Assembly: GCA_963842085.1 (NCBI GenBank) | Contig: CAWJET010000001.1 | Span: forward strand, 2,368,001 to 2,432,000 | Direction of reading: 5' to 3' | Length of the DNA stretch: 64,000 nt | DNA from: an uncultured delta proteobacterium | GTDB lineage: Bacteria; Desulfobacterota; Binatia; Binatales; Binataceae | Shown here: positions 1 to 64,000 of the stretch, piece after piece | Numbering within the stretch: the first letter of the stretch is position 1 | Layout of the letters: each line of letters opens with the position of its first letter | Notes under the pieces: generated by a model | Told to the model about the DNA's origin: nothing | What the model saw: only the letters and a program-made list of their open reading frames with translations | The model's database searches: none | Made by a program: the position numbers and the translations under genes

Positions 1-119
1 TTTTGCGCGAGTCGGTCGCGGTCCCGTGCCGTTGCCTACTTCGCGCGCCTAGTCGCAAGAACTATCCTCTTATATGATCGGTTCGCCGGGCGCATTTGTT
101 GGGCAAGGAGAATAGTCAA

Positions 120-314
120 ATGAAGGTCGCTGTCGATCTGAAACTGTGCGAGGGAAACATGAAATGCCAGGAGGCGGCGCCGGAAGTCTTCGAGGTGCGC
201 GACGACGACAAGAGCCATCTGTTGATCGAAAACCCGCCCGAGCGGATGCGCGACAAGCTCAAGCTGGCGGCGCGGCTGTGTCCGCGCCAGGCGATCACGG
301 TCAGCGATGATTAG
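120..314 (+). CDS. [3Fe-4S]-type ferredoxin, likely P450 partner
   Basis: CEGNMKC (CxxNxxC) plus C-terminal CP; AAGGAG Shine-Dalgarno before ATG at 120; directly upstream of a P450. Confidence 0.9.
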   Translation: MKVAVDLKLCEGNMKCQEAAPEVFEVRDDDKSHLLIENPPERMRDKLKLAARLCPRQAITVSDD

Positions 315-422
315 TCGCCGGCCTGGGCAATCAGCCGCCGATTGACCCGATGACTCGCGACGCGTGACAGGTCAGAATGCAGAATCGAGACCGAAATCCC
401 GGGATCGCGGAGACGCTCGCCA

Positions 423-1682
423 ATGGAAACTGAACAGGCACTGTCGCTTGAATCGTTGAACATCATCGGTCCCGACCACTACATGAAAAACGGCTATCCG
501 CATCGCGAATGGACGTATCTGCGCAAGCACAAGCCGGTTTTCTGGTGCGAGTATCCAAAGACCGACCCATTCTGGGCGATTACCAAGCACGCCGACATCA
601 TCCAGATCTCGAAGCAGCCGCGCCTGTTCCTCAACGGGCCCCGCTTGCTGGTGTTCGTCAACGAGGAAGGACTCGAGGAGAGTCCGACGCCGCCGTTTCG
701 CCACCTGCTCGACATGGACCCTCCCGACCACGGCGAATATCGCGTCGTCGTCAGCCGCCACTTCACGCCGCGCGGCGTGCGTCCGCTCCAGCCGGAAATC
801 GAGAACATCACGCGCGGCGTGCTCGACGACGTGACCGGCCGCGACACCTGCGACTTTGTCACCGACGTATCGTCGAAGATTCCGCTCGCCGTCATCGCCG
901 AGCTGTTGGGTGTTCCGCATAAAGACTGGGAGCAGCTCTTCCGATGGACCAACGAGACGATCGGCGGCGGCGACCCCGAGTTCCAGGCCGGCACGAGCGC
1001 GCAGGAGACGATGGATCGTTCGCGGCTGGGACTGTTCCAGTATTTCACCGACATGGTGGCGCAGCGGATGAAGCATCCGACCAACGACATCACCAGCATC
1101 GTCGCCAACGGCAAGGTCAACGGCCAGCCGATCCCGCAGTTCGAGATGTTGTCGTACTATTTCCTGCTGGTCGTGGCCGGCAACGAGACCACGCGTAACG
1201 CGACCACCGGCGGCCTGCTGGCTTTCATCGACAATCCGGGCGAGTGGCAGAAGCTCAAGCGCAATCCCAGGTTGATCGACTCGGCGGTCGAGGAGATCGT
1301 CCGATGGACGACGCCGGTCATTCAATTCGCGCGTACCGCGACCGAAGATACCGTTGTTCGCGGCCAGAAGATCAAGGCCGGCGAGTCGGTATGCCTGTTT
1401 TATCCGTCGGCGAATCGCGACGAAGAAGTTTTCAAGGATCCTTTCAAGTTCGACATCAGCCGCAATCCGAATCCGCACATCGCATTCGGCATCGGCGAGC
1501 ATTTCTGCCTCGGCGCCAACCTCGCGCGGCTCGAGCTGAAGGTGATTTTCAGCCAACTGGCACAGCGCCTCGATCACGCCGAGCTGGCCGGCCCCGTCGA
1601 GCGGCTGCGCTCGAGCTTCGTCGGCGGCATCAAGCACATGCCGATTCGCCTCAAGATGAAGCCGGCCGCCAAGGCGGCCTGA
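423..1682 (+). CDS. Cytochrome P450 (CYP125/CYP142-like)
   Basis: AGNETT I-helix, EEIVR (ExxR), heme motif FGIGEHFCLG. Confidence 0.95.
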   Translation: METEQALSLESLNIIGPDHYMKNGYPHREWTYLRKHKPVFWCEYPKTDPFWAITKHADIIQISKQPRLFLNGPRLLVFVNEEGLEESPTPPFRHLLDMDPPDHGEYRVVVSRHFTPRGVRPLQPEIENITRGVLDDVTGRDTCDFVTDVSSKIPLAVIAELLGVPHKDWEQLFRWTNETIGGGDPEFQAGTSAQETMDRSRLGLFQYFTDMVAQRMKHPTNDITSIVANGKVNGQPIPQFEMLSYYFLLVVAGNETTRNATTGGLLAFIDNPGEWQKLKRNPRLIDSAVEEIVRWTTPVIQFARTATEDTVVRGQKIKAGESVCLFYPSANRDEEVFKDPFKFDISRNPNPHIAFGIGEHFCLGANLARLELKVIFSQLAQRLDHAELAGPVERLRSSFVGGIKHMPIRLKMKPAAKAA

Positions 1683-1695
1683 GGAGGCGTCTCCG

Positions 1696-2394
1696 ATGAT
1701 TACTCCGCGCAAGTCTGCCGCCCGCGGACGCACCAAAATCGACTGGCTCGACAGCCGTCACACTTTCTCGTTCGGCGACTACTACGACCCGGGCCAGATG
1801 GGATTTCGGACGCTGCGCGTCATCAACGAGGATCGCGTCCGTCCGGGCGCGGGTTTCCCAACGCACGGGCATCGCGACATGGAGATCATCACCTACATTC
1901 TCGAAGGCGCGCTCGAGCACAAGGACAGCCTCGGCACCGGCTCGATCATTCGTCCCGGCGAAGCGCAGCGAATGAGTGCGGGCACGGGAATCACGCACAG
2001 CGAATTCAATCATTCGAAGACCGACCCGGTTCATTTTCTGCAGATTTGGATCAGGCCTTCCACGCCCGGCATCGCCCCCGGCTACGAGCAGAAGACGATC
2101 GACGATGCGAAGGCGCACGGCGGCTTCGCACCGATCGGCTCTCCCGACGGCGGCGGTCGGTCAGTGAAAATTCACCAGGACGCGATGCTGTCGGTAGCAA
2201 AACTCGAGCGCGGACAGACTGTCGCGATCAATCTGAAAAAGGGCCGCCACGGATGGGTGCAAGTAGCGCGCGGCGCGGTCACAGTTAACGGCACGCCACT
2301 CGCGGAGGGTGACGGCGCCGCGATCAGCGACGAAGAGAAAGTGGCGATCGTAGCCAGCACGCCCGCGGAAGTACTGTTCTTCGATCTGGCCTGA
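1696..2394 (+). CDS. Pirin family protein (YhhW-like)
   Basis: HTFSF, GFPTHGHRDMEI, MSAGTGITHSE, FLQIW motifs. Confidence 0.93.
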   Translation: MITPRKSAARGRTKIDWLDSRHTFSFGDYYDPGQMGFRTLRVINEDRVRPGAGFPTHGHRDMEIITYILEGALEHKDSLGTGSIIRPGEAQRMSAGTGITHSEFNHSKTDPVHFLQIWIRPSTPGIAPGYEQKTIDDAKAHGGFAPIGSPDGGGRSVKIHQDAMLSVAKLERGQTVAINLKKGRHGWVQVARGAVTVNGTPLAEGDGAAISDEEKVAIVASTPAEVLFFDLA

Positions 2395-2405
2395 GTCAGC
2401 CGCGC

Positions 2406-3086
2406 TCAACCCTTCGTCGCCGCGCGCAACCGCGCCAAATCGTAATCCCGTAGCTGATCGATTCTGTCCACGGTGACGTCGGGCGTCATGTACATGGCCA
2501 CCTCCTTCGCGTCAGCCGCGTAATGCCCCTGGCGAGGGAACACCGTCGTTACGCGCGCGCCCCACGTCTTTTTCACCGCGTCGAGGATTCGCACCTTGTC
2601 ATCGATCAGCACGTAATGATCGGCGGGGTAGCGCGCCTTCACGTCGTCGAGTTCCTGCTCCTTGTGGATGTAAATCATTACGTTCTCATCGACCGCTTCG
2701 CGGATTCCCGACCGTTCGATCTTGAGCGGCTGAAAAATCATGTCGCCATCGGACAGGATCGCCGTCTCGCCGCATTGCTTGTATTGCTCGATCACGTCGA
2801 GCGCGCAGGGAAACAGCCGGTTCGCGAAATGGTAGTTCATCAGGAAGTACGAGACCGCAATTATTCCGAAGTCGCGCGGATGATTGACCCGGTAGCGCTG
2901 CAGCGCGCCCAGATAGTCCGCGTAGCCGAGCTCGGTGCGCAGCTCCTCGAAATACTCCCAGTAGCGCTGCTGCTGATCGTTGCCGATATCGCGCTCCAGG
3001 TTGCGCTTCATGTCGGCCACGATGCGATCGTTGTCGAGCAGCGTGTTATCCACGTCAAACAAAAAAACGACATGTTCTCGTGCCAT
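2406..3086 (-). CDS. HAD-superfamily hydrolase
   Basis: FLFDVDNTL motif I, ILSDG motif II, LIDD motif IV; start set at MAREH (3086). Confidence 0.85.
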   Translation of the reverse strand: MAREHVVFLFDVDNTLLDNDRIVADMKRNLERDIGNDQQQRYWEYFEELRTELGYADYLGALQRYRVNHPRDFGIIAVSYFLMNYHFANRLFPCALDVIEQYKQCGETAILSDGDMIFQPLKIERSGIREAVDENVMIYIHKEQELDDVKARYPADHYVLIDDKVRILDAVKKTWGARVTTVFPRQGHYAADAKEVAMYMTPDVTVDRIDQLRDYDLARLRAATKG

Positions 3087-3121
3087 CGGTCCGAAGTCCT
3101 CCGCCGACAATGATTGCGATT

Positions 3122-4207
3122 CTAACGCGCTGAGGGAATCGGGGTGGCGCCGTGTGCGCTCGATTCGTAGCACGCCTCGACCACCGCCATCGTGCGGAGC
3201 GCGTCCTCGACCCCGGAGACCAGCTTTGAATCCTCGCCCGCCGCAAAGCGCTGCAGGTTCGACACCGGACCCTCGAACGCCTCGAGAAACCACGAGCCGC
3301 GCAGCGCAATCGGGACCCAGCCGTTCGAATCTTCGCTCGCGATCTCGAGCGTGTCGAGCTCGCCCGCGGGATAATTGAGATTCACGCCCATCTTGGCGAT
3401 TGCGGCGCCGCGCGTGCCTTCGAGCTTGAGCTGCGACATCCCGTAGCGTCCGCCAAAGGTGTGCGCGTGATTCATCGTCAGGCTGCATCGAATGGTCTCG
3501 CCATAGTCGAGCACGATGCTGGTGCGGGTGTCCGCGTACTCCGGCATCGCCGGATGGCGCACGCCCTTACAATACACGCCGCGCGGTTCGCCTATCAGCG
3601 AGCGAATCAAATCGAGGTAATGAATCGAATGCATCAGCACCTCGAGGCGCGGCACGCCCTTGAGGAACGCCCAGTAGTTCCACGGCGTGTGAAGATTGAT
3701 CCGCACTTCGAGGTCGAGCACCCCGCCGAAAACGCCGCGTGCGAGCGCGTCCCTGACCGCCAGCATGTTGGGCGCGAAGCGGAGCTGAAAATTCACCGCG
3801 GCGGCCAGCTTTCGCTCGGCGCAAATCACAGCTATCCGGCGGGCGTCGGCAAGGTCGCGGCCGATCGGCTTTTGAATCAGCACCGCGGCGCCGGATGGCA
3901 GCCGTTCCAGCACGCCTGCAATATGTTGCGGCGGGATCGCGACGTCGAAAATCACATCGCGCATCGACGCGGCTTCATCGATCGTCTCGAATACGCGCGG
4001 AATCGCAAACGCCGCCGCCCGCTCGCGGCTTGCTTTGGGATTCACGTCGAAAATGCCGGCGACCGGGAAGCCGAGACGTTGATAAACCGGCAGATGAGCG
4101 TCGCGAACGATGCTGCCGGCGCCGATCACGACGATCGGTTTCGCCGCCGACGGACGCGGCCATGACTGCCGCAAGTCGCGGATCGAAGCTGGCAATTCAG
4201 TCGTCAT
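3122..4207 (-). CDS. Gfo/Idh/MocA family oxidoreductase (probable sugar dehydrogenase)
   Basis: VIGAGSIV Rossmann motif, IQKP, NFQLRF, HSIHYLD; start MTTEL. Confidence 0.88.
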   Translation of the reverse strand: MTTELPASIRDLRQSWPRPSAAKPIVVIGAGSIVRDAHLPVYQRLGFPVAGIFDVNPKASRERAAAFAIPRVFETIDEAASMRDVIFDVAIPPQHIAGVLERLPSGAAVLIQKPIGRDLADARRIAVICAERKLAAAVNFQLRFAPNMLAVRDALARGVFGGVLDLEVRINLHTPWNYWAFLKGVPRLEVLMHSIHYLDLIRSLIGEPRGVYCKGVRHPAMPEYADTRTSIVLDYGETIRCSLTMNHAHTFGGRYGMSQLKLEGTRGAAIAKMGVNLNYPAGELDTLEIASEDSNGWVPIALRGSWFLEAFEGPVSNLQRFAAGEDSKLVSGVEDALRTMAVVEACYESSAHGATPIPSAR

Positions 4208-4220
4208 CGCCGGTCGCGCG

Positions 4221-4230
4221 ATGCTACCAT
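4221..4230. promoter_or_regulatory. Candidate bidirectional extended -10 promoter
   Basis: ATGCTACCAT reads TGc-TACCAT on + and TGg-TAGCAT on -, within a 43 bp gap between divergent starts. Confidence 0.45.
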
Positions 4231-4250
4231 GCCGCACAGAGGAAGCGATC

Positions 4251-5555
4251 ATGGCGCGCACAATCTCGGGACTCAGCGTCCGCGACATCCGAACTCCGAC
4301 TTCGCGCACGCTGGCGGGCTCCGACGCCGTCCACACCGATCCCGACTACTCCGCCGCATATGTAGTCCTCACCACCGACGCGCGGGACGGACTAGAAGGC
4401 CATGGCATGACGTTCACGCTCGGCCGCGGCAACGAGGTGGTGGTGACAGCCGTCCGCGCGTTGCAGCATCTCGTGGTCGGCTCGACGTACGACGACATAG
4501 TCGCCGACCTTGGTGGCTTCTGGGATCGACTCACTTTCGAGAGCCAGCTCAGGTGGATCGGCCCGGAGAAGGGCGCGATTCATCTCGCCACGGCTGCAAT
4601 CGTAAATGCGGTCTGGGACCTCTACGCCAAAATCGAGCGCAAGCCGGTGTGGAAACTCGTCGCCGACATGACGCCGGAGCAGTTCGTCTCATGCATCGAC
4701 TTCCGCTATCTCACCGACGCTCTCACCCGCGACGACGCGCTCGCGATTCTGCGCGCCGGATTCGCCACGCGCGGCGAGCGCGAAGCGCAGATGCGCAAGG
4801 AGGGCTACCCTGCGTACATCACGTCCGCCGGATGGATGGGATATCCAGACGACAAAGTTCGCCGGCTGTGCCGCGAGGCGCTCGCCGCGGGATGGACCCG
4901 GTTCAAGATAAAAATAGGGCGCGACGCTGGCGCCAACGTTCATCGCGCGGCGCTGGTGCGCGGAGAAATCGGACCGCGCGCGGTTATGATGATGGATGCG
5001 AACCAGGCGTGGGACGTCGGCGAAGCGATCGAGTTCATGCGCCCGCTGGCGCGCTTCAATCCTTTGTGGATCGAAGAACCCACCAGTCCCGACGACGTCC
5101 TCGGCCACGCCACGATTCGGCGCGCGATCGCGCCTATTGGAGTCGCGACGGGAGAGCACGCGGCCAACCGCGTGATGTTCAAGCAGTTGATGCAGGCCGG
5201 CGCGATCGACTTCTGCCAGTTCGACAATTGCCGCCTCGGCGGACTCAGCGAAGCGCTTGCCGTGCTGCTGCTAGCCGCGAAGTTCGGCGTGCCGGTTTGC
5301 CCGCACGCGGGCGGAATCGGACTGTGCGAGTACGGCCAGCACGTTTCCCTGATCGATTACATTTGCGTGAGCGGCAGCCTTGACCACCGGATGATCGAGT
5401 TCGCCGATCACCTGCACGAACACTTTAAGGATCCCGTCGTCGTGCGCGGCGACCGCTACATCGCGCCGACGGCGCCGGGATTCAGCATCGAGATGCTCCC
5501 CGCCTCGCTCACGGCGTTCGAGTTTCCCGGCGGATCGGAATGGAGAAGGAAATGA
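4251..5555 (+). CDS. L-fuconate dehydratase-like enolase superfamily enzyme
   Basis: GSDAVHTDPDYSAAY, QLRWIGPEKG, KIKIG, MMDANQ, WIEEP, PVCPHAGG. Confidence 0.9.
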   Translation: MARTISGLSVRDIRTPTSRTLAGSDAVHTDPDYSAAYVVLTTDARDGLEGHGMTFTLGRGNEVVVTAVRALQHLVVGSTYDDIVADLGGFWDRLTFESQLRWIGPEKGAIHLATAAIVNAVWDLYAKIERKPVWKLVADMTPEQFVSCIDFRYLTDALTRDDALAILRAGFATRGEREAQMRKEGYPAYITSAGWMGYPDDKVRRLCREALAAGWTRFKIKIGRDAGANVHRAALVRGEIGPRAVMMMDANQAWDVGEAIEFMRPLARFNPLWIEEPTSPDDVLGHATIRRAIAPIGVATGEHAANRVMFKQLMQAGAIDFCQFDNCRLGGLSEALAVLLLAAKFGVPVCPHAGGIGLCEYGQHVSLIDYICVSGSLDHRMIEFADHLHEHFKDPVVVRGDRYIAPTAPGFSIEMLPASLTAFEFPGGSEWRRK

Positions 5556-6358
5556 AGCACAGAATCAGATTATCGTTGTTCGTCCTGCTAGCTCTGTCGA
5601 TCGCTGCGATCTCACCAACTCAGTCCGCGTCGGCCGCGGATGACACGTCCGCGCTCCAGGCGGCGATCGCGGGACCGCAACGCTCCGAGGCCAACAAGGC
5701 TCGCGACAAGTATCGCCATCCGCTCGAGACGCTGACCTTCTTCGGGATCCAGCCCGACATGACCGTGGTCGAGATCTCACCCGGCGCCGGTTGGTATACC
5801 GAAATCCTCGCGCCATTTCTCAGGGACCACGGCAAGCTCTACGAAGCGGTGGGAGCTGGACCGGGCGCGAAGACCTTCGAGGACAAACTCAAGGCCGATC
5901 CCGCGGTATACCGACAGGTAATCGTAACTACGCTCCAGCCGCCGGCTCAAACGGAGATCGCCCCGCCGGACTCGGCCGATATGGTCCTGACGTTTCGCAA
6001 CGTCCACGACTGGCTTCCGCGTGGCACCACGGAAGACTACTTCAAGGCTTTTTATCGCGCGCTGAAACCCGGCGGAATCCTGGGCATTACCGACCATCGC
6101 GCCGATCAGTCGCAGCCGCAGGATCCCAACGCCAAAAGCGGATATGTACGTCAGGACTATATGATCAAACTGGCGGAGCAAGCCGGCTTCAAGCTGGCGG
6201 GTACGTCGGAGATCAATGCGAATCCCAAGGACCTGCGGGATCATCCGGTGTGGTACCTGCCGCCAACCTTGCGCCAGGGAGAAACCGATCGCGCCAAGTA
6301 TCTGGCAATCGGCGAAAGCGACCGGATGACGCTCAAGTTCATCAAGCCGGCGACCTAG
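5552..6358 (+). CDS. Exported class I SAM-dependent methyltransferase-like protein (COG4798 type)
   Basis: Signal peptide; RDKYRHPLETL, VVEISPGAGWYT, LTFRNVHDW, IGESDRMTLKF; ATGA overlap with upstream stop. Confidence 0.85.
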   Translation: MKHRIRLSLFVLLALSIAAISPTQSASAADDTSALQAAIAGPQRSEANKARDKYRHPLETLTFFGIQPDMTVVEISPGAGWYTEILAPFLRDHGKLYEAVGAGPGAKTFEDKLKADPAVYRQVIVTTLQPPAQTEIAPPDSADMVLTFRNVHDWLPRGTTEDYFKAFYRALKPGGILGITDHRADQSQPQDPNAKSGYVRQDYMIKLAEQAGFKLAGTSEINANPKDLRDHPVWYLPPTLRQGETDRAKYLAIGESDRMTLKFIKPAT

Positions 6359-6383
6359 GAATCGAGGTAGACCGCAGCGCTGG

Positions 6384-6716
6384 TCAGAGCGAGAAGACCA
6401 GCTTCATCTCGGCCCACCATTCGCCCGGCTGCGCGCCGGGCACGGGCTCCTGCATCGAGGCCATCAGTTCCTGCCACTCGCGAGTGCGCTGATTGCTCGC
6501 CTCGTAGCGCGCGAAGTCGCGCTCGGGATCGAATGCATCCGTCGTCTCCATGAACATGAACAGTTGGCGGCCGAGCATGAAGATCAGCATCCGCTCGATG
6601 CCGATGGACTTGAGCCCGCGCTCGACCTCCGGCCAGATCGCGCGATGATGTTCGAGGTAGCGCTCGATGATCTGCGGATCGTCCTTCAGGTTGATCGTGC
6701 GGCCGTACTGTTTCAT
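6384..6716 (-). CDS. L-rhamnose/L-fucose mutarotase family protein
   Basis: YLEHHRAIWPEV and W..LM motifs; start MKQYG coupled to SDR stop. Confidence 0.85.
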   Translation of the reverse strand: MKQYGRTINLKDDPQIIERYLEHHRAIWPEVERGLKSIGIERMLIFMLGRQLFMFMETTDAFDPERDFARYEASNQRTREWQELMASMQEPVPGAQPGEWWAEMKLVFSL

Positions 6717-7492
6717 CAGAATGCGAGCACGCCGCCGTCGATTGGATACGCCTGTCCCGTGATAAACGAGGCCTCGTCCGAGCACAGGTAGAGCGCGAGC
6801 GCCGCGACTTCTTCGGGCGTGCCCATCCTGCCGAGCGGCTGATACTCCGACAGTTGCTTGAACATCTCGGCTTCGCGTCCCGGATAAGTCGTGCGCAAGT
6901 ATCCGTCGACGAACGGCGTATGCACGCGCGCGGGGCAAATGCAGTTGCAGCGGATGCCGCGCTTGACGTAATCGACCGCGATCGATCGCGTCATCGTCAG
7001 CACCGCGCCCTTGCTCATCGAGTAGGCGAAGCGATCGGTGAGGCCTATCAGCGACGCAATCGACGCGAGATTGAGAATCACGCCGCCGCCGCTCGCGAGC
7101 GTCCGGCGCACGGCGGCCCGCGAACAGAGAAAGATGCCCTTCACGTTGACGGAATAGATCCGGTCGAAGTCTTCTTCCGAGGTGCTCTCGACGGTGCCGA
7201 TGTTCGCGATTCCGGCGTTGTTTACCAGTATGTCGATCCGCGCCGTATTCCGGTCTGAATCAATGCGTTTGAAGGCGGCTTCCACCGAGTCAGCGCCAGC
7301 TACGTCGCATTCGAGCGCCGATGCGACGCCCCCGGCCGCACGAACACTCTCGACCCCGGCCGCGGCCGCTTTGAGATCGCGATCGAGAGCGAAGACGCGT
7401 GCGCCGTTGCGTGCGAACGTCGAGGCAATCGCGAGGCCGATTCCCGAGGCTGCGCCGGTGACGATCGCGGTCTTGCCGTCGAGTCGAAACAC
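6716..7492 (-). CDS. SDR oxidoreductase (2-keto-3-deoxy-L-fuconate dehydrogenase-like)
   Basis: TGAASGIG, NNAG, YSMSK, CICPARVHTPFV. Confidence 0.9.
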   Translation of the reverse strand: MFRLDGKTAIVTGAASGIGLAIASTFARNGARVFALDRDLKAAAAGVESVRAAGGVASALECDVAGADSVEAAFKRIDSDRNTARIDILVNNAGIANIGTVESTSEEDFDRIYSVNVKGIFLCSRAAVRRTLASGGGVILNLASIASLIGLTDRFAYSMSKGAVLTMTRSIAVDYVKRGIRCNCICPARVHTPFVDGYLRTTYPGREAEMFKQLSEYQPLGRMGTPEEVAALALYLCSDEASFITGQAYPIDGGVLAF

Positions 7493-7540
7493 GACTCGAA
7501 CACTAAAACAGGCAAGCGCCGGATGACAACCGGGTCAGGT

Positions 7541-8347
7541 TCAGATTTCGGGCTCGCGCAAAACGCGATTGATCCGAGCCATCAGCTCGCCTGAGTTGAA
7601 CGGCTTGGTGACGTAGTCATCGGCGCCGAGCGAAAAGCCCTTGACCACCTCGGCTTCGTCACGGTGCGCGCTGACCAGGATCACGGGCGTATTCCTGGTC
7701 GCCAGGTCGTTCCGCAATGCTGCCAACGCTTCGAACCCGTTCATTTCCGGCATCGACACGTCCAGCAGCACCAGGTCGGGCCTTTTCTTACGGGCAATCT
7801 CCAGTGCCTGCGCACCGTCGCGCGCGATGTCGCACTCGAAATGGAAGTGCTTCAGGATCGTTGAAATCATGACGAGGGTGGTGGCGTCATCGTCGGCCAG
7901 CACTACCCGCCGCGAACCGTTTCGCGATGCTGAGGTTTGAACCTCCACTGCCGCACTCTCGACGAAGCTGAGAATCCGGTACGCCCTGAGCAAATATTCT
8001 TCCGGCTGGCACGGACGCAACACAAAGTCGCGGTTGAGGTCGGCCACGGCCGCAAAGTGCGTCACCAGGTCCTCGAAAGAGCCGATGATTACCGCCGGCT
8101 TGCGGCTGCGCGAGATCATCTCGATCGGGGCCGGTTGCTCGCCGACGCTGGCGGCCGAAGCATTGACGAAGCAAGCGTCGAAGGGCGAAAGGGAATTGAG
8201 CCCCGGGATATTCGGCGCCTCTCCAACCACGTGGCCGATTCCACGGACAGTCCCCAGCGCCGCGATGATCGAATCCCCCTCGGACGGCTCGAATCCCAAC
8301 AGTGCGAATCGCTTGCCGGCTAAAGACTGTTGAATGATCTGGTCCAT
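7541..8347 (-). CDS. Response regulator: degenerate N-terminal receiver-like domain plus intact C-terminal receiver, no output domain
   Basis: VVLADDD, LLDVSMP, LVSA, YVTKPF in the C-terminal half. Confidence 0.82.
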   Translation of the reverse strand: MDQIIQQSLAGKRFALLGFEPSEGDSIIAALGTVRGIGHVVGEAPNIPGLNSLSPFDACFVNASAASVGEQPAPIEMISRSRKPAVIIGSFEDLVTHFAAVADLNRDFVLRPCQPEEYLLRAYRILSFVESAAVEVQTSASRNGSRRVVLADDDATTLVMISTILKHFHFECDIARDGAQALEIARKKRPDLVLLDVSMPEMNGFEALAALRNDLATRNTPVILVSAHRDEAEVVKGFSLGADDYVTKPFNSGELMARINRVLREPEI

Positions 8348-8734
8348 GAGGGACGCGCTCCTTGTCGTTGCGGAACAGGGTCGAGCTGACAGGCGCTAGC
8401 GCCTCCGCCAGGCAGGATCTACCTTGCGGTGATACGCAACGACCGTGCCTCGCGGCTAAGCCTCACATTGCGTGAACCAATCGCGAGACTGCGGCGTAAA
8501 GCTCGCCGTAGATGCAGGTTGATTCAACGACCGACCGAAGTGGACACCGAAGTGTCGCGCTTTGAGACACAATCGGGCACCGGACTCGCTTCCCGAGATG
8601 GTACCGGCGGAACGGCTTTACCGACGAGTGTACTGGCATCGAAGCTACATCTTCGAGCCCGGCCGACACCGCTCGCGCTAGTGCGGGAACTCCTGCCTTG
8701 ACACTGCCGGTACCGTTGCGCGAAACGATGCATC

Positions 8735-9472
8735 ATGAGCAATAAAGCCAGCGTGCTGAGCCCTTCCGCGCTATGGCGGCGGCTGGGGTTGGCGCGCCAC
8801 AACTGGCCGGGGAGATTTACCGTCCTGCTCGCGACGATTCTGCTGCTGCTGGTCACTCAGCCACTGTTCTCGGGCCATGCCTTCGCGGAAAACGTTGCGA
8901 CCGCGACGATCTCTCTCGTTTTGCTGTCCGCCCTCTATGCGTTTCGCTTGACCAGGATCTATTTCGTGATCGCGCTAGTTCTGCTTTTTCCTTCGATCGG
9001 ATGCCGGCTGGCGCTGCTTTTCACGTTGAACCCAGCGGTCGAAATGATCGGCGCGATCTCGTCGTGCCTGTTCCTGGCCGTGACGGTCATCGCGCTGGTA
9101 TCCAGGCTGTTCATCGTCAGAAGCGTGACGCTCGACACAATCAGCGCCGCGATTTGCTCGTACCTGCTGATGGGCGTGGCGTTTGCGTACGCCTTCGCAG
9201 TCGTCGAACTGTTGAATCCGGGTTCGTTCAGCGCCGCACTTTTTCAACGGCAGCCGGGCAGCGTCGCGCCGCTCGTCGCGTCGCTTCAGAGCTTCCTCTA
9301 CTACAGCTTCGTGTGCCTGACGACGACGGGTTTCGGCGATATCTCGCCGATCTCGGAGGGCGCCCGCATCCTGTCGGTGATGGAGGCGGTGTTCGGCCAG
9401 TTGTATATGGCCATTTTGATCGCGCGGCTGGTCAGTCTCGAAGTCGCTGAGTCGATGTCGAGCGAGCGGTAA
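8735..9472 (+). CDS. Potassium channel family membrane protein
   Basis: Several hydrophobic helices; filter YYSFVCLTTTGFGDI. Confidence 0.88.
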   Translation: MSNKASVLSPSALWRRLGLARHNWPGRFTVLLATILLLLVTQPLFSGHAFAENVATATISLVLLSALYAFRLTRIYFVIALVLLFPSIGCRLALLFTLNPAVEMIGAISSCLFLAVTVIALVSRLFIVRSVTLDTISAAICSYLLMGVAFAYAFAVVELLNPGSFSAALFQRQPGSVAPLVASLQSFLYYSFVCLTTTGFGDISPISEGARILSVMEAVFGQLYMAILIARLVSLEVAESMSSER

Positions 9473-9508
9473 AAGCAGAGCGGATAAGACCGAAGCAGGG
9501 CCGTTCGA

Positions 9509-10702
<1,194 letters not shown>

Positions 10703-10870
10703 CTAGGCAGTATCGCGCCGAAGTGCATTGGTCGGCGTTGCGGCCGGCAGGCCGTGTCCGCGATGGGTCCAAACGGGCCGCGTGATTCAGGAGCAACGCA
10801 GGACGAATTTCGTGGATTGCGGCTTCACAACTTGACGGCCGGTTCAACACGACGATAGATTCGAGGCGCC

Positions 10871-11787
10871 TTGGCCATGAGCCGATTTCAGCTGCCGCGT
10901 TACGTGGATCTCATCATCCCGACCTTAACGGCTCTCAAAGAACTGGGAGGCTCGGCCACAATCCACGAGCTGAATGCGGCGGTTATCAGAAAGCTCGGAC
11001 TGACCGAACAAGAACTGAGCGCTGACGATATCCGAACGCAGTTGGACTTGAAGCTTACTTGGACCAGAACGATCCTCAAAAATTCGGATCTCGTAAGCAA
11101 TTCAAGCCGTGGCGTCTGGGCGATTCGCGATCCAGAACTAGATCTCCAAAGGGTTGATCCCGAAGCAGTCTGGCGCCACCACAGAGAGCAGTATCCCTCC
11201 GTCGAACCCCGGCCCCATGAAGCACCGGCTGCCCGGGCTGGTGTGACTGAAGAGGTGGCCAGTGTTACGAGAGTAGCCGAGCGTGGACCCTCGACAGACG
11301 AGGATGCTACCGAAGCACCCCAAGATTCGGGGTACGAGCTTGCAGTCCTCCAGAGGTTGCTGGCCTTATCCCCACCTGGATTTGAGCGTTTTTGCCAGCG
11401 CTTACTTCGCGAATCCGGTTCGAACAGGTGGTTGTAACCGGCCGGTCTCACGACGGCGGAATAGATGGGGCCGGGATCCTACGGATTAATCCTCTCGTAA
11501 GCATTAAGGTGCTCTTTCAGTGTAAGCGTTACTCTGGCTCTGTCGGTGTCCGCGAGATTCGTGATTTTCGCGGCTCCGTGCACGGAAGGGCGGACAAAGG
11601 AATCATAATTACAACCGGCTCGTTCACCGACGAGGCTAAGAAGGAGGCTGTCCGAGACGGCGCTCTCGCCATCGACTTGGTGGATCGCGAAAAGCTAATT
11701 GAATTATTGGAGAACCTCGAGCTCGGGCTCACACGGCGTGAGACCTATCAAATCGACGCCGCGCTGTTCAGGGAATTCGAACCCTAG
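10871..11787 (+). pseudogene. mrr: Mrr-type (type IV) restriction endonuclease, frameshifted
   Basis: Mrr N-terminal domain (ALKELGGSA...RGVW) in one frame; catalytic domain (DGGID, QCKRY, GIIITTG) in another; break at LLRESG|FEQV ~11416-11422; lower GC than flanks. Confidence 0.85.
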
Positions 11788-12273
11788 TTGTCGAACTGGC
11801 TGCGCTATAACGGTCACGTGCTTCCAATCGATCCGCTATGCCCCGGTCCGGGTCGTCTTTGGCAGTGAAGGCGAATAGTCGCAAGGCCGACTCTCAGCTT
11901 GCGAATCCTAGACTCGACGCGCATCCTCGCCCGCGCAGATCCTGCACGAAGCGACGCAATAAGTCAGCGCCGCTCAACTGCTTCGCACCATACCATTTCG
12001 ACAGCGCCTCGTCGCTGCTTGCTTCGTCGGGATGATAGACAGGCGATCGCTATGCTTCGTCACGATGGACAGACGAGCCCTCGCGTTGTTTACTTCGGTC
12101 GGGATGAAAAGTAGTGCGCAGTGGGGATGCGCACAAAAACTCTCAGGCTCTAAGGTATCACTATCGCGCAAACGACTATTGGCCGCGATACGTAACATAT
12201 ACTAAGTAGTGATTCGCTGAAGTGCATTGGCTTGCGACACGATTGACTTGACCATCATGCGGGAGCGGCACCG

Positions 12274-13953
12274 ATGAACAGAATCAAGGGTCTGCTGGCG
12301 GCGGCAACGGCTACGGTTCTCCTGATGCTGGCCACGCCCGCGTTCGCACAGTACAAGCCGTGGCCGACACCGCTGCCGGAAGCGCCCAAGTGGGGTGACT
12401 ACGACAGCGGCCATACCTGGCGTGATGCCGCGTGGTGGTGGCAATCGCAGCCCGACTGGGTCAAGCACCATCACCCTGAATGGTGGGGAGATTTCGACAA
12501 CGATCACTTATGGCACCCCGCCTGGTGGTGGTGGGATTCGCAGCCGGCATGGGTACGGGAACATCACCCGGAATGGTGGGGCGCGTTTTACCAGGGCCAG
12601 TGGTATCCGGCGACGTGGTGGGCTCAATACCAGCCGGAATGGGTGCAACAGTATCATCCTGAATGGTGGGGCGCTCCCGACAACGGCTTTTGGTATCCCG
12701 CGGGATGGTGGTGGAGGCTCCAGCCCGCTTGGGTGTTGCAGAATCACCCCGAATGGTGGGGCGACGATTGGGACGGCTTGTGGTATCCCGCTCCGTGGTG
12801 GTGGCAATTACAGCCCCAATGGGTAATCGCGCATCATCCGGATTGGTGGGGGGATTACTACGAGGGCGTCTGGTACGCGGCGCCGTGGTGGTACCAGTAT
12901 CATCCCGAATGGGTTCCGCTGCATCATCCGGACTGGTGGGGTGAGTTCGACGATCACCATTATTGGCGCCCGGCGGGATGGTGGTGGCAGTATCACTCCG
13001 ACTGGTGCCGCCAGAATCATCCCGATTGGTGGGGCGACTTCGACGACCAGCACATCTGGCGGCCTGCGGGCTGGTGGTGGCAGAACAATCCCAACTGGGT
13101 GCGCGAAAATCATCCCGACTGGCGGGGTGCCTTCGACGACAACAAAATCTGGCGTCCTGCAAGCTACTGGTGGCAAACGAAGCCGGACTGGACGCGCGAG
13201 AATCATCCCAACTGGTGGGGTGACTTCGACGACAAACACATCTGGCATACCGACACCTGGTGGCATCTGCATGACGCCACGTGGGCGGAACAGCACCATC
13301 CCGAATGGAAGGGCGACTACGACGACAAGCACGTCTGGCACGACCTCCATTGGTGGGCGCAGAAAGACTCTGCCGTGGCAATGCAGCGTCATCCCGATTG
13401 GAACGACGCGATGCACGAGTCGGTAGCGCGCCAGCATGGCGTGCAAGAGGAAGCTCTCCAGCGTCAGCACGATGTGCAGCTACAGGATCTCGAGCGCAAT
13501 CGCGCCGAGCAGCAGCAGGAGGCCGAGCGCACTCAGGCCGCGCAATTACGGCAGCTTCAGCAAAAGCATGACGCGGAGACGCAGGCCTTTGAGCGTCAGC
13601 ATCTGCAGGAAGTGCAGCAGCGCGTGAAGGCCGCTCCTCAAGCCGAGGAGAATGGTGCTCAGTGGCGCCAAGTCGAGGAGAGTCACACTCAGCAATCGGC
13701 GGAACTCCTGCGCCGCCATCAAGCGGAGACGCAGGCGCTGGTGCGCCAGCAGGCGGCGGAACAGCAAAAGGTCCAGCAACGGCAGTTTGCCCGCCAACAG
13801 GATCTACAGCGCCAGCACGCGCAGGAAATGCAGTCCTTTGAGAAGCAGCATGCGCAGCAGGTGCAGGCGTTCGAGCGTCCGCGCGGCGGCGGCGGAGGCG
13901 GCGGGCATGTCGAAGCACCGCACGGCGGCGGCGGTGAGAAAGGGCATCGCTAG
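12274..13953 (+). CDS. Secreted protein with 11 tandem Trp/His-rich repeats and a Gln-rich coiled-coil tail; function unknown
   Basis: Signal peptide ending AFA; GGGAG Shine-Dalgarno; repeat consensus WGD(F/Y)DxxHxWxPAxWWWxxxPxWVxxxHP(E/D)W. Confidence 0.9.
   Translation: MNRIKGLLAAATATVLLMLATPAFAQYKPWPTPLPEAPKWGDYDSGHTWRDAAWWWQSQPDWVKHHHPEWWGDFDNDHLWHPAWWWWDSQPAWVREHHPEWWGAFYQGQWYPATWWAQYQPEWVQQYHPEWWGAPDNGFWYPAGWWWRLQPAWVLQNHPEWWGDDWDGLWYPAPWWWQLQPQWVIAHHPDWWGDYYEGVWYAAPWWYQYHPEWVPLHHPDWWGEFDDHHYWRPAGWWWQYHSDWCRQNHPDWWGDFDDQHIWRPAGWWWQNNPNWVRENHPDWRGAFDDNKIWRPASYWWQTKPDWTRENHPNWWGDFDDKHIWHTDTWWHLHDATWAEQHHPEWKGDYDDKHVWHDLHWWAQKDSAVAMQRHPDWNDAMHESVARQHGVQEEALQRQHDVQLQDLERNRAEQQQEAERTQAAQLRQLQQKHDAETQAFERQHLQEVQQRVKAAPQAEENGAQWRQVEESHTQQSAELLRRHQAETQALVRQQAAEQQKVQQRQFARQQDLQRQHAQEMQSFEKQHAQQVQAFERPRGGGGGGGHVEAPHGGGGEKGHR
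12391..13401 (+). repeat. Coding tandem repeat, 11 units of 90-93 bp
   Basis: Recurring CA(T/C)CCxGAxTGGTGGGG; seven units of 31 aa and four of 30 aa. Confidence 0.92.
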
Positions 13954-14017
13954 TTAGTGTTGATCACCAATGCACGGGGGCCCGATACCGACGGTGTCAG
14001 GCGCCCGTCGCACGATG

Positions 14018-14707
14018 CTAGCGGCGCTCGAACTGTTTGGTACCGTACAGTATCGAGCGAGCCTCGTCGTCGAGCGGCGCGGGCGGCAGGTCGGCCATCA
14101 CGCCGACCCCTCGTTTGACGGCGGGACGCTCGCCGATTGCGTCGAGCCATCGCTTGAAATTCGGACGGCTCTCCAACTGCTCGGGTTCGCGGCGCGTTCC
14201 CACCACCCACGGATAGGTCGCCATGTCCGCGATCGAGTAATCGCCCGCCAGGTACGCGCTCTCGGCGAGGCGATTTTCGATTACATTGAGCAGGCGGCGC
14301 GATTCGTTGGTGTAGCGCTCGATCGCGTACGGGATCTTCTCCGGCGCGGCGCGCAAAAAATGCCCCCGCTGCCCGAACATCGGTCCAACGCCCGCCATCT
14401 GGAACATCAGCCACTGTACGACATTGTAACGCGCGCGGGTCTCCGACGGCATGAACTTGCCGGTTTTCTCGGCCAGGTAGAGCAGGATCGCGCCGGACTC
14501 GAAGAGCGAGAACGGCTTCCCGCCCGGACCGTCGCGGTCGATGATCGCGGGCATCCGGTTGTTCGGGCTGATCTTGAGGAACTCGGGCGCGAACTGCTCG
14601 CCCTTGCGGATATTTACCGGCACGATTTTGTATTCGAGCCCGGTCTCCTCGAGAAAGATCGTGATCTTGTGCCCATTCGGTGTCGGCCAATAGTAGAGGT
14701 CGATCAT
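14018..14707 (-). CDS. Glutathione S-transferase, YfcG-like
   Basis: MIDLYYWPTPNG, ISPNNRMPAI, FESGAILLYLAEK. Confidence 0.92.
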   Translation of the reverse strand: MIDLYYWPTPNGHKITIFLEETGLEYKIVPVNIRKGEQFAPEFLKISPNNRMPAIIDRDGPGGKPFSLFESGAILLYLAEKTGKFMPSETRARYNVVQWLMFQMAGVGPMFGQRGHFLRAAPEKIPYAIERYTNESRRLLNVIENRLAESAYLAGDYSIADMATYPWVVGTRREPEQLESRPNFKRWLDAIGERPAVKRGVGVMADLPPAPLDDEARSILYGTKQFERR

Positions 14708-14731
14708 TTAAGTTCTCCTTCGTGAATTCTT

Positions 14732-15565
14732 TCAATGCGGAATCCAGATCGGGGCGGCGCTGAACAGGTGGTCAACGATACCTATCTGGTAGGCGAGGAA
14801 CAGGCCAAAGCCGAAACTCAGGAGGCCTGAGCCGGTGACGAGTCCCTGATGGATCCGCGACGCACGCCGCGACGCGACCATGAACGGCGTGGCGATCGCG
14901 GTCGTGATCAGGCCCATCCCGATTATCGTGCCGACGCAGAAAATCGCGAGGTAGAGCGTCGCCCATAGCGGCTCCGGAATCGCGCTCAGCACCAGCAACG
15001 CAATCGCGGCGCTGCCCGCCAGTCCATGAACCAGTCCCACGCCGAAGGATCTCAGCAGCGGCCGCCGCGCGGCCAACGTCGGCAATCTGTCGCCCGGGAT
15101 GCGATGATCGTGATGCATCGCGTCGTCGTTCGCCTCGTGAAGGTCAACATGAACGTGGGGATGCGAATGCATGGCGTCGTCATGAGCGTGCGCGTGCGCA
15201 TGGACGATCAGGCCTTCATCCTTCGACGAACGTCCGCGCATTCGAGTTGCCGCGTTGCGCATCAAGCTTGCTGCCGCGCCGACGCCGAGCAAAATCAGCA
15301 CGACCGCGACTGCAAATTCCATCGCCAGTCCCAGCCGCGTCGGGATCGCAATTTTGAAAACTATGATCGCGGCGCCCACCAGCAGCACCGTGATCGTGTG
15401 CCCGAGTCCCCATACGATGCCGACACGGGTCGCGGCCACCAACCTACGCTCGCGGCTGAGGATGGTCGTGACGGCGATCACGTGATCGGGATCGGTTGCA
15501 TGGCGCATTCCGAGCACCAGTCCGAGGAGCGCGATCGCGAGCGGCGCGGCATTGGCAGGGATCAT
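14732..15565 (-). CDS. Ni/Co transporter (NiCoT/UreH-like)
   Basis: GMRHATDPDH, WGLGH, His-rich loop, GLVHGLAGSA. Confidence 0.9.
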   Translation of the reverse strand: MIPANAAPLAIALLGLVLGMRHATDPDHVIAVTTILSRERRLVAATRVGIVWGLGHTITVLLVGAAIIVFKIAIPTRLGLAMEFAVAVVLILLGVGAAASLMRNAATRMRGRSSKDEGLIVHAHAHAHDDAMHSHPHVHVDLHEANDDAMHHDHRIPGDRLPTLAARRPLLRSFGVGLVHGLAGSAAIALLVLSAIPEPLWATLYLAIFCVGTIIGMGLITTAIATPFMVASRRASRIHQGLVTGSGLLSFGFGLFLAYQIGIVDHLFSAAPIWIPH

Positions 15566-15653
15566 CTGGCTGCTTTAACTGGCTCCGGGGTTAGAGATGG
15601 TTTGGGCCGTCGGGGTCAGGCACTTCCCTAAGACTCCGAACGTTGAAGGTAAC

Positions 15654-16415
15654 TTACTCCGACAGTCCGGCAATATGGATTTTCGAATGATTCCGCGCTT
15701 CACCCTTGACCAGGTATGCAACCTGATCGTGATACTGGCGGAGTCGAATCACCTCATCGGGGGAATCCACACGCGAAATGAACTCATTGACCGCGCGGGC
15801 GCAACCGTTCCAGGCATAATAGTCGTCGATGATTACCACGCCACCATCGGCCACCCTGGGAAACAGATTCTCCAGGCACACGCGAGTCGAGTCGTACCAG
15901 TCGCCGTCCAGCCGCAGCACCGCTATCGGAGAGGGAAAATTGAACGAGGGCACCGTCACATTGAACCATCCCTTCACTAGGGAATACGAGGTCGCACGCG
16001 AACGCTTCATCGCGGCGCCGGCTTCCTCCTCGCTGGCGGTACAGTTCTTGCCCGATTTCTGCAGGTCAGCGTCGTTCTGCCACGCGATCGCTTGCTTGCC
16101 ATCGATCTCCCGCGCAGGGGGCAGACCCTCGAAGCTGTCGAACAGGAAATAGTGCCGATCCGGACCGAGTACATCGGCGATTCCCGCGATCATCCCGCCG
16201 CGCCATACTCCGCATTCCACCACGCAGCCCGGCGTGCGCCTGAACGTCCACACCAGCGCGAGATTGCTGATGTATCTCTTCTCCTGGATCATCGTATGGT
16301 CATGAAATTTGCGGGAAATCTCCCTGAAACCCGCGCGCAGGCGGTGCCTCTCCTGCCTTCGGGCGCTGGCAAAGGTCTTGAGCAGCAGGTCTGAAACGCT
16401 CATCTCGCGCGTCAT
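15654..16415 (-). CDS. TylF/MycF family O-methyltransferase
   Basis: VECGVWRGG, FDSFEGLP, KGWF, LRLDGDWYDST, IIDDY; start uncertain. Confidence 0.9.
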   Translation of the reverse strand: MTREMSVSDLLLKTFASARRQERHRLRAGFREISRKFHDHTMIQEKRYISNLALVWTFRRTPGCVVECGVWRGGMIAGIADVLGPDRHYFLFDSFEGLPPAREIDGKQAIAWQNDADLQKSGKNCTASEEEAGAAMKRSRATSYSLVKGWFNVTVPSFNFPSPIAVLRLDGDWYDSTRVCLENLFPRVADGGVVIIDDYYAWNGCARAVNEFISRVDSPDEVIRLRQYHDQVAYLVKGEARNHSKIHIAGLSE

Positions 16416-16602
16416 CTTAGCCCGCGCGGGGGGGGAGGTGGCAAGTTGGCGCAACTCTACTTCGAGGAACGGGAGCGCCCGCCGGATGTGGAGTAGCGTC
16501 AGAATCCCGCCGCGAACGCGACGCGGGGATAGTGGTCGCGCCGTATCATAGGCTATGCACTAAAGGGCTGCAGCAAATGTTCTCGCAAATGTGGGTCGCA
16601 GC

Positions 16603-16659
16603 CGCATTCCGAGGAGCGCGATCGCGAGCGGCGCAGCGTTAGCGGAAATCATCTGGCTG
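16603..16659 (-). pseudogene. Relic duplicate of the 5' end of the Ni transporter gene
   Basis: Matches 15504-15572 with a 12 bp deletion; translates MISANAAPLAIALLGMR versus MIPANAAPLAIALLGLVLGMR. Confidence 0.85.
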
Positions 16660-16775
16660 GTTCCTGGTGCCGATCAATTCAACTGACAGTACTCATATCC
16701 TTTTTTTCAAACGAAAGGCGCGAGCAGTGGCCATCGTCCTTGACTCAGAAAAATGGTTCGGCAACAGATCCACAA

Positions 16776-17917
16776 ATGAGCAACAATATCGAACCATTTC
16801 GCATTGCAGCGACGGACGCGCAGCTCGATGACCTGAAGCGGCGCCTGCGCGAGACGCGATGGCCCGAGCGCGAGTGCGTTGACGACTGGTCGCAAGGGCT
16901 GCCGCTCGCATACGCGCAGGAAGTCGCCGCGTATTGGCGTGACAAGTACGACTGGCGCGCGCGCGAGGCCCGCCTCAACCGGTTCGCGCAATTCAAGACG
17001 ACGATCGACGGCCTCGGGATTCATTTCGTCCACGTTCGATCGCCGCACGCCGACGCGCTTCCGCTAGTGATGACGCACGGATGGCCGGGGTCGATCGTCG
17101 AGTTTCAGAAAGTGATCGAACCGCTGACGAATCCGACTGCTCACGGCGGCGATGCGGCCGACGCGTTTCACCTCGTTTGCCCGTCACTGCCCGGCTACGG
17201 TTTCTCGGACAAACCGACACGCAACGGCTGGAACGTTCAGCGCATCGCACAGGCATGGGCGGAGCTGATGCCGCGGCTCGGCTACAAGCGGTACGCCGCG
17301 CAAGGGGGAGATTGGGGCTCGATCGTCACGACCTGCATCGGCATCCAGGATCCCGCCAACTGCGTCGGCATCCACCTGAACATGCCGATCGCGATGCCCG
17401 ATCCGGCGACGATGAACGATCTCACCGACAATGAGAAGTCGGCGATCGCGGGCATGCAGCACTACAATGATTGGGATTCGGGCTACTCGAAGCAGCAGGG
17501 CACGCGGCCGCAGACGGTGAGCTACGGCCTGACCGATTCGCCAGCCGGTCAGAGCTCGCGTGGATCCTGGAAAAGTTCTGGTCGTGGACCGACTGCGACG
17601 GCCATCCGGAGAACGTGCTGACGCGCGATGAATTGCTCGACAACGTGATGCTGTATTGGCTGCCGGCCACCGCCGCGTCGTCGGCGCGTCTGTACTGGGA
17701 AAGCTTCCGCCGCATGCTGACTGATCCGGTGACGGTGCCGGTCGGCTGTTCGATTTTCCCCAAAGAAATCTTTCGCACCTCGAAACGATGGGCTGCGAAA
17801 AGATTCTCGAAGCTCGTGTACTTCAACGAGCTAACGAAGGGCGGCCACTTCGCCGCCTTCGAGCAGCCGGAGGCATTCGTCAAGGAGGTCCGCAACTGCT
17901 TCCGGCTGATGCGATAA
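16776..17917 (+). pseudogene. Epoxide hydrolase (microsomal type), frameshifted
   Basis: THGWPGS, PSLPGYGFS, QGGDWG in the first frame; AWILEKF and GGHFAAFEQP in the second; break at GGTCAGAGCTC ~17550. Confidence 0.88.
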
Positions 17918-17932
17918 CGGACGGAACTGAAA

Positions 17933-17961
17933 TTGGTTGAGCGGGGGGAATTGGAACCGCG
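17933..17961 (-). repeat. Decayed copy of the tmRNA 3' end (att-like scar)
   Basis: TTGGTTGAGCGGGGGGAATTGGAACCGCG versus TTGGTGGAGGCGGGGGGAATTGAACCCCCG at 26434-26463, same orientation. Confidence 0.75.
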
Positions 17962-18082
17962 ATCAAGAGTCCGACCTTCAGACGTCGGAAACGCCCGATT
18001 CTCCAGCAAAATCAAGCAATTTTAGCCCGATTTCCGACGAAACTGGCTTCGTTCGGATTGCGGAATGACGGAGGTGTCGTCC

Positions 18083-19267
18083 ATGAACCCGGCTAGCTTA
18101 CACATTTTGACGATCAATGGCGGCTCGTCGAGCATTAAATTCGCGTTGTTTGAAGCTGGCGAGCCGCTACGCCGCGCGTTGGAAGGAAGTATTGACCGGA
18201 TCGGCCTGCCGGGCGCCACGTTTGCAGTAAAAGGTTCGGAGAACTTTTCGCGACTGTTGCCCGTGCCGAACCACACCGTAGCAGTGAATGTGTTGATGGA
18301 TTGGCTGGAGAAACGCAGCGGCCATGATGCATTGACCGCGGTGGGGCATCGTGTGGTGCATGGCGGGCCGAAATATTTCGAGCCGCAGCGAATCACTGCG
18401 GAGATGGTCGAGGATCTGCACGGGCTCAGTCCTTTCGATCCTGAGCATATGCCGGAGGAGATCCTGCTGACCGAGGCGTTTCATCACCGATTTCCTGACC
18501 TGCCCCAAGTCGCGTGTTTCGACACGGCTTTTCACCATGACCTCCCGCAAGTCGCCCGGTTGTTGCCGATCCCGCGCCGCTACGAAGCGCAAGGTGTGCG
18601 GCGGTACGGGTTCCACGGGTTGTCGTATACGTTTCTGATGGGAGAACTGGCCCGCCTGGCCGGATCGGAAACGGCACAAGGCCGGATCATCCTCGCACAC
18701 CTGGGCAACGGCGCGAGCTTGGCGGCCGTGCGTGACGGCAAATCCGTGGACACAAGCATGAGTTTTACCCCAACAGCCGGGGTGCCGATGAGTACCCGCT
18801 CAGGCGATCTCGATCCCGGACTGGTTTGGTATCTGGCGCACACTGAAAAAATGAGCGCGAAGGAATTCAACGAGATGGTCAATTTCCAGTCCGGGCTGCG
18901 CGGCATGTCGGGGACTAGTTCCGACATGCGTGACTTGCTCGACCGTGAAACGCAGGACGTGCGAGCGGCTGAAGCGGTCGCACTGTTTTGCTACCAGGTC
19001 AAGAAATGGATCGGCGCATTCGCGGCGGCGTTGGGCGGATTGGACACGCTGGTGTTCACCGGCGGGATCGGCGAAAACGCGCCCAAGGTCCGCACGCGGA
19101 TTTGCGATGGGCTGGGATTCCTTGGAATCGAACTCGAAGAGAAGCGAAACGCAGCGAATGAGGGCGTGATTTCTGCAGCGGCAGGCCGGGTCGCGGTCCG
19201 CGTCATTCATACGGACGAAGAACTCATAATCGCCAGGACGGTTTGCCGCGTTCTCGGCCTTGGCTGA
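18083..19267 (+). CDS. ackA: Acetate/propionate kinase
   Basis: INGGSSSIKF, GHRVVHGG, FDTAFH, YGFHGLSY, HLGNGAS, FTGGIGEN. Confidence 0.95.
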   Translation: MNPASLHILTINGGSSSIKFALFEAGEPLRRALEGSIDRIGLPGATFAVKGSENFSRLLPVPNHTVAVNVLMDWLEKRSGHDALTAVGHRVVHGGPKYFEPQRITAEMVEDLHGLSPFDPEHMPEEILLTEAFHHRFPDLPQVACFDTAFHHDLPQVARLLPIPRRYEAQGVRRYGFHGLSYTFLMGELARLAGSETAQGRIILAHLGNGASLAAVRDGKSVDTSMSFTPTAGVPMSTRSGDLDPGLVWYLAHTEKMSAKEFNEMVNFQSGLRGMSGTSSDMRDLLDRETQDVRAAEAVALFCYQVKKWIGAFAAALGGLDTLVFTGGIGENAPKVRTRICDGLGFLGIELEEKRNAANEGVISAAAGRVAVRVIHTDEELIIARTVCRVLGLG

Positions 19268-19284
19268 AAGAAGCGAATTGAACC

Positions 19285-21714
19285 ATGAATACAAACACTC
19301 TTTCCCCGGAACTGCTCCACAAGATGGATGCGTACTGGCGCGCTGCCAACTATCTGTCGGTCGGCCAGATTTATCTCTATGACAATCCGCTGCTGAAGGA
19401 GCCACTGAAACTGTCGCACGTGAAGCCGCTGGTGGTCGGACATTGGGGCACGGTGCCAGGTCAGAACTTCATATACGTGCACCTCAACCGGGTCATCAAG
19501 AAGTATGACCTGGATATGTTCTACATTGCCGGTCCGGGCCACGGTGGGGCGGCGTTGGTGGGCAACGTTTACCTCGAAGGCACCTGGAGTGAGATCTATC
19601 CGAACGTCACCCAGGACGAAGCCGGGATGAAAGAGCTGTTCAAGCAATTTTCGTTTCCCGGCGGGATCTCCAGCCACGTTGCGCCGACGACGCCGGGCTC
19701 GATTCACGAAGGCGGCGAGCTGGGGTACTCGCTCAGCCATGCTTTTGGGGCCGCGTTCGACAATCCCGATCTGATCGTCGCCTGCATCATCGGCGACGGC
19801 GAGGCGGAAACGGGCCCGCTGGCGACCGCATGGCAGTCCAACAAGTTTCTCGATCCAATTACCGACGGAGCCGTGCTGCCGATCCTGCACCTCAATGGCT
19901 ACAAGATCAGCAACCCGACCGTGCTCGCCCGCATCGAGCACGAGGAGTTAGAGCAATTTCTGCGAGGCTGCGGCTGGACGCCCTACTTTGTAGAAGGTGA
20001 TGAGCCGGAGAAGATGCATCAACTCATGGCCGCCACCATGGAAAAGGTCATCGAAGACATTCGGCAAATCCAACGCAACGCACGTGACAAAAACGACACC
20101 ACTCGGCGACGTTGGCCAATGATCGTTCTGAGATCGCCCAAGGGTTGGACAGGCCCGAAAGTTGTCGACGGCTTACAAATCGAAGGCACCTTCCGATCGC
20201 ACCAGGTGCCGCTGCTGGTGGACCCCGAGCATCCCGACCATGTCAAGCTGCTTGAAAGCTGGATGAAGAGCTACAAGGCCGAGGAGCTGTTCGACGAGCA
20301 TGGCTGTCTTATTCCGGAATTGGCCGAACTGGCGCCCAAGGGCGAGCGGCGGATGGGCGCCAATCCGCACGCCAACGGCGGCATCCTGCTGCACGATCTG
20401 CGAATGCCGGATTTCCATGACCATGCGGTGAAGGTGCCTTCGCCCGGCGCCGTCGAGGGCCAGGATACCCTGGTGCTGGGCAAGTTCCTGCGTGACGTGG
20501 CCAAGCTGAATCAGGAGCAGCGCAATTTCCGGATCTTCGGTCCCGATGAGACACTGTCGAATCTGTTGGGCGCGGTTTTTGAAGTCACCGACCGTCAGTG
20601 GGACGCCCGGGAAGTTAAGAATGACGAATTCCTCGCGCCCGCCGGACGCGTGCTGGACTCGATGCTCAGCGAGCATCAGTGCGAGGGTTGGCTCGAGGGT
20701 TACCTGCTCACCGGACGGCACGGGCTTTTCAATAGCTATGAGGCCTTCATTCGCATCGTCGACTCAATGTTCAGCCAGCACGCCAAGTGGCTTAAGGTGA
20801 CGTCGGAACTGCCCTGGCGCCGGAAGATCTCGTCTTTGAACTATCTGCTGGCCTCCCACGTCTGGCAGCAGGATCACAACGGCTTCACGCACCAGGACCC
20901 AGGTTTTCTCGACCACGTGATCAACAAGAAGGCCGATATCGTGCGCATCTATTTACCGCCGGACGCGAACTGTCTGCTGTCGGTCTTCGACCACTGCCTG
21001 CGCAGCCGGCATTACGTCAACGTGGTGGTTGCAGGCAAGCACGCCCTGCCCCAATGGCTGACGATGGATGCGGCGGTCGTGCATTGCACGGAAGGAATTG
21101 GCATCTGGCAATGGGCCAGCAACGACCAGGGCGCCGAGCCGGACGTGGTGATGGCCTGTTGCGGAGATACACCCACGCTGGAGATCCTGGCTGCCGTTTC
21201 CATCCTTCGCGAACATCTGCCTGAACTGAAAATCCGGGTGATCAACGTCGTCGATCTCATGAAGCTGCAGCCCGCCACTGAGCACCCTCACGGTCTCAAC
21301 GAGAGAGATTACGACTCGCTTTTCACCCAGGACAAGCACATCATCTTTGGCTTCCATGGATACCCATGGCTGGTCCACCGGCTGACCTACCGGCGCACCA
21401 ACCGCAACCTACATGTTCGGGGCTATAAGGAAGAGGGCACTATCACGACGGCCTTCGACATGAGGGTGCAGAACGATCTGGATCGATTCCACTTGGTTCA
21501 AGACGTGGTGGATCGCCTTCCGCATTTGGGCGCCAAGGGGAGCTATCTAAAGCAGATGATGCAGGACAAGCTCATCGAGCACAAACATTACATCGACAAG
21601 CACGGCCAGGACTTGCCGGAAATCCGGAACTGGAAATGGAAGCAGCCGAGCAGTAACAACGCCGATCCGAGATCATTCGGGATGGAATCGGGAAGGCAGC
21701 TATCTCATGAATAG
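19285..21714 (+). CDS. xfp: Phosphoketolase (XFP family)
   Basis: [51 protein letters not shown]. Confidence 0.96.
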
Positions 21715-21958
21715 TACGAAGCACAGTCACCACCCGCACGAAGGTCCGGACAGCGACAGTGTTCCTCATGGCTTCCATCGTCCGTACTGGAAACATGCGC
21801 ATCATGATTGGCGTTTGTGGGTCGCCGTGAGTTTGATGCTTGTGGCCCTGCTTACCTATGTGATGAGCGATGACTTGGCATGGCGACCTCGCAGTCAACC
21901 GCAGAGCGCGCGACCAAGGTCGGTCGGCGCTATATGGAAGGAATCTGGCAAGGGTTAA
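21707..21958 (+). CDS. Small His-rich single-pass membrane protein
   Basis: Overlaps the xfp end and stops 3 bp before the ATPase start; hydrophobic stretch [17 protein letters not shown]. Confidence 0.65.
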
Positions 21959-21961
21959 AAG

Positions 21962-24751
21962 ATGGCTACTGAGAAGAGTTCACCAGAAGATGCGAAGACT
22001 GTAAACGATCCAAAGGACTCCGCGCCAGAAGGATCCGAGGCAAGTACAGCTAAGTCCAAGGGTTCGAAGCCCAGCGTGGATGAGACCCGCAGGCGGGCCT
22101 ATGGAATTTTTCAGGCTCGCCATGGTGAACCCGGCAGTGCGCTCGAGGACTGGCAAAAGGCCGAGGCCTCAGTTTCCGCAGATGCAGCCAAGGCAGATAC
22201 GTCCAAGGCCGATGCGCCTAAGGCAGATGGGGCAAAGGCAGATGCATCTAAAGGTGCTATGAAGGTACCAACTGACACCGGGACGATCGAGGAAGCGGTC
22301 ACCAAGTTCAAGTCGAGTATCAAGGATGGGCTGACCCAGGAAGAGGCGGCCGGCCGGCTCAAGAAGGACGGTCCCAACGCGATCGAAGAGAAGCGCATCA
22401 GCCCCCTCAAGCGGTTCCTGACGTTTCTTTGGGGACCTATCGCGTGGATGATCGAAATTGCTGCGATACTCTCCGCAGTGGTTCGGCATTGGGAAGACTT
22501 CGTCATCATCTTTTTCATGCTGGCGCTGAATGCGGTGGTCGGCTTCTGGGAGGAATTCAAGGCCGACAACGAGATCGAGGCGCTCAAAAAGAATCTCGCA
22601 CTGCATTCGCGAGTGCTGCGCGATGGCAAGTGGAGTGACGTCGAGGCGAAGACCCTGGTGAGTGGGGATATTGTCATGGTCAAACTCGGCAATGTCATCC
22701 CCGCCGATATGAAGCTGGTCGATGGCGACTACCTCAGCATCGATCAGTCGGCGCTGACGGGCGAGTCACTGCCGGTCGACAAGAAGAAAAACGACGTCGC
22801 GTATTCAGGATCAATCGTGCGAATGGGCCAGATGAATGGGCTGGTCGTCGCCACCGGAATGAACACGCTCTTCGGCCGCACGGCACGACTGGTCGAGAGC
22901 GTTCAGACGGTTTCCCACTTTCAGAAGGCAGTCCTCAAGATAGGTAATTTCCTCATTCTGATCACGCTCGGCCTGGTCGCATTGATCCTGACAGTCGCGC
23001 TATTTCGCGGCGACCCGCTGGTCGAAACCCTGCTATTCGCACTGATTCTTACGGTAGCTGCAATCCCGGTCGCATTGCCCGCCGTCCTGTCCGTCACGAT
23101 GGCCGTCGGCGCATCCGTGCTTGCCAGGATGAAGGCTATCGTGTCCCGCCTCGCCGCGATCGAAGAGATGGCCGGCATGGACATTCTCTGCTCAGACAAG
23201 ACCGGCACGCTCACCAAGAACGAGCTCAAGCTGGGCAGTCCTGTGGTTTTCAAGGCGAGCAACGATCAGGACCTGATCCTGGGAGGGGCCTTGGCGTCGC
23301 GAAGGGAGGGCGGCGATGGCATCGACGAGGCCGTCCTCAAAGGTCTCAGCGATCAGTCGGCGTTAAAAGCCTATCAAATCACTCATTTCACGCCGTTCGA
23401 TCCGGTCAGTAAGCGAACCGAGGCCGAGGTCAAACACGACAATGCCACTTTCAAAGTCTCGAAGGGCGCCCCGCAAGTGATTCTGGATCTGGTCCATCCC
23501 GATGCGGACGCGCGCAAAAAAGCTGAAGGGCAGGTTAACGATCTGGCGGCCAAAGGCTATCGCACCCTTGGTGTCGCGCGCACCAATGCCCAGGGAAAGT
23601 GGGAATTCCTTGGACTACTGTCTCTGTCCGATCCGCCCCGCGACGATTCAGCCTCGACCATCGCGACCGCGCGAAAAATGGGGCTGCAGGTGCGCATGGT
23701 AACCGGCGACAATCTCGCAATAGCGCGCGAGATATCGCGCGAACTCAAGCTGGGACCGAACATCGCGGTTGCGAGCGATCTTTTTCCCGACGGTAAGGCT
23801 GACGACAGTGATAAGGTAGACGCGGCCGACGGTTACGCAGAGGTTTTTCCTGAGCATAAGTTCAAGATCGTCAAGGCCCTTCAGGCGGGTGGACATATCG
23901 TCGGAATGACCGGTGACGGCGTCAACGACGCTCCCGCGCTCAAACAGGCCGATTGCGGAATCGCGGTAAGCGGCGCGACCGACGCCGCTCGTGCGGCCTC
24001 GGATCTGGTGCTCACGGCGAAAGGTCTCTCTGTAATCACCGCTGCCATTGCAGAAGCGCGCAAGATATTCGAGCGCATGAACAGCTACGCAATCTACCGG
24101 ATATCCGAAACCATCCGCGTCCTGCTCTTCATGACGCTCGCGATTGTGGTGTTCAACTTCTACCCGGTAACCGCGGTCATGATCGTGCTCATCGCGGTCC
24201 TAAATGACTTCCCGATCATGATGATCGCGTACGACAACACCATCGTAGCTCCACGCCCGGTGCGCTGGGACATGGAACGCGTACTTACCGTCAGTTCGGT
24301 TCTCGGCGTGCTGGGAGTTATCGCTGCATTCGGCCTTTTCTGGATCGCAGAGAAGTACCTTCACCTGCCCCGGCCCATGGTTCAGAGCCTCATCTTCCTC
24401 AAGCTGCTGGTCGCCGGTCACCTCACCATTTACATCACGCGAAGCGTGGGAACGTTTTGGCGGCGCCCGTGGCCCAATTGGCGTCTGGTCGTTGCCTGCG
24501 AAACAACCCAGGTCATCGGAACCCTGGCCGCGGTCTATGGATGGGGCATGACGCCGCTGGGATGGAAGTACGCACTGTTAGTGTGGGGCTATGCGCTGGT
24601 ATGGTTTTTCATCAACGACATGGTGAAGGTTGAGGTTTACCGCCTGATGCATCTGGGCACGGCACGCCATCAGCGCCACCTGGCAAGAGTCAACGCCAGC
24701 CTTCATCCGGCCGGAGTCCCCGCCAAGGCGGCGGCTCCAGCCGCCAGTTAA
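21962..24751 (+). CDS. Proton-efflux P-type ATPase (P3A) with N-terminal DUF2934-like extension
   Basis: DQSALTGES, AIPVALP, CSDKTGTLT, KGAPQ, GDGVNDAPAL, NDFPI. Confidence 0.93.
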   Translation: MATEKSSPEDAKTVNDPKDSAPEGSEASTAKSKGSKPSVDETRRRAYGIFQARHGEPGSALEDWQKAEASVSADAAKADTSKADAPKADGAKADASKGAMKVPTDTGTIEEAVTKFKSSIKDGLTQEEAAGRLKKDGPNAIEEKRISPLKRFLTFLWGPIAWMIEIAAILSAVVRHWEDFVIIFFMLALNAVVGFWEEFKADNEIEALKKNLALHSRVLRDGKWSDVEAKTLVSGDIVMVKLGNVIPADMKLVDGDYLSIDQSALTGESLPVDKKKNDVAYSGSIVRMGQMNGLVVATGMNTLFGRTARLVESVQTVSHFQKAVLKIGNFLILITLGLVALILTVALFRGDPLVETLLFALILTVAAIPVALPAVLSVTMAVGASVLARMKAIVSRLAAIEEMAGMDILCSDKTGTLTKNELKLGSPVVFKASNDQDLILGGALASRREGGDGIDEAVLKGLSDQSALKAYQITHFTPFDPVSKRTEAEVKHDNATFKVSKGAPQVILDLVHPDADARKKAEGQVNDLAAKGYRTLGVARTNAQGKWEFLGLLSLSDPPRDDSASTIATARKMGLQVRMVTGDNLAIAREISRELKLGPNIAVASDLFPDGKADDSDKVDAADGYAEVFPEHKFKIVKALQAGGHIVGMTGDGVNDAPALKQADCGIAVSGATDAARAASDLVLTAKGLSVITAAIAEARKIFERMNSYAIYRISETIRVLLFMTLAIVVFNFYPVTAVMIVLIAVLNDFPIMMIAYDNTIVAPRPVRWDMERVLTVSSVLGVLGVIAAFGLFWIAEKYLHLPRPMVQSLIFLKLLVAGHLTIYITRSVGTFWRRPWPNWRLVVACETTQVIGTLAAVYGWGMTPLGWKYALLVWGYALVWFFINDMVKVEVYRLMHLGTARHQRHLARVNASLHPAGVPAKAAAPAAS
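22178..22252 (+). repeat. Five 15 bp coding repeats (ADxxK)
   Basis: ADAAK ADTSK ADAPK ADGAK ADASK. Confidence 0.85.
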
Positions 24752-24835
24752 GGAGGCGGTGAACCAGTCGGCTCGACCGCACGTCCCGGCGCCGCCGCGT
24801 GGGTCAACAGCGAACCCGTAGGAGAAACCGCAAGG

Positions 24836-25714
24836 ATGAACTACCGGAAGAGATTCGTCGTCGAGCCTGGCGCCAAGGTCCGCCTCGATAAGATTGACCC
24901 GGGATTCAAAGACAGGCACGACCAATCGCACCAAGACGCGACGCCGGAGATCCAGAAGCACGTCGAGCGCCTGGCCAAGGCGCAGTATCTGCTGTACGCC
25001 GACGGAAGCAAGTCGCTGCTGGTCGTACTGCAGGCGCTGGACGCCGGCGGCAAGGACGGAGTCGTGCGCCACGTGTTCACCGCAATGAACCCGCAGGGGA
25101 CGTTGGTCGCGAGCTTCAAACAGCCGAGTAAGATCGAAGCGGCCCACGACTTCCTTTGGCGCGCCCACCTGCACACGCCGGCCAAAGGGCAAGTCGTGAT
25201 CTTCAATCGGTCGCACTATGAGGATGTGTTGGTGGTGCGCGTGCACAAGATGGTGCCGAAGTCGGTGTGGTCGAAGCGCTACGACTTGATCAACGATTTC
25301 GAGCAGATGCTTCACGACAACGGCACGCGCATCCTCAAGTTCTATCTCCACATCAGCCCCGAGGAGCAGCTCGAGCGCTTCGCGCAGCGCCTCGATGACC
25401 CGATGCGGCACTGGAAAATCAGTGAGGGCGACTACTCGGAGCGCAAGCTGTGGCCGGAGTATATCAAGGCATACGAGGAAGTCCTGGAAAGGACGAGCAC
25501 CAAGCACGCCCCGTGGTACGTGATCCCGTCCGATCACAAGTGGTTCCGCAGTCTGGCCATTTCCGAGATTCTTGCCGACACGATGGAGGACATGGACCTG
25601 AAGCTGCCGCCGGCGCAGGTGGACATTGCGCAAATTCGTCACAAATATCACGCTGCGGCGGCGCAACAGGCGCGGCGCGGTCACAAGCCGCCGAAGGCGC
25701 CGCGCAAGAAGTAA
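24836..25714 (+). CDS. ppk2: Polyphosphate kinase 2 family protein
   Basis: LQALDAGGKDG, HDFLWR, FNRSHYEDV, PWYVIPSDHKW. Confidence 0.93.
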   Translation: MNYRKRFVVEPGAKVRLDKIDPGFKDRHDQSHQDATPEIQKHVERLAKAQYLLYADGSKSLLVVLQALDAGGKDGVVRHVFTAMNPQGTLVASFKQPSKIEAAHDFLWRAHLHTPAKGQVVIFNRSHYEDVLVVRVHKMVPKSVWSKRYDLINDFEQMLHDNGTRILKFYLHISPEEQLERFAQRLDDPMRHWKISEGDYSERKLWPEYIKAYEEVLERTSTKHAPWYVIPSDHKWFRSLAISEILADTMEDMDLKLPPAQVDIAQIRHKYHAAAAQQARRGHKPPKAPRKK

Positions 25715-25889
25715 GTACATCATCAACCCAGCAAGATAGTGAACGTGGCACCCGGAGAGCTGCACCAGAACAATCTTCCAGATAGATGGGAGGATACCTG
25801 CTGGCCCACTTCGGCCTTATAGTTGAACTAAAGGGTTCGTCTAGCGGAACGCCTAATCTACCGATCGTGAACCAGCAAGGAGGTCTCGC

Positions 25890-26246
25890 ATGATCAAGAC
25901 AGAGATTATCTCCGCCAACGCGTTGAAGATCGCGGTGCCGGATAAATTGAAGGCGGACGACTTCCGCCAAATTGCGCCGCAAATCGATTCTCTCATCAGT
26001 CAGCACGGCAAAATCAGATTGCTGATCGATGCTTCCGGTTTCAACGGCTGGGAGAATATCGCGGCTTTTGAAAAACATGCCGGCTTCATAAAAAACCACC
26101 AACAGAAGATCGAGCGCATCGCGGTCATCGCCGCGCATGAGTGGCAGCATTGGCTGATTGGCGCAATCAGGATCTTCGTCCATCCGGAGGTAAGAGCCTA
26201 CGATAAGAGCCACGCAAGCCAGGCGCTGCGCTGGATCGTCGGATAA
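25890..26246 (+). CDS. SpoIIAA-like (STAS/SEC14) protein
   Basis: GKIRLLID...FNGW...IERIAVI...ALRWI pattern; AAGGAGG Shine-Dalgarno. Confidence 0.85.
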   Translation: MIKTEIISANALKIAVPDKLKADDFRQIAPQIDSLISQHGKIRLLIDASGFNGWENIAAFEKHAGFIKNHQQKIERIAVIAAHEWQHWLIGAIRIFVHPEVRAYDKSHASQALRWIVG

Positions 26247-26434
26247 GCACGAGGCGCCTGAAGACGAGTTCAACGGCAGTTCGGCAGCGCGAGTATTGGC
26301 GGACCTGCAACAGGATCTGATCCGCCGCCGCACGGCGCTGGTGCTGGTTCACACGGAATCGTCGCTGCGGGCGGATCTGCACCGCCACCGGCTAAGCGAC
26401 GTCTAGAAAAAGCCCCGAATTTCCTGCGGAACAT

Positions 26435-26792
26435 TGGTGGAGGCGGGGGGAATTGAACCCCCGTCCGAAGGCCTTCCGGCGACGGCCACTACACGCTTAG
26501 TCTGCGAATTTTAGCTCGCGTCAGAAACGCCCACAGACGGGCTTCGCTAACGCCAGCCGGCTGAAGTTTCGGTAAGCCGCCCAGCCGGTGAACTGCGGTT
26601 CCCTAGCCCACTAAATGACGCCCCGACCCGCTGCCATGGGCGAGCAGCGGCGGGACGCTAGCGGCCCTTAGGCCGCCAGAGCGTAACCGTTATTGTCTGC
26701 GGGTAAATTTCGCAGTCTGCCAGTTTTACGGGTCGACAGCACCCGGCGTGCGACCATGGCCATATTGTCTTCGTCGAATCCAGTTCGCCCCC
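26435..26792 (-). ncRNA. ssrA: tmRNA
   Basis: 5' GGGGGCGAACTGGATTCGAC; 3' GGTTCAATTCCCCCCGCCTCCACCA with G3:U pair; tag ORF ADNNGYALAA* at 26700-26668. Confidence 0.97.
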
Positions 26793-26840
26793 ACGATGGT
26801 GGGTCTTCGATACGAGGCCAGTCGAAACGGTTACTTATTT

Positions 26841-26869
26841 AATTTAAGGCTCGAACGCCGCGTTCGCAA
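26841..26869 (-). promoter_or_regulatory. Sigma70-type promoter for ssrA
   Basis: TTGCGA-17 nt-TAAATT on the minus strand, ~50 nt upstream of the mature 5' end. Confidence 0.6.
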
Positions 26870-27002
26870 CAAGGGCTGAGCCCTTGACCCAGTGGCCTGA
26901 GCGGCTCCGTTGTCGCCCCGTACAGGGAAAAGACAGCGGGATTCCGGGCGAGCATCGAACCTCTTATCTGGATTCCCGGGCCCGGATAAACTGGTCGATT
27001 CG

Positions 27003-27494
27003 ATGGCACGCGATTCACGCAACGGCAAACCGTCCGCCGACGGATTCGACCTGGTGGTCGAAAACCGCAAGGCGCGGCACGACTTCTTTATCGAGGAGAC
27101 GCTCGAGGCCGGCCTCGCACTCACTGGCACCGAGGTCAAGTCGCTGCGGGCGCATCGCGCCAACCTGCGCGACAGTTACGCGCGCATCAAAAACGGCGAA
27201 GCATTTCTCGAGAGCGTCCATATCGGCGCCTACGCGCCCGCCGGCCAGTTCAGCCACAAGGAGACGCGCGCGCGAAAACTCCTGATGCATCGCCGCGAGA
27301 TCGATCGCCTGTGGGGCCGCGTGCGCGAGAAGGGCTATTCGATCGTTCCGCTGAGAATCTATTTCAAGAACGGCCGCGCCAAAGTTGAGCTTGGACTCGC
27401 CAAGGGCAAACACTCCTACGACAAACGCGACGTGATCGCGCGCAGGACGTCCGAGCGCGAAATCGAGCGCGCGCTGAAAGGACGCAACCGCTAG
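27003..27494 (+). CDS. smpB: SsrA-binding protein
   Basis: NRKARHDF, EAGLALTGTEVKSLR, RKLLMHRREI, GKHSYDKR. Confidence 0.97.
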   Translation: MARDSRNGKPSADGFDLVVENRKARHDFFIEETLEAGLALTGTEVKSLRAHRANLRDSYARIKNGEAFLESVHIGAYAPAGQFSHKETRARKLLMHRREIDRLWGRVREKGYSIVPLRIYFKNGRAKVELGLAKGKHSYDKRDVIARRTSEREIERALKGRNR

Positions 27495-28351
27495 AGCGCC
27501 GGCTCGCTCGCGGCGAATTGCCGCAATTCGGCAGCCAGGCTCTGGAAGCGGGCGACGCTCGCCGATAGTTGCGCAGGTGTGGTGCCGACGCTTCCCAACA
27601 CGCTCGCGACGGTCGCGTGAAATCGCGCCGGCTTGATCGCGAATCGATTCGACTCCGCGAACGCGCCTTTTTCGTTGAGAAAAAATTTGCGATTCAGCGC
27701 GTATAGCACCAGCGTCATGAATCCCGCCGCGCGGAACAGGCATCCCGCAACGTACATCACGTCCGCGCGCTCGGCCGGCTTCGCCGCGATCGAAATTTCG
27801 AATTCCGCGTCAAACAGATGCTTGGTTACGGCAGCGGCACGAAAATTTTCGGGATATTCGCGCACCAGCGACTCGAGGTCGGCAATCGCGCGGTTTGCAG
27901 CGTAAAGCGGACGGCAGGCGTGAACTTCGCCCGCGTAGATCTGCATATGAAATCTCAGCGGATGGCCAAGCTGATAGATGCTGCGCGGGCGGCCGGCGAT
28001 GCACTCCTCGATCGCCTCGCGCACGGCGCCAATTTCACGGTAAAGAAAATCGACGTGATGGCCACGAATCTCGAGCCATCCGCCGCCGTTCACTCCCGGT
28101 CCCCATTCGCCGAACGAGGTCACCAACCCGTCACCATGACGATCGTCAAGCTCTTTGGCAGCCGCTCCCAGAGCCGCCGTCGAAAAGGGATGCGCGCCGT
28201 CATAGTAAATTCCGAGATCGACATCCGATCTTTCGTCGGCAGTACCGCGCGCGCGTGATCCGCCAAGCACGATTGCCTGTACGCCGTCGACCTTCGCGAC
28301 GCGGCCCATGACCTGGCTGATTACTTCCTCGATTTCGCGCTGACTAGCCAC
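27491..28351 (-). CDS. Nucleotidyltransferase-domain protein (DUF4037-like)
   Basis: LGGSRARG..D..SDVDLGIYY, WGPGVNGGGWL, VDFLYR. Confidence 0.82.
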   Translation of the reverse strand: MASQREIEEVISQVMGRVAKVDGVQAIVLGGSRARGTADERSDVDLGIYYDGAHPFSTAALGAAAKELDDRHGDGLVTSFGEWGPGVNGGGWLEIRGHHVDFLYREIGAVREAIEECIAGRPRSIYQLGHPLRFHMQIYAGEVHACRPLYAANRAIADLESLVREYPENFRAAAVTKHLFDAEFEISIAAKPAERADVMYVAGCLFRAAGFMTLVLYALNRKFFLNEKGAFAESNRFAIKPARFHATVASVLGSVGTTPAQLSASVARFQSLAAELRQFAASEPAL

Positions 28352-28404
28352 TGGCCGAGCTTAAGTCGCGCGCCCAAATCGAGCAACGAATTCGATTTGA
28401 ATTT

Positions 28405-29430
28405 CTAACTGCCGGCGGACGTATCAGCTCCCGCCTGCGCGTCGAGCGTGGCCGCACCCGCCGAGCCCAGCAGCGCCTGCAATCTTGCGATGCGCCTGCT
28501 CAGCGGCGGATGCGTCGAAAACAGGTTGGCAAAAAATCCTTCGTCGTCCTCGCGCACGCCTTCGCGCGGATTGACGATGAATAGATGCGCGGTGCCGGCG
28601 GTGCCCGCCTTCAGCGGCGACTCGACTTTCGCGATGTGCTCCAACGCGCGCAGCAGCGCGCGCGGGTTGCGCGTGAACTCAACCGACGACGCATCCGCCA
28701 GGTATTCGCGCTGCCTCGATACCGCCATCGCGAGCAATTGTGAAAAGATCGGCGCCACCGCAGCCAGGACGATCACCGCAACCGTAATCAGCACCGCCGC
28801 CTGGTTGTCGCGATCGTTACTGCTCCTGCCGCGCGCGCCGAATCCGCCGAAGAACATCCAGCGGTACACGAAATCAGAAAGCATCGCGATCCCGCCGACC
28901 ATCACCGCGATCATCATCATCGTACGGATGTCGTAGTCGGCGACGTGCGACATCTCGTGCCCGATTACTCCCTGCAGCTCTTCCCGGTCCATCTCATCGA
29001 CCAGCCCCTGCGTGACACAAATCACGGAATGGGCCGGGTCGCGTCCGGTCGCGAATGCATTGGGCGACGGATCATCGATCAGGTACGGCTTGGGCACCGG
29101 CATCCGCGCCGCGGTCGCCATTTCGTTGATTACGTCGAGCACCATCTGATGCTTGGGTGAGTCGGGCGTGAGCGGGCGCGCATGAACCGAGAGGAGCACC
29201 AGCGACGCACCGCTGTAATATGACATCACCGATTGCATACCGGCGAAAGCCAGTGCCGCAATCGTCAGCACCGGGAACCCGACCAGCTGTCCGTCAACGA
29301 TCGCGACGTCTTGCGCCGCAACATCGAGTCCGAGTCCAAGCGCTCCGAACAGCAGCATGAACCCGGCGACGAGCAGCGCGCTCTCGCGGCGATTGGTCGC
29401 TTCGAGGCTCCTGAAATTGCCTGCTGCCAT
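28405..29430 (-). CDS. htpX: M48 family zinc metalloprotease
   Basis: PNAFATGR, GHEMSH, SRQREYLAD, FSTHPP. Confidence 0.9.
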   Translation of the reverse strand: MAAGNFRSLEATNRRESALLVAGFMLLFGALGLGLDVAAQDVAIVDGQLVGFPVLTIAALAFAGMQSVMSYYSGASLVLLSVHARPLTPDSPKHQMVLDVINEMATAARMPVPKPYLIDDPSPNAFATGRDPAHSVICVTQGLVDEMDREELQGVIGHEMSHVADYDIRTMMMIAVMVGGIAMLSDFVYRWMFFGGFGARGRSSNDRDNQAAVLITVAVIVLAAVAPIFSQLLAMAVSRQREYLADASSVEFTRNPRALLRALEHIAKVESPLKAGTAGTAHLFIVNPREGVREDDEGFFANLFSTHPPLSRRIARLQALLGSAGAATLDAQAGADTSAGS

Positions 29431-29458
29431 CGAGCATGCTCGCCCGCGATGCGCGTGT

Positions 29459-30019
29459 TCAGGCGCGCGGCGCGGTCATCGAAAGATCAACCTTGGGGAC
29501 GACCTGCTCTTCCGGAGCGCCTTTGAAATATTCCGCGGGCTTGAAACCGAAATTGCTGGCGATGAGATTCGTCGGGAAGGTTTGGATGCGGGTGTTGAGG
29601 TCGAGCACGACGTCGTTGTACGCCTGCCGCGCGTACGCAATTTGATTTTCGGTGGTCGTCAGCTCTTCCTGCAGCTTGAGCACGTTCTCATCGGCTTTCA
29701 ACTGCGGATAGTTCTCCATCACGGCCAGCAGCTTACCCATCCCGGCCGTGATCTGGCTCTCAGCCGCCATGCGCGAAGCCTGGTCGGGCGCGCTGACCGC
29801 CTTGGCGCGCGCCTCGACGACCTGGGTCAGCGTGTCGCGCTCGAACTGCATATAGCCTTTTACGGCTTCGACGAGATTGGGAATCAGATCGTGTCGGCGT
29901 TTCAATTGTACATCGATCTGCCGCCACGAATTATCTACTTGGTTGCGCAGACTGACTAATCGATTATAGGCAAAGGCTGCCCACGCGACGATAGCCACTA
30001 CTATAATCAGAAATACCAT
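29459..30019 (-). CDS. lemA: LemA family protein
   Basis: IDVQLKRRHDLIPNLV, ENYPQLKA, ARQAYN. Confidence 0.95.
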   Translation of the reverse strand: MVFLIIVVAIVAWAAFAYNRLVSLRNQVDNSWRQIDVQLKRRHDLIPNLVEAVKGYMQFERDTLTQVVEARAKAVSAPDQASRMAAESQITAGMGKLLAVMENYPQLKADENVLKLQEELTTTENQIAYARQAYNDVVLDLNTRIQTFPTNLIASNFGFKPAEYFKGAPEEQVVPKVDLSMTAPRA

Positions 30020-30167
30020 TCGCGATTCCTCCCATGAGAGGTCAGCCCGAAGTGGCTTCGTTTTTCGTTGGCTGCCCCACGGCGCCGGCATTGTCGACCG
30101 TGTCGACTGCCGGCGCCTGGGGCCAAAACTTACCTCGCCGCGGTTCGAAGCGCCCCCAGCGCGCTGG

Positions 30168-30590
30168 CTAGTTGTCGAACTCGACTTTGATCTTGAACGG
30201 TTTGCTCTCGGGTCGCTTCGGCACTGTCACTTCGAGCACTCCGTCCTTGTAGGCCGCCTTGATTCCGTCATGGCTGGCGTCGTCCGGCATCGTGAATGCT
30301 CGGCGCATCGTGCCGTACGCGCGCTCGGACAGATGAACTTCGGCGTCCTTCGACCACTCGGGCCGTTTACGCTCGGCCTCGACGATCAAACTTGCGTCCT
30401 CGACGCGAACATTGACCGACTCGCTGGCGATGCCGGCCATCTCGAAGTAGAAGCGATAACCGTCCGCATCTTCGACCACATCGGCCGCCGGCGCTGCCTT
30501 GCGCGTGGGCTCGACTTCGTTCCACAGCACGTTCCACCGGCGCAGAAGAGAATCATTTGGGGTCAAACCGTTAGTCATCAGCACGTCCAT
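30168..30590 (-). CDS. Hsp20/alpha-crystallin small heat shock protein
   Basis: PAADVVE, ERAYG, AAYKDGVLEVTVPK. Confidence 0.92.
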   Translation of the reverse strand: MDVLMTNGLTPNDSLLRRWNVLWNEVEPTRKAAPAADVVEDADGYRFYFEMAGIASESVNVRVEDASLIVEAERKRPEWSKDAEVHLSERAYGTMRRAFTMPDDASHDGIKAAYKDGVLEVTVPKRPESKPFKIKVEFDN

Positions 30591-30776
30591 TCAGAAGCCT
30601 CCTGCCGAGACAATAATCTCCGGCGTGGTTTTTTATTTCGGGGCGCCCGGCGCGGCGAAAGCTCTATCTGTCTTTCGCTCGAATCGCCTTGCGTCCCACA
30701 AATTGAAGGTAAGTACGAACTCGAGCGCGTCAAGCGATATTTCGTTGGGAACGTCGAAATTCGAGGTAGAAGGCCG

Positions 30777-30980
30777 CTATTTCTGGGGTTCTACCGTTTT
30801 CGAGATGCTCGCGATTTCCTGTGCGAAGCGCGCGGCCATCTTGCTATCGCCGTTGCGTTCGGCGATTTTCATACCCTCATTCAACTCTTTGAGCGCCCGT
30901 GGAATCTCCGCCTTGCCCAGAAACACGCCGACCTTTCGAAAGATGCGGGCGTAGAGCTCTCCTTTTTCGGCGGCATTCAT
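30777..30980 (-). CDS. Small helical hypothetical protein
   Basis: 67 aa amphipathic ORF (MNAAEKGELY...) filling an otherwise empty gap, with plausible codon use. Confidence 0.55.
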   Translation of the reverse strand: MNAAEKGELYARIFRKVGVFLGKAEIPRALKELNEGMKIAERNGDSKMAARFAQEIASISKTVEPQK

Positions 30981-31722
30981 GACCGAGCATTCAAGCAACG
31001 AAAACGAAACTCGCGACACGATCCTGGATGGTTCTATCACGCTGATCCAGCCAAAGCACGGTTACCGCTTCTCGATCGACGCGCTCCTGCTCGGCCGCTT
31101 TGCGCGCGCGAGTACGCCCGACCGAGTGCTCGAATTGGGGGCAGGATGCGGCGTCGTATCGATCATGATGGCGGCCCTATATCGACCGCGCGAGGTCGCC
31201 GCAGTCGAGATCCAAAGGTCGTTGGCTGCGATGATCGGCCGTAACGCCGCGCTCAACGGACTTGAATCGGTGCGCGAGATCTGCGCCGATCTGCGACACA
31301 AGAAGATCGCAGGAGTCGACCTCGCGAGCTTCGATCTGGTGGTGGCGAATCCACCCTATCGCGCGGCGGCTGCAGGCCGCGAGAATCCCGACCGCGGCCG
31401 GCGCCTGGCACGCGGCGAGAGCGCCGCAGAGTTGGCAGATTTTGTCGCCGCGGCGCGTCGTTACGCGCGCACCGGTGGCCGCGTCGCATTTGTCTTCACC
31501 GCACGCAGAAGCGCCGAGCTGATTTCCGCGATGCGCTCGAATCAACTCGAACCCAAGCGCATCCGCTTCGTACATCCGCGGATTGCTAAGCCGGCGTCGG
31601 CGATGCTGATCGAGGCCCGCGCGGCTGGCGGAATCGAAGTAGCTATTGAGCCGCCGCTAATACTATATGAACGTCCCGGAATATATACTCCCGAAGCGCG
31701 AGCATTACTCAGCTCATCCTGA
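30979..31722 (+). CDS. tRNA1(Val) A37 N6-methyltransferase-like (YfiC/TrmN6 family)
   Basis: QPKHGYRFSIDALLL, VLELGAGCG, ANPPY. Confidence 0.88.
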   Translation: MTEHSSNENETRDTILDGSITLIQPKHGYRFSIDALLLGRFARASTPDRVLELGAGCGVVSIMMAALYRPREVAAVEIQRSLAAMIGRNAALNGLESVREICADLRHKKIAGVDLASFDLVVANPPYRAAAAGRENPDRGRRLARGESAAELADFVAAARRYARTGGRVAFVFTARRSAELISAMRSNQLEPKRIRFVHPRIAKPASAMLIEARAAGGIEVAIEPPLILYERPGIYTPEARALLSSS

Positions 31723-31740
31723 CTGACATTTGCGATTGTA

Positions 31741-32628
31741 CTATTCCCCGGACTTGAAGAACTCGATTGCCTGATGTGCGACGTAGTCGGGCTTTTCCAT
31801 CGGCAGGAAATGGCCGGTGTCAGCCACGTCGATCACGCGTCCGTTCTTGAGCTGCTTCGCGACCTTTCCGGACAATGACGCGCCCAGCGAATCGCCGCGC
31901 GCGCCGAACATTAGCAACAGCGGCGTCGTGCAGCGGAGAATTCGCCCGAGTCCGTCGAAATCTCGCGACGCCTCGTAGAATTTTGCCTCGACCTCGGGCG
32001 CGCATTTTAGTTCGCGCTTGCCGTCGCTCGTCGGGCGCGTGCCGAACTCGCAATAGTCGCGCAGGATGTCCTTTCGCCAGGTGTTATAGGGCGGCTTGCT
32101 CTCGAAGTTCGAGTACATGGCCTCGACGCTGTCGAAAATGCGCCTGCGCTTCAGGGTCCGTTCGATAAACGGATTGCGCCATCCGAGCTCCGGCGCGGTC
32201 GGCGACTCGAAGATCACCGGCTCAACGAGCACCGCGCGAGAGATCAGGTCCGGGCGCTCGCAGGCAAGCGAGCCGATCGCCGTCGCGCCTGCAGAGTGCC
32301 CAACCGCCCGAACACTCGGCCAGCCCGTAGCTCTTATGAACCCTTCGAGGTCCCGCATCGTCCAGTCCCAGTTGTAGTCGCCACCAGGCGCCGCCGAACT
32401 GTCGCCGTGGCCGCGCTGGTCGTAGCTGTACACATGACCGATCGCGCGCAACCGCTCTGCGAGCGGCCGATAGATGCGCCCGAGCAGCCCGGTAGCATGC
32501 AGGATCACAATCGGTGTGCCGTCGCCGCCCCAGTCCAGCGTATGTAATCGGATGCCGTTGACGTTCACGAAGCTCGACTCCGGTTCCCCGAATTTCGAGT
32601 TGATGCCGCGGGATTTGATTTTTTCCAT
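31741..32628 (-). CDS. Alpha/beta hydrolase
   Basis: LHATG, DQRGHGDS, GHSAG, GHFLPME. Confidence 0.9.
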   Translation of the reverse strand: MEKIKSRGINSKFGEPESSFVNVNGIRLHTLDWGGDGTPIVILHATGLLGRIYRPLAERLRAIGHVYSYDQRGHGDSSAAPGGDYNWDWTMRDLEGFIRATGWPSVRAVGHSAGATAIGSLACERPDLISRAVLVEPVIFESPTAPELGWRNPFIERTLKRRRIFDSVEAMYSNFESKPPYNTWRKDILRDYCEFGTRPTSDGKRELKCAPEVEAKFYEASRDFDGLGRILRCTTPLLLMFGARGDSLGASLSGKVAKQLKNGRVIDVADTGHFLPMEKPDYVAHQAIEFFKSGE

Positions 32629-32729
32629 GTTTGAAGGAATCGATTGTCAGGGCATGACTTGCGCGATGTCAAGCGTGAGCTCGCGCCGCGCGTTGCGCGC
32701 CCATCGGCTTTGCGATTAGCTCATCGTTC

Positions 32730-35189
32730 ATGGCTCGGCTGGCACCGCAAGGAAAATACCTCTTCGACGGCGCGCAAAAATTTTACCTTCGCGGCGTTTC
32801 CTATGGTCCGTTTGCTCTGAATTCCCGCGGCGAAAGATATCCCGAGCCCGAGCGCGCCGCCGCCGACTTCGCGCTGATGAGCCGGCTCGGCGCCAACGTG
32901 ATTCGTCTTTACGTTCCACCGCCACCGTGGATGCTCGAGGAGGCGCAAAAGGCCGGACTGCGCATGATGCTCGGCATTCCGTGGCCCTTTCACATGGCGT
33001 TTCTGGACTCGCGCGACATGATGCGCGAAATCCGCGACGCGATCCGCAAAACAGTTCTCGAGACGCGCCAATTCGGCGAGACCATCGCCGCCTACAGCAT
33101 CGGCAACGAGATTCGATCGGATATCGTGCGCTGGCACGGGCCGCGCGCCGTCAGCCGCTTTCTCGCCGAACTCCGCGACCTCGGTAAGCAGATCGATCCC
33201 GGCGCGCTTTTCACCTACTCGAACTATCCGTCCGCAGAATACCTTGATCTGAGTTTTCTCGATTTCATTTCGTTCAATGTGTATCTGCATCGCGAAGAAG
33301 ACTTCCGCCGTTACCTGACGCATCTGATGGGACAAGCCGGCGAGTTGCCCTTGGTGCTCAGCGAATCCGGCATGGATACGATTCGCGAAGGCGAGGAGCA
33401 TCAAGCAGACCTCCTTTCATGGCAGTGCCGCGCGGCATTCGAGCTCGGCCTGTCCGGCTTCATCGTGTTCGCCTTCACCGACGAATGGCACACTGGCGGC
33501 GCCGAGATTACCGACTGGGCATTCGGACTGACCCGCCGCGATCGCTCGCCTAAACTTGCCTTCGACGCGGTCGCCAGAGTCTTCAGCGACCATCTGCCGC
33601 CTCCGCTTGCGGCCGCTCCCAAAGCGACCGTGGTGGTTGCCGCTTATAATGCGGCCTCGACGCTCGGCGAATGTCTCTCGTCGATTCGGGCGCTTAGCTA
33701 TCCGGACTACGAAACGATTGTCATCGATGACGGCTCGACCGACTCGACTTCCGAAATCGCCGGCCAGTCAGGAGTCCGCAAGATTCGCGTCGAGCACAAT
33801 GGCCTGGCCGCAGCGCGCAACGCAGGCGTCGATGCCGCTTCTAATGAAAGCGAAATCGTCGCGTTCATCGACGCCGATGCACGCGCCGATCGCGACTGGC
33901 TGTATCATCTGGTTGAGACGATCAAGCGCCGCGATGCGGCCGCGGCGGCCGGCCCGAATTTCGCTCCCGATCCACAATCCGAAGGCGCCGCGGCGATGGC
34001 CGCCGCGCCTGGCCTGCCGCGCGAGGTGCGGGCCGGCGACGACCGCCTCGCGCAACTGTGCGGATGCAATATGGCAATCACCAAGGCCGCGCTGCGGAAG
34101 GTCGGCCGCTTCGATCCGATGTTTACCGCCGCCGGCGACGACGTGGATCTTTCCTGGCGTCTCGCGGCGTCGAACGAAACGCTCGCGTACGCTCCGGGAG
34201 CGGTCGTGATTCACGAGCGCCGCGCGACGCTCGCTGCCTATCTCCGCCAGCAACGCGGCTACGGCATCGGCGAGGGCTTGCTGTTCCGCAAATATCCACT
34301 TCGCATCGCGGACCAGGACGCAATGTACGCAGGCCCGTCATGGATCGGTTCGCTCCTCGGCGGGGCACGCATTTACTACGGCGCTTTCGGTCGCGGCCTC
34401 TTTCAGACGGTTTATTCTGCGGGTAGCTCGTACGCCGATCTGCCACTGACTATTCAATGGATCGGACTGTCGCTGATCTTTCTTATCCTCGGCGCCATCA
34501 ACCGCTTGCTGGGCGTGCTTGGCGCAGGTGGAATCGGGCTCTCAATATTGACCGCCGCGGCGAGAGCAGCATCCGCGCCCCTGCCGCGCGCGCATTCCGG
34601 ACCAGCGGCACGAATCTATCTATGGATCGTCAATTTGCTCGGCCCGCCGGTTCGCAGCCTCGCGCGCGAGCGTGTCAAATGGCGATTCGAACCCGCCGGT
34701 GCCAGTGCCGAGCGCAACGGTCAGATCAAATTACACGGCCAGATAGGATTGGTCGCGTCCGCAGGCGTCGCGAAGATCGAGTCCGCGACGATCCTCGCCG
34801 CTATCCGCAACGCACTGATTCGCCGCGGCGTCGTCGTCGCCGAGACCGACGGCTTCCAGTCCTATGATCTCGAGCTGGTCGTTGCGCCCATGATTCGCGT
34901 GCCGATAAACGCGCTGCGGAGCGACTCCACAATCGCACTGCTTTGGCGCATTCGATCGGCGCCGCGACGTGCGCTGATCGCCGCGGCAATCAGTCTGCTT
35001 GTATTGCTGGCCGCGGGATTCTCGCTACGCGCGGCGATCCTCCTCGTAACGGGCGCCGCGATGGGAGTAGGGATTTTCGCGCTCACGCGTGCGCGGCGCA
35101 TTCCCGCGATCATCGCCGCCTGCGCCGCCGAAGTCGCTGGCTCGCTTGGAATCTCAGTCGCAGCGCGCCCCGAAGGCGAAACTCGATGA
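32730..35189 (+). CDS. Fusion of a clan GH-A TIM-barrel domain, a GT2 glycosyltransferase and membrane helices
   Basis: RGVSYGPF, IGNEI, LSESG in the GH part; AYNAA, IDDGSTD, FIDADA, GCNMAI, GDDVDL, RQQRGYG in the GT2 part. Confidence 0.88.
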   Translation: MARLAPQGKYLFDGAQKFYLRGVSYGPFALNSRGERYPEPERAAADFALMSRLGANVIRLYVPPPPWMLEEAQKAGLRMMLGIPWPFHMAFLDSRDMMREIRDAIRKTVLETRQFGETIAAYSIGNEIRSDIVRWHGPRAVSRFLAELRDLGKQIDPGALFTYSNYPSAEYLDLSFLDFISFNVYLHREEDFRRYLTHLMGQAGELPLVLSESGMDTIREGEEHQADLLSWQCRAAFELGLSGFIVFAFTDEWHTGGAEITDWAFGLTRRDRSPKLAFDAVARVFSDHLPPPLAAAPKATVVVAAYNAASTLGECLSSIRALSYPDYETIVIDDGSTDSTSEIAGQSGVRKIRVEHNGLAAARNAGVDAASNESEIVAFIDADARADRDWLYHLVETIKRRDAAAAAGPNFAPDPQSEGAAAMAAAPGLPREVRAGDDRLAQLCGCNMAITKAALRKVGRFDPMFTAAGDDVDLSWRLAASNETLAYAPGAVVIHERRATLAAYLRQQRGYGIGEGLLFRKYPLRIADQDAMYAGPSWIGSLLGGARIYYGAFGRGLFQTVYSAGSSYADLPLTIQWIGLSLIFLILGAINRLLGVLGAGGIGLSILTAAARAASAPLPRAHSGPAARIYLWIVNLLGPPVRSLARERVKWRFEPAGASAERNGQIKLHGQIGLVASAGVAKIESATILAAIRNALIRRGVVVAETDGFQSYDLELVVAPMIRVPINALRSDSTIALLWRIRSAPRRALIAAAISLLVLLAAGFSLRAAILLVTGAAMGVGIFALTRARRIPAIIAACAAEVAGSLGISVAARPEGETR

Positions 35190-36964
35190 GCACGCTCGAA
35201 CTCTACGGCCACGCGATCCGCAGGATGCGCCCGCATCTCGGCCGTCTCGCAATCGCCATCGCCGGCGTGCTGCTCGCCTCCGCGACCGAAGTCCTCAAGC
35301 CGTGGCCGCTCAAGATTGTAATCGACAACGTGCTGCGCGGCGCGCCGCTCACGAGCTCCTGGATTCCGCCGATGCCGCGCGCCGAGCTTCTCATCGCGGC
35401 GTGCGTCAGCCTCGTCATCCTGTACGCGCTGCTCGGCCTGCTCAACGTCATGACCAACTACGTCACCATCTCGATCGGCCAGCGCATGGTCAACGAGTTG
35501 CGCGCGCGCCTGTTTGACCACCTGCAGCGCCTCTCGCTCTCATTCCATCGCCGCCGCGAAGTCGGCGACCTGATGGTGCGCATCACCTACGACACCTACT
35601 CGATTCAAACGATCGCGATGAACGGCTTCTTTCCGGTCTTGTCGTCGCTGATCCTGCTCGGTGGCATGTTCGTCGTGATGATCAAGATGGACGCGATACT
35701 GACGCTCGTCGCGCTCGCGATCATCCCGCTGCTGATTCTTCTGATCATGTCGATTAGCGGCCGCATCGACGCCATCGCCGGCGGCGCGCGCATCAAGGAG
35801 AGCCGTCTGTTCACCGTCGCGCAGAGCGCACTCGCCGCCATTCACGTGGTGCAGGCCTTCACGCGCGAGGGCGAGTCCTACCGCGAGTTCGTCGAGTCGA
35901 GCAGCGCGAGCCTGAACGCGACGCTCCGCCTGTACACGCTGCAAACGCTCTACGCCGGCGCGGTCGGCGTGTTGATCGCGTGCGGCACCGCGGTCGTGAT
36001 TTACCTGGGCGCGGAGCACGTCCTCGACGGCCGCCTCACGATCGGCGACCTGATCGTTTTCACCACTTATCTTGCCTCGCTCTACGCGCCGGTGAATCAG
36101 ATCTCCCAGACCTACGGACAGATCGAGGGCGCCAAGGCGGGGCTCCGGCGATGCCTCGAATTGCTCGCGATCGATCCCGAAATCAAGGATCGTGCGGGCG
36201 CGCAGGCGCTCGGCCGCGCGCGCGGCGAGGTCGAATTCGACAATGTCGTATTCGGCTACGAACCCGGCCGAACGGTCCTCAAGGGGATCAGCTTCAAGGC
36301 GTCGCCCGGCGAGACTATCGCGATCGTCGGTCCGAGCGGTTCCGGAAAAACCACGATGGCCAGTCTGCTCGCGCGCTTTTACGAACCGCAGAGCGGCGCG
36401 ATCAAGATTGACGGCAACGACACCCGCTACCTGACCCTCGATTCGCTTCGCGGCAACATCGGCATGGTTCTGCAACCGCCGCTCGTGCTTGGCGACACGC
36501 TGCGCGTCAACGTCGCGTTCGGGAAGCCTGCCGTTGACGACGCGAACGTGCTCCGCGCGATCGAGATGGCGCGTCTCGGACCGGTGCTCGCCAAGCTGCC
36601 GGCCGGCCTCGACGAAGTGATCGGGCAGGGCGGTCACAGTCTCTCCGAGGGCGAGGCGCAGCGCGTGACGATCGCGCGCGCGCTGCTGAAAGACGCGCCG
36701 ATTCTGATTATGGACGAGCCGACCAGCGCGCTCGACGCCGAGACCGAATCGATGGTGCTGGCCGCCGTGCGCGAAGCGATGCGCGGGCGCACCACGCTCG
36801 TGATCGCGCACCGGCTTTCGACCGTTCAGAATGCCGATCGGATACTGGTGCTGCGCGACGGGGCAATCGTCGAGCATGGATCGTTCGACGAATTGCTGGC
36901 TCGCGGCGGTTTCTTCAGCTACCTCTACAACATCCAGGCGTGGAGTCGCGAAGCCGCGGGCTAG
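35186..36964 (+). CDS. ABC exporter, fused permease/ATPase
   Basis: GPSGSGKT, LSEGEAQR, IMDEPT, IAHRL; ATGA overlap with the GT gene. Confidence 0.93.
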   Translation: MSTLELYGHAIRRMRPHLGRLAIAIAGVLLASATEVLKPWPLKIVIDNVLRGAPLTSSWIPPMPRAELLIAACVSLVILYALLGLLNVMTNYVTISIGQRMVNELRARLFDHLQRLSLSFHRRREVGDLMVRITYDTYSIQTIAMNGFFPVLSSLILLGGMFVVMIKMDAILTLVALAIIPLLILLIMSISGRIDAIAGGARIKESRLFTVAQSALAAIHVVQAFTREGESYREFVESSSASLNATLRLYTLQTLYAGAVGVLIACGTAVVIYLGAEHVLDGRLTIGDLIVFTTYLASLYAPVNQISQTYGQIEGAKAGLRRCLELLAIDPEIKDRAGAQALGRARGEVEFDNVVFGYEPGRTVLKGISFKASPGETIAIVGPSGSGKTTMASLLARFYEPQSGAIKIDGNDTRYLTLDSLRGNIGMVLQPPLVLGDTLRVNVAFGKPAVDDANVLRAIEMARLGPVLAKLPAGLDEVIGQGGHSLSEGEAQRVTIARALLKDAPILIMDEPTSALDAETESMVLAAVREAMRGRTTLVIAHRLSTVQNADRILVLRDGAIVEHGSFDELLARGGFFSYLYNIQAWSREAAG

Positions 36965-36973
36965 ATATTTCAG

Positions 36974-37579
36974 ATGCTGACAATTGGTCTCACCGGTGGA
37001 ATCGGTTCGGGCAAGAGCACCGTCGCGCAGATTCTCGGCCAGTTCGGCGCGCCGATTCTTGACGCCGACAAAGTCGCGCACACCACTTACGCGCCCGGCG
37101 CTCCCGCCTACAACGCCGTCATCGATGCCTTCGGCGCGGAGATCGTCGCTCCCGATCGCACGATCGATCGCCGCAAGCTCGGCTCCATCGTGTTTGGAAA
37201 TCCCGAGCGGCTTAACCGGCTGACGTCGATCGTATGGCCCGCGACGTTCGAGAGCATCCGCCGCAACGTTGCCGACTTGCGTGCGAGCGGCGCCACGCAG
37301 CCGATCGTCGTCGAGGCCGCGATTTTGATCGAGGCGAAGTGGCAGCCGCTGTTCGACGAAATCTGGCTGGTGCGCGCCTCGCGCGAGCAAGTCGTCGCCC
37401 GCATCGAGAGCCAGCGCGGGCTCAAACCTGCCGAGACCGAAGCGCGAATTCGCGCGCAGTTGTCCGACGAGGAACGCGCAAAGCACGCTACCCTGGTAAT
37501 CGAAAACGACGGCTCACTCGACCAACTCCGCGAGCTGCTCAAAGAGGTCTGGGCCAAAGCACTCAAGCGCAACGGTTAG
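36974..37579 (+). CDS. coaE: Dephospho-CoA kinase
   Basis: IGLTGGIGSGKST, DAD, IDRRKLG..VF. Confidence 0.95.
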   Translation: MLTIGLTGGIGSGKSTVAQILGQFGAPILDADKVAHTTYAPGAPAYNAVIDAFGAEIVAPDRTIDRRKLGSIVFGNPERLNRLTSIVWPATFESIRRNVADLRASGATQPIVVEAAILIEAKWQPLFDEIWLVRASREQVVARIESQRGLKPAETEARIRAQLSDEERAKHATLVIENDGSLDQLRELLKEVWAKALKRNG

Positions 37580-38352
37580 GCACGAAGCGCGGCCAGCACT
37601 GCAAATGTAACGACCTCAACCAGAGCGCATCCCCCCGCCAGCGTATAGCCCGACGCCCCGCCCATCCGGCGGCTCAGCACCAGGCGCATTGCCAGAATCG
37701 TCAGAGCCAGCGCGACGATCACCGCTAGCCCGACGTTTTGATACAACCCCATCGTAAGTCCCAGCGCGACCACGCTCGAGACGGCAAACTCGCGAAACGA
37801 AATGCCGCCTTCGTACGGGACGCCGAGCCCCCAATGCTCCAGCGGCCTCAGCCCGTAGCCGATCGGGATGATCGCCCATCGCGACAGCATCATCGCCATC
37901 ACCAGCGCGCCTGCCCGGCCGGCGTCGCCGGAAATTCGCGACAAGCACCAGACCTCGAATGCGAACGCTGCCACCGCCGCGCTCACCCCCACCGGTCCGA
38001 TTCGCGCCAACCCCGTCGATGCCGGCCGCGTGCCCCGGCGAAGTACCTCGACCGTGTCCGCGACCCCGCGATTCGCCAGCCCCAGTGAAAGAGCAGCTCC
38101 CATAATCAGCACGACGAACGAGCGTCCGGCCGGTCCCGCCACCAGGCCGGCGGCTCGATCGGCAATCGCGAGAACCGCTCCTAGGACGAATCCAATAATG
38201 GGAAAATAGACCATCGCGCGCGAGCGCTGTGCGGCGGTGCCCTGCGATCTTTCGTCGAGAATCGGCCACAGCGTCAGAGTCGCGGCCGCCAGCACTGCTT
38301 CGAACAGCAGTTCACGTACGCCCGGAAGACTCGTTTCGCTCGTCGATTCCAT
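37576..38352 (-). CDS. CobS-like membrane protein with degenerate motifs
   Basis: LTLWP, YFPIIG, ADT, LSRW, RMGG layout typical of cobalamin synthase. Confidence 0.7.
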   Translation of the reverse strand: MESTSETSLPGVRELLFEAVLAAATLTLWPILDERSQGTAAQRSRAMVYFPIIGFVLGAVLAIADRAAGLVAGPAGRSFVVLIMGAALSLGLANRGVADTVEVLRRGTRPASTGLARIGPVGVSAAVAAFAFEVWCLSRISGDAGRAGALVMAMMLSRWAIIPIGYGLRPLEHWGLGVPYEGGISFREFAVSSVVALGLTMGLYQNVGLAVIVALALTILAMRLVLSRRMGGASGYTLAGGCALVEVVTFAVLAALRA

Positions 38353-38427
38353 CGTGACCGCAGTTCAGGAGTTGATTACAACAGATCGCGGCAAGGCTAC
38401 GATAGGCACAGTGAAAAAAGTGAAAAA

Positions 38428-39342
38428 ATGAAAATCCTGGTGATGGGCGCGGGCGCAGTGGGAGCCTACTTCGGCGCGCGGCTGAGGGCGTCCGGCGAGG
38501 ACGTCGTACTGTGTGCGCGCGGCGAAAATCTGCGCGCGATTCGCGCGCACGGCCTCGACATCACCAGCATCGGCGGCGATCTGCGAATCGATGTCAGCGC
38601 GACCGACACGCCGCGCGATTTCGCGCCGTACGATCTGATCCTGCTCTGCGTGAAGGCTTATGACACCGATGCGGCCGCCGATGCGATCTCAGGATGCCTC
38701 AAGCCGGGCGGTGCGATTCTCACGCTGCAGAACGGCGTCGAGAACGAAGTGAAGCTGGCCGCGATCTTCGGCCGCGAGGCCGTCATGGGCGGCAACGCTC
38801 GCGTCGGCGTCGAGATGGTCGCGCCGGGTAAAATCGTTCACCTCAGTAGCGGCCACATCGACTTCGGCGAACTCGACGGGCGCGAGACTGAGCGAGCGAG
38901 GAAGATCGCAGACGTGTTTCGACGCGCCGGGATTCTCGGCGAACTCTCAGCCGACATCATGACCGCGCGATGGGACAAGCTGATCTGGAACGGCGCGTTC
39001 AACACTGTGACGACCCTGACGCGCCGGCATGTCGGTGAAGTTCTCGACGATCCCGAAGGCGTGAAGCTGTTGCGCACGATGATGCAGGAGATCGTCAACG
39101 TCGCGCGCGCTGAGGGTGCGCGGATTTCCGACGACCGCGTCGAGGCGTATTTTGCACACTCACAAAAGAACCTGCGTGCGCTCAAGACCTCGACCCAGCA
39201 GGATCTCGTACGCGGCAAAGCTCTCGAATATGAAGCTCTGAGCGGTGCCGTAGTGCGCGCCGCCCGCCGCCACAACATCGATGTCCCAGCGGTCGAAACC
39301 GTCTACGCGCTGTTGCGATTACTAGACGGCGCTCCAAAGTGA
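38428..39342 (+). CDS. panE: 2-dehydropantoate 2-reductase family protein
   Basis: GAGAVG, CVKAYD, LQNG, WDKL..N, STQQD...LE. Confidence 0.88.
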   Translation: MKILVMGAGAVGAYFGARLRASGEDVVLCARGENLRAIRAHGLDITSIGGDLRIDVSATDTPRDFAPYDLILLCVKAYDTDAAADAISGCLKPGGAILTLQNGVENEVKLAAIFGREAVMGGNARVGVEMVAPGKIVHLSSGHIDFGELDGRETERARKIADVFRRAGILGELSADIMTARWDKLIWNGAFNTVTTLTRRHVGEVLDDPEGVKLLRTMMQEIVNVARAEGARISDDRVEAYFAHSQKNLRALKTSTQQDLVRGKALEYEALSGAVVRAARRHNIDVPAVETVYALLRLLDGAPK

Positions 39343-39343
39343 A

Positions 39344-40063
39344 TTACCTCTTCTCGAACTGCTTGTTGCCGAACAGTATCTCCCACGATTTCTTGTCGCC
39401 GGCCGGCTGATTCGCCGCCGCCGCCGCGCGCATCTTCTCGACGACGTCGCTCATCACGGCAAAGCCGCGCTGAGTCGCCGCGCGTGCGCGCAATTCGTCG
39501 TACCATTTTTTCAGGTTCGGAAAATCCTCGAGGTTCTGTCCCTGCATCGAATGCGGCACCAGCCACGGGTAAGTCGCGATATCGGCGATCGAGTACTCGC
39601 CCGCCAGGTATTTCGCTTCTCCCAGCCGCTTGTCGATGACGCCGTAGATGCGCCTGGCCTCGTTGGTGTAGCGGTTGATCGCGTACTCGATCTTCTCGGG
39701 CGCGTAGCGGCGGAAGTGATGCGCCTGGCCAAGCATCGGGCCGACGCTCGCCATCTGGAACATCAGCCACTGGATCACATTGTACTTTCCGCGCGTGTCC
39801 GACGGCATCAGCTTGCCGGTCTTCTCCGCCAGGTACATCAGGATCGCACCCGACTCGAACATCGAAATCGGCTTGCCGCCGGGACCGTCGGGATCGGTTA
39901 TCGCGGGCATCCGATTGTTCGGGCTGATTTTCAGGAACTCGGGTTTGAACTGGTCGCCCGCACCGATATTGACCGGGATCACATTGTACTTGAGAGCGAC
40001 CTCCTCGAGCATCCAGGTGATCTTGTAGCCGTTGGGCGTTGGCCAGAAATATAGGTCGATCAT
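39344..40063 (-). CDS. Glutathione S-transferase, YfcG-like (paralog of 14018-14707)
   Basis: MIDLYFWPTPNG, ISPNNRMPAI, GPMLGQAHHF. Confidence 0.92.
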   Translation of the reverse strand: MIDLYFWPTPNGYKITWMLEEVALKYNVIPVNIGAGDQFKPEFLKISPNNRMPAITDPDGPGGKPISMFESGAILMYLAEKTGKLMPSDTRGKYNVIQWLMFQMASVGPMLGQAHHFRRYAPEKIEYAINRYTNEARRIYGVIDKRLGEAKYLAGEYSIADIATYPWLVPHSMQGQNLEDFPNLKKWYDELRARAATQRGFAVMSDVVEKMRAAAAANQPAGDKKSWEILFGNKQFEKR

Positions 40064-40261
40064 CCGCGACTCCTTTTGTGACTAATCGAAGCGACCCGTC
40101 CGTTTCATAATGCAACTTGGATCAGTCCAGCCGGCGACGCAACACCAAAATCAGCAAAGGCTCGCAAGCCTAGCTCGGCATTCGCCTCAAAATGCAGCGA
40201 TGGTAAACTTAGAGAAAGCACCCGTTCAGGTTACGACTGTCGTTTGAAGAGGAACATTCTC

Positions 40262-41116
40262 ATGCAAACGATCCACTACCGCGCTGCCGATGTTAATGGT
40301 CTGAAGATTTCGTATCGCGAAGCCGGTCGGACGGACGCTCCGACATTGCTCTTGTTGCACGGCTTTCCGAGCGCCGGCCACATGTTCCGCGATTTGATTC
40401 CACTTCTCGCCGACAGCTTTCACCTCGTGGCGCCTGACCTGCCGGGCTTTGGTCAGTCGGACCTGCCGCCACGCCACACGTTCAAATACACGTTCGAGAA
40501 CCTCGCCGAGACGATCGACCGTTTCACCGACAATATCGGGCTGAAACGCTTCGCGATCTACATCTTTGATTACGGCGCTCCCGTGGGCTTGAGGATTGCT
40601 CTAAAGCATCCGGAACGCATATCTGCCATCGTCTCCCAGAACGGCAACGCCTACGAGGAAGGGTTGAGCGACGGCTGGAACCCGATCCGGGCATATTGGG
40701 AAGACCCATCGCAGGCGAACCGCGACGCGCTCCGCGCCTTCCTCAAGCCCGAGACCACCGTCTGGCAATACACGCACGGCGTCTCCGACGTGACAAGGGT
40801 TTCGCCCGACGGCTACTCGCTCGATAATTTCTACTTGGCCCGGCCTGGTGCGGATGAGCTGCAGCTCGACCTATTCGGTGATTACAAGAGCAACGTCGCG
40901 CTTTACCCGGCTTTCCAGAGGTATTTCCGAGACCACAAGCCGCCATTTCTGGCCGTATGGGGAAAGAACGACCCGTTCTTCCTGCCGCCCGGCGCGGAGG
41001 CCTTCAAGCGGGATATTCCCGGCGCACTCGTGCGCTTCTTCGATACCGGGCACTTCGCGCTCGAGACGCACGCCGCCGAGATCGCGGCGGCGATCCGCGA
41101 TTTTCTTAGTGGCTGA
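40262..41116 (+). CDS. Alpha/beta hydrolase
   Basis: LLHGFP, PDLPGFG, FDYGAP, TGHFALE. Confidence 0.9.
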   Translation: MQTIHYRAADVNGLKISYREAGRTDAPTLLLLHGFPSAGHMFRDLIPLLADSFHLVAPDLPGFGQSDLPPRHTFKYTFENLAETIDRFTDNIGLKRFAIYIFDYGAPVGLRIALKHPERISAIVSQNGNAYEEGLSDGWNPIRAYWEDPSQANRDALRAFLKPETTVWQYTHGVSDVTRVSPDGYSLDNFYLARPGADELQLDLFGDYKSNVALYPAFQRYFRDHKPPFLAVWGKNDPFFLPPGAEAFKRDIPGALVRFFDTGHFALETHAAEIAAAIRDFLSG

Positions 41117-41231
41117 TTTCGCAACTCGGTGCGCCGACACCTCGCGCGAATTGGCCCGCAGCCGCAGATCCTCGGCGCAAACTTGCACGACGTCGCCGAT
41201 CAGTTGATCGCGCAGCACGAGGAGAGAACCA

Positions 41232-41924
41232 ATGCCTGAGAATGTGAGTGTTGTACTGGTGCACGGTGCCTGGGCTGACGGATCGAGTTGGGCCAAAGTC
41301 ATCGGACCGCTGGCGGCCGAAGGCATCAAGGTACTCGCGGCTCCGTTACCCCTGACGTCGTTTGCTGAGGATACGGCGGCGGTTGAGCGCACGCTGGAGC
41401 GAGCTTCGGGGCCGGTCGTTCTTGTGGGTCACGCCTACGCTGGGGCTGTGATCGCGGCTGCGCGGAGTGAGAAGGTGAAGGCGCTTGTTTACGTTGCCGC
41501 CCTTGCGCCGGACGAGGGCGAGACTGTCGCCGATGTCTTCTATCGTGCCAAGCCTCATCCGCTGGCTCCAAAGTTGGCCCCGGACAATCATGGATTGATC
41601 TATCTGCCGGACGAGTCATTCGCCGCGGCGTTCGCGCAGAATGCCTCGGCTGATGAATTGGTGCTGCTGTCCGCGGTTCAGCGGCCGATTTCGGCTGCAT
41701 GCATCACCGTGCCTGTGAATCGGCCACTCTGGAAAGACCGCCCGACCTGGTTTCTCATAGCGGAGCAGGACCGCATGATCGTCCACGACACGCAGCGCTT
41801 CATGGCGGAGCGGATGCACGCAAGCGTGCGGTCGCATCCGGTAGACCACGCGCCAATCGTTACTGCGCCTGGCCTCGTCGTCGACATTATACGCGAGGCC
41901 ATTGGCGAAGCGATCAGCGGCTGA
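41232..41924 (+). CDS. Alpha/beta hydrolase
   Basis: LVHGAWADGSSW; GHAYAG has Ala at the usual nucleophile Ser position. Confidence 0.85.
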   Translation: MPENVSVVLVHGAWADGSSWAKVIGPLAAEGIKVLAAPLPLTSFAEDTAAVERTLERASGPVVLVGHAYAGAVIAAARSEKVKALVYVAALAPDEGETVADVFYRAKPHPLAPKLAPDNHGLIYLPDESFAAAFAQNASADELVLLSAVQRPISAACITVPVNRPLWKDRPTWFLIAEQDRMIVHDTQRFMAERMHASVRSHPVDHAPIVTAPGLVVDIIREAIGEAISG

Positions 41925-41941
41925 TCGCCAGGGTTCCAAGG

Positions 41942-43070
41942 CTAGCTCGGTACGGTGTCGGCGTCGCCTTTGCGCACGCCCATCAGGTAGGCCTGGATAA
42001 ACTCGTCGATAGCGCCGTCGAGCACCGCGCCGGTGTTGCCAACCTCGACGCCGGTGCGATGGTCCTTGACCATCTGATACGGCTGCAGCACGTACGAGCG
42101 AATTTGGCTGCCCCAGGCGATATCTTTTTTGTCCTTGCTGAACTTCTCGAGCTCTTCTTTTTTCTTGCGCTGCTCGAGCTCGAACAGCCGCGCGCGCAAG
42201 ATCTTCATCGCCATCGCGCGGTTCTTGTGCTGCGAGCGTTCATTCTGACAGGTCACGACGATGCCGGTCGGGATATGCGTGAAGCGCACGGCCGAGTCGG
42301 TCTTGTTGACGTGCTGCCCGCCCGCCCCCGACGCGCGGAACGTATCGATTCTCAAATCGGCGGGATTGATGGTTATCTCGACCTTGTCGTCAACCGCCGG
42401 AAACACGAAGACCGACGCGAACGACGTATGACGCCGAGCATTCGAGTCATACGGCGAGATTCGCACCAGCCGATGTATCCCGGCCTCGGCCTTCAGGTAC
42501 CCGTACGCGAAATCGCCCTCGACCGTGACAGTTGCGCTCTTGATTCCCGCGCCGTCGCCCGGCTGCAGGTCCGCAATCTCGGTCTTGAAGCCGCGCCGCT
42601 CGGCCCATCGCAGATAGAGGCGTAGCAGCATCTCGGCCCAGTCCTGCGCCTCCATTCCGCCGGCGCCGGGATGTATCGAAACGATCGCGCCGAGGCGATC
42701 GTACTCGCCGCTGAGCATCAGGCGCAGTTCCTGGCGCTCGAGCTCGGCGCGCGACGCCTCCAGCGCGGCCGCGGTCTCACGCGCAGCTTCGGAATCGTCG
42801 GCGCCTTCTTCTTCGGCCATCTGCAGGAACACGCGCGCCTCGTCAAGCTTGTCGCGCAGCATCTTGTAGCCCGCGAGCTGAGCGCGAATCTGTTCCTGCT
42901 CCTTGAGCGCGGCCTGCGCGGTTTCCTGGCGATCCCAGAAGTCGGGCTTGGCGGATTGTTCGACGAGTTGGTTCTGGCGGGCGGTCAGTGCGGGGACGTC
43001 AAAGACGCCTCCCGAGCTTTTCGGCGCGGTCATCAAACTCGGAAAGCTGCTGTTTCATGTCGCTGAGCAT
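41942..43070 (-). CDS. prfB: Peptide chain release factor 2 with programmed +1 frameshift
   Basis: MLSDMKQQ...GRRL then CTT TGA C; GGQ motif; SPY at the SPF position. Confidence 0.96.
42998..43013 (-). promoter_or_regulatory. prfB frameshift signal
   Basis: GGGAGG-CGT-CTTTGAC: internal Shine-Dalgarno plus slippery CUU UGA C. Confidence 0.95.
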
Positions 43071-43139
43071 CAGGAGTCACACCTCACACCGGCATTCGCC
43101 GGCGACGTCCGGTAATTATGTCACGAAGCAGCATGCGGA

Positions 43140-44759
43140 TTAATGGGGGCGGCCGTTGGCCGGCAACCGGCGCGAGCGAACCGCCGCAACTTCAACCGGC
43201 GCCGAGCGCGGCCACTGCCACGCGAGGATCAGGCCAATCGCCGTCAGCGCGAAGCAAATCTCCGCGAACAAATCGCCCACGATCGTGTACAGCGTCCGCA
43301 CCGGCCGCCACGACACGTCCACGAGCACCGTGTCCCGCTTGAACAGCGGCGTGCGATGCGTGATTTGTCCCGACGGCTGGATCAACGTGCTGATTCCCGT
43401 ATTCGCCACCCGCACCATCGGGACTTTCGTCTCGACCGAGCGCATCGCCGCCATCGCGAGCACCTGGTAGGGCGCCGAACTCTCGCCGTACCAGGCGTCG
43501 TTGGTGATGTTCACGAGCACGTCGGCGCCCTCGTTCACTTCGCGCCGGGTGAGATCGGGGAAGATACTTTCGTAGCAGATCAAGATTCCGAGCTTCGCGC
43601 CTTTGACGTTGAACAGCGTCTGCTCTTTGCCGGGAATCATATCGCCGAAGCCCTGCACGATACGGTTGACGAAGTAGCCGAGGATCGAGCGTGCCGGAAC
43701 GTACTCGCCGAATGGCACCAGCTCGATCTTGTCGTAATGCGCCTCCACTTCGCCCTCGGCGGAGACGAGATACGCCCGGTTGTAGAATCCCAGGAGTCCA
43801 TCCTCGCGTCCCAGCGCCGGCGCGCCGAACAACAGCGGCTCGCCGATATTGTGCGCCAGCGTGAGCAGCGCGGCGCGATAGGCGGCGTCAGTTGCCAGCG
43901 CGGCGGGATATTGATCGTCGGGCTGGAACAGGAAGGCCGCCGCCGCCTCCGGCCAGACGACCAGGTCGGCGCCGCGCTTCGCCGCGTCCACGGTTTCGTC
44001 CTGGTAAACCTTGTAACTCTGCGGCAGGAAATTCGGATCCCACTTGAGCGATTGCGGAATGTTGCCCTGCACCATCGCGACCTTGAAGCTGCCCGCGCTC
44101 GGCGCATTCTTGAGATTGTTGATTCGCCACGCGCCAAACGCGACCAGCGCGATCATCATCGCGGTGAGTGCGCTCAGGCTGACTGTCTGCAGGCGATAAC
44201 CGCCGCGGCGGGAAATCACGACGTACACCACCGCGTTGAAAAACACTATCAGCGCCGAAACGCCGTAAACGCCGGTGAACTCGGCGAACTGGATCAATTC
44301 CAGATTGCGGTACGCCGTGTAGCCGAGCAGATTCCACGGGAAACCGATCGGGAAGTAGGTGCGAATCCATTCGAGTGCGGTCCACGCGACCGGCATCGTG
44401 AGCACGGCCGGAATTCGCGTCCGCCGCGCGGCGAATTCACCCGCCCAAATCGCAACCGCCGTGTTAACCGCGACGATACCCGCCAGCAGCAGCATCGGGA
44501 AGATCGCGAGACTCATTCGCACGTCGGCGAAGTCGTGCAGCGGAATCGGAATCCAGTAGAGCTCGACGACGTTCGCGGCGAAGCCTTGCAGGTAGGCCCA
44601 CCCGAACACGCGCCGCATGCTTTCGCCTTCGATCACGTAGAACAGCGGCACGAACGCGACCCACGCCAGCAGTCCGTAATCGAATTTCGGAAATGCCAGC
44701 CCCAGCGCAAGGCCGCTGGCTACGGCGAGCGCCGCGCGCGATGCGTTGTTCGACGACAT
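43140..44759 (-). CDS. lnt: Apolipoprotein N-acyltransferase
   Basis: GFPW, VQGNI, WPEAA, YDK..LVPFGEY, ICYE, NITNDAWY. Confidence 0.95.
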   Translation of the reverse strand: MSSNNASRAALAVASGLALGLAFPKFDYGLLAWVAFVPLFYVIEGESMRRVFGWAYLQGFAANVVELYWIPIPLHDFADVRMSLAIFPMLLLAGIVAVNTAVAIWAGEFAARRTRIPAVLTMPVAWTALEWIRTYFPIGFPWNLLGYTAYRNLELIQFAEFTGVYGVSALIVFFNAVVYVVISRRGGYRLQTVSLSALTAMMIALVAFGAWRINNLKNAPSAGSFKVAMVQGNIPQSLKWDPNFLPQSYKVYQDETVDAAKRGADLVVWPEAAAAFLFQPDDQYPAALATDAAYRAALLTLAHNIGEPLLFGAPALGREDGLLGFYNRAYLVSAEGEVEAHYDKIELVPFGEYVPARSILGYFVNRIVQGFGDMIPGKEQTLFNVKGAKLGILICYESIFPDLTRREVNEGADVLVNITNDAWYGESSAPYQVLAMAAMRSVETKVPMVRVANTGISTLIQPSGQITHRTPLFKRDTVLVDVSWRPVRTLYTIVGDLFAEICFALTAIGLILAWQWPRSAPVEVAAVRSRRLPANGRPH

Positions 44760-44761
44760 CG

Positions 44762-45316
44762 TCAGGCGGCGGCGCCAAACATCTCGGCGATCGGAATCAC
44801 GCCGGCGCACGGCGGCAGGCCATTGAAGCGCTCGAAAATCTCGTCCACATCCTTCCAGCTTTCGACCAGCGCGGCCGCCAGCGGAGGCTCGAATGGGAGG
44901 TCGCCCACCGTGCGCCATTCGCGCTCGAAGCTCCAGTCGACCGGCGGAGTCTTGTCGATTTCAAGAGACACCACACGCCAACTCTCTTCCGGCGCGAGGA
45001 TTTTTTCCGCCTCGCGCCATGGCAGGTAAATCACAGGCCGCGCACCCATCGTGAAAGCATACCGCTTGTCGACCGCGATCCCGAATGGTTCATAGCGGCG
45101 GCGATTGCGCCGGTTGAGGATCGTGCGAAGTTCCGCGATCGGCACGTCGAACATGCAAACCGCAGGGCGCGCGCCGCGGACCATCCGGCTGCCGCCGCGA
45201 ATCACGCCATCCCTGAGAATCGCCACCAGGTTGTCCAGCGCAGTGGCGGAGCCCGAGGCGCGCGTGAAATGCGTCAGCATCGCGACGGCGGGAATCCTGG
45301 CGGGCGCGCGTTTCAT
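44762..45316 (-). CDS. Hypothetical protein resembling the AbiGi/DUF2743 ADP-ribosyltransferase-like fold
   Basis: LTHFT, LVAILRDG, AVCMFDVP, FGIAVDK, GARPVIY, EREWR. Confidence 0.65.
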   Translation of the reverse strand: MKRAPARIPAVAMLTHFTRASGSATALDNLVAILRDGVIRGGSRMVRGARPAVCMFDVPIAELRTILNRRNRRRYEPFGIAVDKRYAFTMGARPVIYLPWREAEKILAPEESWRVVSLEIDKTPPVDWSFEREWRTVGDLPFEPPLAAALVESWKDVDEIFERFNGLPPCAGVIPIAEMFGAAA

Positions 45317-45800
45317 CGCGACGATACTCGCCTTTCATCGAGCTTCGCTGCCAGCGTTCGCTCGCGCGCAAACATTCGCCGCGCGTCGGAGGCCGAGCGT
45401 TCGTGGTCGTAGCCGATCAGATGCAGAAAGCCGTGAATCAGGAGCCGGCGCAGTCGCGACGACGGGCTCACGCGCAATTCGCGCGCCTGCCGGATTGCGC
45501 TGTCGATCGAGATCACCACGTCGCCGACCGGAAGTCCCGGACTATTCTTCACACTGCGAGGGTCCAATGGCGCGGCGCCGGCTTGCTCGATTTGCGAGAA
45601 GGAAAGAACGTCGGTGGGCGCGTCGATTCCCCGGAAGTCGCGATTCAGCCGGCGCATCGCGCGATCTGTCGTGAGCGTGAGCGACAATTCGCACTCCGCC
45701 AGACCCGCCGCGCGCATCAGCCGGTCCGCATCAGCGCAAAGCCCGCGCGCGTAGCCACGGCCGCGCGCCGTCGCGCATCGGAACTCGACCGCCACGCGCT

Positions 45801-45804
<4 letters not shown>
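45313..45804 (-). CDS. ybeY: rRNA maturation RNase YbeY
   Basis: LNRDFRG...TDVLSF, GDVVIS, HGFLHLIGYDH. Confidence 0.95.
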
Positions 45805-46814
<1,010 letters not shown>

Positions 46815-46931
46815 CGCCGGGGCCTCTTGAGGTACTGATTTCGTGTCCGTCGCCCGCCGGCCAGCAGTCGTTCAATCACCGGCGACGCTAATCGTAATCA
46901 TTTCGCCGGGCGTATGAAAGTGCCCGAAAAG

Positions 46932-49592
46932 CTAGTGCACCAGAGACGCGACTTTGGACAGGGCTTCGTCGAGCTTCGAGGCGTCGCGGCCGCCGGCCTG
47001 GGCCAGGTCGGGGCGGCCGCCGCCGGTGCCGCCGACGATCGGCGCGATATTCTTGATGATGTCGCCGGCTTTGATTTGCGCCGTCAGGTCAGGCGTCACT
47101 GCGACCAGCAGCGCGACCTTGCCGTCGCCGAGGTCGGAGCCGAGAGCGACCACGGCAGAGCCGTGCTTCTGGCGCATCCGATCCGCCATCTCGCGCATGG
47201 TGCGCGGATCGACGCCGTCGAGCTTGCGCGTCACGATCTTTACGCCGCCGGCCTCGCGCACTTGTTCCTCGGCCGCCGCGCCGCCGGCGCCTGCGGCGAG
47301 CTTTTGTTCCATCGCGCGCAGCTTCTTCTCCAGCTCTTTTTCGCGCGCTAGCAGTTTTTCCAGCCGCTCGACTGCGGCGCCGTCGCGCGCGCCGAGCTGC
47401 GCGCCAATCTCTTCGAGGATTCTCTCGCGCTTGCGAATCGTTTCGAGCGCGCCTTGTCCCGTCACCGCTTCGATTCTCCTCACTCCCGCAGCGACTCCCG
47501 ATTCCGCTTCGAGTTTGAACATCCCGACGTCGCCGGTACGCGAGATGTGCGTGCCGCCGCATAGCTCGACCGAAAAATCGCCCATCCTGACGACGCGTAC
47601 GCGGTCGCCGTACTTGTCGCCGAAAAATGCGAGCGCGCCGGCCTTGATCGCGTCGTCGTAGGCCATTTCCTCGACCGTCACTTCGGCGTTCTCCCGGATG
47701 CGCGCGTTGATCTCTTCCTCGATGGTCGCCAGCGCGTCGTCCTTGACCGGCCCCTGATGCGCGAAGTCGAAGCGCAGCTTGTCGGGATCGACCAGCGAGC
47801 CCGCCTGATGCACCGAACTACCCAGCACGTCGCGCAATGCGTAGTGCAGGATGTGTGTCGCGGAATGATTGAGCATCGCGGCGTCGCGCCTGAGACGGTC
47901 AATTTTGAGTTTGACGCGCGCGCCGCGTGCGAAGTCGCCGGCCTCGCCACGCAGAATTCGCCCCAGGTGAACGATAGAGCCTTCAGCCTTGCGCGTGTCC
48001 GACACTTCGAGAATCGCGCCCGACGCGGTCTCGATCACGCCGCGATCGCCGACCTGCCCGCCGCCCTCGGGATAGAAGGGAGTCTCCGCGACGACGACCG
48101 CTACGTGCTCGGCGTCCTTGCCGCCGGCCGCGAGCACTTCGGACTCGCCCTCGTAGCGGTGATAGCCGACGAAGCGCGAGGCAGTCCCGGTGCCGAGGCT
48201 GATCTCCGGTGCGACGGCGTCATCTTTGCGGGCAGCGCGTCCGCGCTCCTTCTGCTCGTCCATCAGCCGGTTGAAGCCGGCGACATCGACCGTGAAACCG
48301 TCCTCGCGAAGAATGTCCTCCGTTAGGTCAAGTGGGAAGCCGTAGGTGTCGTAGAGCTTGAAGGCTGCTTCAGCGGAAAGCGCATGATGCCCAAGAACTC
48401 GCAACTGCTTACGCGCGCCGTCCAGCAACGAAAGCCCACGGTCAAGCGTCTCCGAGAATCGTCGCTCTTCCAGATCGACCTGTTCGCCGATCCTGATACC
48501 CTCTATACGGAGCTCTGGGTAAAAAGAACCCATGGTTTCGACGACTCGGCCGCATACACCCTCCAAGAAGGGCTCGTGAATTCCCAATCGGCGTCCGTGT
48601 CGGACAGCGCGACGGATTATTCTCCGCAGCACGTATTCGCGATCCGTATTGCCGGGAACAATACCCTCGGCAAGCAAAAAACTTATTGCGCGAGCGTGGT
48701 CCGCTATAGCTCGGAAAGAAACGTCGGTGTCGGCGCTTTGCCCATATCGTGCGCGATTGCCAACAACTCGCGCGGCTTCCTGGATATTAGAGATAATGTC
48801 CCGGAACAGATCAATTTCGTAGTTGCCGAGGATCCTGCCTGTCTCGATGCTCTGCAGGGCCGCCGCAATGCGCTCGAGCCCTGAGCCGGTATCGACGTGC
48901 TTCTTCGGCAGCGGAGTCAGCGCGCCCGACGCGTCGCGGTTGTACTGGATGAAAACCAGGTTGGCGATCTCGATGAAGCGCTCGCATCCGTCGACGTTCA
49001 CAAAACATTTCTGCCCCGGATGATTTCTTTCAGGCTGGCATGCGGCTTCGCCGCGGTCGATGCTGATTTCCGAGTTCGGGCCGCTCGGCCCCGTCTCGGC
49101 CATCTCCCAGAAATTATCCTTGTCGCCGAATTGCAGAATCCGCTCGCGCGGCAGCACTCCCATCTTCAGCCAGATGTCCTCGGACTCCTTGTCGTCCTTG
49201 TGGACCGTCGCGTAGAGCAGCTTTGGATCGATTTCCCAGACCTTGGTGATCAGCTCCCAATGCCACCGAATCGCTTCTTCCTTGTAATAGTCGCCAAAAG
49301 ACCAGTTGCCGAGCATCTCGAAAAAAGTGTGATGGTAAGTGTCGCGGCCGACCGCTTCGAGATCGTTATGCTTGCCCGATATGCGCAGGCATTTCTGACA
49401 ATCTGCGACGCGCACGTGCTGAGGAGAGCGCACGCCCAGGAAATAATCCTTGAACTGCACCATCCCGGCGTTGGTGAAGAGGAGCGTGGGGTCGCCCTTG
49501 GGAATCAGCGGCGCCGACGGCACGATCGTATGACCGCGCTCGGCGAAGAAATCGAGAAACGATTGGCGGATTTTTGCAGTAGTCCAGCGCAT
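46932..49592 (-). CDS. alaS: Alanine--tRNA ligase
   Basis: FTNAGMVQFK, HHTFFEMLGN, DTGSGLER, LYDTYGFP, HSATH, ELCGGTH, GGGRP..AQAGG. Confidence 0.98.
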   Translation of the reverse strand: MRWTTAKIRQSFLDFFAERGHTIVPSAPLIPKGDPTLLFTNAGMVQFKDYFLGVRSPQHVRVADCQKCLRISGKHNDLEAVGRDTYHHTFFEMLGNWSFGDYYKEEAIRWHWELITKVWEIDPKLLYATVHKDDKESEDIWLKMGVLPRERILQFGDKDNFWEMAETGPSGPNSEISIDRGEAACQPERNHPGQKCFVNVDGCERFIEIANLVFIQYNRDASGALTPLPKKHVDTGSGLERIAAALQSIETGRILGNYEIDLFRDIISNIQEAARVVGNRARYGQSADTDVSFRAIADHARAISFLLAEGIVPGNTDREYVLRRIIRRAVRHGRRLGIHEPFLEGVCGRVVETMGSFYPELRIEGIRIGEQVDLEERRFSETLDRGLSLLDGARKQLRVLGHHALSAEAAFKLYDTYGFPLDLTEDILREDGFTVDVAGFNRLMDEQKERGRAARKDDAVAPEISLGTGTASRFVGYHRYEGESEVLAAGGKDAEHVAVVVAETPFYPEGGGQVGDRGVIETASGAILEVSDTRKAEGSIVHLGRILRGEAGDFARGARVKLKIDRLRRDAAMLNHSATHILHYALRDVLGSSVHQAGSLVDPDKLRFDFAHQGPVKDDALATIEEEINARIRENAEVTVEEMAYDDAIKAGALAFFGDKYGDRVRVVRMGDFSVELCGGTHISRTGDVGMFKLEAESGVAAGVRRIEAVTGQGALETIRKRERILEEIGAQLGARDGAAVERLEKLLAREKELEKKLRAMEQKLAAGAGGAAAEEQVREAGGVKIVTRKLDGVDPRTMREMADRMRQKHGSAVVALGSDLGDGKVALLVAVTPDLTAQIKAGDIIKNIAPIVGGTGGGRPDLAQAGGRDASKLDEALSKVASLVH

Positions 49593-49637
49593 CAAGATCT
49601 GATTGTAGCCGGGGAAGGGTAAATCACTCAATTGAAC

Positions 49638-49710
49638 GCGGAACCCAGTGTGGGTTCCGCACCTCCTTGGGCGGGGGTGATCACCCCCTGCGCGTCCCCT
49701 GCACCCGGTG
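49638..49710. repeat. Two-hairpin repeat, copy 1
   Basis: GCGGAACCCA-GTG-TGGGTTCCGC ACCTCCTTGGGC GGGGGTGATCACCCCC ... CCCCTGCACCCGGTG. Confidence 0.8.
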
Positions 49711-49772
49711 GAGCAGGGTTTGGCCTGCGGGGAGCGGTTGGCCCAACGCTAAGCGTCGGACAAACTGGATGG

Positions 49773-50753
49773 ATGGACATCACTATCGACGCGCCCACCG
49801 GCACCCGGGAGAAGTTCTCCTTCACCGATTTTTTTCTTTCTCATAAAGGCGATCTGACGCTCGCTTTTTCGGCCTTGGTGTATCTCGTGAGCCTCGCCGC
49901 CCTGATGTTCACGCGTTGGCGGAGCTCGTCCGAGATTGCGGTCTCGATGGCGGAGGCGGCGCTGATCGGCGGCCTGTGCGATTACATCGCGCTCAAGATG
50001 ATCTTCGAGCGGCGATGGTACCTGCCCAACTCCGGCGTGCTGCCGCGCAATCGGGTCAAGCTGATCGACGGAATCGCCGCCACGATAGAGAACGAATGGC
50101 TCACGCCTCAGATGATCGGGCGCAAGCTCGGCGAGATGGATCTCGTCGGACGCCTCGGCACGTATCTGCAGGAGCTGAAGTTGAACGATGTGCTGGGGCA
50201 GGCCGGGCTCGAGCGAATAATCAGCCAGGCCATCGATTACCTCGATTCACCCGAGAAACGCGAGCGCCTTGAAAAAGTCCTCAAGCGGATGCTGCCGAAG
50301 ACGGTCACGCGAATCTACGCGGTGATGAGCCGGTTCGGCGCGGAGTCGATCGGCGCGCGGATCGCGGCTAACTTGCGCAAGCGGCTGCCCGAGCTGCAGA
50401 ACGATCCCGAGCTGCGTGACACGATCGAAAGCGCGATTCACGAGTTCGGGGCTCAACTTCACGATCCCGAGAGCTACGCGAATCAATTTGCGCAGCGATT
50501 GATAGACAACCTGGTGCGCAGGACGGTCGAAGCAAGCCGCGGGCAGATCACGCAGATGGTGCGGGAGAACCTGGCGCGGCTGTCCGACGATCAGATCAGG
50601 ATTCAGATTGAATCGAAGACGCGCACGCATCTGGACTGGATTCGCGTCAACGGCGGCCTGTTCGGCGCGTTCTTCGGCCTGCTGTTCGCGCTATCGCGAA
50701 TCCTGTCGCACAACGGCCCCGCAATCCTCGCGCATTTTCACATCGCGATGTGA
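49773..50753 (+). CDS. DUF445 family membrane protein
   Basis: AEAALIGGLCDYIALKMIF, GVLPRNR, LDWIRVNGGLFG. Confidence 0.85.
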   Translation: MDITIDAPTGTREKFSFTDFFLSHKGDLTLAFSALVYLVSLAALMFTRWRSSSEIAVSMAEAALIGGLCDYIALKMIFERRWYLPNSGVLPRNRVKLIDGIAATIENEWLTPQMIGRKLGEMDLVGRLGTYLQELKLNDVLGQAGLERIISQAIDYLDSPEKRERLEKVLKRMLPKTVTRIYAVMSRFGAESIGARIAANLRKRLPELQNDPELRDTIESAIHEFGAQLHDPESYANQFAQRLIDNLVRRTVEASRGQITQMVRENLARLSDDQIRIQIESKTRTHLDWIRVNGGLFGAFFGLLFALSRILSHNGPAILAHFHIAM

Positions 50754-50768
50754 GCGGAACTAATCGTA

Positions 50769-50826
50769 GTGAAACCCCACCTGGGTTTCACACTTCCTTG
50801 GGCAGGGGTGACCCCTGCACCCGGTG
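50769..50826. repeat. Two-hairpin repeat, copy 2
   Basis: GTGAAACCC-CACCT-GGGTTTCAC ACTTCCTTGG GCAGGGG-TGA-CCCCTGC ACCCGGTG. Confidence 0.8.
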
Positions 50827-50886
50827 TTAAAAGAAAGATGCCGGACTTCGTCCCTGTTAGAACTTATTGCGGGATGTCGTCAGACG

Positions 50887-51957
50887 TCAGCCTTTTTTCT
50901 TTGGCGATTGCGCCGGCGGCTGTTCCGGCTCCTCGATTGCCGCGTCGGCCGGCAGCGCGACCGGCCTGGCCGCGAGCTTCTCACGCACCTTGGTTTCGAT
51001 CTCGTCGGCCAGCTTCGGATTCGCCTTGAGCAAGTCGCGCGCGTTCTCTCGTCCCTGCCCGATCCGCTCGCCGTTGTACGAGTACCAGGCGCCAAGCTTC
51101 TCGATGATACCGTGCTCGCTCGCCAGATCGACCAGCTCGCCTTCCTTCGAGATCCCGGTGCCGTACAGGATGTCGAACTCGGCCTCGCGAAACGGCGGCG
51201 CGACCTTGTTCTTCACCACTTTGACCTTGGTGCGGGAGCCGATCACCTCGGTCGCGTTCTTGATCGTGCCGATGCGCCGGATGTCGATTCGCACCGACGA
51301 ATAAAACTTCAGCGCGTTACCGCCGGTGGTCGTTTCCGGATTCCCGAACATCACGCCAATCTTCATCCGGATCTGGTTGATGAAGATCACGATGGTGCGC
51401 GAGCGTGAGATGATCGACGTCAGCTTGCGCAGCGCCTGCGACATCAGGCGCGCCTGCAGGCCCATCTGCGGCTCGCCCATCTCGCCTTCGATTTCCGCGC
51501 GCGGCACCAGCGCCGCCACCGAGTCGATGACCAGCACGTCGATTGCGCCCGACTGCACCAGAGTCTCCGTGATCTCGAGTGCCTGCTCGCCGTTGTCCGG
51601 CTGCGAGATGAGCAGGTCCTCGACCTTGACGCCGAGCTTGCGCGCGTAGGCGGCGTCGAGCGCGTGTTCCGCGTCGATAAAGGCGCACGTGCCGCCCATC
51701 TTCTGCGCTTCCGCGATAACTTCCAGCGCCAGCGTCGTCTTGCCCGACGATTCCGGGCCGTAGATTTCGACCACGCGCCCGCGCGGCAATCCGCCCACGC
51801 CCAGCGCGATGTCGAGTCCGAGCGAGCCGGTCGGCACGACAGCGATATCGGCCGAAATCGCCTGCTCGCCGAGCTTCATGATCGAGCCCTTGCCGAACTG
51901 TTTCTCGATTTGGCTGAGCGCCAGGTCGAGCGCCTTACTTTTGATCTCTATCGCCAT
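50887..51957 (-). CDS. recA: Recombinase A
   Basis: [42 protein letters not shown]. Confidence 0.99.
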
Positions 51958-52111
51958 CGCTTGTGCTCACATGAGATTTGTTAATCGCGGTGCGAATCTT
52001 GCCACAAACTCGCCTCGATAGCTCTATCCGCGCCGGGGCTCGTGTCCACAGGGCTGTTGAGAAGACGCACGGGTGTTACGAAAAGAACAAAAAGACGGCG
52101 CTGCCGCAGTG

Positions 52112-52753
52112 CTAGCGCGACTGGAATAGAAATGTCGCGAGCGCTTCGTAGCTGGCGCCGTCGGGCCCGAGATGGCTGCGATAGAGCGTGATCGATTCGA
52201 TCTTCGAGACGCCGAACTCGCGGTCCCGCGCCGCATGCAACGCCTCGCGAGTTTTGCCCGCAATCGGCTTGTCGTTAAGCCGTCCGATAGTCAGATGCCC
52301 GCTCCAGCGCCGCTTCTCGCGCTCGAATCCGTAGTCTGCCGCTACAGTCTCCAATCGCGCGGCCAGCGCGGCGAGCACGCCTGATTCGACACTGTGCAAT
52401 CCCACCCAAATCGCGCGCGGATGCTCGAGGCCGGGAAATGCGCCGACTCCCGCGGCCGCGACCTCGAACGGCGCGGTCTTCATCGCGAGCTGACGAAGCC
52501 CTGCGGTGAGCCGCTGCAGTCGATGCGAATCCACGGCCGGCCCAAGAAACTTGAGCGTGATATGCAGATTTGCCCGCGGTACCCATCGCACGCCGTCTCC
52601 CGGATGCCGCAACTCGTCGAGGGTCTTCGCCACCGACTCCTCGACCTGCTCGCTCATCCGGATTGCGACGAACGCGCGCACTCCTTTGGCTTCGCGATCT
52701 CCGAGGTCGTCGCGCGGGTCCGTTCGTGCCTGACTTTCCGCCCAATGTGTCAT
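52112..52753 (-). CDS. thpR: RNA 2',3'-cyclic phosphodiesterase
   Basis: RAFVAI, HITLKFLG and HLTIGR (two HxT motifs); upstream of recA; start uncertain. Confidence 0.92.
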   Translation of the reverse strand: MTHWAESQARTDPRDDLGDREAKGVRAFVAIRMSEQVEESVAKTLDELRHPGDGVRWVPRANLHITLKFLGPAVDSHRLQRLTAGLRQLAMKTAPFEVAAAGVGAFPGLEHPRAIWVGLHSVESGVLAALAARLETVAADYGFEREKRRWSGHLTIGRLNDKPIAGKTREALHAARDREFGVSKIESITLYRSHLGPDGASYEALATFLFQSR

Positions 52754-52781
52754 CGACCGTGATTGAACCGCTGCGCCCTGA

Positions 52782-53396
52782 TTAAGCCTTGCCCGCTCCG
52801 GCCGCCAGTTCGTGCTCGACCAGCGGCAGCCGGTCGTTGCCAAAGAACATCGATCCCTCGACGAACATCGTCGGCGAGCCAAAACCGCCGCGCGCGATCA
52901 ACTCCTCGACGTTCGCGCGCAGCTTGCCCTTGTATTCCTCGGACGCGATCTTGGCGAAGAATTCTTTTTCGTCGAGGCCGGCTTCGCGCACGATTTCGCG
53001 CAGCACCTCGTCCTTGCTGATGTCCTTGTCGTCGCCCCAGTAGCTCTCGAACACGAGCCTCGAATAACGCGCGATTACCCGATGCTCGTCGGCGACGAAC
53101 GCCCCGCGCATCGCCTTGACGGAGTTGACCGGAAACACCGCGGGGTTGCCGATTTTGAGACCGTAGAACCGCGCCCAGTCGCGCAGATCCTTGACGTAGT
53201 ATTTTGCCTTGACCGGAACCGGCTTGGCGCGGCTTTCGTAGACCGAAGGATTGACCGTATTGAACAGCCCGCCCACCAGGATCGGCCGCCAGATCAGGTC
53301 CGCCCCGTGGCGCCGCGCGACGTCCTCGATCTTGGTGAACGCCAGGTATGTCCACGGGCTCGAGCAGTCGTAGAAAAATTCGAGTCGCTTCGGCAT
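52782..53396 (-). CDS. 2-hydroxychromene-2-carboxylate isomerase / DsbA family protein
   Basis: FFYDCSSPWTY, WRPILVGG, GFGSPT, FFGNDRL. Confidence 0.9.
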   Translation of the reverse strand: MPKRLEFFYDCSSPWTYLAFTKIEDVARRHGADLIWRPILVGGLFNTVNPSVYESRAKPVPVKAKYYVKDLRDWARFYGLKIGNPAVFPVNSVKAMRGAFVADEHRVIARYSRLVFESYWGDDKDISKDEVLREIVREAGLDEKEFFAKIASEEYKGKLRANVEELIARGGFGSPTMFVEGSMFFGNDRLPLVEHELAAGAGKA

Positions 53397-53430
53397 GGTC
53401 CGATTCCTTTTCTCACATTATCTCAGTCAA

Positions 53431-54402
53431 TCACTTCTGCGCACTCTCGACGCCATCTTTGCCATCGATCTTTATCAAGTCCGCCCGCACGTACCCGATG
53501 AACGCCTGCGCCTCGATCCGCAGCGGCAGATGGCGCTGATCGGCCGAGATCCACAACACCGTCCCGCGCGCCTCGCTGCGCAACTCGCCGTCGCTGACGT
53601 ACCAGACATCGGGCACGACGCGCCACGCGTCGAAGTCGCCCGTCGCGAGGTGAATCTTCTCGCGCTGCTCGACCTCGAACGCGAAAACATAGCGCTGGCT
53701 GCCGCTGAACACGTCGAACGCATAGGTCTTGCCCGGCTCGAAATCCTGCGTCAGCGCCATCATCGCGCCCGATATCGGCCCCCACGGATCCGACGCGATG
53801 TATTCCTTGCTCTGCGTCCCCTTGTGATTCTTCCTGGTCATCGTGACGATCTCCGCGGGCCGATCGATCTTCACCTCGTAGTAATTGAGCCGGGATTTCT
53901 CGTGCTGGACCAGGTAAACGCCGCTGCTGTGGAGCGTGTCATCGGCCATGCTCTCGCGCATGTAGTCGCGCATCTTGTAAAACAGGTCAGCGAAGGGGTT
54001 GGTCTCGATCCAGATTTCGCCGAGCCATCGCGGAGGATCCTTTTGCTGTTTGTGGAACTCGATACGCGCCTGCGCCGCCGGAATCCCGAGCCACGACGCC
54101 TGGTAGACCAACTGCTCGCCGTCGTGAAACGGTATCGGCCCGGGTTTGTATGCCGGCACCTTCGCCTTGATCTCGGGCGGCAGCGCCATCGGGGTCGGCG
54201 CCGGAGTCGGCAAATGGCGATGCTTGTGCAGGCGCGCGGGCCGCTCCGAATCCGACGCGCCCGATGCCACTCTCGGCGCGGCGATAGCACTCGCAATCAG
54301 TATCAGCGCCGCGATTACGACGCTGGCCAGCGCATCGCGGCACACTTTCACGCGTCTCGTCCGGGCGGCGCGGTTCCTTGCAATGTCCCTCATGATCGCC
54401 AA
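53431..54402 (-). CDS. DUF3108-like exported protein
   Basis: Hydrophobic leader; PF..GEQLVY.ASWLGIPAA, LWISAD.RHLPLRI; start uncertain. Confidence 0.75.
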   Translation of the reverse strand: MAIMRDIARNRAARTRRVKVCRDALASVVIAALILIASAIAAPRVASGASDSERPARLHKHRHLPTPAPTPMALPPEIKAKVPAYKPGPIPFHDGEQLVYQASWLGIPAAQARIEFHKQQKDPPRWLGEIWIETNPFADLFYKMRDYMRESMADDTLHSSGVYLVQHEKSRLNYYEVKIDRPAEIVTMTRKNHKGTQSKEYIASDPWGPISGAMMALTQDFEPGKTYAFDVFSGSQRYVFAFEVEQREKIHLATGDFDAWRVVPDVWYVSDGELRSEARGTVLWISADQRHLPLRIEAQAFIGYVRADLIKIDGKDGVESAQK

Positions 54403-54432
54403 TAATTCTGGCCGATTGCGGAGGTGCGCGAA

Positions 54433-55221
54433 ATGACTATCACGCGAAATTTATTTTCTGCCTTCGCGCTTGGCGTCGCGCTTGCCGTACCACACCTCGC
54501 CTTTGCGCAGTATGGCGGCCAGGGATTGGGCAGTGCGCTCAGTGCCAACCCGATGTCGCATCAGGAAGCTACGAAAGCCGGCGTCGACGACATAGCCAGT
54601 CACGCGCAGCAGGAAACGCCGTTCAAAATCATCAAAGACGTAAAACTCGGCCTCAAGGACGCCGACCCCAACGTACGCGTCTCCGAGCTGGAAAAGCTCC
54701 GCAACCTCCAGGATCCGGAAGTCAATCAGATCCTGATGAACTCGCTGTCCGACCCCGACGTGCGCGTCAAAATAAAGGCGGTCGATATCCTCGGCGCGCG
54801 TGAAGCCAATGAGGCCGTGCCGCCAATGTCCTCGATGCTGTTCCTGCGTTCCACCGAGCCCATCGTCAAGCTCCATCTGGTTGCGGCACTGGGCAGGATT
54901 GGCGATGCGCAGGGCGTGCTGCCGGTCATGCAGTATCTCGGCGAAGATCAGGATGAGCGCGCTCGCGGCACCGCCGTCTTCGCCCTGGGCGAAATCGGAA
55001 GCGACAAGGCCGTGCCGCTGCTCAACAAGGTCGTGGCCGAGGATGAGAGCCCGATGGTCCGGCGACTCGCGAAAGAAGCGCTGGAAAAGGTCAGCGGCGA
55101 ATTGCCGACCGAGCGGGCGAAGACGATGGCCGCGAATACGAGCAAGGCCGACGAGCCCACCGATCAGAAGCTCGCCAAGCTGCGCGAGATGGACAAGAAG
55201 ATGCAGGACATGGAGCGCTGA
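54433..55221 (+). CDS. Exported HEAT-repeat protein
   Basis: Signal peptide ending AFA; repeated L.D.D..VR..A...LG.IG units. Confidence 0.85.
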   Translation: MTITRNLFSAFALGVALAVPHLAFAQYGGQGLGSALSANPMSHQEATKAGVDDIASHAQQETPFKIIKDVKLGLKDADPNVRVSELEKLRNLQDPEVNQILMNSLSDPDVRVKIKAVDILGAREANEAVPPMSSMLFLRSTEPIVKLHLVAALGRIGDAQGVLPVMQYLGEDQDERARGTAVFALGEIGSDKAVPLLNKVVAEDESPMVRRLAKEALEKVSGELPTERAKTMAANTSKADEPTDQKLAKLREMDKKMQDMER

Positions 55222-55238
55222 GCGCTCCCTCTGATCCC

Positions 55239-55273
55239 CGCCCGTTGATTCAGGCGAGAGGTGAGGTGAGGGT
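55239..55273. repeat. REP-like intergenic element
   Basis: CGCCCGTTGATTCAGGCGAGA matches 63980-64000 at 17 of 21 positions; lies between convergent genes. Confidence 0.45.
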
Positions 55274-55311
55274 TCTGCGCTGCATGAGCAATCTCCGCGC
55301 GATTCTTCTAC

Positions 55312-56943
55312 TTATCTCCTTCCGATCCACTCGCCCGCCATCACGCCATCGCCGCACCACTTCCCGTCCGCGACCACCGCGGTTCCATTGACCATCACGT
55401 GCTCGATTCCGACCGGCGTCACCGTCGGCGTTTGCGCATCGGCGGCGCAGCCGATCGTATCCGGATTGAATATCACCAGGTCCGCTGCGTAGCCCGGACG
55501 CACCAGGCCGCGCCCGCCGAGCCGCATCCGCTCCGCCGCCATGCCCGTCGCCTTGTGCACCGCGTCTTCGAGCGTCAGCAGTTTCAACTCGCGCACGTAA
55601 TGCCCCAGGATTCGCGGGTAGGTGCCGAAGCTCGCGGGATTGTGATGCCCATGCGAGGTCAGGATCGTGTCCATTTCGAACATGTTCAGCGGATGTTTCA
55701 TCGCCTCCCGCAGCGCATGCTCGTCGCCGAAGTCGTCGCCGCTGTATAGATGGTTCAGCACGCGCGCCCGCGTCCCGCTCTCACGCGTAATCGTCAGGTA
55801 CGCGTCGATCGGATCGAGTTTCAGCTCATCGGCGATCTGCCCGAAGAACTTGCCCTCGAGATGACTGAGTTCGGGCTTGACCGCCCACATGAGCTGAACC
55901 GAGTCGGCAATAAACGGCCGGAGCGGCTCGAATCCGTCGCGCAATTTCTTCCATTCTTCCGGTGACTCGAGCAGACCTTCGAGTCCGGTCTGCGCCCAAG
56001 CGGGAAAAATAACCCGAATCGTCGTGTTGCCGCAGGTGTAGGGGAAAGTGTCGAACGCGATATCGACGCCGTCGCTTTTGTGACGCTCGACTTCGGCGAT
56101 CGTGTCTTCGACCGTCGCCCAGGTCTGCGGGCCAACAAAAATCAGATGCGAGACTTGCAGCGGTACGTCCGCCTCGCGCGCGACGTTGGCCATCTCGCGC
56201 ACGGCCAGGATGTTGTGTGGAACCACCCTGGTGTCGAAGAACAACGAGCGCACCGAGTATGCGCGCAGATGCGAGGTCAACACGCCGCCCGCCGCTGCCG
56301 CCACGCGAGCCAGCGCCGCCAGCTCGGCCGGCTTCGCGATCATTCCGGGAAAATAGCCGAGCCCACACGACAGTCCGACCGCGCCATCGGCCATTGCCCG
56401 CTCGACCATCGCCTGCATCGCGCGCAACTGCTCCGCCGACGGCTCGCGCGCGTCCGAACCCATCACGCTCAAGCGAATGCTGCCGTGGCCCGCCAGATGC
56501 GCGACGTTGAGCGCGAGTCCGCGGCGCTTCAGATAGGCGGCGAAGCCCGCCACGTCGTCCCATTCCCAATCGAACGTCCGCTCGGCGCATAGCCGTCCCG
56601 ACTCGTCGAGCATCCGCCGCCGCTCGCGCATAACAGGCGCTACCGAGAAGCCGCAATTGCCGCCGACAAACGTCGTCACGCCTTGCAGCAGAAACGGTTT
56701 AAGGATTTGCCCGTGCTCGGCCATCGGCAGGACCCAGTCGGAATGCGAATGCATATCGATGAAGCCCGGCGCCACTGCGAGGCCGCTCGCATCGATCTCA
56801 TGCGCGGCGAACGCGCTGGCGACGTCACCCGGATCGATCAGCGCGGCTATTTTGCGGTCCTTGATCGCGACGTCGGCGCGAAAGCGCGGCGCGCCGCTGC
56901 CATCGACCACGATGCCATTACGAACGACTACGTCATATTCCAT
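55312..56943 (-). CDS. N-acyl-D-amino-acid deacylase family amidohydrolase
   Basis: VAPGFIDMHSHSD, GNCGFS, GTYPRILG, G.AADLVIF. Confidence 0.9.
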   Translation of the reverse strand: MEYDVVVRNGIVVDGSGAPRFRADVAIKDRKIAALIDPGDVASAFAAHEIDASGLAVAPGFIDMHSHSDWVLPMAEHGQILKPFLLQGVTTFVGGNCGFSVAPVMRERRRMLDESGRLCAERTFDWEWDDVAGFAAYLKRRGLALNVAHLAGHGSIRLSVMGSDAREPSAEQLRAMQAMVERAMADGAVGLSCGLGYFPGMIAKPAELAALARVAAAAGGVLTSHLRAYSVRSLFFDTRVVPHNILAVREMANVAREADVPLQVSHLIFVGPQTWATVEDTIAEVERHKSDGVDIAFDTFPYTCGNTTIRVIFPAWAQTGLEGLLESPEEWKKLRDGFEPLRPFIADSVQLMWAVKPELSHLEGKFFGQIADELKLDPIDAYLTITRESGTRARVLNHLYSGDDFGDEHALREAMKHPLNMFEMDTILTSHGHHNPASFGTYPRILGHYVRELKLLTLEDAVHKATGMAAERMRLGGRGLVRPGYAADLVIFNPDTIGCAADAQTPTVTPVGIEHVMVNGTAVVADGKWCGDGVMAGEWIGRR

Positions 56944-56999
56944 GAACGCGATTATTCGCGCCTGGCAACACTCAGCGCAAACGTGCGCTCCCGCCCTTT

Positions 57000-58301
57000 T
57001 TACGCTCTGATCAAGCCATCGACGTGGCCGCTGGAGCGCGGGCGTCCCGGGAATACTCGATCGATCTGCGCGTCTGAAAACTGCATGTGCGAGCGCAGCA
57101 CCGTCGCGATCGGCTCGCGAAAGTCGGTGGTCACCGCCAGGTCGCGCTCCTGGTAAAGGCTCCCCGGTGAAAGGCCCGGCCACTTGCCGTAAACCTTGCC
57201 GCCTTTCACCGGCCCGCCCATCACCCACATGACGTTGCCGTGCCCGTGATCGGTGCCGCCGTTGCCGTTTTCATGCATCGTGCGCCCGAACTCCGAGATC
57301 ACCAGAATGACGGTTTCCTGATAGTTTGGCCCGAGCTGACTGGCGAAGCTTGCCAGCCCCTCGCCGAGCGGCTTGAGATGGCCCGCGAGCTGGCCGTTGG
57401 CCGCGCCTTCGCTGACGTGCGTGTCCCAGCCGCCGAGCGCCATGAACGCGACTCGAATCGTGGGATCGCGGCCGATCAGGCGCGCCAGCCTGTCCGTGTC
57501 GTCGGAGAATCCATTGGGCGAGGGCGCTCCGGCATCGGCCTCCGTCATATCCTGCTTCAGTTCGCTCATCAGCCGCATGCGTGCCTGGCGTCCATCGCGA
57601 TACGCGCGGCTGATTGAATCGCTGCCGGTGTACATCCGATCGAATGCCGCTTCGATCACCGGTCGGTCCATCGGCATCGGCCGCTCCGCCGCTCGCCCAA
57701 GCGCGATATTCGCGACCGGCATCCTGCCGCTCAGAATCCGCGGCACCGTCGGGCCGAGACTGAGCGCTTCGGTCGGGCTATGCGTCCCCGGAATTACTCC
57801 GAGCGTCCGATTCAGCCATCCGTCCTGCGTTGACTTGACGCCGGGCGTGCCGCTCTCCATGAAATCCTGCGCGTCGAAATGCGATCGCGTCGGATCCGGC
57901 GAACCGCAGGCATGCACGAACGCCAGCGTGCCATCTCGCCATTGGCGCTCCATCGGCGCGAGCGCAGGATGCAGACCGAAATAGCCGTCGAGATCGACCA
58001 GCCCGTCGCTCGCGCCCATGCGCCCGATCGCGATTGTCGGGCGCGCATCGTAGTACGCCGGCTCGCCATGCGGTACCACCACGTTCAGGCCGTCAACCGC
58101 GCCGCGCAGGAAAACCACGATCAGCCTGCCCTTGCTACTTGAGTCGAGCGAACGCGCCGCCCACGCATTTGGGCTCAGCAGCACGATGCCCGACGCCGAC
58201 AGAAGAGCCGCGCGCCGCAAAAACGCCCGCCGGCTGAGCGAAGTTGCGAGTGCCGGACTGCACTCCGTACACGCGTTATTTTCCTGAAGAAATTTTTCCA
58301 T
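57000..58301 (-). CDS. DUF1501 family protein with Tat-type leader
   Basis: SRRAFL, FLRGAVDGL, RSHFDAQ, GGWDTH, SEFGRT, GTDHG. Confidence 0.9.
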   Translation of the reverse strand: MEKFLQENNACTECSPALATSLSRRAFLRRAALLSASGIVLLSPNAWAARSLDSSSKGRLIVVFLRGAVDGLNVVVPHGEPAYYDARPTIAIGRMGASDGLVDLDGYFGLHPALAPMERQWRDGTLAFVHACGSPDPTRSHFDAQDFMESGTPGVKSTQDGWLNRTLGVIPGTHSPTEALSLGPTVPRILSGRMPVANIALGRAAERPMPMDRPVIEAAFDRMYTGSDSISRAYRDGRQARMRLMSELKQDMTEADAGAPSPNGFSDDTDRLARLIGRDPTIRVAFMALGGWDTHVSEGAANGQLAGHLKPLGEGLASFASQLGPNYQETVILVISEFGRTMHENGNGGTDHGHGNVMWVMGGPVKGGKVYGKWPGLSPGSLYQERDLAVTTDFREPIATVLRSHMQFSDAQIDRVFPGRPRSSGHVDGLIRA

Positions 58302-58310
58302 CGTAAGCTC

Positions 58311-60029
58311 TCAGCGCTTCATGAACTCGGGACTGCCGAGTATCAGCGGCGCGCGCAGTTGCGTTGGCGACGCCTCCACAGCGTTGGCCGTCGCGGTTGA
58401 AAAATAATCGCCAAGCGTCGCCGCGAGCTGCGCGGGATCGGGCGGCGTCATCTTCGGTCCGCGTGGCCCGGGGTCGAACTTGATATTCACTTTGCCGACG
58501 CCATTTTTCAGGACTGCCGCCGGCTCGCGCCGTCTCTCGCCAGCGGCCGCGTCTTCTTCGAACGGCGGATTTTCCAGCGGCAGATTCCCCGAGCCCAGCG
58601 CGGTCGCGAAGCTGAGCCGCGTCATCATCGCGTCCGGATTCAGCCACGCAACCTGCGTGTTGGCGTAGCCGTTGGGCGTTTGACATGCATACAGCGGCAT
58701 CCCAAGAATCTGCATCGTGCCGTACAGCGGCCGGTAATTGCGCACCGGCACGCCGGTCGCGCGCACGCACGAAACCACGTACTCGTAAGGCGTTTTGAAC
58801 TTGGCGCCGTAGTAGCGCGGGTCCCAGAATTCCGCGCTCGTGAACATCGTCTCGAGCACCGCGCGAGTCTCGCCGTCGCTGGCCAGGTAGCGCTGCGCCA
58901 TCCGCTGCACCAGCGCTTTGGGTGGATCGTCGGCGACGAAGTATTGCGCCAGCTTGAAGCTGAGATGCTTCGCTGTGGCGGGACTGCGCGCCAGGATGTC
59001 AAGCGCATGCTCGCCTTCCGCCATTCCGCCGCCCTCGATCTGGCGGCCCAGAAAAGTTTTTTCAGAAAAGTCGTGGCGCGAGGCGTCGAAATAAAATCCG
59101 CTCGGGTCCGCCGGCCGAATGAGGTTTTGCCGGCGTTGCATCATCATTCGCCGCATCGGAAAAAATCCGCCCATTTCGGCGCCCGGCATGCCTTCGACGC
59201 CGGGCCTGCGATTCCCACCGCCACCGCCGTTGCCCTTGGGCAGTCCCCATCCGGTCAGAATATGCGCGAGCGCGATTACGTCGGCTTGATGGTAGCCGCC
59301 GTTGACGCCCAGCGTATGCAGCTCCATCAGCTCGCGCGCGTAGTTCTCGTTTATTCCCTCGAACCTGCCCTTCGAGCCGGGGCTGCCAGGCGCGGTGTTC
59401 AGCCAGTTGTCGAGGTAGAAGAGCATCGCCGGATGATGCGCCGTCGCGCCCAGCAGCGTGCGGAACTTGCCGAACGTATGCGGCCGAATCGCAGTTTCCT
59501 CGAACGCACCCGTCCAGATCAGGTCGAGGCCTTTGCCGGCGAAAACATTGAAGTGGTTGAACCAGAACGCGGTCATCACTTCCTGCAACTGACGCGGCCC
59601 TGCGATCGCGCGCAACATCCGGGCCTCGACCGCCTCGCGCATCACGACGCGCTGCCGGATTCGCGCGTCCTTGGTCGCGTCTTTTATCGCCGACTTGTCG
59701 CCACCGCTCGCGGCCTTGGCTTCCCGGCGCGCCTGCATGATCGGCCGCTGATATTCCATGAACAGCGCGAGCGGCGACATGTGCAGCGTGCGATATTCGC
59801 TCACGCGCTTGATCAGGTCGCCGGGAATCGCAATCGACTCGGGGTGCAACTGCTCCTGCACGTAGCGTTCGGGTCCAATCGCGCTGACCCGCTCGAAGTC
59901 GCCGGGCCGCGGCCCGAACGCGAGCCGGTTAAGCACGTGCAGTGTCCGGTCTCGCTTTGATTCTTCGCTCGATTCCAGCACGGCTGTATCTCGTCTATCT
60001 AGTACGAACCCGCCAGCCAGCGGATTCAC
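58311..60029 (-). CDS. DUF1800 family protein
   Basis: LNRLAFG, FWFNHF, MLFYLDN, NENYARELMELHTLG, SPEF; start uncertain. Confidence 0.88.
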   Translation of the reverse strand: MNPLAGGFVLDRRDTAVLESSEESKRDRTLHVLNRLAFGPRPGDFERVSAIGPERYVQEQLHPESIAIPGDLIKRVSEYRTLHMSPLALFMEYQRPIMQARREAKAASGGDKSAIKDATKDARIRQRVVMREAVEARMLRAIAGPRQLQEVMTAFWFNHFNVFAGKGLDLIWTGAFEETAIRPHTFGKFRTLLGATAHHPAMLFYLDNWLNTAPGSPGSKGRFEGINENYARELMELHTLGVNGGYHQADVIALAHILTGWGLPKGNGGGGGNRRPGVEGMPGAEMGGFFPMRRMMMQRRQNLIRPADPSGFYFDASRHDFSEKTFLGRQIEGGGMAEGEHALDILARSPATAKHLSFKLAQYFVADDPPKALVQRMAQRYLASDGETRAVLETMFTSAEFWDPRYYGAKFKTPYEYVVSCVRATGVPVRNYRPLYGTMQILGMPLYACQTPNGYANTQVAWLNPDAMMTRLSFATALGSGNLPLENPPFEEDAAAGERRREPAAVLKNGVGKVNIKFDPGPRGPKMTPPDPAQLAATLGDYFSTATANAVEASPTQLRAPLILGSPEFMKR

Positions 60030-60058
60030 ACTATTAGACGTAGCCGGAGCCGCCCCGT

Positions 60059-60511
60059 TTACCTGGACGCGCGCCCCCATGCCTCGATCAGCCGCTCGAA
60101 TGCCTTCCGCAGCTCGGGATCCTTCAACTCCGGCAGCTCGATCGATTTCCGCGCAGCCCGCGCCACCGTGCGCAATTTCGGCTTTAGTTGCTCGCGCCGG
60201 CTTAGTCGCCCCTGCACGAATCGCAGCTCGCGCACGACGTCGTCGCCCAGCCGCTCTTGCACGCGCGTCAGAATTTGCGACTTCATCAGGTTCAGTTCTT
60301 GTATCCACATCGCGCCCGACACTTTCACGACCGCGGTGTGGAATTTCAGCGAGACGATTTCCGTGCGCCGCGCGATCGTCTCGCCGACGATCTCCGGCCA
60401 TGCTTTCGCCAGCCGCACGATCGCGAAATGACCTTCGCGGTCGATCCGATCGAGCAGCGGCTGCATCGCCGCGCCGATCTGTTCTGGAGCCTTATGGCGT
60501 CGCGTCGGCAT
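60059..60511 (-). CDS. DciA/DUF721 family protein (helicase loader)
   Basis: WPEIVG..IA..T, V.V....W.QEL...K..IL, ELRF. Confidence 0.85.
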   Translation of the reverse strand: MPTRRHKAPEQIGAAMQPLLDRIDREGHFAIVRLAKAWPEIVGETIARRTEIVSLKFHTAVVKVSGAMWIQELNLMKSQILTRVQERLGDDVVRELRFVQGRLSRREQLKPKLRTVARAARKSIELPELKDPELRKAFERLIEAWGRASR

Positions 60512-60677
60512 CGGCGCTCCACGATAGCGCCGGCACCGTCGCAGGCATACCGACTGAATGGTCAGTGACTTTCGCCGCTCCAACCGCGGTTACAATTTCG
60601 ATTAGCATGGCTAATTTAAGATCATCGGTCATTCACAAGTATTAATGAAAGCGAAGATTTACCAAAAGTTATCAACA

Positions 60678-60725
60678 ACCTAATATATGGGTTGTGAACA
60701 GATTGTCCTACACTACCTGTAGGGG
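60678..60725. promoter_or_regulatory. Tandem NrdR boxes
   Basis: ACCTAATATATGGGTT (60678) and ACACTACCTGTAGGGG (60710), 32 bp apart, upstream of a ribonucleotide reductase. Confidence 0.72.
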
Positions 60726-60733
60726 GTCGGGGC

Positions 60734-60763
60734 TTGACAGCCCGCACGGGCCGCGCGCATATT
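60734..60763 (+). promoter_or_regulatory. Sigma70-type promoter for nrdJ
   Basis: TTGACA-18 nt-CATATT. Confidence 0.55.
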
Positions 60764-60913
60764 GTCGCCCACGACGCACTTGGCAATCACTAGATTGCGC
60801 TGGAGCCATGGCAGCGGCTACGACGACGCTACGGAAACTGAATGCGGGCTTAATGCGCATGTAACTGAGGTGGGGAGGATGCGGTGATGGGTGGGGGAGC
60901 GATAGATTTGGAG

Positions 60914-63697
60914 ATGGATTCGAAGTCAAAAGTAACCGACCGCGCACCGGCCCCCAGTGCTGCTCCGGTCAATTCTGCCGCGCGCGGCCGGGGCGTCGTG
61001 CTCGAGCGCTTCTTCACCCAGGCCGGCGTCGATCCATATTCCCAGGTCGAGTGGGATCTCCGCAGCGCCGTCATCTCGGGCGAAGACGGCCGCGTGGTCT
61101 TCGAGCAGAAAGACGTCGAGGTGCCGCGAGCGTGGTCGCAAACCGCCACCAACGTCGTCGTCTCGAAATATTTCCGCGGCCCGCTCGGCACGCCGCGGCG
61201 CGAAACCAGCGTCCGCCAACTCATCTCACGCGTCGTCGACACCATCACCGGATGGGGTGACAAGCAGGGTTACTTCGCCGACGCCGACGCGCGCGAGACT
61301 TTCCACGCCGAGCTCAAGTACCTGCTCCTGAATCAAAAGGCCTCGTTCAACAGCCCCGTCTATTTCAACGTCGGCATCGAAGCCAAGCCGCAGTGCTCGG
61401 CATGCTTTATCCTCAAGGTCGACGACAGCATGGACTCGATCCTGAGCTGGTACCGCAACGAGGGCATGATCTTCAAAGGCGGCTCGGGCGCCGGCGTGAA
61501 CCTGTCGGCGCTGCGCTCATGCCGCGAGAAGCTCTCGTCGGGCGGGACTGCGTCGGGCCCGTTGTCGTTCATGAAGGCCGCCGACGCGAGCGCCGGCGTG
61601 ATCAAGTCGGGCGGCAAGACGCGGCGCGCGGCCAAGATGGTCGTGCTCAACGCCGACCATCCCGACATCGTCGATTTCATCAAGTGCAAAGTCGAAGAGG
61701 AGCGCAAGGCGTGGGCGCTGATCGAAGCCGGCTATGACTCCTCGCTCGACGGCCCCGCTTACGGCTCCGTGTTCTTCCAGAACGCGAACAATTCCGTGCG
61801 CGCCACCGACGGCTTCATGCAGGCAGTCCTCGACGACGCCCAATGGCAGACGCACTTCGTCAAGTCCGGCGAAGTCGCCGAGACCCGGCCCGCGCGCAAG
61901 ATACTCCACCTGATCGCCGAGGCTGCCCACGCCTGCGGCGACCCCGGGATGCAATTCGACACCACCATCAACCTCTGGCACACCTGCCCCGCCAGCGGGC
62001 GCATCAACGCGTCGAATCCGTGCAGCGAGTACATGCATCTCGACAACTCGGCCTGCAATCTCGCCTCGCTCAACCTGATGAAGTTCATCGACGAGCGCGG
62101 CGAGTTCGACGTGCGCGCATTCCGCCACGCAGTCGACGTGATGATCACGGCGCAGGATATCGTGGTCGACAATTCCTCGTATCCGACCGACGAGATCGCC
62201 AGGAACGCGAGCGCGTTCCGCGAGCTCGGCCTTGGCTACGCAAACCTCGGCGCGCTGCTGATGGCGCTCGGGATGCCGTACGACTCCGAGCAGGGCCGCA
62301 GCTACGCCGCCGCGATTACCGCGTTGATGACGGGCGAGGCCTATCTGCAGTCGGCGCGCATCGCGGAGCAGATGGGTCCGTTCGCCGGCTACGCGCCCAA
62401 TCGCGAGCCGATGCTGAAAGTGATCGAGCGCCACAAATCGTACGCGTACAAGCTCGATCCGTCGTACGTCCCGCTCGACATGCTGCGCGCCGCGCGCGAC
62501 TCCTGGGACGACGCGCTCAAGCTCGGCACCGCGGCCGGCTACCGCAACTCGCAGGCCACGGTGATCGCGCCGACCGGCACGATCGCCTTCATGATGGATT
62601 GCGACACCACCGGCATCGAGCCCGACATCGCGCTCATCAAGTACAAAAAGCTGGTCGGCGGCGGGATGCTGAAAATTGTCAACGGCACCGTCCCGCGCGC
62701 GCTCAAGCGGCTGGGCTACGACTCGAAGGAAGTCCAGGAGATCGTCGAATACCTCGATGAGAACGAAACGATTGAAGGCGCGCCGCAACTCGCCGACGCG
62801 CATCTCGCCGTCTTCGATTGCGCTTTCAAGCCGCGCGCCGGCGCCCGCACCATTCACTACAACGGCCACCTCAAGATGATGGGCGCGGTGCAGCCGTTCA
62901 TCTCGGGCGCGATTTCCAAGACCATCAACATGCCCGCGGAAGCGACTGTGGACGAAGTCGCCGAGGCTTACGTCACCGCCTGGAAGCTCGGGCTGAAGGC
63001 GGTCGCGATTTACCGCGACGGCTCCAAGCGCACGCAGCCGCTCAACACCGGCAAGAAGGACCTCGAGAAAGCGGTGGAAGCGGTCGCGTCGATCGCGGCG
63101 TCCGACGACCGGATGCAGCGACGCAAGCTGCCCGACGAGCGCAAATCGATCACGCACAAGTTCGATATCGCCGGCCACGAAGGCTACATCACGGTCGGCA
63201 TGTACGAGGACGGCACGCCGGGCGAAATTTTCGTCACGATGTCCAAGCAGGGCTCGACCATCTCGGGCCTGATGGACTCCTTCGCCACCGCGATTTCGTT
63301 CGCGCTGCAATACGGCGTCCCGCTGCAGTTCCTGGTGGACAAATTTTCGCACATGCGCTTCGAGCCGTCGGGCTTCACCAAGAATCCGCAGATTCCGTAC
63401 GCCAAGTCGATCGTCGACTACCTGTTCCGCTGGATGGCGTCGAAATTCCTCGACGAAGAAGCGAAGCGAGAAGTCGGAATCGTCGAGTCGGAAAAAACGC
63501 TGTCAGCAAAATCAGACGCGGCGGCTGTCGCGATGGCTCCAGTGGCGAGTTTGCGCGACGGCAAGGACGGCGGCATCCGCCAGGCGTTCATCAACCAGGC
63601 CGACGCGCCGCCATGCCCCGACTGCGGCAGCATAATGGTGCGCAACGGCGCCTGCTACAAATGCATGAACTGCGGCACCACCAGCGGGTGCTCATGA
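60914..63697 (+). CDS. nrdJ: Vitamin B12-dependent (class II) ribonucleotide reductase
   Basis: FNSPV, PQCSACFI, SNPCSEY, IAPTGTI, AISKTIN, C-terminal CPDC...C..CG..SGCS. Confidence 0.96.
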   Translation: MDSKSKVTDRAPAPSAAPVNSAARGRGVVLERFFTQAGVDPYSQVEWDLRSAVISGEDGRVVFEQKDVEVPRAWSQTATNVVVSKYFRGPLGTPRRETSVRQLISRVVDTITGWGDKQGYFADADARETFHAELKYLLLNQKASFNSPVYFNVGIEAKPQCSACFILKVDDSMDSILSWYRNEGMIFKGGSGAGVNLSALRSCREKLSSGGTASGPLSFMKAADASAGVIKSGGKTRRAAKMVVLNADHPDIVDFIKCKVEEERKAWALIEAGYDSSLDGPAYGSVFFQNANNSVRATDGFMQAVLDDAQWQTHFVKSGEVAETRPARKILHLIAEAAHACGDPGMQFDTTINLWHTCPASGRINASNPCSEYMHLDNSACNLASLNLMKFIDERGEFDVRAFRHAVDVMITAQDIVVDNSSYPTDEIARNASAFRELGLGYANLGALLMALGMPYDSEQGRSYAAAITALMTGEAYLQSARIAEQMGPFAGYAPNREPMLKVIERHKSYAYKLDPSYVPLDMLRAARDSWDDALKLGTAAGYRNSQATVIAPTGTIAFMMDCDTTGIEPDIALIKYKKLVGGGMLKIVNGTVPRALKRLGYDSKEVQEIVEYLDENETIEGAPQLADAHLAVFDCAFKPRAGARTIHYNGHLKMMGAVQPFISGAISKTINMPAEATVDEVAEAYVTAWKLGLKAVAIYRDGSKRTQPLNTGKKDLEKAVEAVASIAASDDRMQRRKLPDERKSITHKFDIAGHEGYITVGMYEDGTPGEIFVTMSKQGSTISGLMDSFATAISFALQYGVPLQFLVDKFSHMRFEPSGFTKNPQIPYAKSIVDYLFRWMASKFLDEEAKREVGIVESEKTLSAKSDAAAVAMAPVASLRDGKDGGIRQAFINQADAPPCPDCGSIMVRNGACYKCMNCGTTSGCS

Positions 63698-63712
63698 AGA
63701 AGGAGTCTTAAG

Positions 63713-63850
63713 GGGTCCCGGAGAATAGGAGGGGAGGCGTTCGAGAGACTGGCGATGATGCGGGGGAGGCGGACGGGTAAGCAGCTACCGGCGGCGGCAA
63801 AGATTCAGCCAGTCCTCGGAGAAATGGGGATGACGAATTCTCCGGGACCC
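63713..63850. other. Nested inverted-repeat structure (ncRNA or MITE-like)
   Basis: Perfect 14 bp IR GGGTCCCGGAGAAT / ATTCTCCGGGACCC with inner stem CGAG-A-GACTGGC / GCCAGTC-CTCG. Confidence 0.6.
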
Positions 63851-63922
63851 ACATACTAAAGAAGGCGCGATCGGACTCGCGCCCTTACAGGATGTGGTGG
63901 GGCGGCGGATGTGGTGACGGCA

Positions 63923-63948
63923 GGGGGCTGGGAGCAATCCCAGCCCCC
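63923..63948 (+). terminator. Strong hairpin, possible terminator
   Basis: GGGGGCTGGGA-GCAA-TCCCAGCCCCC, 11 bp stem with GNRA loop; weak U tract. Confidence 0.55.
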
Positions 63949-64000
63949 AAATTGCCTTTCTGCGATCTTCTTAATGCCTCGCCCGTTACTTCACGGGAGA

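Follow-up and report, generated by a model that had tools for sequence, protein, structure and literature searches.

A new tryptophan-rich repeat family restricted to Binataceae

What kind of protein has a repeat region in which every fifth residue is tryptophan, and what might it do for the cell that makes it? The window, by which we mean the whole 64,000-nucleotide stretch of DNA that was analyzed, comes from a soil-dwelling, uncultured member of the Binatus group and contains an ORF (12274..13953, + strand) that starts with ATG and encodes a protein 559 aa long. From N- to C-terminus this protein is comprised of a signal-peptide-like sequence, 11 tandem units, a 160-aa helical region rich in Gln, Glu, Arg, Ala, and His, and a Gly/His end. 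Trp accounts for 73 residues of the whole protein (13.1%) and for 71 of the 337 residues between positions 40 and 376 (21.1%); the latter figure is identical to the hand count in a preliminary description of this DNA. The background level of Trp, calculated from 16 Pfam-supported genes of the window (7,998 aa), is 1.53%.

Architecture of the protein and its repeat units

The first 25 amino acids (12274..12348, + strand) resemble a signal peptide: the start bears K/R, a hydrophobic stretch follows, and A-x-A precedes Q. In an alignment of 50 orthologues A25 is invariant and Q26 is present in at least 90%, and cleavage likely occurs after A-F-A, before Q26. The N-terminus contains neither a Cys lipobox nor twin Arg, and inspection of the protein by eye revealed no membrane anchor, lipobox, β-barrel, or known sorting signal. 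The signal peptide reported in the preliminary description is thus present and conserved as a set of features, and it is from these features that it is predicted. With these features conserved and a lipobox or anchor absent by eye, the protein would belong to the class of Sec-exported, soluble periplasmic proteins.

The predicted mature protein begins with a Pro-rich cap (aa 26-39; 12349..12390, + strand) in which Q-Y-x-P-W-P-x-P-x-P is conserved in the alignment and which has no regular secondary structure in the AlphaFold2 model. The 11 units that follow are 31, 31, 30, 30, 30, 30, 31, 31, 31, 31, and 31 aa long in order, and each ends in HP(E/D/N)W. Both HPxW, described earlier as invariant, and G2 occur in 11/11 units. 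The consensus of each unit agrees with the motif given previously for 11 repeats of 30-31 aa, and an HMM built from the units and run against the six-frame translation of the window found these 11 in the ORF and nothing more (next best E = 1.9). Units 1-2 (aa 40-101; 12391..12576, + strand) and units 7-11 (aa 222-376; 12937..13401, + strand) are of a 31-aa Asp/His type. Units 3-6 (aa 102-221; 12577..12936, + strand) form a 30-aa subtype with W-Y-(P/A)-A, corresponding to the shorter, Tyr-rich repeats recognized at the outset. Unit 11 is the most degenerate of the 11. Across orthologues the unit count ranges from 7 to 11: units 1-2 are present in 50/50 and units 10-11 in nearly all, units 5-6 are variably present, and units 7-9 vary. 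In one relative (P0003) nearly every unit is of the 30-aa type.

The units have a mean identity to one another of 50% in amino acids and 63% in nucleotides. Tandem Repeats Finder reported periods of 90, 93, and 180 nt with matches of 72-77%, and several synonymous codons are used for the conserved Gly, Ala, Pro, His, and Gln of the units. Trp positions are the most conserved columns among the 50 orthologues; they make up 20 of the 36 invariant columns, which fits core-forming residues as well as a ligand surface. The His of HPxW is invariant or almost so in most units. The third Trp of a W-W-W helix is the least conserved of the three.

Conservation and genomic context

A DNA-level scan of a one-genome-per-species collection located relatives at 63 loci, and full-length intact orthologues were aligned from 49 of these. 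By contrast, a search for proteins of near length recovered 5 relatives. Many of the deposited copies are frame-shifted fragments, which shows how genes of this sort escape protein databases. Relatives with a lineage name were from Binatus/Binataceae in every case but one, and among the genomes scanned the multi-unit form was confined to Binataceae-type genomes. This restriction suggests that the protein may be a sign of some distinctive feature of the cell envelope in a soil lineage that is found worldwide and still uncultured, with metal handling, polymer binding, and envelope architecture as candidate themes.

We considered whether the ORF might be open by chance or belong to a repeat that is decaying. 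The antisense strand is open as well (12461..13918, 485 aa), and several database and locus copies are frame-shifted. However, across 23 orthologues the antisense frame has anywhere from 259 to 566 codons, whereas the sense frame is full length in the 49 aligned orthologues, and the start region and its Shine-Dalgarno-like site are conserved. In the 11 orthologues with finite values, dN/dS was 0.08-0.18 for the units and 0.17-0.46 for the tail (a twelfth had a saturated tail dS). The low values in the units bear out the earlier deduction that selection acts on the protein although the DNA units have diverged. The gene is real, intact, and under purifying selection, and we give a non-functional frame a negligible chance.

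Alignment of 19 upstream regions delimited a conserved region (12170..12273, + strand) that includes a nearly invariant 26-nt block (12227-12252, + strand) and a conserved GGGAG Shine-Dalgarno-like site (12261-12265, + strand). A putative TATAAT-like box, TATACT, was read by eye at 12198-12203 (+ strand). A 14-nt core of the block is present at 16 of the 63 loci, always 30-45 nt ahead of the start. RNAalifold placed 9 pairs in the upstream alignment with 0 compensatory changes. A 6-bp stem joining the conserved block to the start region was rejected as a supported structure because of this lack of compensatory changes and because half of it is broken in the window itself. The upstream region had no match in Rfam and no recognizable metal-regulator site or riboswitch. 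A scan for consensus promoters returned 0 promoters, and a terminator scan returned 2 terminator-like sites where 1.7 are expected.

Gene neighborhoods were compared by tblastn with 22 window proteins and by de novo clustering of 2,339 flanking ORFs. Synteny was confined to the close Binatus clade, and the context therefore yields no functional partner; no neighbor gene is conserved outside the genus, and none recurs in more than 7 of the 37 more distant loci. The near, longer, and representative relatives that we found had this architecture alone or were fragments of it, with no catalytic domain or any other known domain fused, the search of longer relatives being weak evidence. The one apparent fusion (P0002) looks like a gene call that runs on through changes of frame, and a small relative near the gene at another locus (L063) is a degraded fragment. 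A three-unit paralogue occurs at a further locus (L011), where the neighbors are uninformative.

Predicted fold and comparison with known proteins

AlphaFold2 modeled the full protein with a mean pLDDT of 83; averaged in 10-residue blocks, pLDDT was 83-93 between residues 41 and 390. Each unit in this model is a β-hairpin followed by two 7-residue helices, and a two-unit relative that was modeled independently had the same unit fold (block pLDDT 88-96). The preliminary description had envisaged an aromatic-stacked solenoid. A regular stack of 11 units is indeed predicted with high confidence, but the unit is α/β and not purely aromatic.

Neither sequence nor structure searches linked the unit to a characterized family. 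The search of Pfam profiles returned only PKK at E = 6.7 (7.3 bits versus a cut-off of 25), NCBIfam gave 0 families at E up to 10, and none of 18 relatives matched Pfam at cut-off. In two relatives, P0086 and P0089, sub-threshold MHB haemophore matches relate to an N-terminal repeat of another kind, which this protein lacks. PDB sequences gave no significant match, the best (E = 0.29) being to the coiled-coil region only. Using Foldseek at E ≤ 0.001, we obtained 0 of the 94 matches listed for the full model against the PDB (350,542 chains), 0 of 6 for the two-unit model against the PDB, and 0 of 200 against the BFVD viral models. The ESM Atlas contains the identical sequence without a model and offered no usable look-alike, and full-text searches of the literature on Trp-rich repeat, solenoid, and periplasmic proteins and on Binatota turned up no account of such a protein. 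These results agree with the original view that the protein belongs to no named family; homologues exist, and none leads to a characterized repeat family. The Trp-rich unit is a new, Binataceae-restricted repeat family. Because its repeat region has 21% Trp as against 1.5%, yet is conserved and confidently predicted to fold, it provides a natural example of a Trp-built solenoid, a kind not found among the solved structures searched. Such a solenoid is relevant to Trp photophysics, to the design of repeat proteins, and to the exploration of fold space.

The ankyrin repeat is a 33-aa unit of two short antiparallel helices and a β-hairpin/loop that stacks into a solenoid and carries a T-P-L-H signature. 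The units described here are similar in being 30-31 aa long and arranged in tandem, in having one predicted β-hairpin and two 7-residue helices, in having distinct terminal units that orthologues retain, and in a His-Pro tetrapeptide at the unit junction that recalls T-P-L-H. They differ in that the junction motif is H-P-x-W, the predicted core is Trp and not Leu/Ala, and the protein is probably exported and specific to a bacterial lineage. No Pfam Ank family matched at E up to 10. Although the order of secondary structure is similar, no ankyrin was among the Foldseek matches listed for either model and we rejected an ankyrin fold. Choline-binding repeats (CW_binding_1) and the EAGR box of Mycoplasma are likewise short, Trp/Tyr/Gly-rich tandem units built around β-hairpins, but they are units of ~20 aa and a single domain of ~55 aa, respectively, and lack the two helices. 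Both were set aside: neither matched in Pfam, the units here are 30-31 aa with two helices, and the Foldseek match to the EAGR box (4dcz_A, E = 6.3, TM 0.04/0.26, 54 columns) was not significant.

One rival reading is a scaffold that binds glycans or cell-envelope polymers. Partly exposed stripes of Trp and Tyr along the solenoid, candidates being the Trp at position three of the W-W-W helix and the Tyr found in the 30-aa subtype, would bind peptidoglycan, exopolysaccharide, or plant/peat polymers. Aromatic platforms bind ligand in carbohydrate-binding modules and choline-binding repeats, and a combination of aromatic residues with Gln, Asn, Asp, and His is typical of sugar-binding surfaces. 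The repeat region is 27.9% aromatic with many Gln, Asn, Asp, and His residues. Judging from the AlphaFold2 model, three successive Trp on a 7-residue helix could not all face the core; the third is the least conserved, and the protein looks exported. Against this, no carbohydrate- or cell-wall-binding Pfam family matched even at E up to 10, no family member was found fused to a known domain, and the conserved neighbors include no glycan-related gene. We regard glycan binding as unlikely.

A redox role was also weighed, in which a chain of Trp and Tyr conducts holes over ~10 nm, supplied perhaps by His-bound Cu or another oxidant, or in which the protein serves as a sacrificial oxidant sink in the periplasm. 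Since each unit of 30-31 residues brings six to seven Trp to a regular stack, a continuous aromatic chain would be geometrically plausible in the model, and His and Tyr are enriched as well. However, there is no cofactor motif or CxxCH, 39 of the 50 orthologues have 0-1 Cys, no conserved redox partner gene was found, and packing explains the dense Trp more simply, leaving this role a long shot. An elaborated version would have a new, cofactor-poor fold with a ~10-nm core column of some 60-70 stacked Trp, in which Cu or Ni, bound by His both where units meet and within the tail, injects or accepts holes. The holes would hop through the Trp/Tyr array and in this way cross the periplasm of a methylotroph/alkane-oxidizer lineage that is uncultured. 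A milder form of this version is a periplasmic metal store of an entirely new class, whose fold is itself new. Taken jointly, these propositions are very improbable.

The tail (residues 377-559, 183 residues) contains 43 Gln, 23 Ala, 22 Glu, 18 Arg, 14 Gly, and 12 His. It is comprised of a Q/E/R/A/H-rich helical region (aa 377-536; 13402..13881, + strand) and, as noted previously for a Gly-rich tail, a Gly/His-rich C-terminal end (aa 537-559; 13882..13950, + strand) predicted to be disordered (pLDDT <50). AlphaFold2 predicted two long helices at 374-453 and 461-531. In the helical region the lag-11 autocorrelation was 0.40 for LIVMF and 0.42 for His, values reached by 0/5000 shuffles each, and at lag 7 it was -0.12, reached by 4726/5000 shuffles. 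Among the 50 orthologues lag 11 was positive in 44, and lag 7 was positive in 2 and negative in 48. A classical heptad coiled coil is ruled out since the period is 11 (hendecad) and not 7. Thus, of the Gln coiled-coil stalk first proposed, the long helical region stands but its repeat is 11 residues instead of a heptad. Helical proteins with 11-residue repeats include apolipoproteins, LEA proteins, and right-handed coiled coils; the tail resembles them in that hydrophobic and His positions recur every 11 residues, but it has no sequence relationship to them or to two-helix coiled coils, and the heptad signal is absent. CpxP/Spy/ZraP proteins were rejected because Pfam gave no match at E up to 10 and LTXXQ was not seen in the tail by eye. 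The Foldseek matches listed for the tail were all antiparallel coiled coils, none of them significant (E = 0.57 and above), the best being the antiparallel hairpins of the PLC-β C-terminal domain (4gnk_E) and the PI3K p85 iSH2. These weak matches suggest that the two long helices may pack antiparallel on each other within one chain.

The tail could alternatively make this protein a self-assembling element of the envelope, with the hendecad helices driving dimer or higher assembly and the solenoid acting as a spacer or surface fiber. Consistent with this are the elongated, two-part build of ~160 helical residues and 11 stacked units, the retention of the tail in 50/50 orthologues though the number of units varies, and the presence of second copies of the gene in some genomes. 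The sole Cys of the protein (C245, in unit 7) occupies a column that is Cys in 26/50 orthologues and could form an intermolecular disulfide. On the other hand, the mature part lacks Cys in 19/50 orthologues, helices packed within one chain need no partner, and no anchor, lipobox, β-barrel, or sorting signal was seen by eye. Self-assembly is, in our judgment, distinctly unlikely.

A tentative role in periplasmic metal binding

The reading that we favor, tentatively and as no more than possible, has the protein serve as a scaffold in the periplasm on which divalent metals (Ni, Cu, Zn, or Co) are bound at numerous sites of moderate affinity. The Binataceae-restricted protein would be exported by Sec, cut after A-F-A, and retained in the periplasm, since no anchor or sorting signal was seen, and it would form an elongated rod in the cell envelope. 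Most of the Trp would pack the core and the interfaces between units, creating a rigid scaffold. On it, the single HPxW His of each unit would line up as a ladder, together with Asp and Glu from the G-D-x-D hairpins and HP-E/D-W. Approximately one His per 11 tail residues, plus the Gly/His end, would add further ligands. The array of His, Asp, and Glu might then buffer or store periplasmic metal or pass it to transporters.

His makes up 8.3% of the mature protein, threefold the 2.48% in 16 other window genes, and the orthologue median is 8.1%. In two-unit secreted relatives the median is 22.4% (n=45). By its marked enrichment in clustered His the protein is a candidate member of the His-rich metal-binding proteins, which are a functional class and not a homologous family. 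Of the activities proposed in the preliminary description, metal binding is the one for which the family-wide His enrichment offers a measure of indirect support. A His lies within the last 3 residues in 37/50 orthologues, at least 3 His are in the last 30 residues in 38/50, and 26/50 have HGG or GGH near the C-terminus. Runs such as H-D-H-D-H-D or H-G-H-H-H-G-H terminate other members of the family. The near-invariance of the HPxW His in most units and the lag-11 spacing of tail His are on the same side. Downstream of the repeat gene in the window, and likewise at 22 related loci, is a gene for a His-rich membrane protein with a sub-threshold match to NicO (nickel transport; 24.5 bits versus a Pfam cut-off of 27.7), an observation on the side of the metal reading. 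PMC8262859 reports Ni- and Cu-dependent, periplasm-facing enzymes in Binatota.

Several points weigh against metal binding. The role of the conserved His may be structural and nothing else, as in a ladder of hydrogen bonds between units. The hairpin ligands are not a constant of the family, as 30-aa units lack the Asp/His hairpin and are nearly exclusive in relatives such as P0003. The NicO-like gene is convergent with the repeat gene and so is not co-transcribed with it, and their linkage is limited to the close Binatus clade, in which all genes are syntenic. The lack of a recognizable metal-regulator site or riboswitch upstream of the repeat gene also counts against the reading, and 8% His is modest beside dedicated His-rich metal proteins. 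Helicobacter Hpn and Hpn-like are His- and Gln-rich Ni binders (PMC8704837, PMC4671568). The resemblance is in composition only, comprising enriched His, a Gln-rich tail with regularly placed His, and His-rich C-termini. There is no sequence relationship, and Hpn is small, cytoplasmic, largely unstructured, and some tens of percent His, whereas the protein studied here is 559 aa long, 8% His, probably exported, and mostly well folded in prediction.

Tandem Trp-rich units in a selected gene

The Trp-rich gene is an ATG-initiated open reading frame (12274..13953, + strand) that encodes a protein of 559 aa. A script count on the translation gave 73 Trp (13.1%), and residues 40-376 contain 71 Trp in 337 residues (21.1%), exactly as counted by hand in the preliminary description. 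The comparison value, from 16 Pfam-supported genes in the same window, is 1.53%. The 183 residues that follow the units are dominated by Q (43), A (23), E (22), R (18), G (14), and H (12). Cutting the sequence after each HP[E/D/N]W yielded 11 units with lengths of 31, 31, 30, 30, 30, 30, 31, 31, 31, 31, and 31 residues and the consensus W-G-(D/A)-x-D-x-x-H-x-W-x-P-A-x-W-W-W-Q-x-x-P-x-W-V-x-x-x-H-P-x-W. G2, H28, and P29 are each present in all 11 units; units 3-6, which carry W-Y-(P/A)-A, form a shorter subtype. When the 11 units were used to train an HMM, it recovered all of them in a six-frame translation of the window and found no units outside this frame (next E = 1.9).

Identity between units averages 50% at the amino acid level and 63% at the nucleotide level, the Gly, Ala, Pro, His, and Gln that they conserve are encoded by several synonymous codons, and Tandem Repeats Finder reported periods of 90, 93, and 180 nt with 72-77% matches. 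This divergence indicates that the repeats are old and maintained at the protein level, and the earlier claim that selection acts on the protein while the DNA units diverge is borne out by the identities and the mixed codons. All 49 aligned loci retain the sense frame at full length. Nei-Gojobori dN/dS was 0.08-0.18 for the units and 0.17-0.46 for the tail (residues 377-559) in comparisons with the 11 orthologues that gave finite values; in a twelfth comparison tail dS was saturated. The Trp-rich frame is a real gene under selection. An antisense open frame of 485 aa (12461..13918, - strand) covers most of it and was rejected as a second gene. In 23 orthologues the length of this frame ranges between 259 and 566 codons, which marks it as a shadow of the TGG/CAG-rich, stop-poor sense codons.

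Close relatives also conserve the start codon, a GGGAG-like site, and approximately 100 nt of upstream sequence. In the conserved leader (12170-12273, + strand), the start codon is preceded at about 75 nt by a TATAAT-like box and at about 25-45 nt by a 26-nt block that hardly varies and contains a direct repeat. The 14-nt core of this block occurs in 16 of 63 related loci (L001-L005, L009, L010, L012, L013, L015-L017, L019, L022, L032, and L041), always at a similar distance to the start. An Rfam search of the leader returned no family and an RNA fold received no covariation support. The block may be a protein-binding operator.

A repeat family found in Binataceae-type genomes

Only five relatives, several of which change frame midway, turned up when 5.8 billion protein clusters were searched at near length, and an exhaustive phmmer search of 1.84 billion representatives gave 95 matches at E <= 0.001 (41 at <= 1e-10) that were mostly short fragments. 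By contrast, a DNA-level scan of GTDB r232 with one genome per species gave 159 pattern matches, of which 64 code for relatives; these represent 63 separate loci. Intact database members are few because many copies switch frame inside the repeat region and continue as Gly/Arg/Ser/Thr-rich nonsense; examples include the database proteins P0002, P0004, P0005, and P0006 and the loci L013, L016, L031, L032, L061, and L062. These switches are probably indel errors in repeat-rich, TGG-rich sequence. Fourteen loci were excluded from the alignment (L008, L013, L014, L016, L018, L020, L021, L031, L032, L033, L058, L061, L062, and L063) on the grounds of a truncated or frame-shifted frame, a frame cut by a contig end, or an unclear N-terminus.

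The titles of 24 of the 63 loci name Candidatus Binatus or Binataceae, and 38 carry broad labels (27 uncultured delta proteobacterium, three Deltaproteobacteria bacterium, four uncultured proteobacterium, and four Proteobacteria bacterium). The one remaining locus, L007, is labelled Candidatus Acidiferrales and may be mis-binned, as it lies on a 9-kb contig that is syntenic with Binatus loci. Sequences with broad labels are intermixed with those labelled Binataceae in a maximum-likelihood tree built from 50 proteins, and the window protein falls within a 15-member clade (support 100/99) that includes Binatus soli and Binatus sp.; the window is thus most likely part of a Binatus chromosome. NCBI taxonomy places Binatus within Candidatus Binatota.

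According to the unit HMM, the 50 full-length proteins contain 11 (24 proteins), 10 (6), 9 (8), 8 (10), or 7 (2) units. Units 1-4 and 10-11 are present in essentially all of them, the count varies in the middle (units 5-9), and the helical tail is present in 50/50. Constant ends with a variable middle are to be expected if a solenoid is closed off by specialized capping units. Trp occupies 20 of the 36 invariant alignment columns, and in most units little or no variation is seen at the H and P of HPxW. Some genomes have more than one copy (L014 and L050, L021 and L054, L033 and L057), and L057 itself contains two large family members in tandem (about 1240-3330 and 3634-6003, + strand). At locus L011 a three-unit paralogue of 367 aa (15322-16425, - strand) lies 4.5 kb from the main gene and repeats the plan of the window protein, with three units followed by a Q/H-rich tail, in which a Q-Q-Q-A-T-H motif recurs, and a G/H end.

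Small relatives of about 95-101 aa, consisting of a signal peptide and two units, formed 83 clusters in a profile search; of 20 looked up, four had an organism name and all four were Binatus or Binataceae. Eight mid-size relatives (P0051, P0053, P0065, P0078, P0079, P0083, P0086, and P0089) have a second short-repeat type before two units, N-P-x-L-x-x-x-P-x-x-x-x-x-H-P-x-L-x-x-F-L, that is not in the window protein. This second type had haemophore MHB Pfam matches at E = 8.7e-4 and 0.048, both below cut-off. No fusion with another domain was found among the relatives; a search for longer forms returned none, which is weak evidence in itself. One candidate fused form, P0002, was rejected because it reads as a gene call that has run on through changes of frame.

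The preliminary description recognized no named family, and the database searches agree. For the window protein, Pfam gave only PKK (E = 6.7), NCBIfam gave no match, and phmmer against PDB sequences had a best E of 0.29, inside the helical tail. Pfam found nothing at cut-off in 18 relatives, and searches of the full-text literature turned up no description of such a Trp-rich repeat protein. The repeats, which have relatives at 63 loci and match no known family, define a new family of exceptional Trp content that was found here only in Binataceae-type genomes.

Predicted rod with a hendecad tail

AlphaFold2, run with a 50-sequence alignment, modeled the window protein with a mean pLDDT of 83, a pTM of 0.65, and 10-residue block means of 83-93 over residues 41-390. 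All 11 units were predicted as a short β-hairpin, with strands spanning G-D-x and W-x-P, followed by two 7-residue helices, the first carrying the W-W-W triplet and the second P-x-W-V; HPxW is the predicted linker between consecutive units. An independent prediction for the two-unit relative P0088 (45-sequence alignment) gave hairpin-helix-helix twice with block pLDDT of 88-96. Given their conservation and sheer number, most of the Trp probably form the core of the repeat region. Binding of a glycan or polymer would call on exposed aromatics and we consider it rather unlikely; it is very improbable that the aromatic residues act as a redox conduit or sacrificial antioxidant.

Beyond unit 11 the model has two long helices (374-453 and 461-531), and the final 23 residues are predicted to be disordered. 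The tail had been described as a coiled-coil stalk. Its helical character held up and a classical heptad was rejected, since hydrophobic and His positions repeat every 11 residues: at lag 11 the autocorrelation of hydrophobic residues was 0.40 and that of His 0.42, each reached by 0/5000 shuffles; the lag-7 value was -0.12. Among 50 orthologues, lag 11 was positive in 44 and lag 7 in two. Motifs of the type (A/S)-(F/L)-E-(R/K)-Q-H-x-x-Q-x-Q recur, and the tail is a hendecad-repeat two-helix region.

A Foldseek search of the full model against 350,542 PDB chains gave 94 matches at E <= 10 and none at <= 0.001. The better matches were all antiparallel coiled coils that matched the tail only, including the PLC-beta C-terminal domain (E = 0.57) and p85 iSH2, suggesting that the two tail helices are packed antiparallel. 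The two-unit model had six matches (best E = 8.6), none significant, and nothing significant was found in a viral model library. The ESM Atlas contains a sequence identical to the window protein, with no model for it and no usable look-alike. By Foldseek, the predicted unit fold is without a solved analogue. Ankyrin repeats have a similar order of elements, but membership gains support from neither the profile test nor the fold test. These data firmly support an exported-looking, selected repeat protein of a new family with a predicted rod shape. Exported solenoids of tandem repeats that bear a helical stalk are, as a general kind, already known. Self-assembly of such a protein as an envelope spacer or fibre seems quite unlikely.

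Candidate metal binding and gene surroundings

Our preferred reading, at low confidence, is that the window protein binds divalent metal in the periplasm. The proposal draws on indirect evidence, namely on His enrichment (8.3% of the mature protein versus a background of 2.48%, with a median of about 22% in two-unit relatives) and on His-rich ends. Among 50 orthologues, the final three residues include His in 37, the final 30 contain three or more His in 38, and HGG or GGH stands near the C-terminal end in 26; H-D or H-G runs close the sequences of other family members. It also draws on a conserved His and an acidic residue at each unit junction and one His per hendecad of the tail. Passages of a paper on the lineage, Binatota, report periplasm-facing Cu and Ni enzymes (PMC8262859). 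The last point is a neighboring gene for a His-rich membrane protein (14732-15565, - strand), downstream and convergent, with an alternating H-A run, an H-x4-D-H-like motif, and a match to Pfam NicO (nickel transport) below cut-off (E = 2e-5, 24.5 bits versus 27.7). Against metal binding, the conserved His may be structural, the Asp/His hairpin is missing from the 30-aa units, and the NicO link is convergent, sub-threshold, and limited to close relatives with conserved synteny; nor was any metal-regulatory element recognized upstream of the Trp-rich gene.

In the close Binatus clade the surroundings of the gene are syntenic. An FAD monooxygenase is encoded upstream in 21 loci and the NicO-like protein downstream and convergent in 22 close loci, directly adjoining in some; in the window the NicO-like gene is separated from the Trp-rich gene by a GST gene (14018-14707). 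No flanking ORF cluster occurred in more than seven of 37 more distant loci, so the Trp-rich gene looks like a stand-alone unit whose context says little about function. In the window the Trp-rich gene is separated on its upstream side from the FAD monooxygenase by an Mrr-type restriction endonuclease split over two overlapping + strand frames (Mrr_N 10871-11437, Mrr_cat 11392-11787), suggesting a frameshifted gene. Its absence from all 63 related loci makes it look like a window-specific insertion. An acetate kinase and phosphoketolase (XFP) pair (18065-21714, + strand) likewise has no counterpart at that place in related loci. The window also encodes a PPK2 polyphosphate kinase (24836-25714, + strand). 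Other genes are housekeeping and include those for RecA, AlaRS, a release factor, Lnt, a class II RNR, and a full-length tmRNA (26435-26792, - strand; Rfam RF00023, 190 bits).

What the first reader, a model, noticed from the sequence alone, without database searches (positions are those of the whole stretch)
48310..48820. A ~500 bp AT-shifted, divergent block inside essential alaS over the tRNA-recognition domain
Seen: codon usage changes abruptly in-frame. By hand count 40 of 80 codons in the block end in A/T (ATA, CGA, GTT, TCT, AGA) versus 6 of 40 in a flanking stretch, with no indel or stop. The protein also departs from the usual consensus (PGNTDREYVLRR versus PSNEGRGYVLRR; LSAEAAF versus LSG..AF) while keeping the Asn and YDTYG Asp associated with G3:U70 reading. 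Inference: either a domain swap by recombination from a lower-GC donor, or a locally hypermutated segment of a core gene, for example escape from a phage protein, toxin or nuclease. Localised diversification of a housekeeping gene would be a novel mechanism. No template or reverse transcriptase is visible in this window.
Basis: partly seen in the sequence, partly recalled or inferred. Interest (0 to 1): 0.7.

Follow-up and report, generated by a model that had tools for sequence, protein, structure and literature searches.

The report
Swapped domain block inside alaS
About 530 bases inside the essential alanine-tRNA ligase gene of this soil bacterium have been replaced by a very different, AT-richer version of the same protein domain, and the same stretch has been replaced many times across its bacterial family, which hints at an unknown pressure on a housekeeping enzyme.

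Summary
In alaS (window 46932..49631, minus strand; Candidatus Binatus) codons 272-422 have GC3 0.54 against 0.79 elsewhere (LLR 20.2; highest of 200 permutations 10.8). The divergent tract runs from codon ~275 to ~451 (window ~48279..48809).

It is a mosaic gene made by recombination, not local hypermutation. Against same-genus relatives the flanks are 80-93% identical in protein and the tract 42-71%. Tract dS is saturated while flank dS is 0.17-0.48. The tract is sister to that of another genus (G158; support 99/99), and an AU test rejects placing it with its own genus (p 5e-67). Unitigs from two studies bridge both junctions. The genome has no reverse transcriptase and no second copy of the tract.

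The pattern is family-wide:
- 106 Binataceae genomes carry 51 tract classes that do not follow the flank tree.
- All 21 tracts measured are AT-shifted.
- A sister family shows nothing similar (30 genomes).

No donor closer than 77% was found. tRNA-Ala does not co-vary with the tract. What drives the turnover, and why the tracts are AT-rich, remain open.

The parts
46932..49631 (-). alaS ORF (899 codons). The likely true start is the ATG at codon 14, i.e. 49592.
   Evidence: define the ORF. Pfam finds tRNA-synt_2c, tRNA_SAD and DHHA1. Aquifex and E. coli AlaRS structures align across residues 17-477. The gene is single-copy in the genome.
48279..48809 (-). Divergent, AT-shifted tract, codons ~275-451. 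It covers the helical tRNA-recognition domain and the start of the next subdomain.
   Evidence: Nucleotide identity to five same-genus canonical alleles falls from 0.85-0.92 to 0.31-0.80 and recovers at codon ~447-451. 74 of its 177 codons end in A/T. Contigs of co-occurring relatives break off at 48287-48292 and at 48803.
48366..48818 (-). Maximum-likelihood low-GC3 segment, codons 272-422. This is the 'block' used for the family comparisons.
   Evidence: GC3 is 0.536 against 0.794, with LLR 20.2 against a permutation maximum of 10.8.
48729..48803 (-). Variable sub-block 1, codons 277-301.
   Evidence: Column entropy is high across 106 genomes, and the mismatch strings agree.
48579..48728 (-). 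Conserved island inside the tract, codons 302-351 (RAIADHAR ... PGN..R.YVLRRIIRRA.RHG). It includes N328 at 48648-48650.
   Evidence: Many positions are at least 97% conserved in 106 genomes. Even so, codon choice here is AT-shifted in this genome (read directly).
48375..48578 (-). Variable sub-blocks 2-4 (codons 352-364, 375-391 and 403-419), with short conserved stretches between them.
   Evidence: Entropy profile. Nucleotide identity to canonical alleles reaches its lowest values here, 0.31-0.34 at codons 401-410.
48312..48374 (-). Conserved island, codons 420-440 (AFKLYDTYGFPLDLTED). It includes D428 at 48348-48350.
   Evidence: A423, F424, L426, D428, T429, G431, F432, P433, D435, L436 and T437 are each at least 97% conserved.

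Best explanation
The block is the footprint of an intragenic allelic replacement. Homologous recombination, with crossovers in the conserved sequence on either side, exchanged the ~177 codons encoding the helical tRNA-recognition domain of AlaRS for a deeply divergent allele of the same domain. That allele belongs to a lineage whose closest sampled member is in another genus of the family Binataceae (G158), in an alaS that is low in GC3 throughout.

The resulting enzyme is intact and functional: the frame is kept, the key motifs are kept, and the tract is under purifying selection.

This is one instance of a family-wide pattern. In Binataceae this module exists as dozens of old, mutually 40-60% identical alleles, and they are replaced between close relatives far more often than any other part of the gene.

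Shown here: the mosaic structure, its boundaries, the phylogenetic conflict, the physical continuity of the assembly, the constraint on the alleles, and the restriction of the pattern to this family.

Inferred: recombination as the molecular route, the direction of transfer (from composition alone), and any selective cause. The AT shift is either the donor's composition or decay of GC3 in rare alleles that no longer recombine with relatives. It is not resolved which.
For: 1. Divergence against 22 same-genus genomes: the tract is 42-71% identical in protein and the flanks 80-93%.

2. Substitution rates. For G000 against G009, tract dN is 0.34 and dS 2.4, while flank dN is 0.038 and dS 0.45. For G041 against G056, tract dS is 2.5 and flank dS 0.17. 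A jump in synonymous divergence excludes positive selection as the sole cause.

3. The flank tree of 112 genomes recovers all 30 genus labels with the minimum of 29 changes. The tract tree needs 50, and splits the window's genus into 8 pieces.

4. In a careful mixture-model tree, G000 and G158 are sisters with support 99/99. Forcing G000 together with 12 canonical same-genus alleles costs 74.9 lnL (p-AU 5e-67).

5. G000 against G158 is equally distant in tract and flank. Tract: aa 0.76, nt 0.72, dS 2.5. Flank: aa 0.72, nt 0.69, dS 2.2. Four database proteins likewise have tract identity at or near flank identity: 77/72, 73/73, 70/70 and 64/68.

6. The replacements are discrete events.
- Within a class the tract changes at about the flank rate: G005/G041 nt 0.93 tract and 0.93 flank; G140/G147 0.94 and 0.94; tract dN/dS 0.06-0.16.
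- P0131 matches G008 at 93-98% in the flanks but 36% in the tract. P0124 shares G008's allele at 83% with flanks at 85-86%.

7. In 23 pair comparisons (which share some genomes), left ends fall at codons 272-283 in 16, at 252-261 in 6 and at 321 in 1. Right ends fall at 420-423 in 6, at 431-455 in 11 and at 470-574 in 6.

8. Low GC3 follows each tract's own extent. All 21 tracts measured have GC3 of 0.45-0.73 against 0.76-0.84 for the rest of the gene.

9. Unitigs from two studies span both junctions with no differences. The identical mosaic occurs in a separate NCBI MAG protein, P0002.

10. Control: in a sister family (30 genomes, 435 pairs) the tract never falls more than 0.066 below flank identity, and tract-minus-flank GC3 lies between -0.05 and +0.09.
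Against: - No donor was found. The nearest tract in 165 family genomes is 76% identical, and the nearest among 5.8 billion proteins is 77%. Synonymous divergence to G158 is saturated, so the transfer is either old or came from an unsampled lineage.

- Many other tract alleles are orphans. Their best family match is 48-66%, and they are no closer to 34 genomes of other families (0.41-0.53). A pure import model therefore needs a very large unsampled allele pool.

- The sign of the GC3 shift is always negative. 42 of 106 genomes have tract-minus-flank GC3 of -0.10 or lower, and none has +0.10 or higher. Random donors from a family whose alaS usually has GC3 near 0.8 would not produce that.

- The shift is almost entirely at third codon positions. 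GC at positions 1+2 in the tract is 0.546 in non-canonical alleles against 0.555 in canonical-like ones.

- The AU group was defined by genus, but I tested it after seeing a first tree.

- Most genomes are metagenome-assembled, and related genomes are not independent observations.
Confidence: 0.8

Rival explanations
1. In situ burst of localised mutation. An error-prone or targeted process repeatedly scrambled this segment in many lineages, selection kept only the essential motifs, and an AT-biased mutation spectrum lowered GC3.
For: - Orphan alleles have no relative above 48-66% in the family and are no closer to other families.
- Terminal branches in the tract tree are very long: G008 1.4, G104 0.82 and G101 0.79, against a median of 0.13.
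- The AT shift always has the same sign and is confined to third positions.
- The left boundary recurs at codons 272-283 in 16 of 23 pair comparisons.
Against: - Within allele classes the tract's nucleotide divergence is close to that of the flanks, and dN/dS is 0.06-0.16.
- G008's 'orphan' allele has an 83% relative whose flanks are 85-86% identical, so the allele is old and stable.
- G000's own tract has a normal root-to-tip length and a 99/99 sister in another genus.
- Right boundaries vary from codon 420 to 574.
- G000, which is 100% complete, has no RVT_1 reverse transcriptase and no second copy of the tract at DNA or protein level.
Confidence: 0.08
2. Old balanced polymorphism without transfer between genera. 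Several tract alleles have segregated since before the family radiated, and they are sorted or exchanged only among close kin. On this view G000 inherited its allele rather than importing it.
For: - G000 and G158 are as far apart in the tract as in the flanks (dS 2.5 against 2.2; aa 0.76 against 0.72), as expected if the allele class is as old as the split between the genera.
- All tract alleles stay inside the family clade when rooted on other families (SH-aLRT 99).
Against: - G000's closest flank relatives (G001, G062, G009, G045, 92-93% identical in the flanks) all carry the canonical allele.
- The only same-genus relative of G000's allele, G023, is 71% identical in the tract against 91% in the flanks.
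- Keeping 51 classes through every speciation without exchange is unparsimonious. It still needs recombination to place the old alleles in young flanks.
Confidence: 0.1
3. Artefact: a chimeric metagenome assembly joined the flanks of one species to the middle of another.
For: Most genomes are metagenome-assembled, and related Binatus species co-occur in the same soils. Contigs 90-95% alike lie on the flanks.
Against: - One unitig of 1224 bases (run X4) spans 47900-48918, across both junctions, with no differences. Unitigs from X7, X1 and X5 each bridge one junction.
- The same mosaic occurs in P0002 from another assembly.
- The pattern recurs in dozens of genomes, including one-contig and megabase-contig assemblies.
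- The sister family, analysed the same way, shows none.
Confidence: 0.01

Closest known systems
aaRS homeoalleles (TyrRS in Bacteria; ThrRS and SerRS in Archaea; Andam and Gogarten, PMC3191353, passages read)
   Same: Divergent forms with the same function coexist within a higher taxon, with one form per genome. Their distribution conflicts with the organismal tree. They are replaced by homologous recombination in conserved flanks, within the same gene neighbourhood.
   Different: There, whole genes and two types. Here, an internal module of ~150-180 codons of a single gene, with at least 51 classes in one family and a consistent AT shift.
Mosaic housekeeping or target genes formed by interspecies recombination, such as penA and pbp genes of Neisseria and Streptococcus
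   Same: In-frame blocks of much higher divergence, with sharp boundaries, inside an otherwise conserved essential gene. Such blocks often differ in base composition.
   Different: Those have identified donor species and a known selective agent (beta-lactams). Here no donor closer than 77% is known and no agent is known.
Hypervariable specificity modules flanked by conserved sequence, such as the agrBDC and comCD allele groups (recalled)
   Same: A sharply bounded segment with a few to many deeply divergent alleles, conserved flanks, and exchange among relatives.
   Different: Those encode a signal and receptor that co-evolve. Here the obvious partner, tRNA-Ala, does not co-vary: the acceptor stem is identical in 17 of 17 genomes checked, and whole tRNAs are identical across different tract classes.
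Diversity-generating retroelements
   Same: Localised diversification of a defined stretch within a gene.
   Different: The genome has no reverse transcriptase and no template repeat. Changes occur at all codon positions and towards both A and T. The target is a cytoplasmic enzyme, not a ligand-binding fold at the C-terminus.

Membership tests
Alanine--tRNA ligase (AlaRS) | Domain architecture tRNA-synt_2c + tRNA_SAD + DHHA1 | tested here: met
   E-values are 3.8e-185, 5.6e-18 and 7.4e-19. The catalytic-domain model matches residues 20-579 in one stretch, running straight through the tract.
Alanine--tRNA ligase (AlaRS) | Collinear with solved bacterial AlaRS N-terminal fragments | tested here: met
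   1riq (Aquifex) aligns over query residues 18-477 at E 9.5e-130, and 3hxu over 17-467. The only gaps inside the tract are in its first variable stretch.
Alanine--tRNA ligase (AlaRS) | Residues assigned to G3:U70 recognition are kept (Asn of P.N, Asp of YDTYG; the assignment is recalled) | tested here: met
   N328 and D428 are each at least 97% conserved among 106 genomes. The tRNA-Ala genes carry G3:U70. Function was not assayed.
Mosaic gene by homologous recombination | Significant phylogenetic conflict between the tract and the rest of the gene | tested here: met
   Searches show the conflict; the AU test gives p 5e-67.
Mosaic gene by homologous recombination | Abrupt boundaries with a jump in both dS and dN | tested here: met
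Mosaic gene by homologous recombination | An identifiable donor with a near-identical tract | tested here: not met
   The best matches are 76% (165 family genomes) and 77% (5.8 billion proteins).
aaRS homeoalleles (sensu PMC3191353) | Divergent forms of identical function, one per genome, patchy within a higher taxon | tested here: met
   There are 51 classes in 106 genomes, with one alaS per genome in most.
aaRS homeoalleles (sensu PMC3191353) | The unit exchanged is the whole gene | tested here: not met
   Only codons ~252-283 to ~420-574 are exchanged.
Diversity-generating retroelement target | A reverse transcriptase and a template repeat in the genome | tested here: not met
   PF00078 gives 0 matches in the 100% complete genome. 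The tract has no second copy at DNA level (next best E 0.67) or protein level (1 match).
Cassette gene conversion (antigenic-variation type) | Silent partial copies in the same genome | tested here: not met
   for G000. Second matches seen in some other genomes were not examined.

The most novel reading that the evidence does not exclude
The helical tRNA-recognition domain of AlaRS is the target of an antagonist specific to Binataceae, such as a phage protein, a toxin or a natural inhibitor. Negative frequency-dependent selection keeps dozens of old alleles of this module in circulation, so that a cytoplasmic housekeeping enzyme behaves like an antigen locus. The uniform AT shift is the mark of rare alleles that have dropped out of GC-biased gene conversion. 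If so, these tracts would be a natural experiment on what maintains high GC3 in bacteria.
Probability: 0.25. Interest if true: 0.85.

Novelty: new variant of a known kind. Interest (0 to 1): 0.6.

Why it matters
Mosaic genes and whole-gene aaRS replacement are both known. I did not find a report of an essential, single-copy synthetase in which one internal domain turns over among close relatives as a cassette, with dozens of deeply divergent alleles in a single family and none in the sister family. The searches behind that statement are listings only; no hit for the terms in the Binatota genome paper.

Three consequences follow.
- alaS, and any phylogeny or species delineation that uses it, is unreliable in this group.
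- Something specific appears to act on the tRNA-recognition domain, and tRNA-Ala is not it.
- The one-sided GC3 deficit of the swapped tracts offers a direct handle on whether recombination (biased gene conversion) or selection keeps GC3 high.

Tried and rejected
- tRNA co-evolution: rejected. The three tRNA-Ala genes of G000 carry G3:U70. tRNA-Ala(GGC) is 100% identical between G000 and genomes of 10 other genera with quite different tracts. In 17 of 17 sequences read, the acceptor stem is GGGGCTG/CAGCTCC, and canonical and orphan genomes share identical tRNAs.

- Antisense gene under the tract: rejected. The + strand ORF 48384..48884 lies in the codon-aligned antisense frame. 32 of 34 low-GC3 relatives have at least one stop in that frame.

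- Phage reservoir: no support. IMG/VR gave 8 alaS loci, all only 43-46% identical (one scan, patterns taken from the N-terminus).

- Donor in other Binatia families: none among 34 genomes.

- Direction of recent synonymous change: inconclusive. In 13 triplets of non-canonical alleles and 8 canonical controls, GC>AT exceeds AT>GC in tract and flank alike in nearly every triplet. This shows neither amelioration nor extra decay. Parsimony polarisation is biased in GC-rich sequence.

- RNA evidence: no RNA holder was listed.

- The first genome-wide GC3 scan was dominated by ORF 5' over-extension, so I redid it with an 80-codon edge limit.

- Not done: a structure model, solvent exposure of the variable positions, and a search for stand-alone domain fragments ('shorter' proteins). 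These remain open.
Full report
WHAT IS THERE

The finding lies in alaS, an 899-codon ORF on the minus strand at window 46932..49631. The likely start is the ATG at codon 14. Pfam finds the full AlaRS architecture. The protein aligns with solved bacterial AlaRS N-terminal fragments across residues 17-477.

Database names place the organism in Candidatus Binatus, family Binataceae. The genome is 4.93 Mb in two contigs and 100% complete. Neighbouring genes are a DUF445 gene, recA and a phoH-like gene.

- GC3 in 40-codon windows drops to 0.45-0.60 between codons ~265 and ~450, and is 0.70-0.90 elsewhere.
- The best two-boundary segment is codons 272-422. Its GC3 is 0.536 against 0.794, with LLR 20.2 against a maximum of 10.8 in 200 permutations.
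- Among 2307 ORFs of this genome, alaS has the strongest dip that is truly internal. It ranks 11th, and the ten above it all begin at the edge limit, the signature of ORFs called too long at the 5' end (confirmed for the pheT ORF).

THE TRACT IS FOREIGN TO ITS FLANKS

Against 22 alaS genes of the same genus, the flanks are 80-93% identical in protein and the block only 42-71%.

Nucleotide identity to five canonical same-genus alleles falls from 0.85-0.92 to 0.31-0.80 at codon ~271-275, and recovers at ~447-451.

Both substitution classes jump. For G000 against G009, tract dN is 0.34 and dS 2.4, while flank dN is 0.038 and dS 0.45. Codon choice is AT-shifted even in the conserved motif PGNTDREYVLRRIIRRA (read). 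Saturated synonymous divergence cannot come from positive selection alone.

PHYLOGENY

- A flank tree of 106 family genomes plus 6 outgroups recovers every one of 30 genus labels with the minimum of 29 changes.
- The tract tree needs 50 changes and splits the window's genus into 8 pieces.
- With a mixture model on 43 rows, G000's tract is sister to that of G158, a member of another genus, with support 99/99.
- Holding G000 with 12 canonical alleles of its own genus costs 74.9 log-likelihood units (p-AU 5e-67). The group was defined by genus, but I tested it after a first tree had been seen.

G158's alaS is low in GC3 throughout (flank 0.62, tract 0.58). A relative of G158 would therefore deliver a tract with the observed composition.

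The transfer is not recent, or the true donor is unsampled. G000 and G158 differ as much in the tract (aa 0.76, dS 2.5) as in the flanks (aa 0.72, dS 2.2). The best match among 5.8 billion proteins is 77%. Four database proteins have tract identity at or near flank identity (77/72, 73/73, 70/70, 64/68), as expected of a lineage in which this allele class is resident.

NOT AN ASSEMBLY ARTEFACT

Seven runs from two studies hold the stretch; some may be the source samples. One unitig spans 47900-48918, across both junctions, with no differences, and three others each bridge one junction. Contigs of co-occurring relatives lie on the flanks at 90-95% identity and break off at 48287-48292 and at 48803, exactly at the tract ends. 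An independent NCBI MAG protein (P0002) has the same tract, with flanks 99% identical.

NOT A HYPERMUTATION DEVICE

The genome has no RVT_1 reverse transcriptase. It has no second copy of the tract at DNA level (next best E 0.67) or at protein level (one match).

THE FAMILY-WIDE PICTURE

How the set was built:
- I fetched alaS from the family.
- 156 of 165 genomes had a match to the block.
- 151 rows were assembled, and 136 had a full block with at least 400 flank residues.
- 106 were kept for the counts. I dropped the 7 outgroup rows, rows with fewer than 700 flank codons, and five genomes with frameshifted ORFs: G048, G051, G052, G053 and G061.
- Genomes flagged unpublished (G117, G173, G178-G180) were not fetched for alaS.

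What the 106 genomes show:
- They carry 51 tract classes at 75% protein identity or more. One class of 35 genomes spans five genera, has normal GC3 (mean tract-minus-flank difference -0.02) and broadly follows the flank tree. Most of the others are singletons.
- Of 79 genomes whose nearest flank neighbour is at least 85% identical, 32 have a tract at least 0.20 less identical than the flanks.
- Within genera with flank medians of 0.78-0.89, tract medians are 0.44-0.58 in nine genera.

The events are discrete:
- Within a class, tract and flanks diverge alike (G005/G041 nt 0.93 and 0.93; G140/G147 0.94 and 0.94), with tract dN/dS of 0.06-0.16.
- P0131 matches G008 at 93-98% in the flanks and 36% in the tract. 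P0124 shares G008's allele at 83%, with flanks at 85-86%.

Boundaries in 23 pair comparisons (which share some genomes):
- Left ends fall at codons 272-283 in 16, at 252-261 in 6 and at 321 in 1.
- Right ends fall at 420-423 in 6, at 431-455 in 11 and at 470-574 in 6.

48 of 205 positions are at least 97% conserved across all alleles, including N328 and D428.

CONTROL

In a sister family of the same class (30 genomes, 435 pairs), tract identity never falls more than 0.066 below flank identity, and the GC3 difference lies between -0.05 and +0.09. The phenomenon is therefore a property of Binataceae, not of AlaRS in general.

WHAT REMAINS UNEXPLAINED

First, the source of the alleles. Orphan tracts have a best family match of 48-66%. 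They are no closer to 34 genomes of other families (0.41-0.53), and all fall inside the family clade. Either the allele pool is far larger than what has been sampled, or some lineages went through episodes of fast change.

Second, the AT shift.
- All 21 tracts measured are lower in GC3 than the rest of their gene.
- 42 of 106 genomes have a difference of -0.10 or lower, and none has +0.10 or higher.
- The deficit correlates with how isolated the allele is (Spearman 0.48). This is not corrected for relatedness.
- It is confined to third positions: GC at positions 1+2 is 0.546 against 0.555.

Two readings fit the shift. Donors may come from low-GC lineages, or GC3 may decay in rare alleles that can no longer recombine with relatives, and so escape biased gene conversion or weak selection. 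A polarised count of recent synonymous changes did not discriminate between them.

Third, the driver. tRNA-Ala is excluded. An antisense gene is excluded. Phage contigs gave no related alaS.

COMPARISON WITH WHAT IS KNOWN

The closest concept is the aaRS homeoallele: divergent forms of identical function, exchanged by recombination in conserved flanks (PMC3191353; passages read). Here the unit is a domain rather than a gene, and the classes number dozens rather than two.

Literature searches gave no report of this for alaS or Binatota (listings only, none of five terms occurs in the Binatota genome paper). Supplements were not consulted.

CLAIMS THAT REST ON UNPUBLISHED GENOMES

- The statement that a same-genus genome (G023) carries a 71% relative of the tract. 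An NCBI-listed partial protein, P0005, shows the same figures.
- One of the 106 rows (G018).
- The family tallies include G023, G018, G117, G173, G178, G179 and G180.

VERDICT

The hypermutation reading is rejected. The recombination reading is supported for this genome, with an unsampled or old donor. The family-wide, one-domain, AT-shifted allele turnover in an essential synthetase is unusual and unexplained.

Noticed in passing
G000:C2:1091678-1093543 (-), outside the window: An Hsp70-family gene (621 aa, PF00012 E 4e-177) has an internal 78-codon GC3 dip at codons 409-486 (0.47 against 0.78, LLR 15.1). It may be a second mosaic tract in a housekeeping-type gene.
   Followed up: partly
G000:C1:1795274-1797748 and G000:C2:400726-404076, outside the window: Two AAA_16 + TPR proteins, one with an adenylate/guanylate cyclase domain, have long low-GC3 stretches in their TPR parts (0.65 against 0.83 and 0.62 against 0.80).
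   Followed up: partly
alaS codons 146-227 (window ~48951..49196) in relatives G008 and G042; codons ~467-579 in G042, G065, G137, G138 and G115: Further divergent tracts occur in some relatives' alaS. One lies in the catalytic-domain insertion and is not AT-shifted (GC3 0.82-0.83). Another lies in the linker before the editing domain.
   Followed up: partly
alaS codons 173-194 (window ~49050..49115): G000 and its nearest kin (G001, G009, G062, and G023 with one further change) read NFWEMAETGPSGPNSEIS. The commonest form in the family set (39 rows, including four of other families) is NFWEMGETGPCGPCSEIH. The two Cys of the usual GPCGPC motif are replaced.
   Followed up: no
G000:C1:1497579-1497655 (tRNA-Ala GGC), outside the window: G000's tRNA-Ala(GGC) is 100% identical to that of 10 other genera, whereas most genomes of its own genus have a copy 92% identical. 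In the sequences read, the changes are compensatory and lie in the T stem.
   Followed up: partly
Relatives G019, G051, G175 and others: Some family genomes give two matches to the alaS block on different contigs. Whether these are second copies, strain mixtures in MAGs or split frames was not examined.
   Followed up: no
window 48384..48884 (+): A 166-codon antisense ORF coincides with the tract. It lies in the codon-aligned antisense frame and is not kept open in 32 of 34 low-GC3 relatives, so it is taken as chance.
   Followed up: yes
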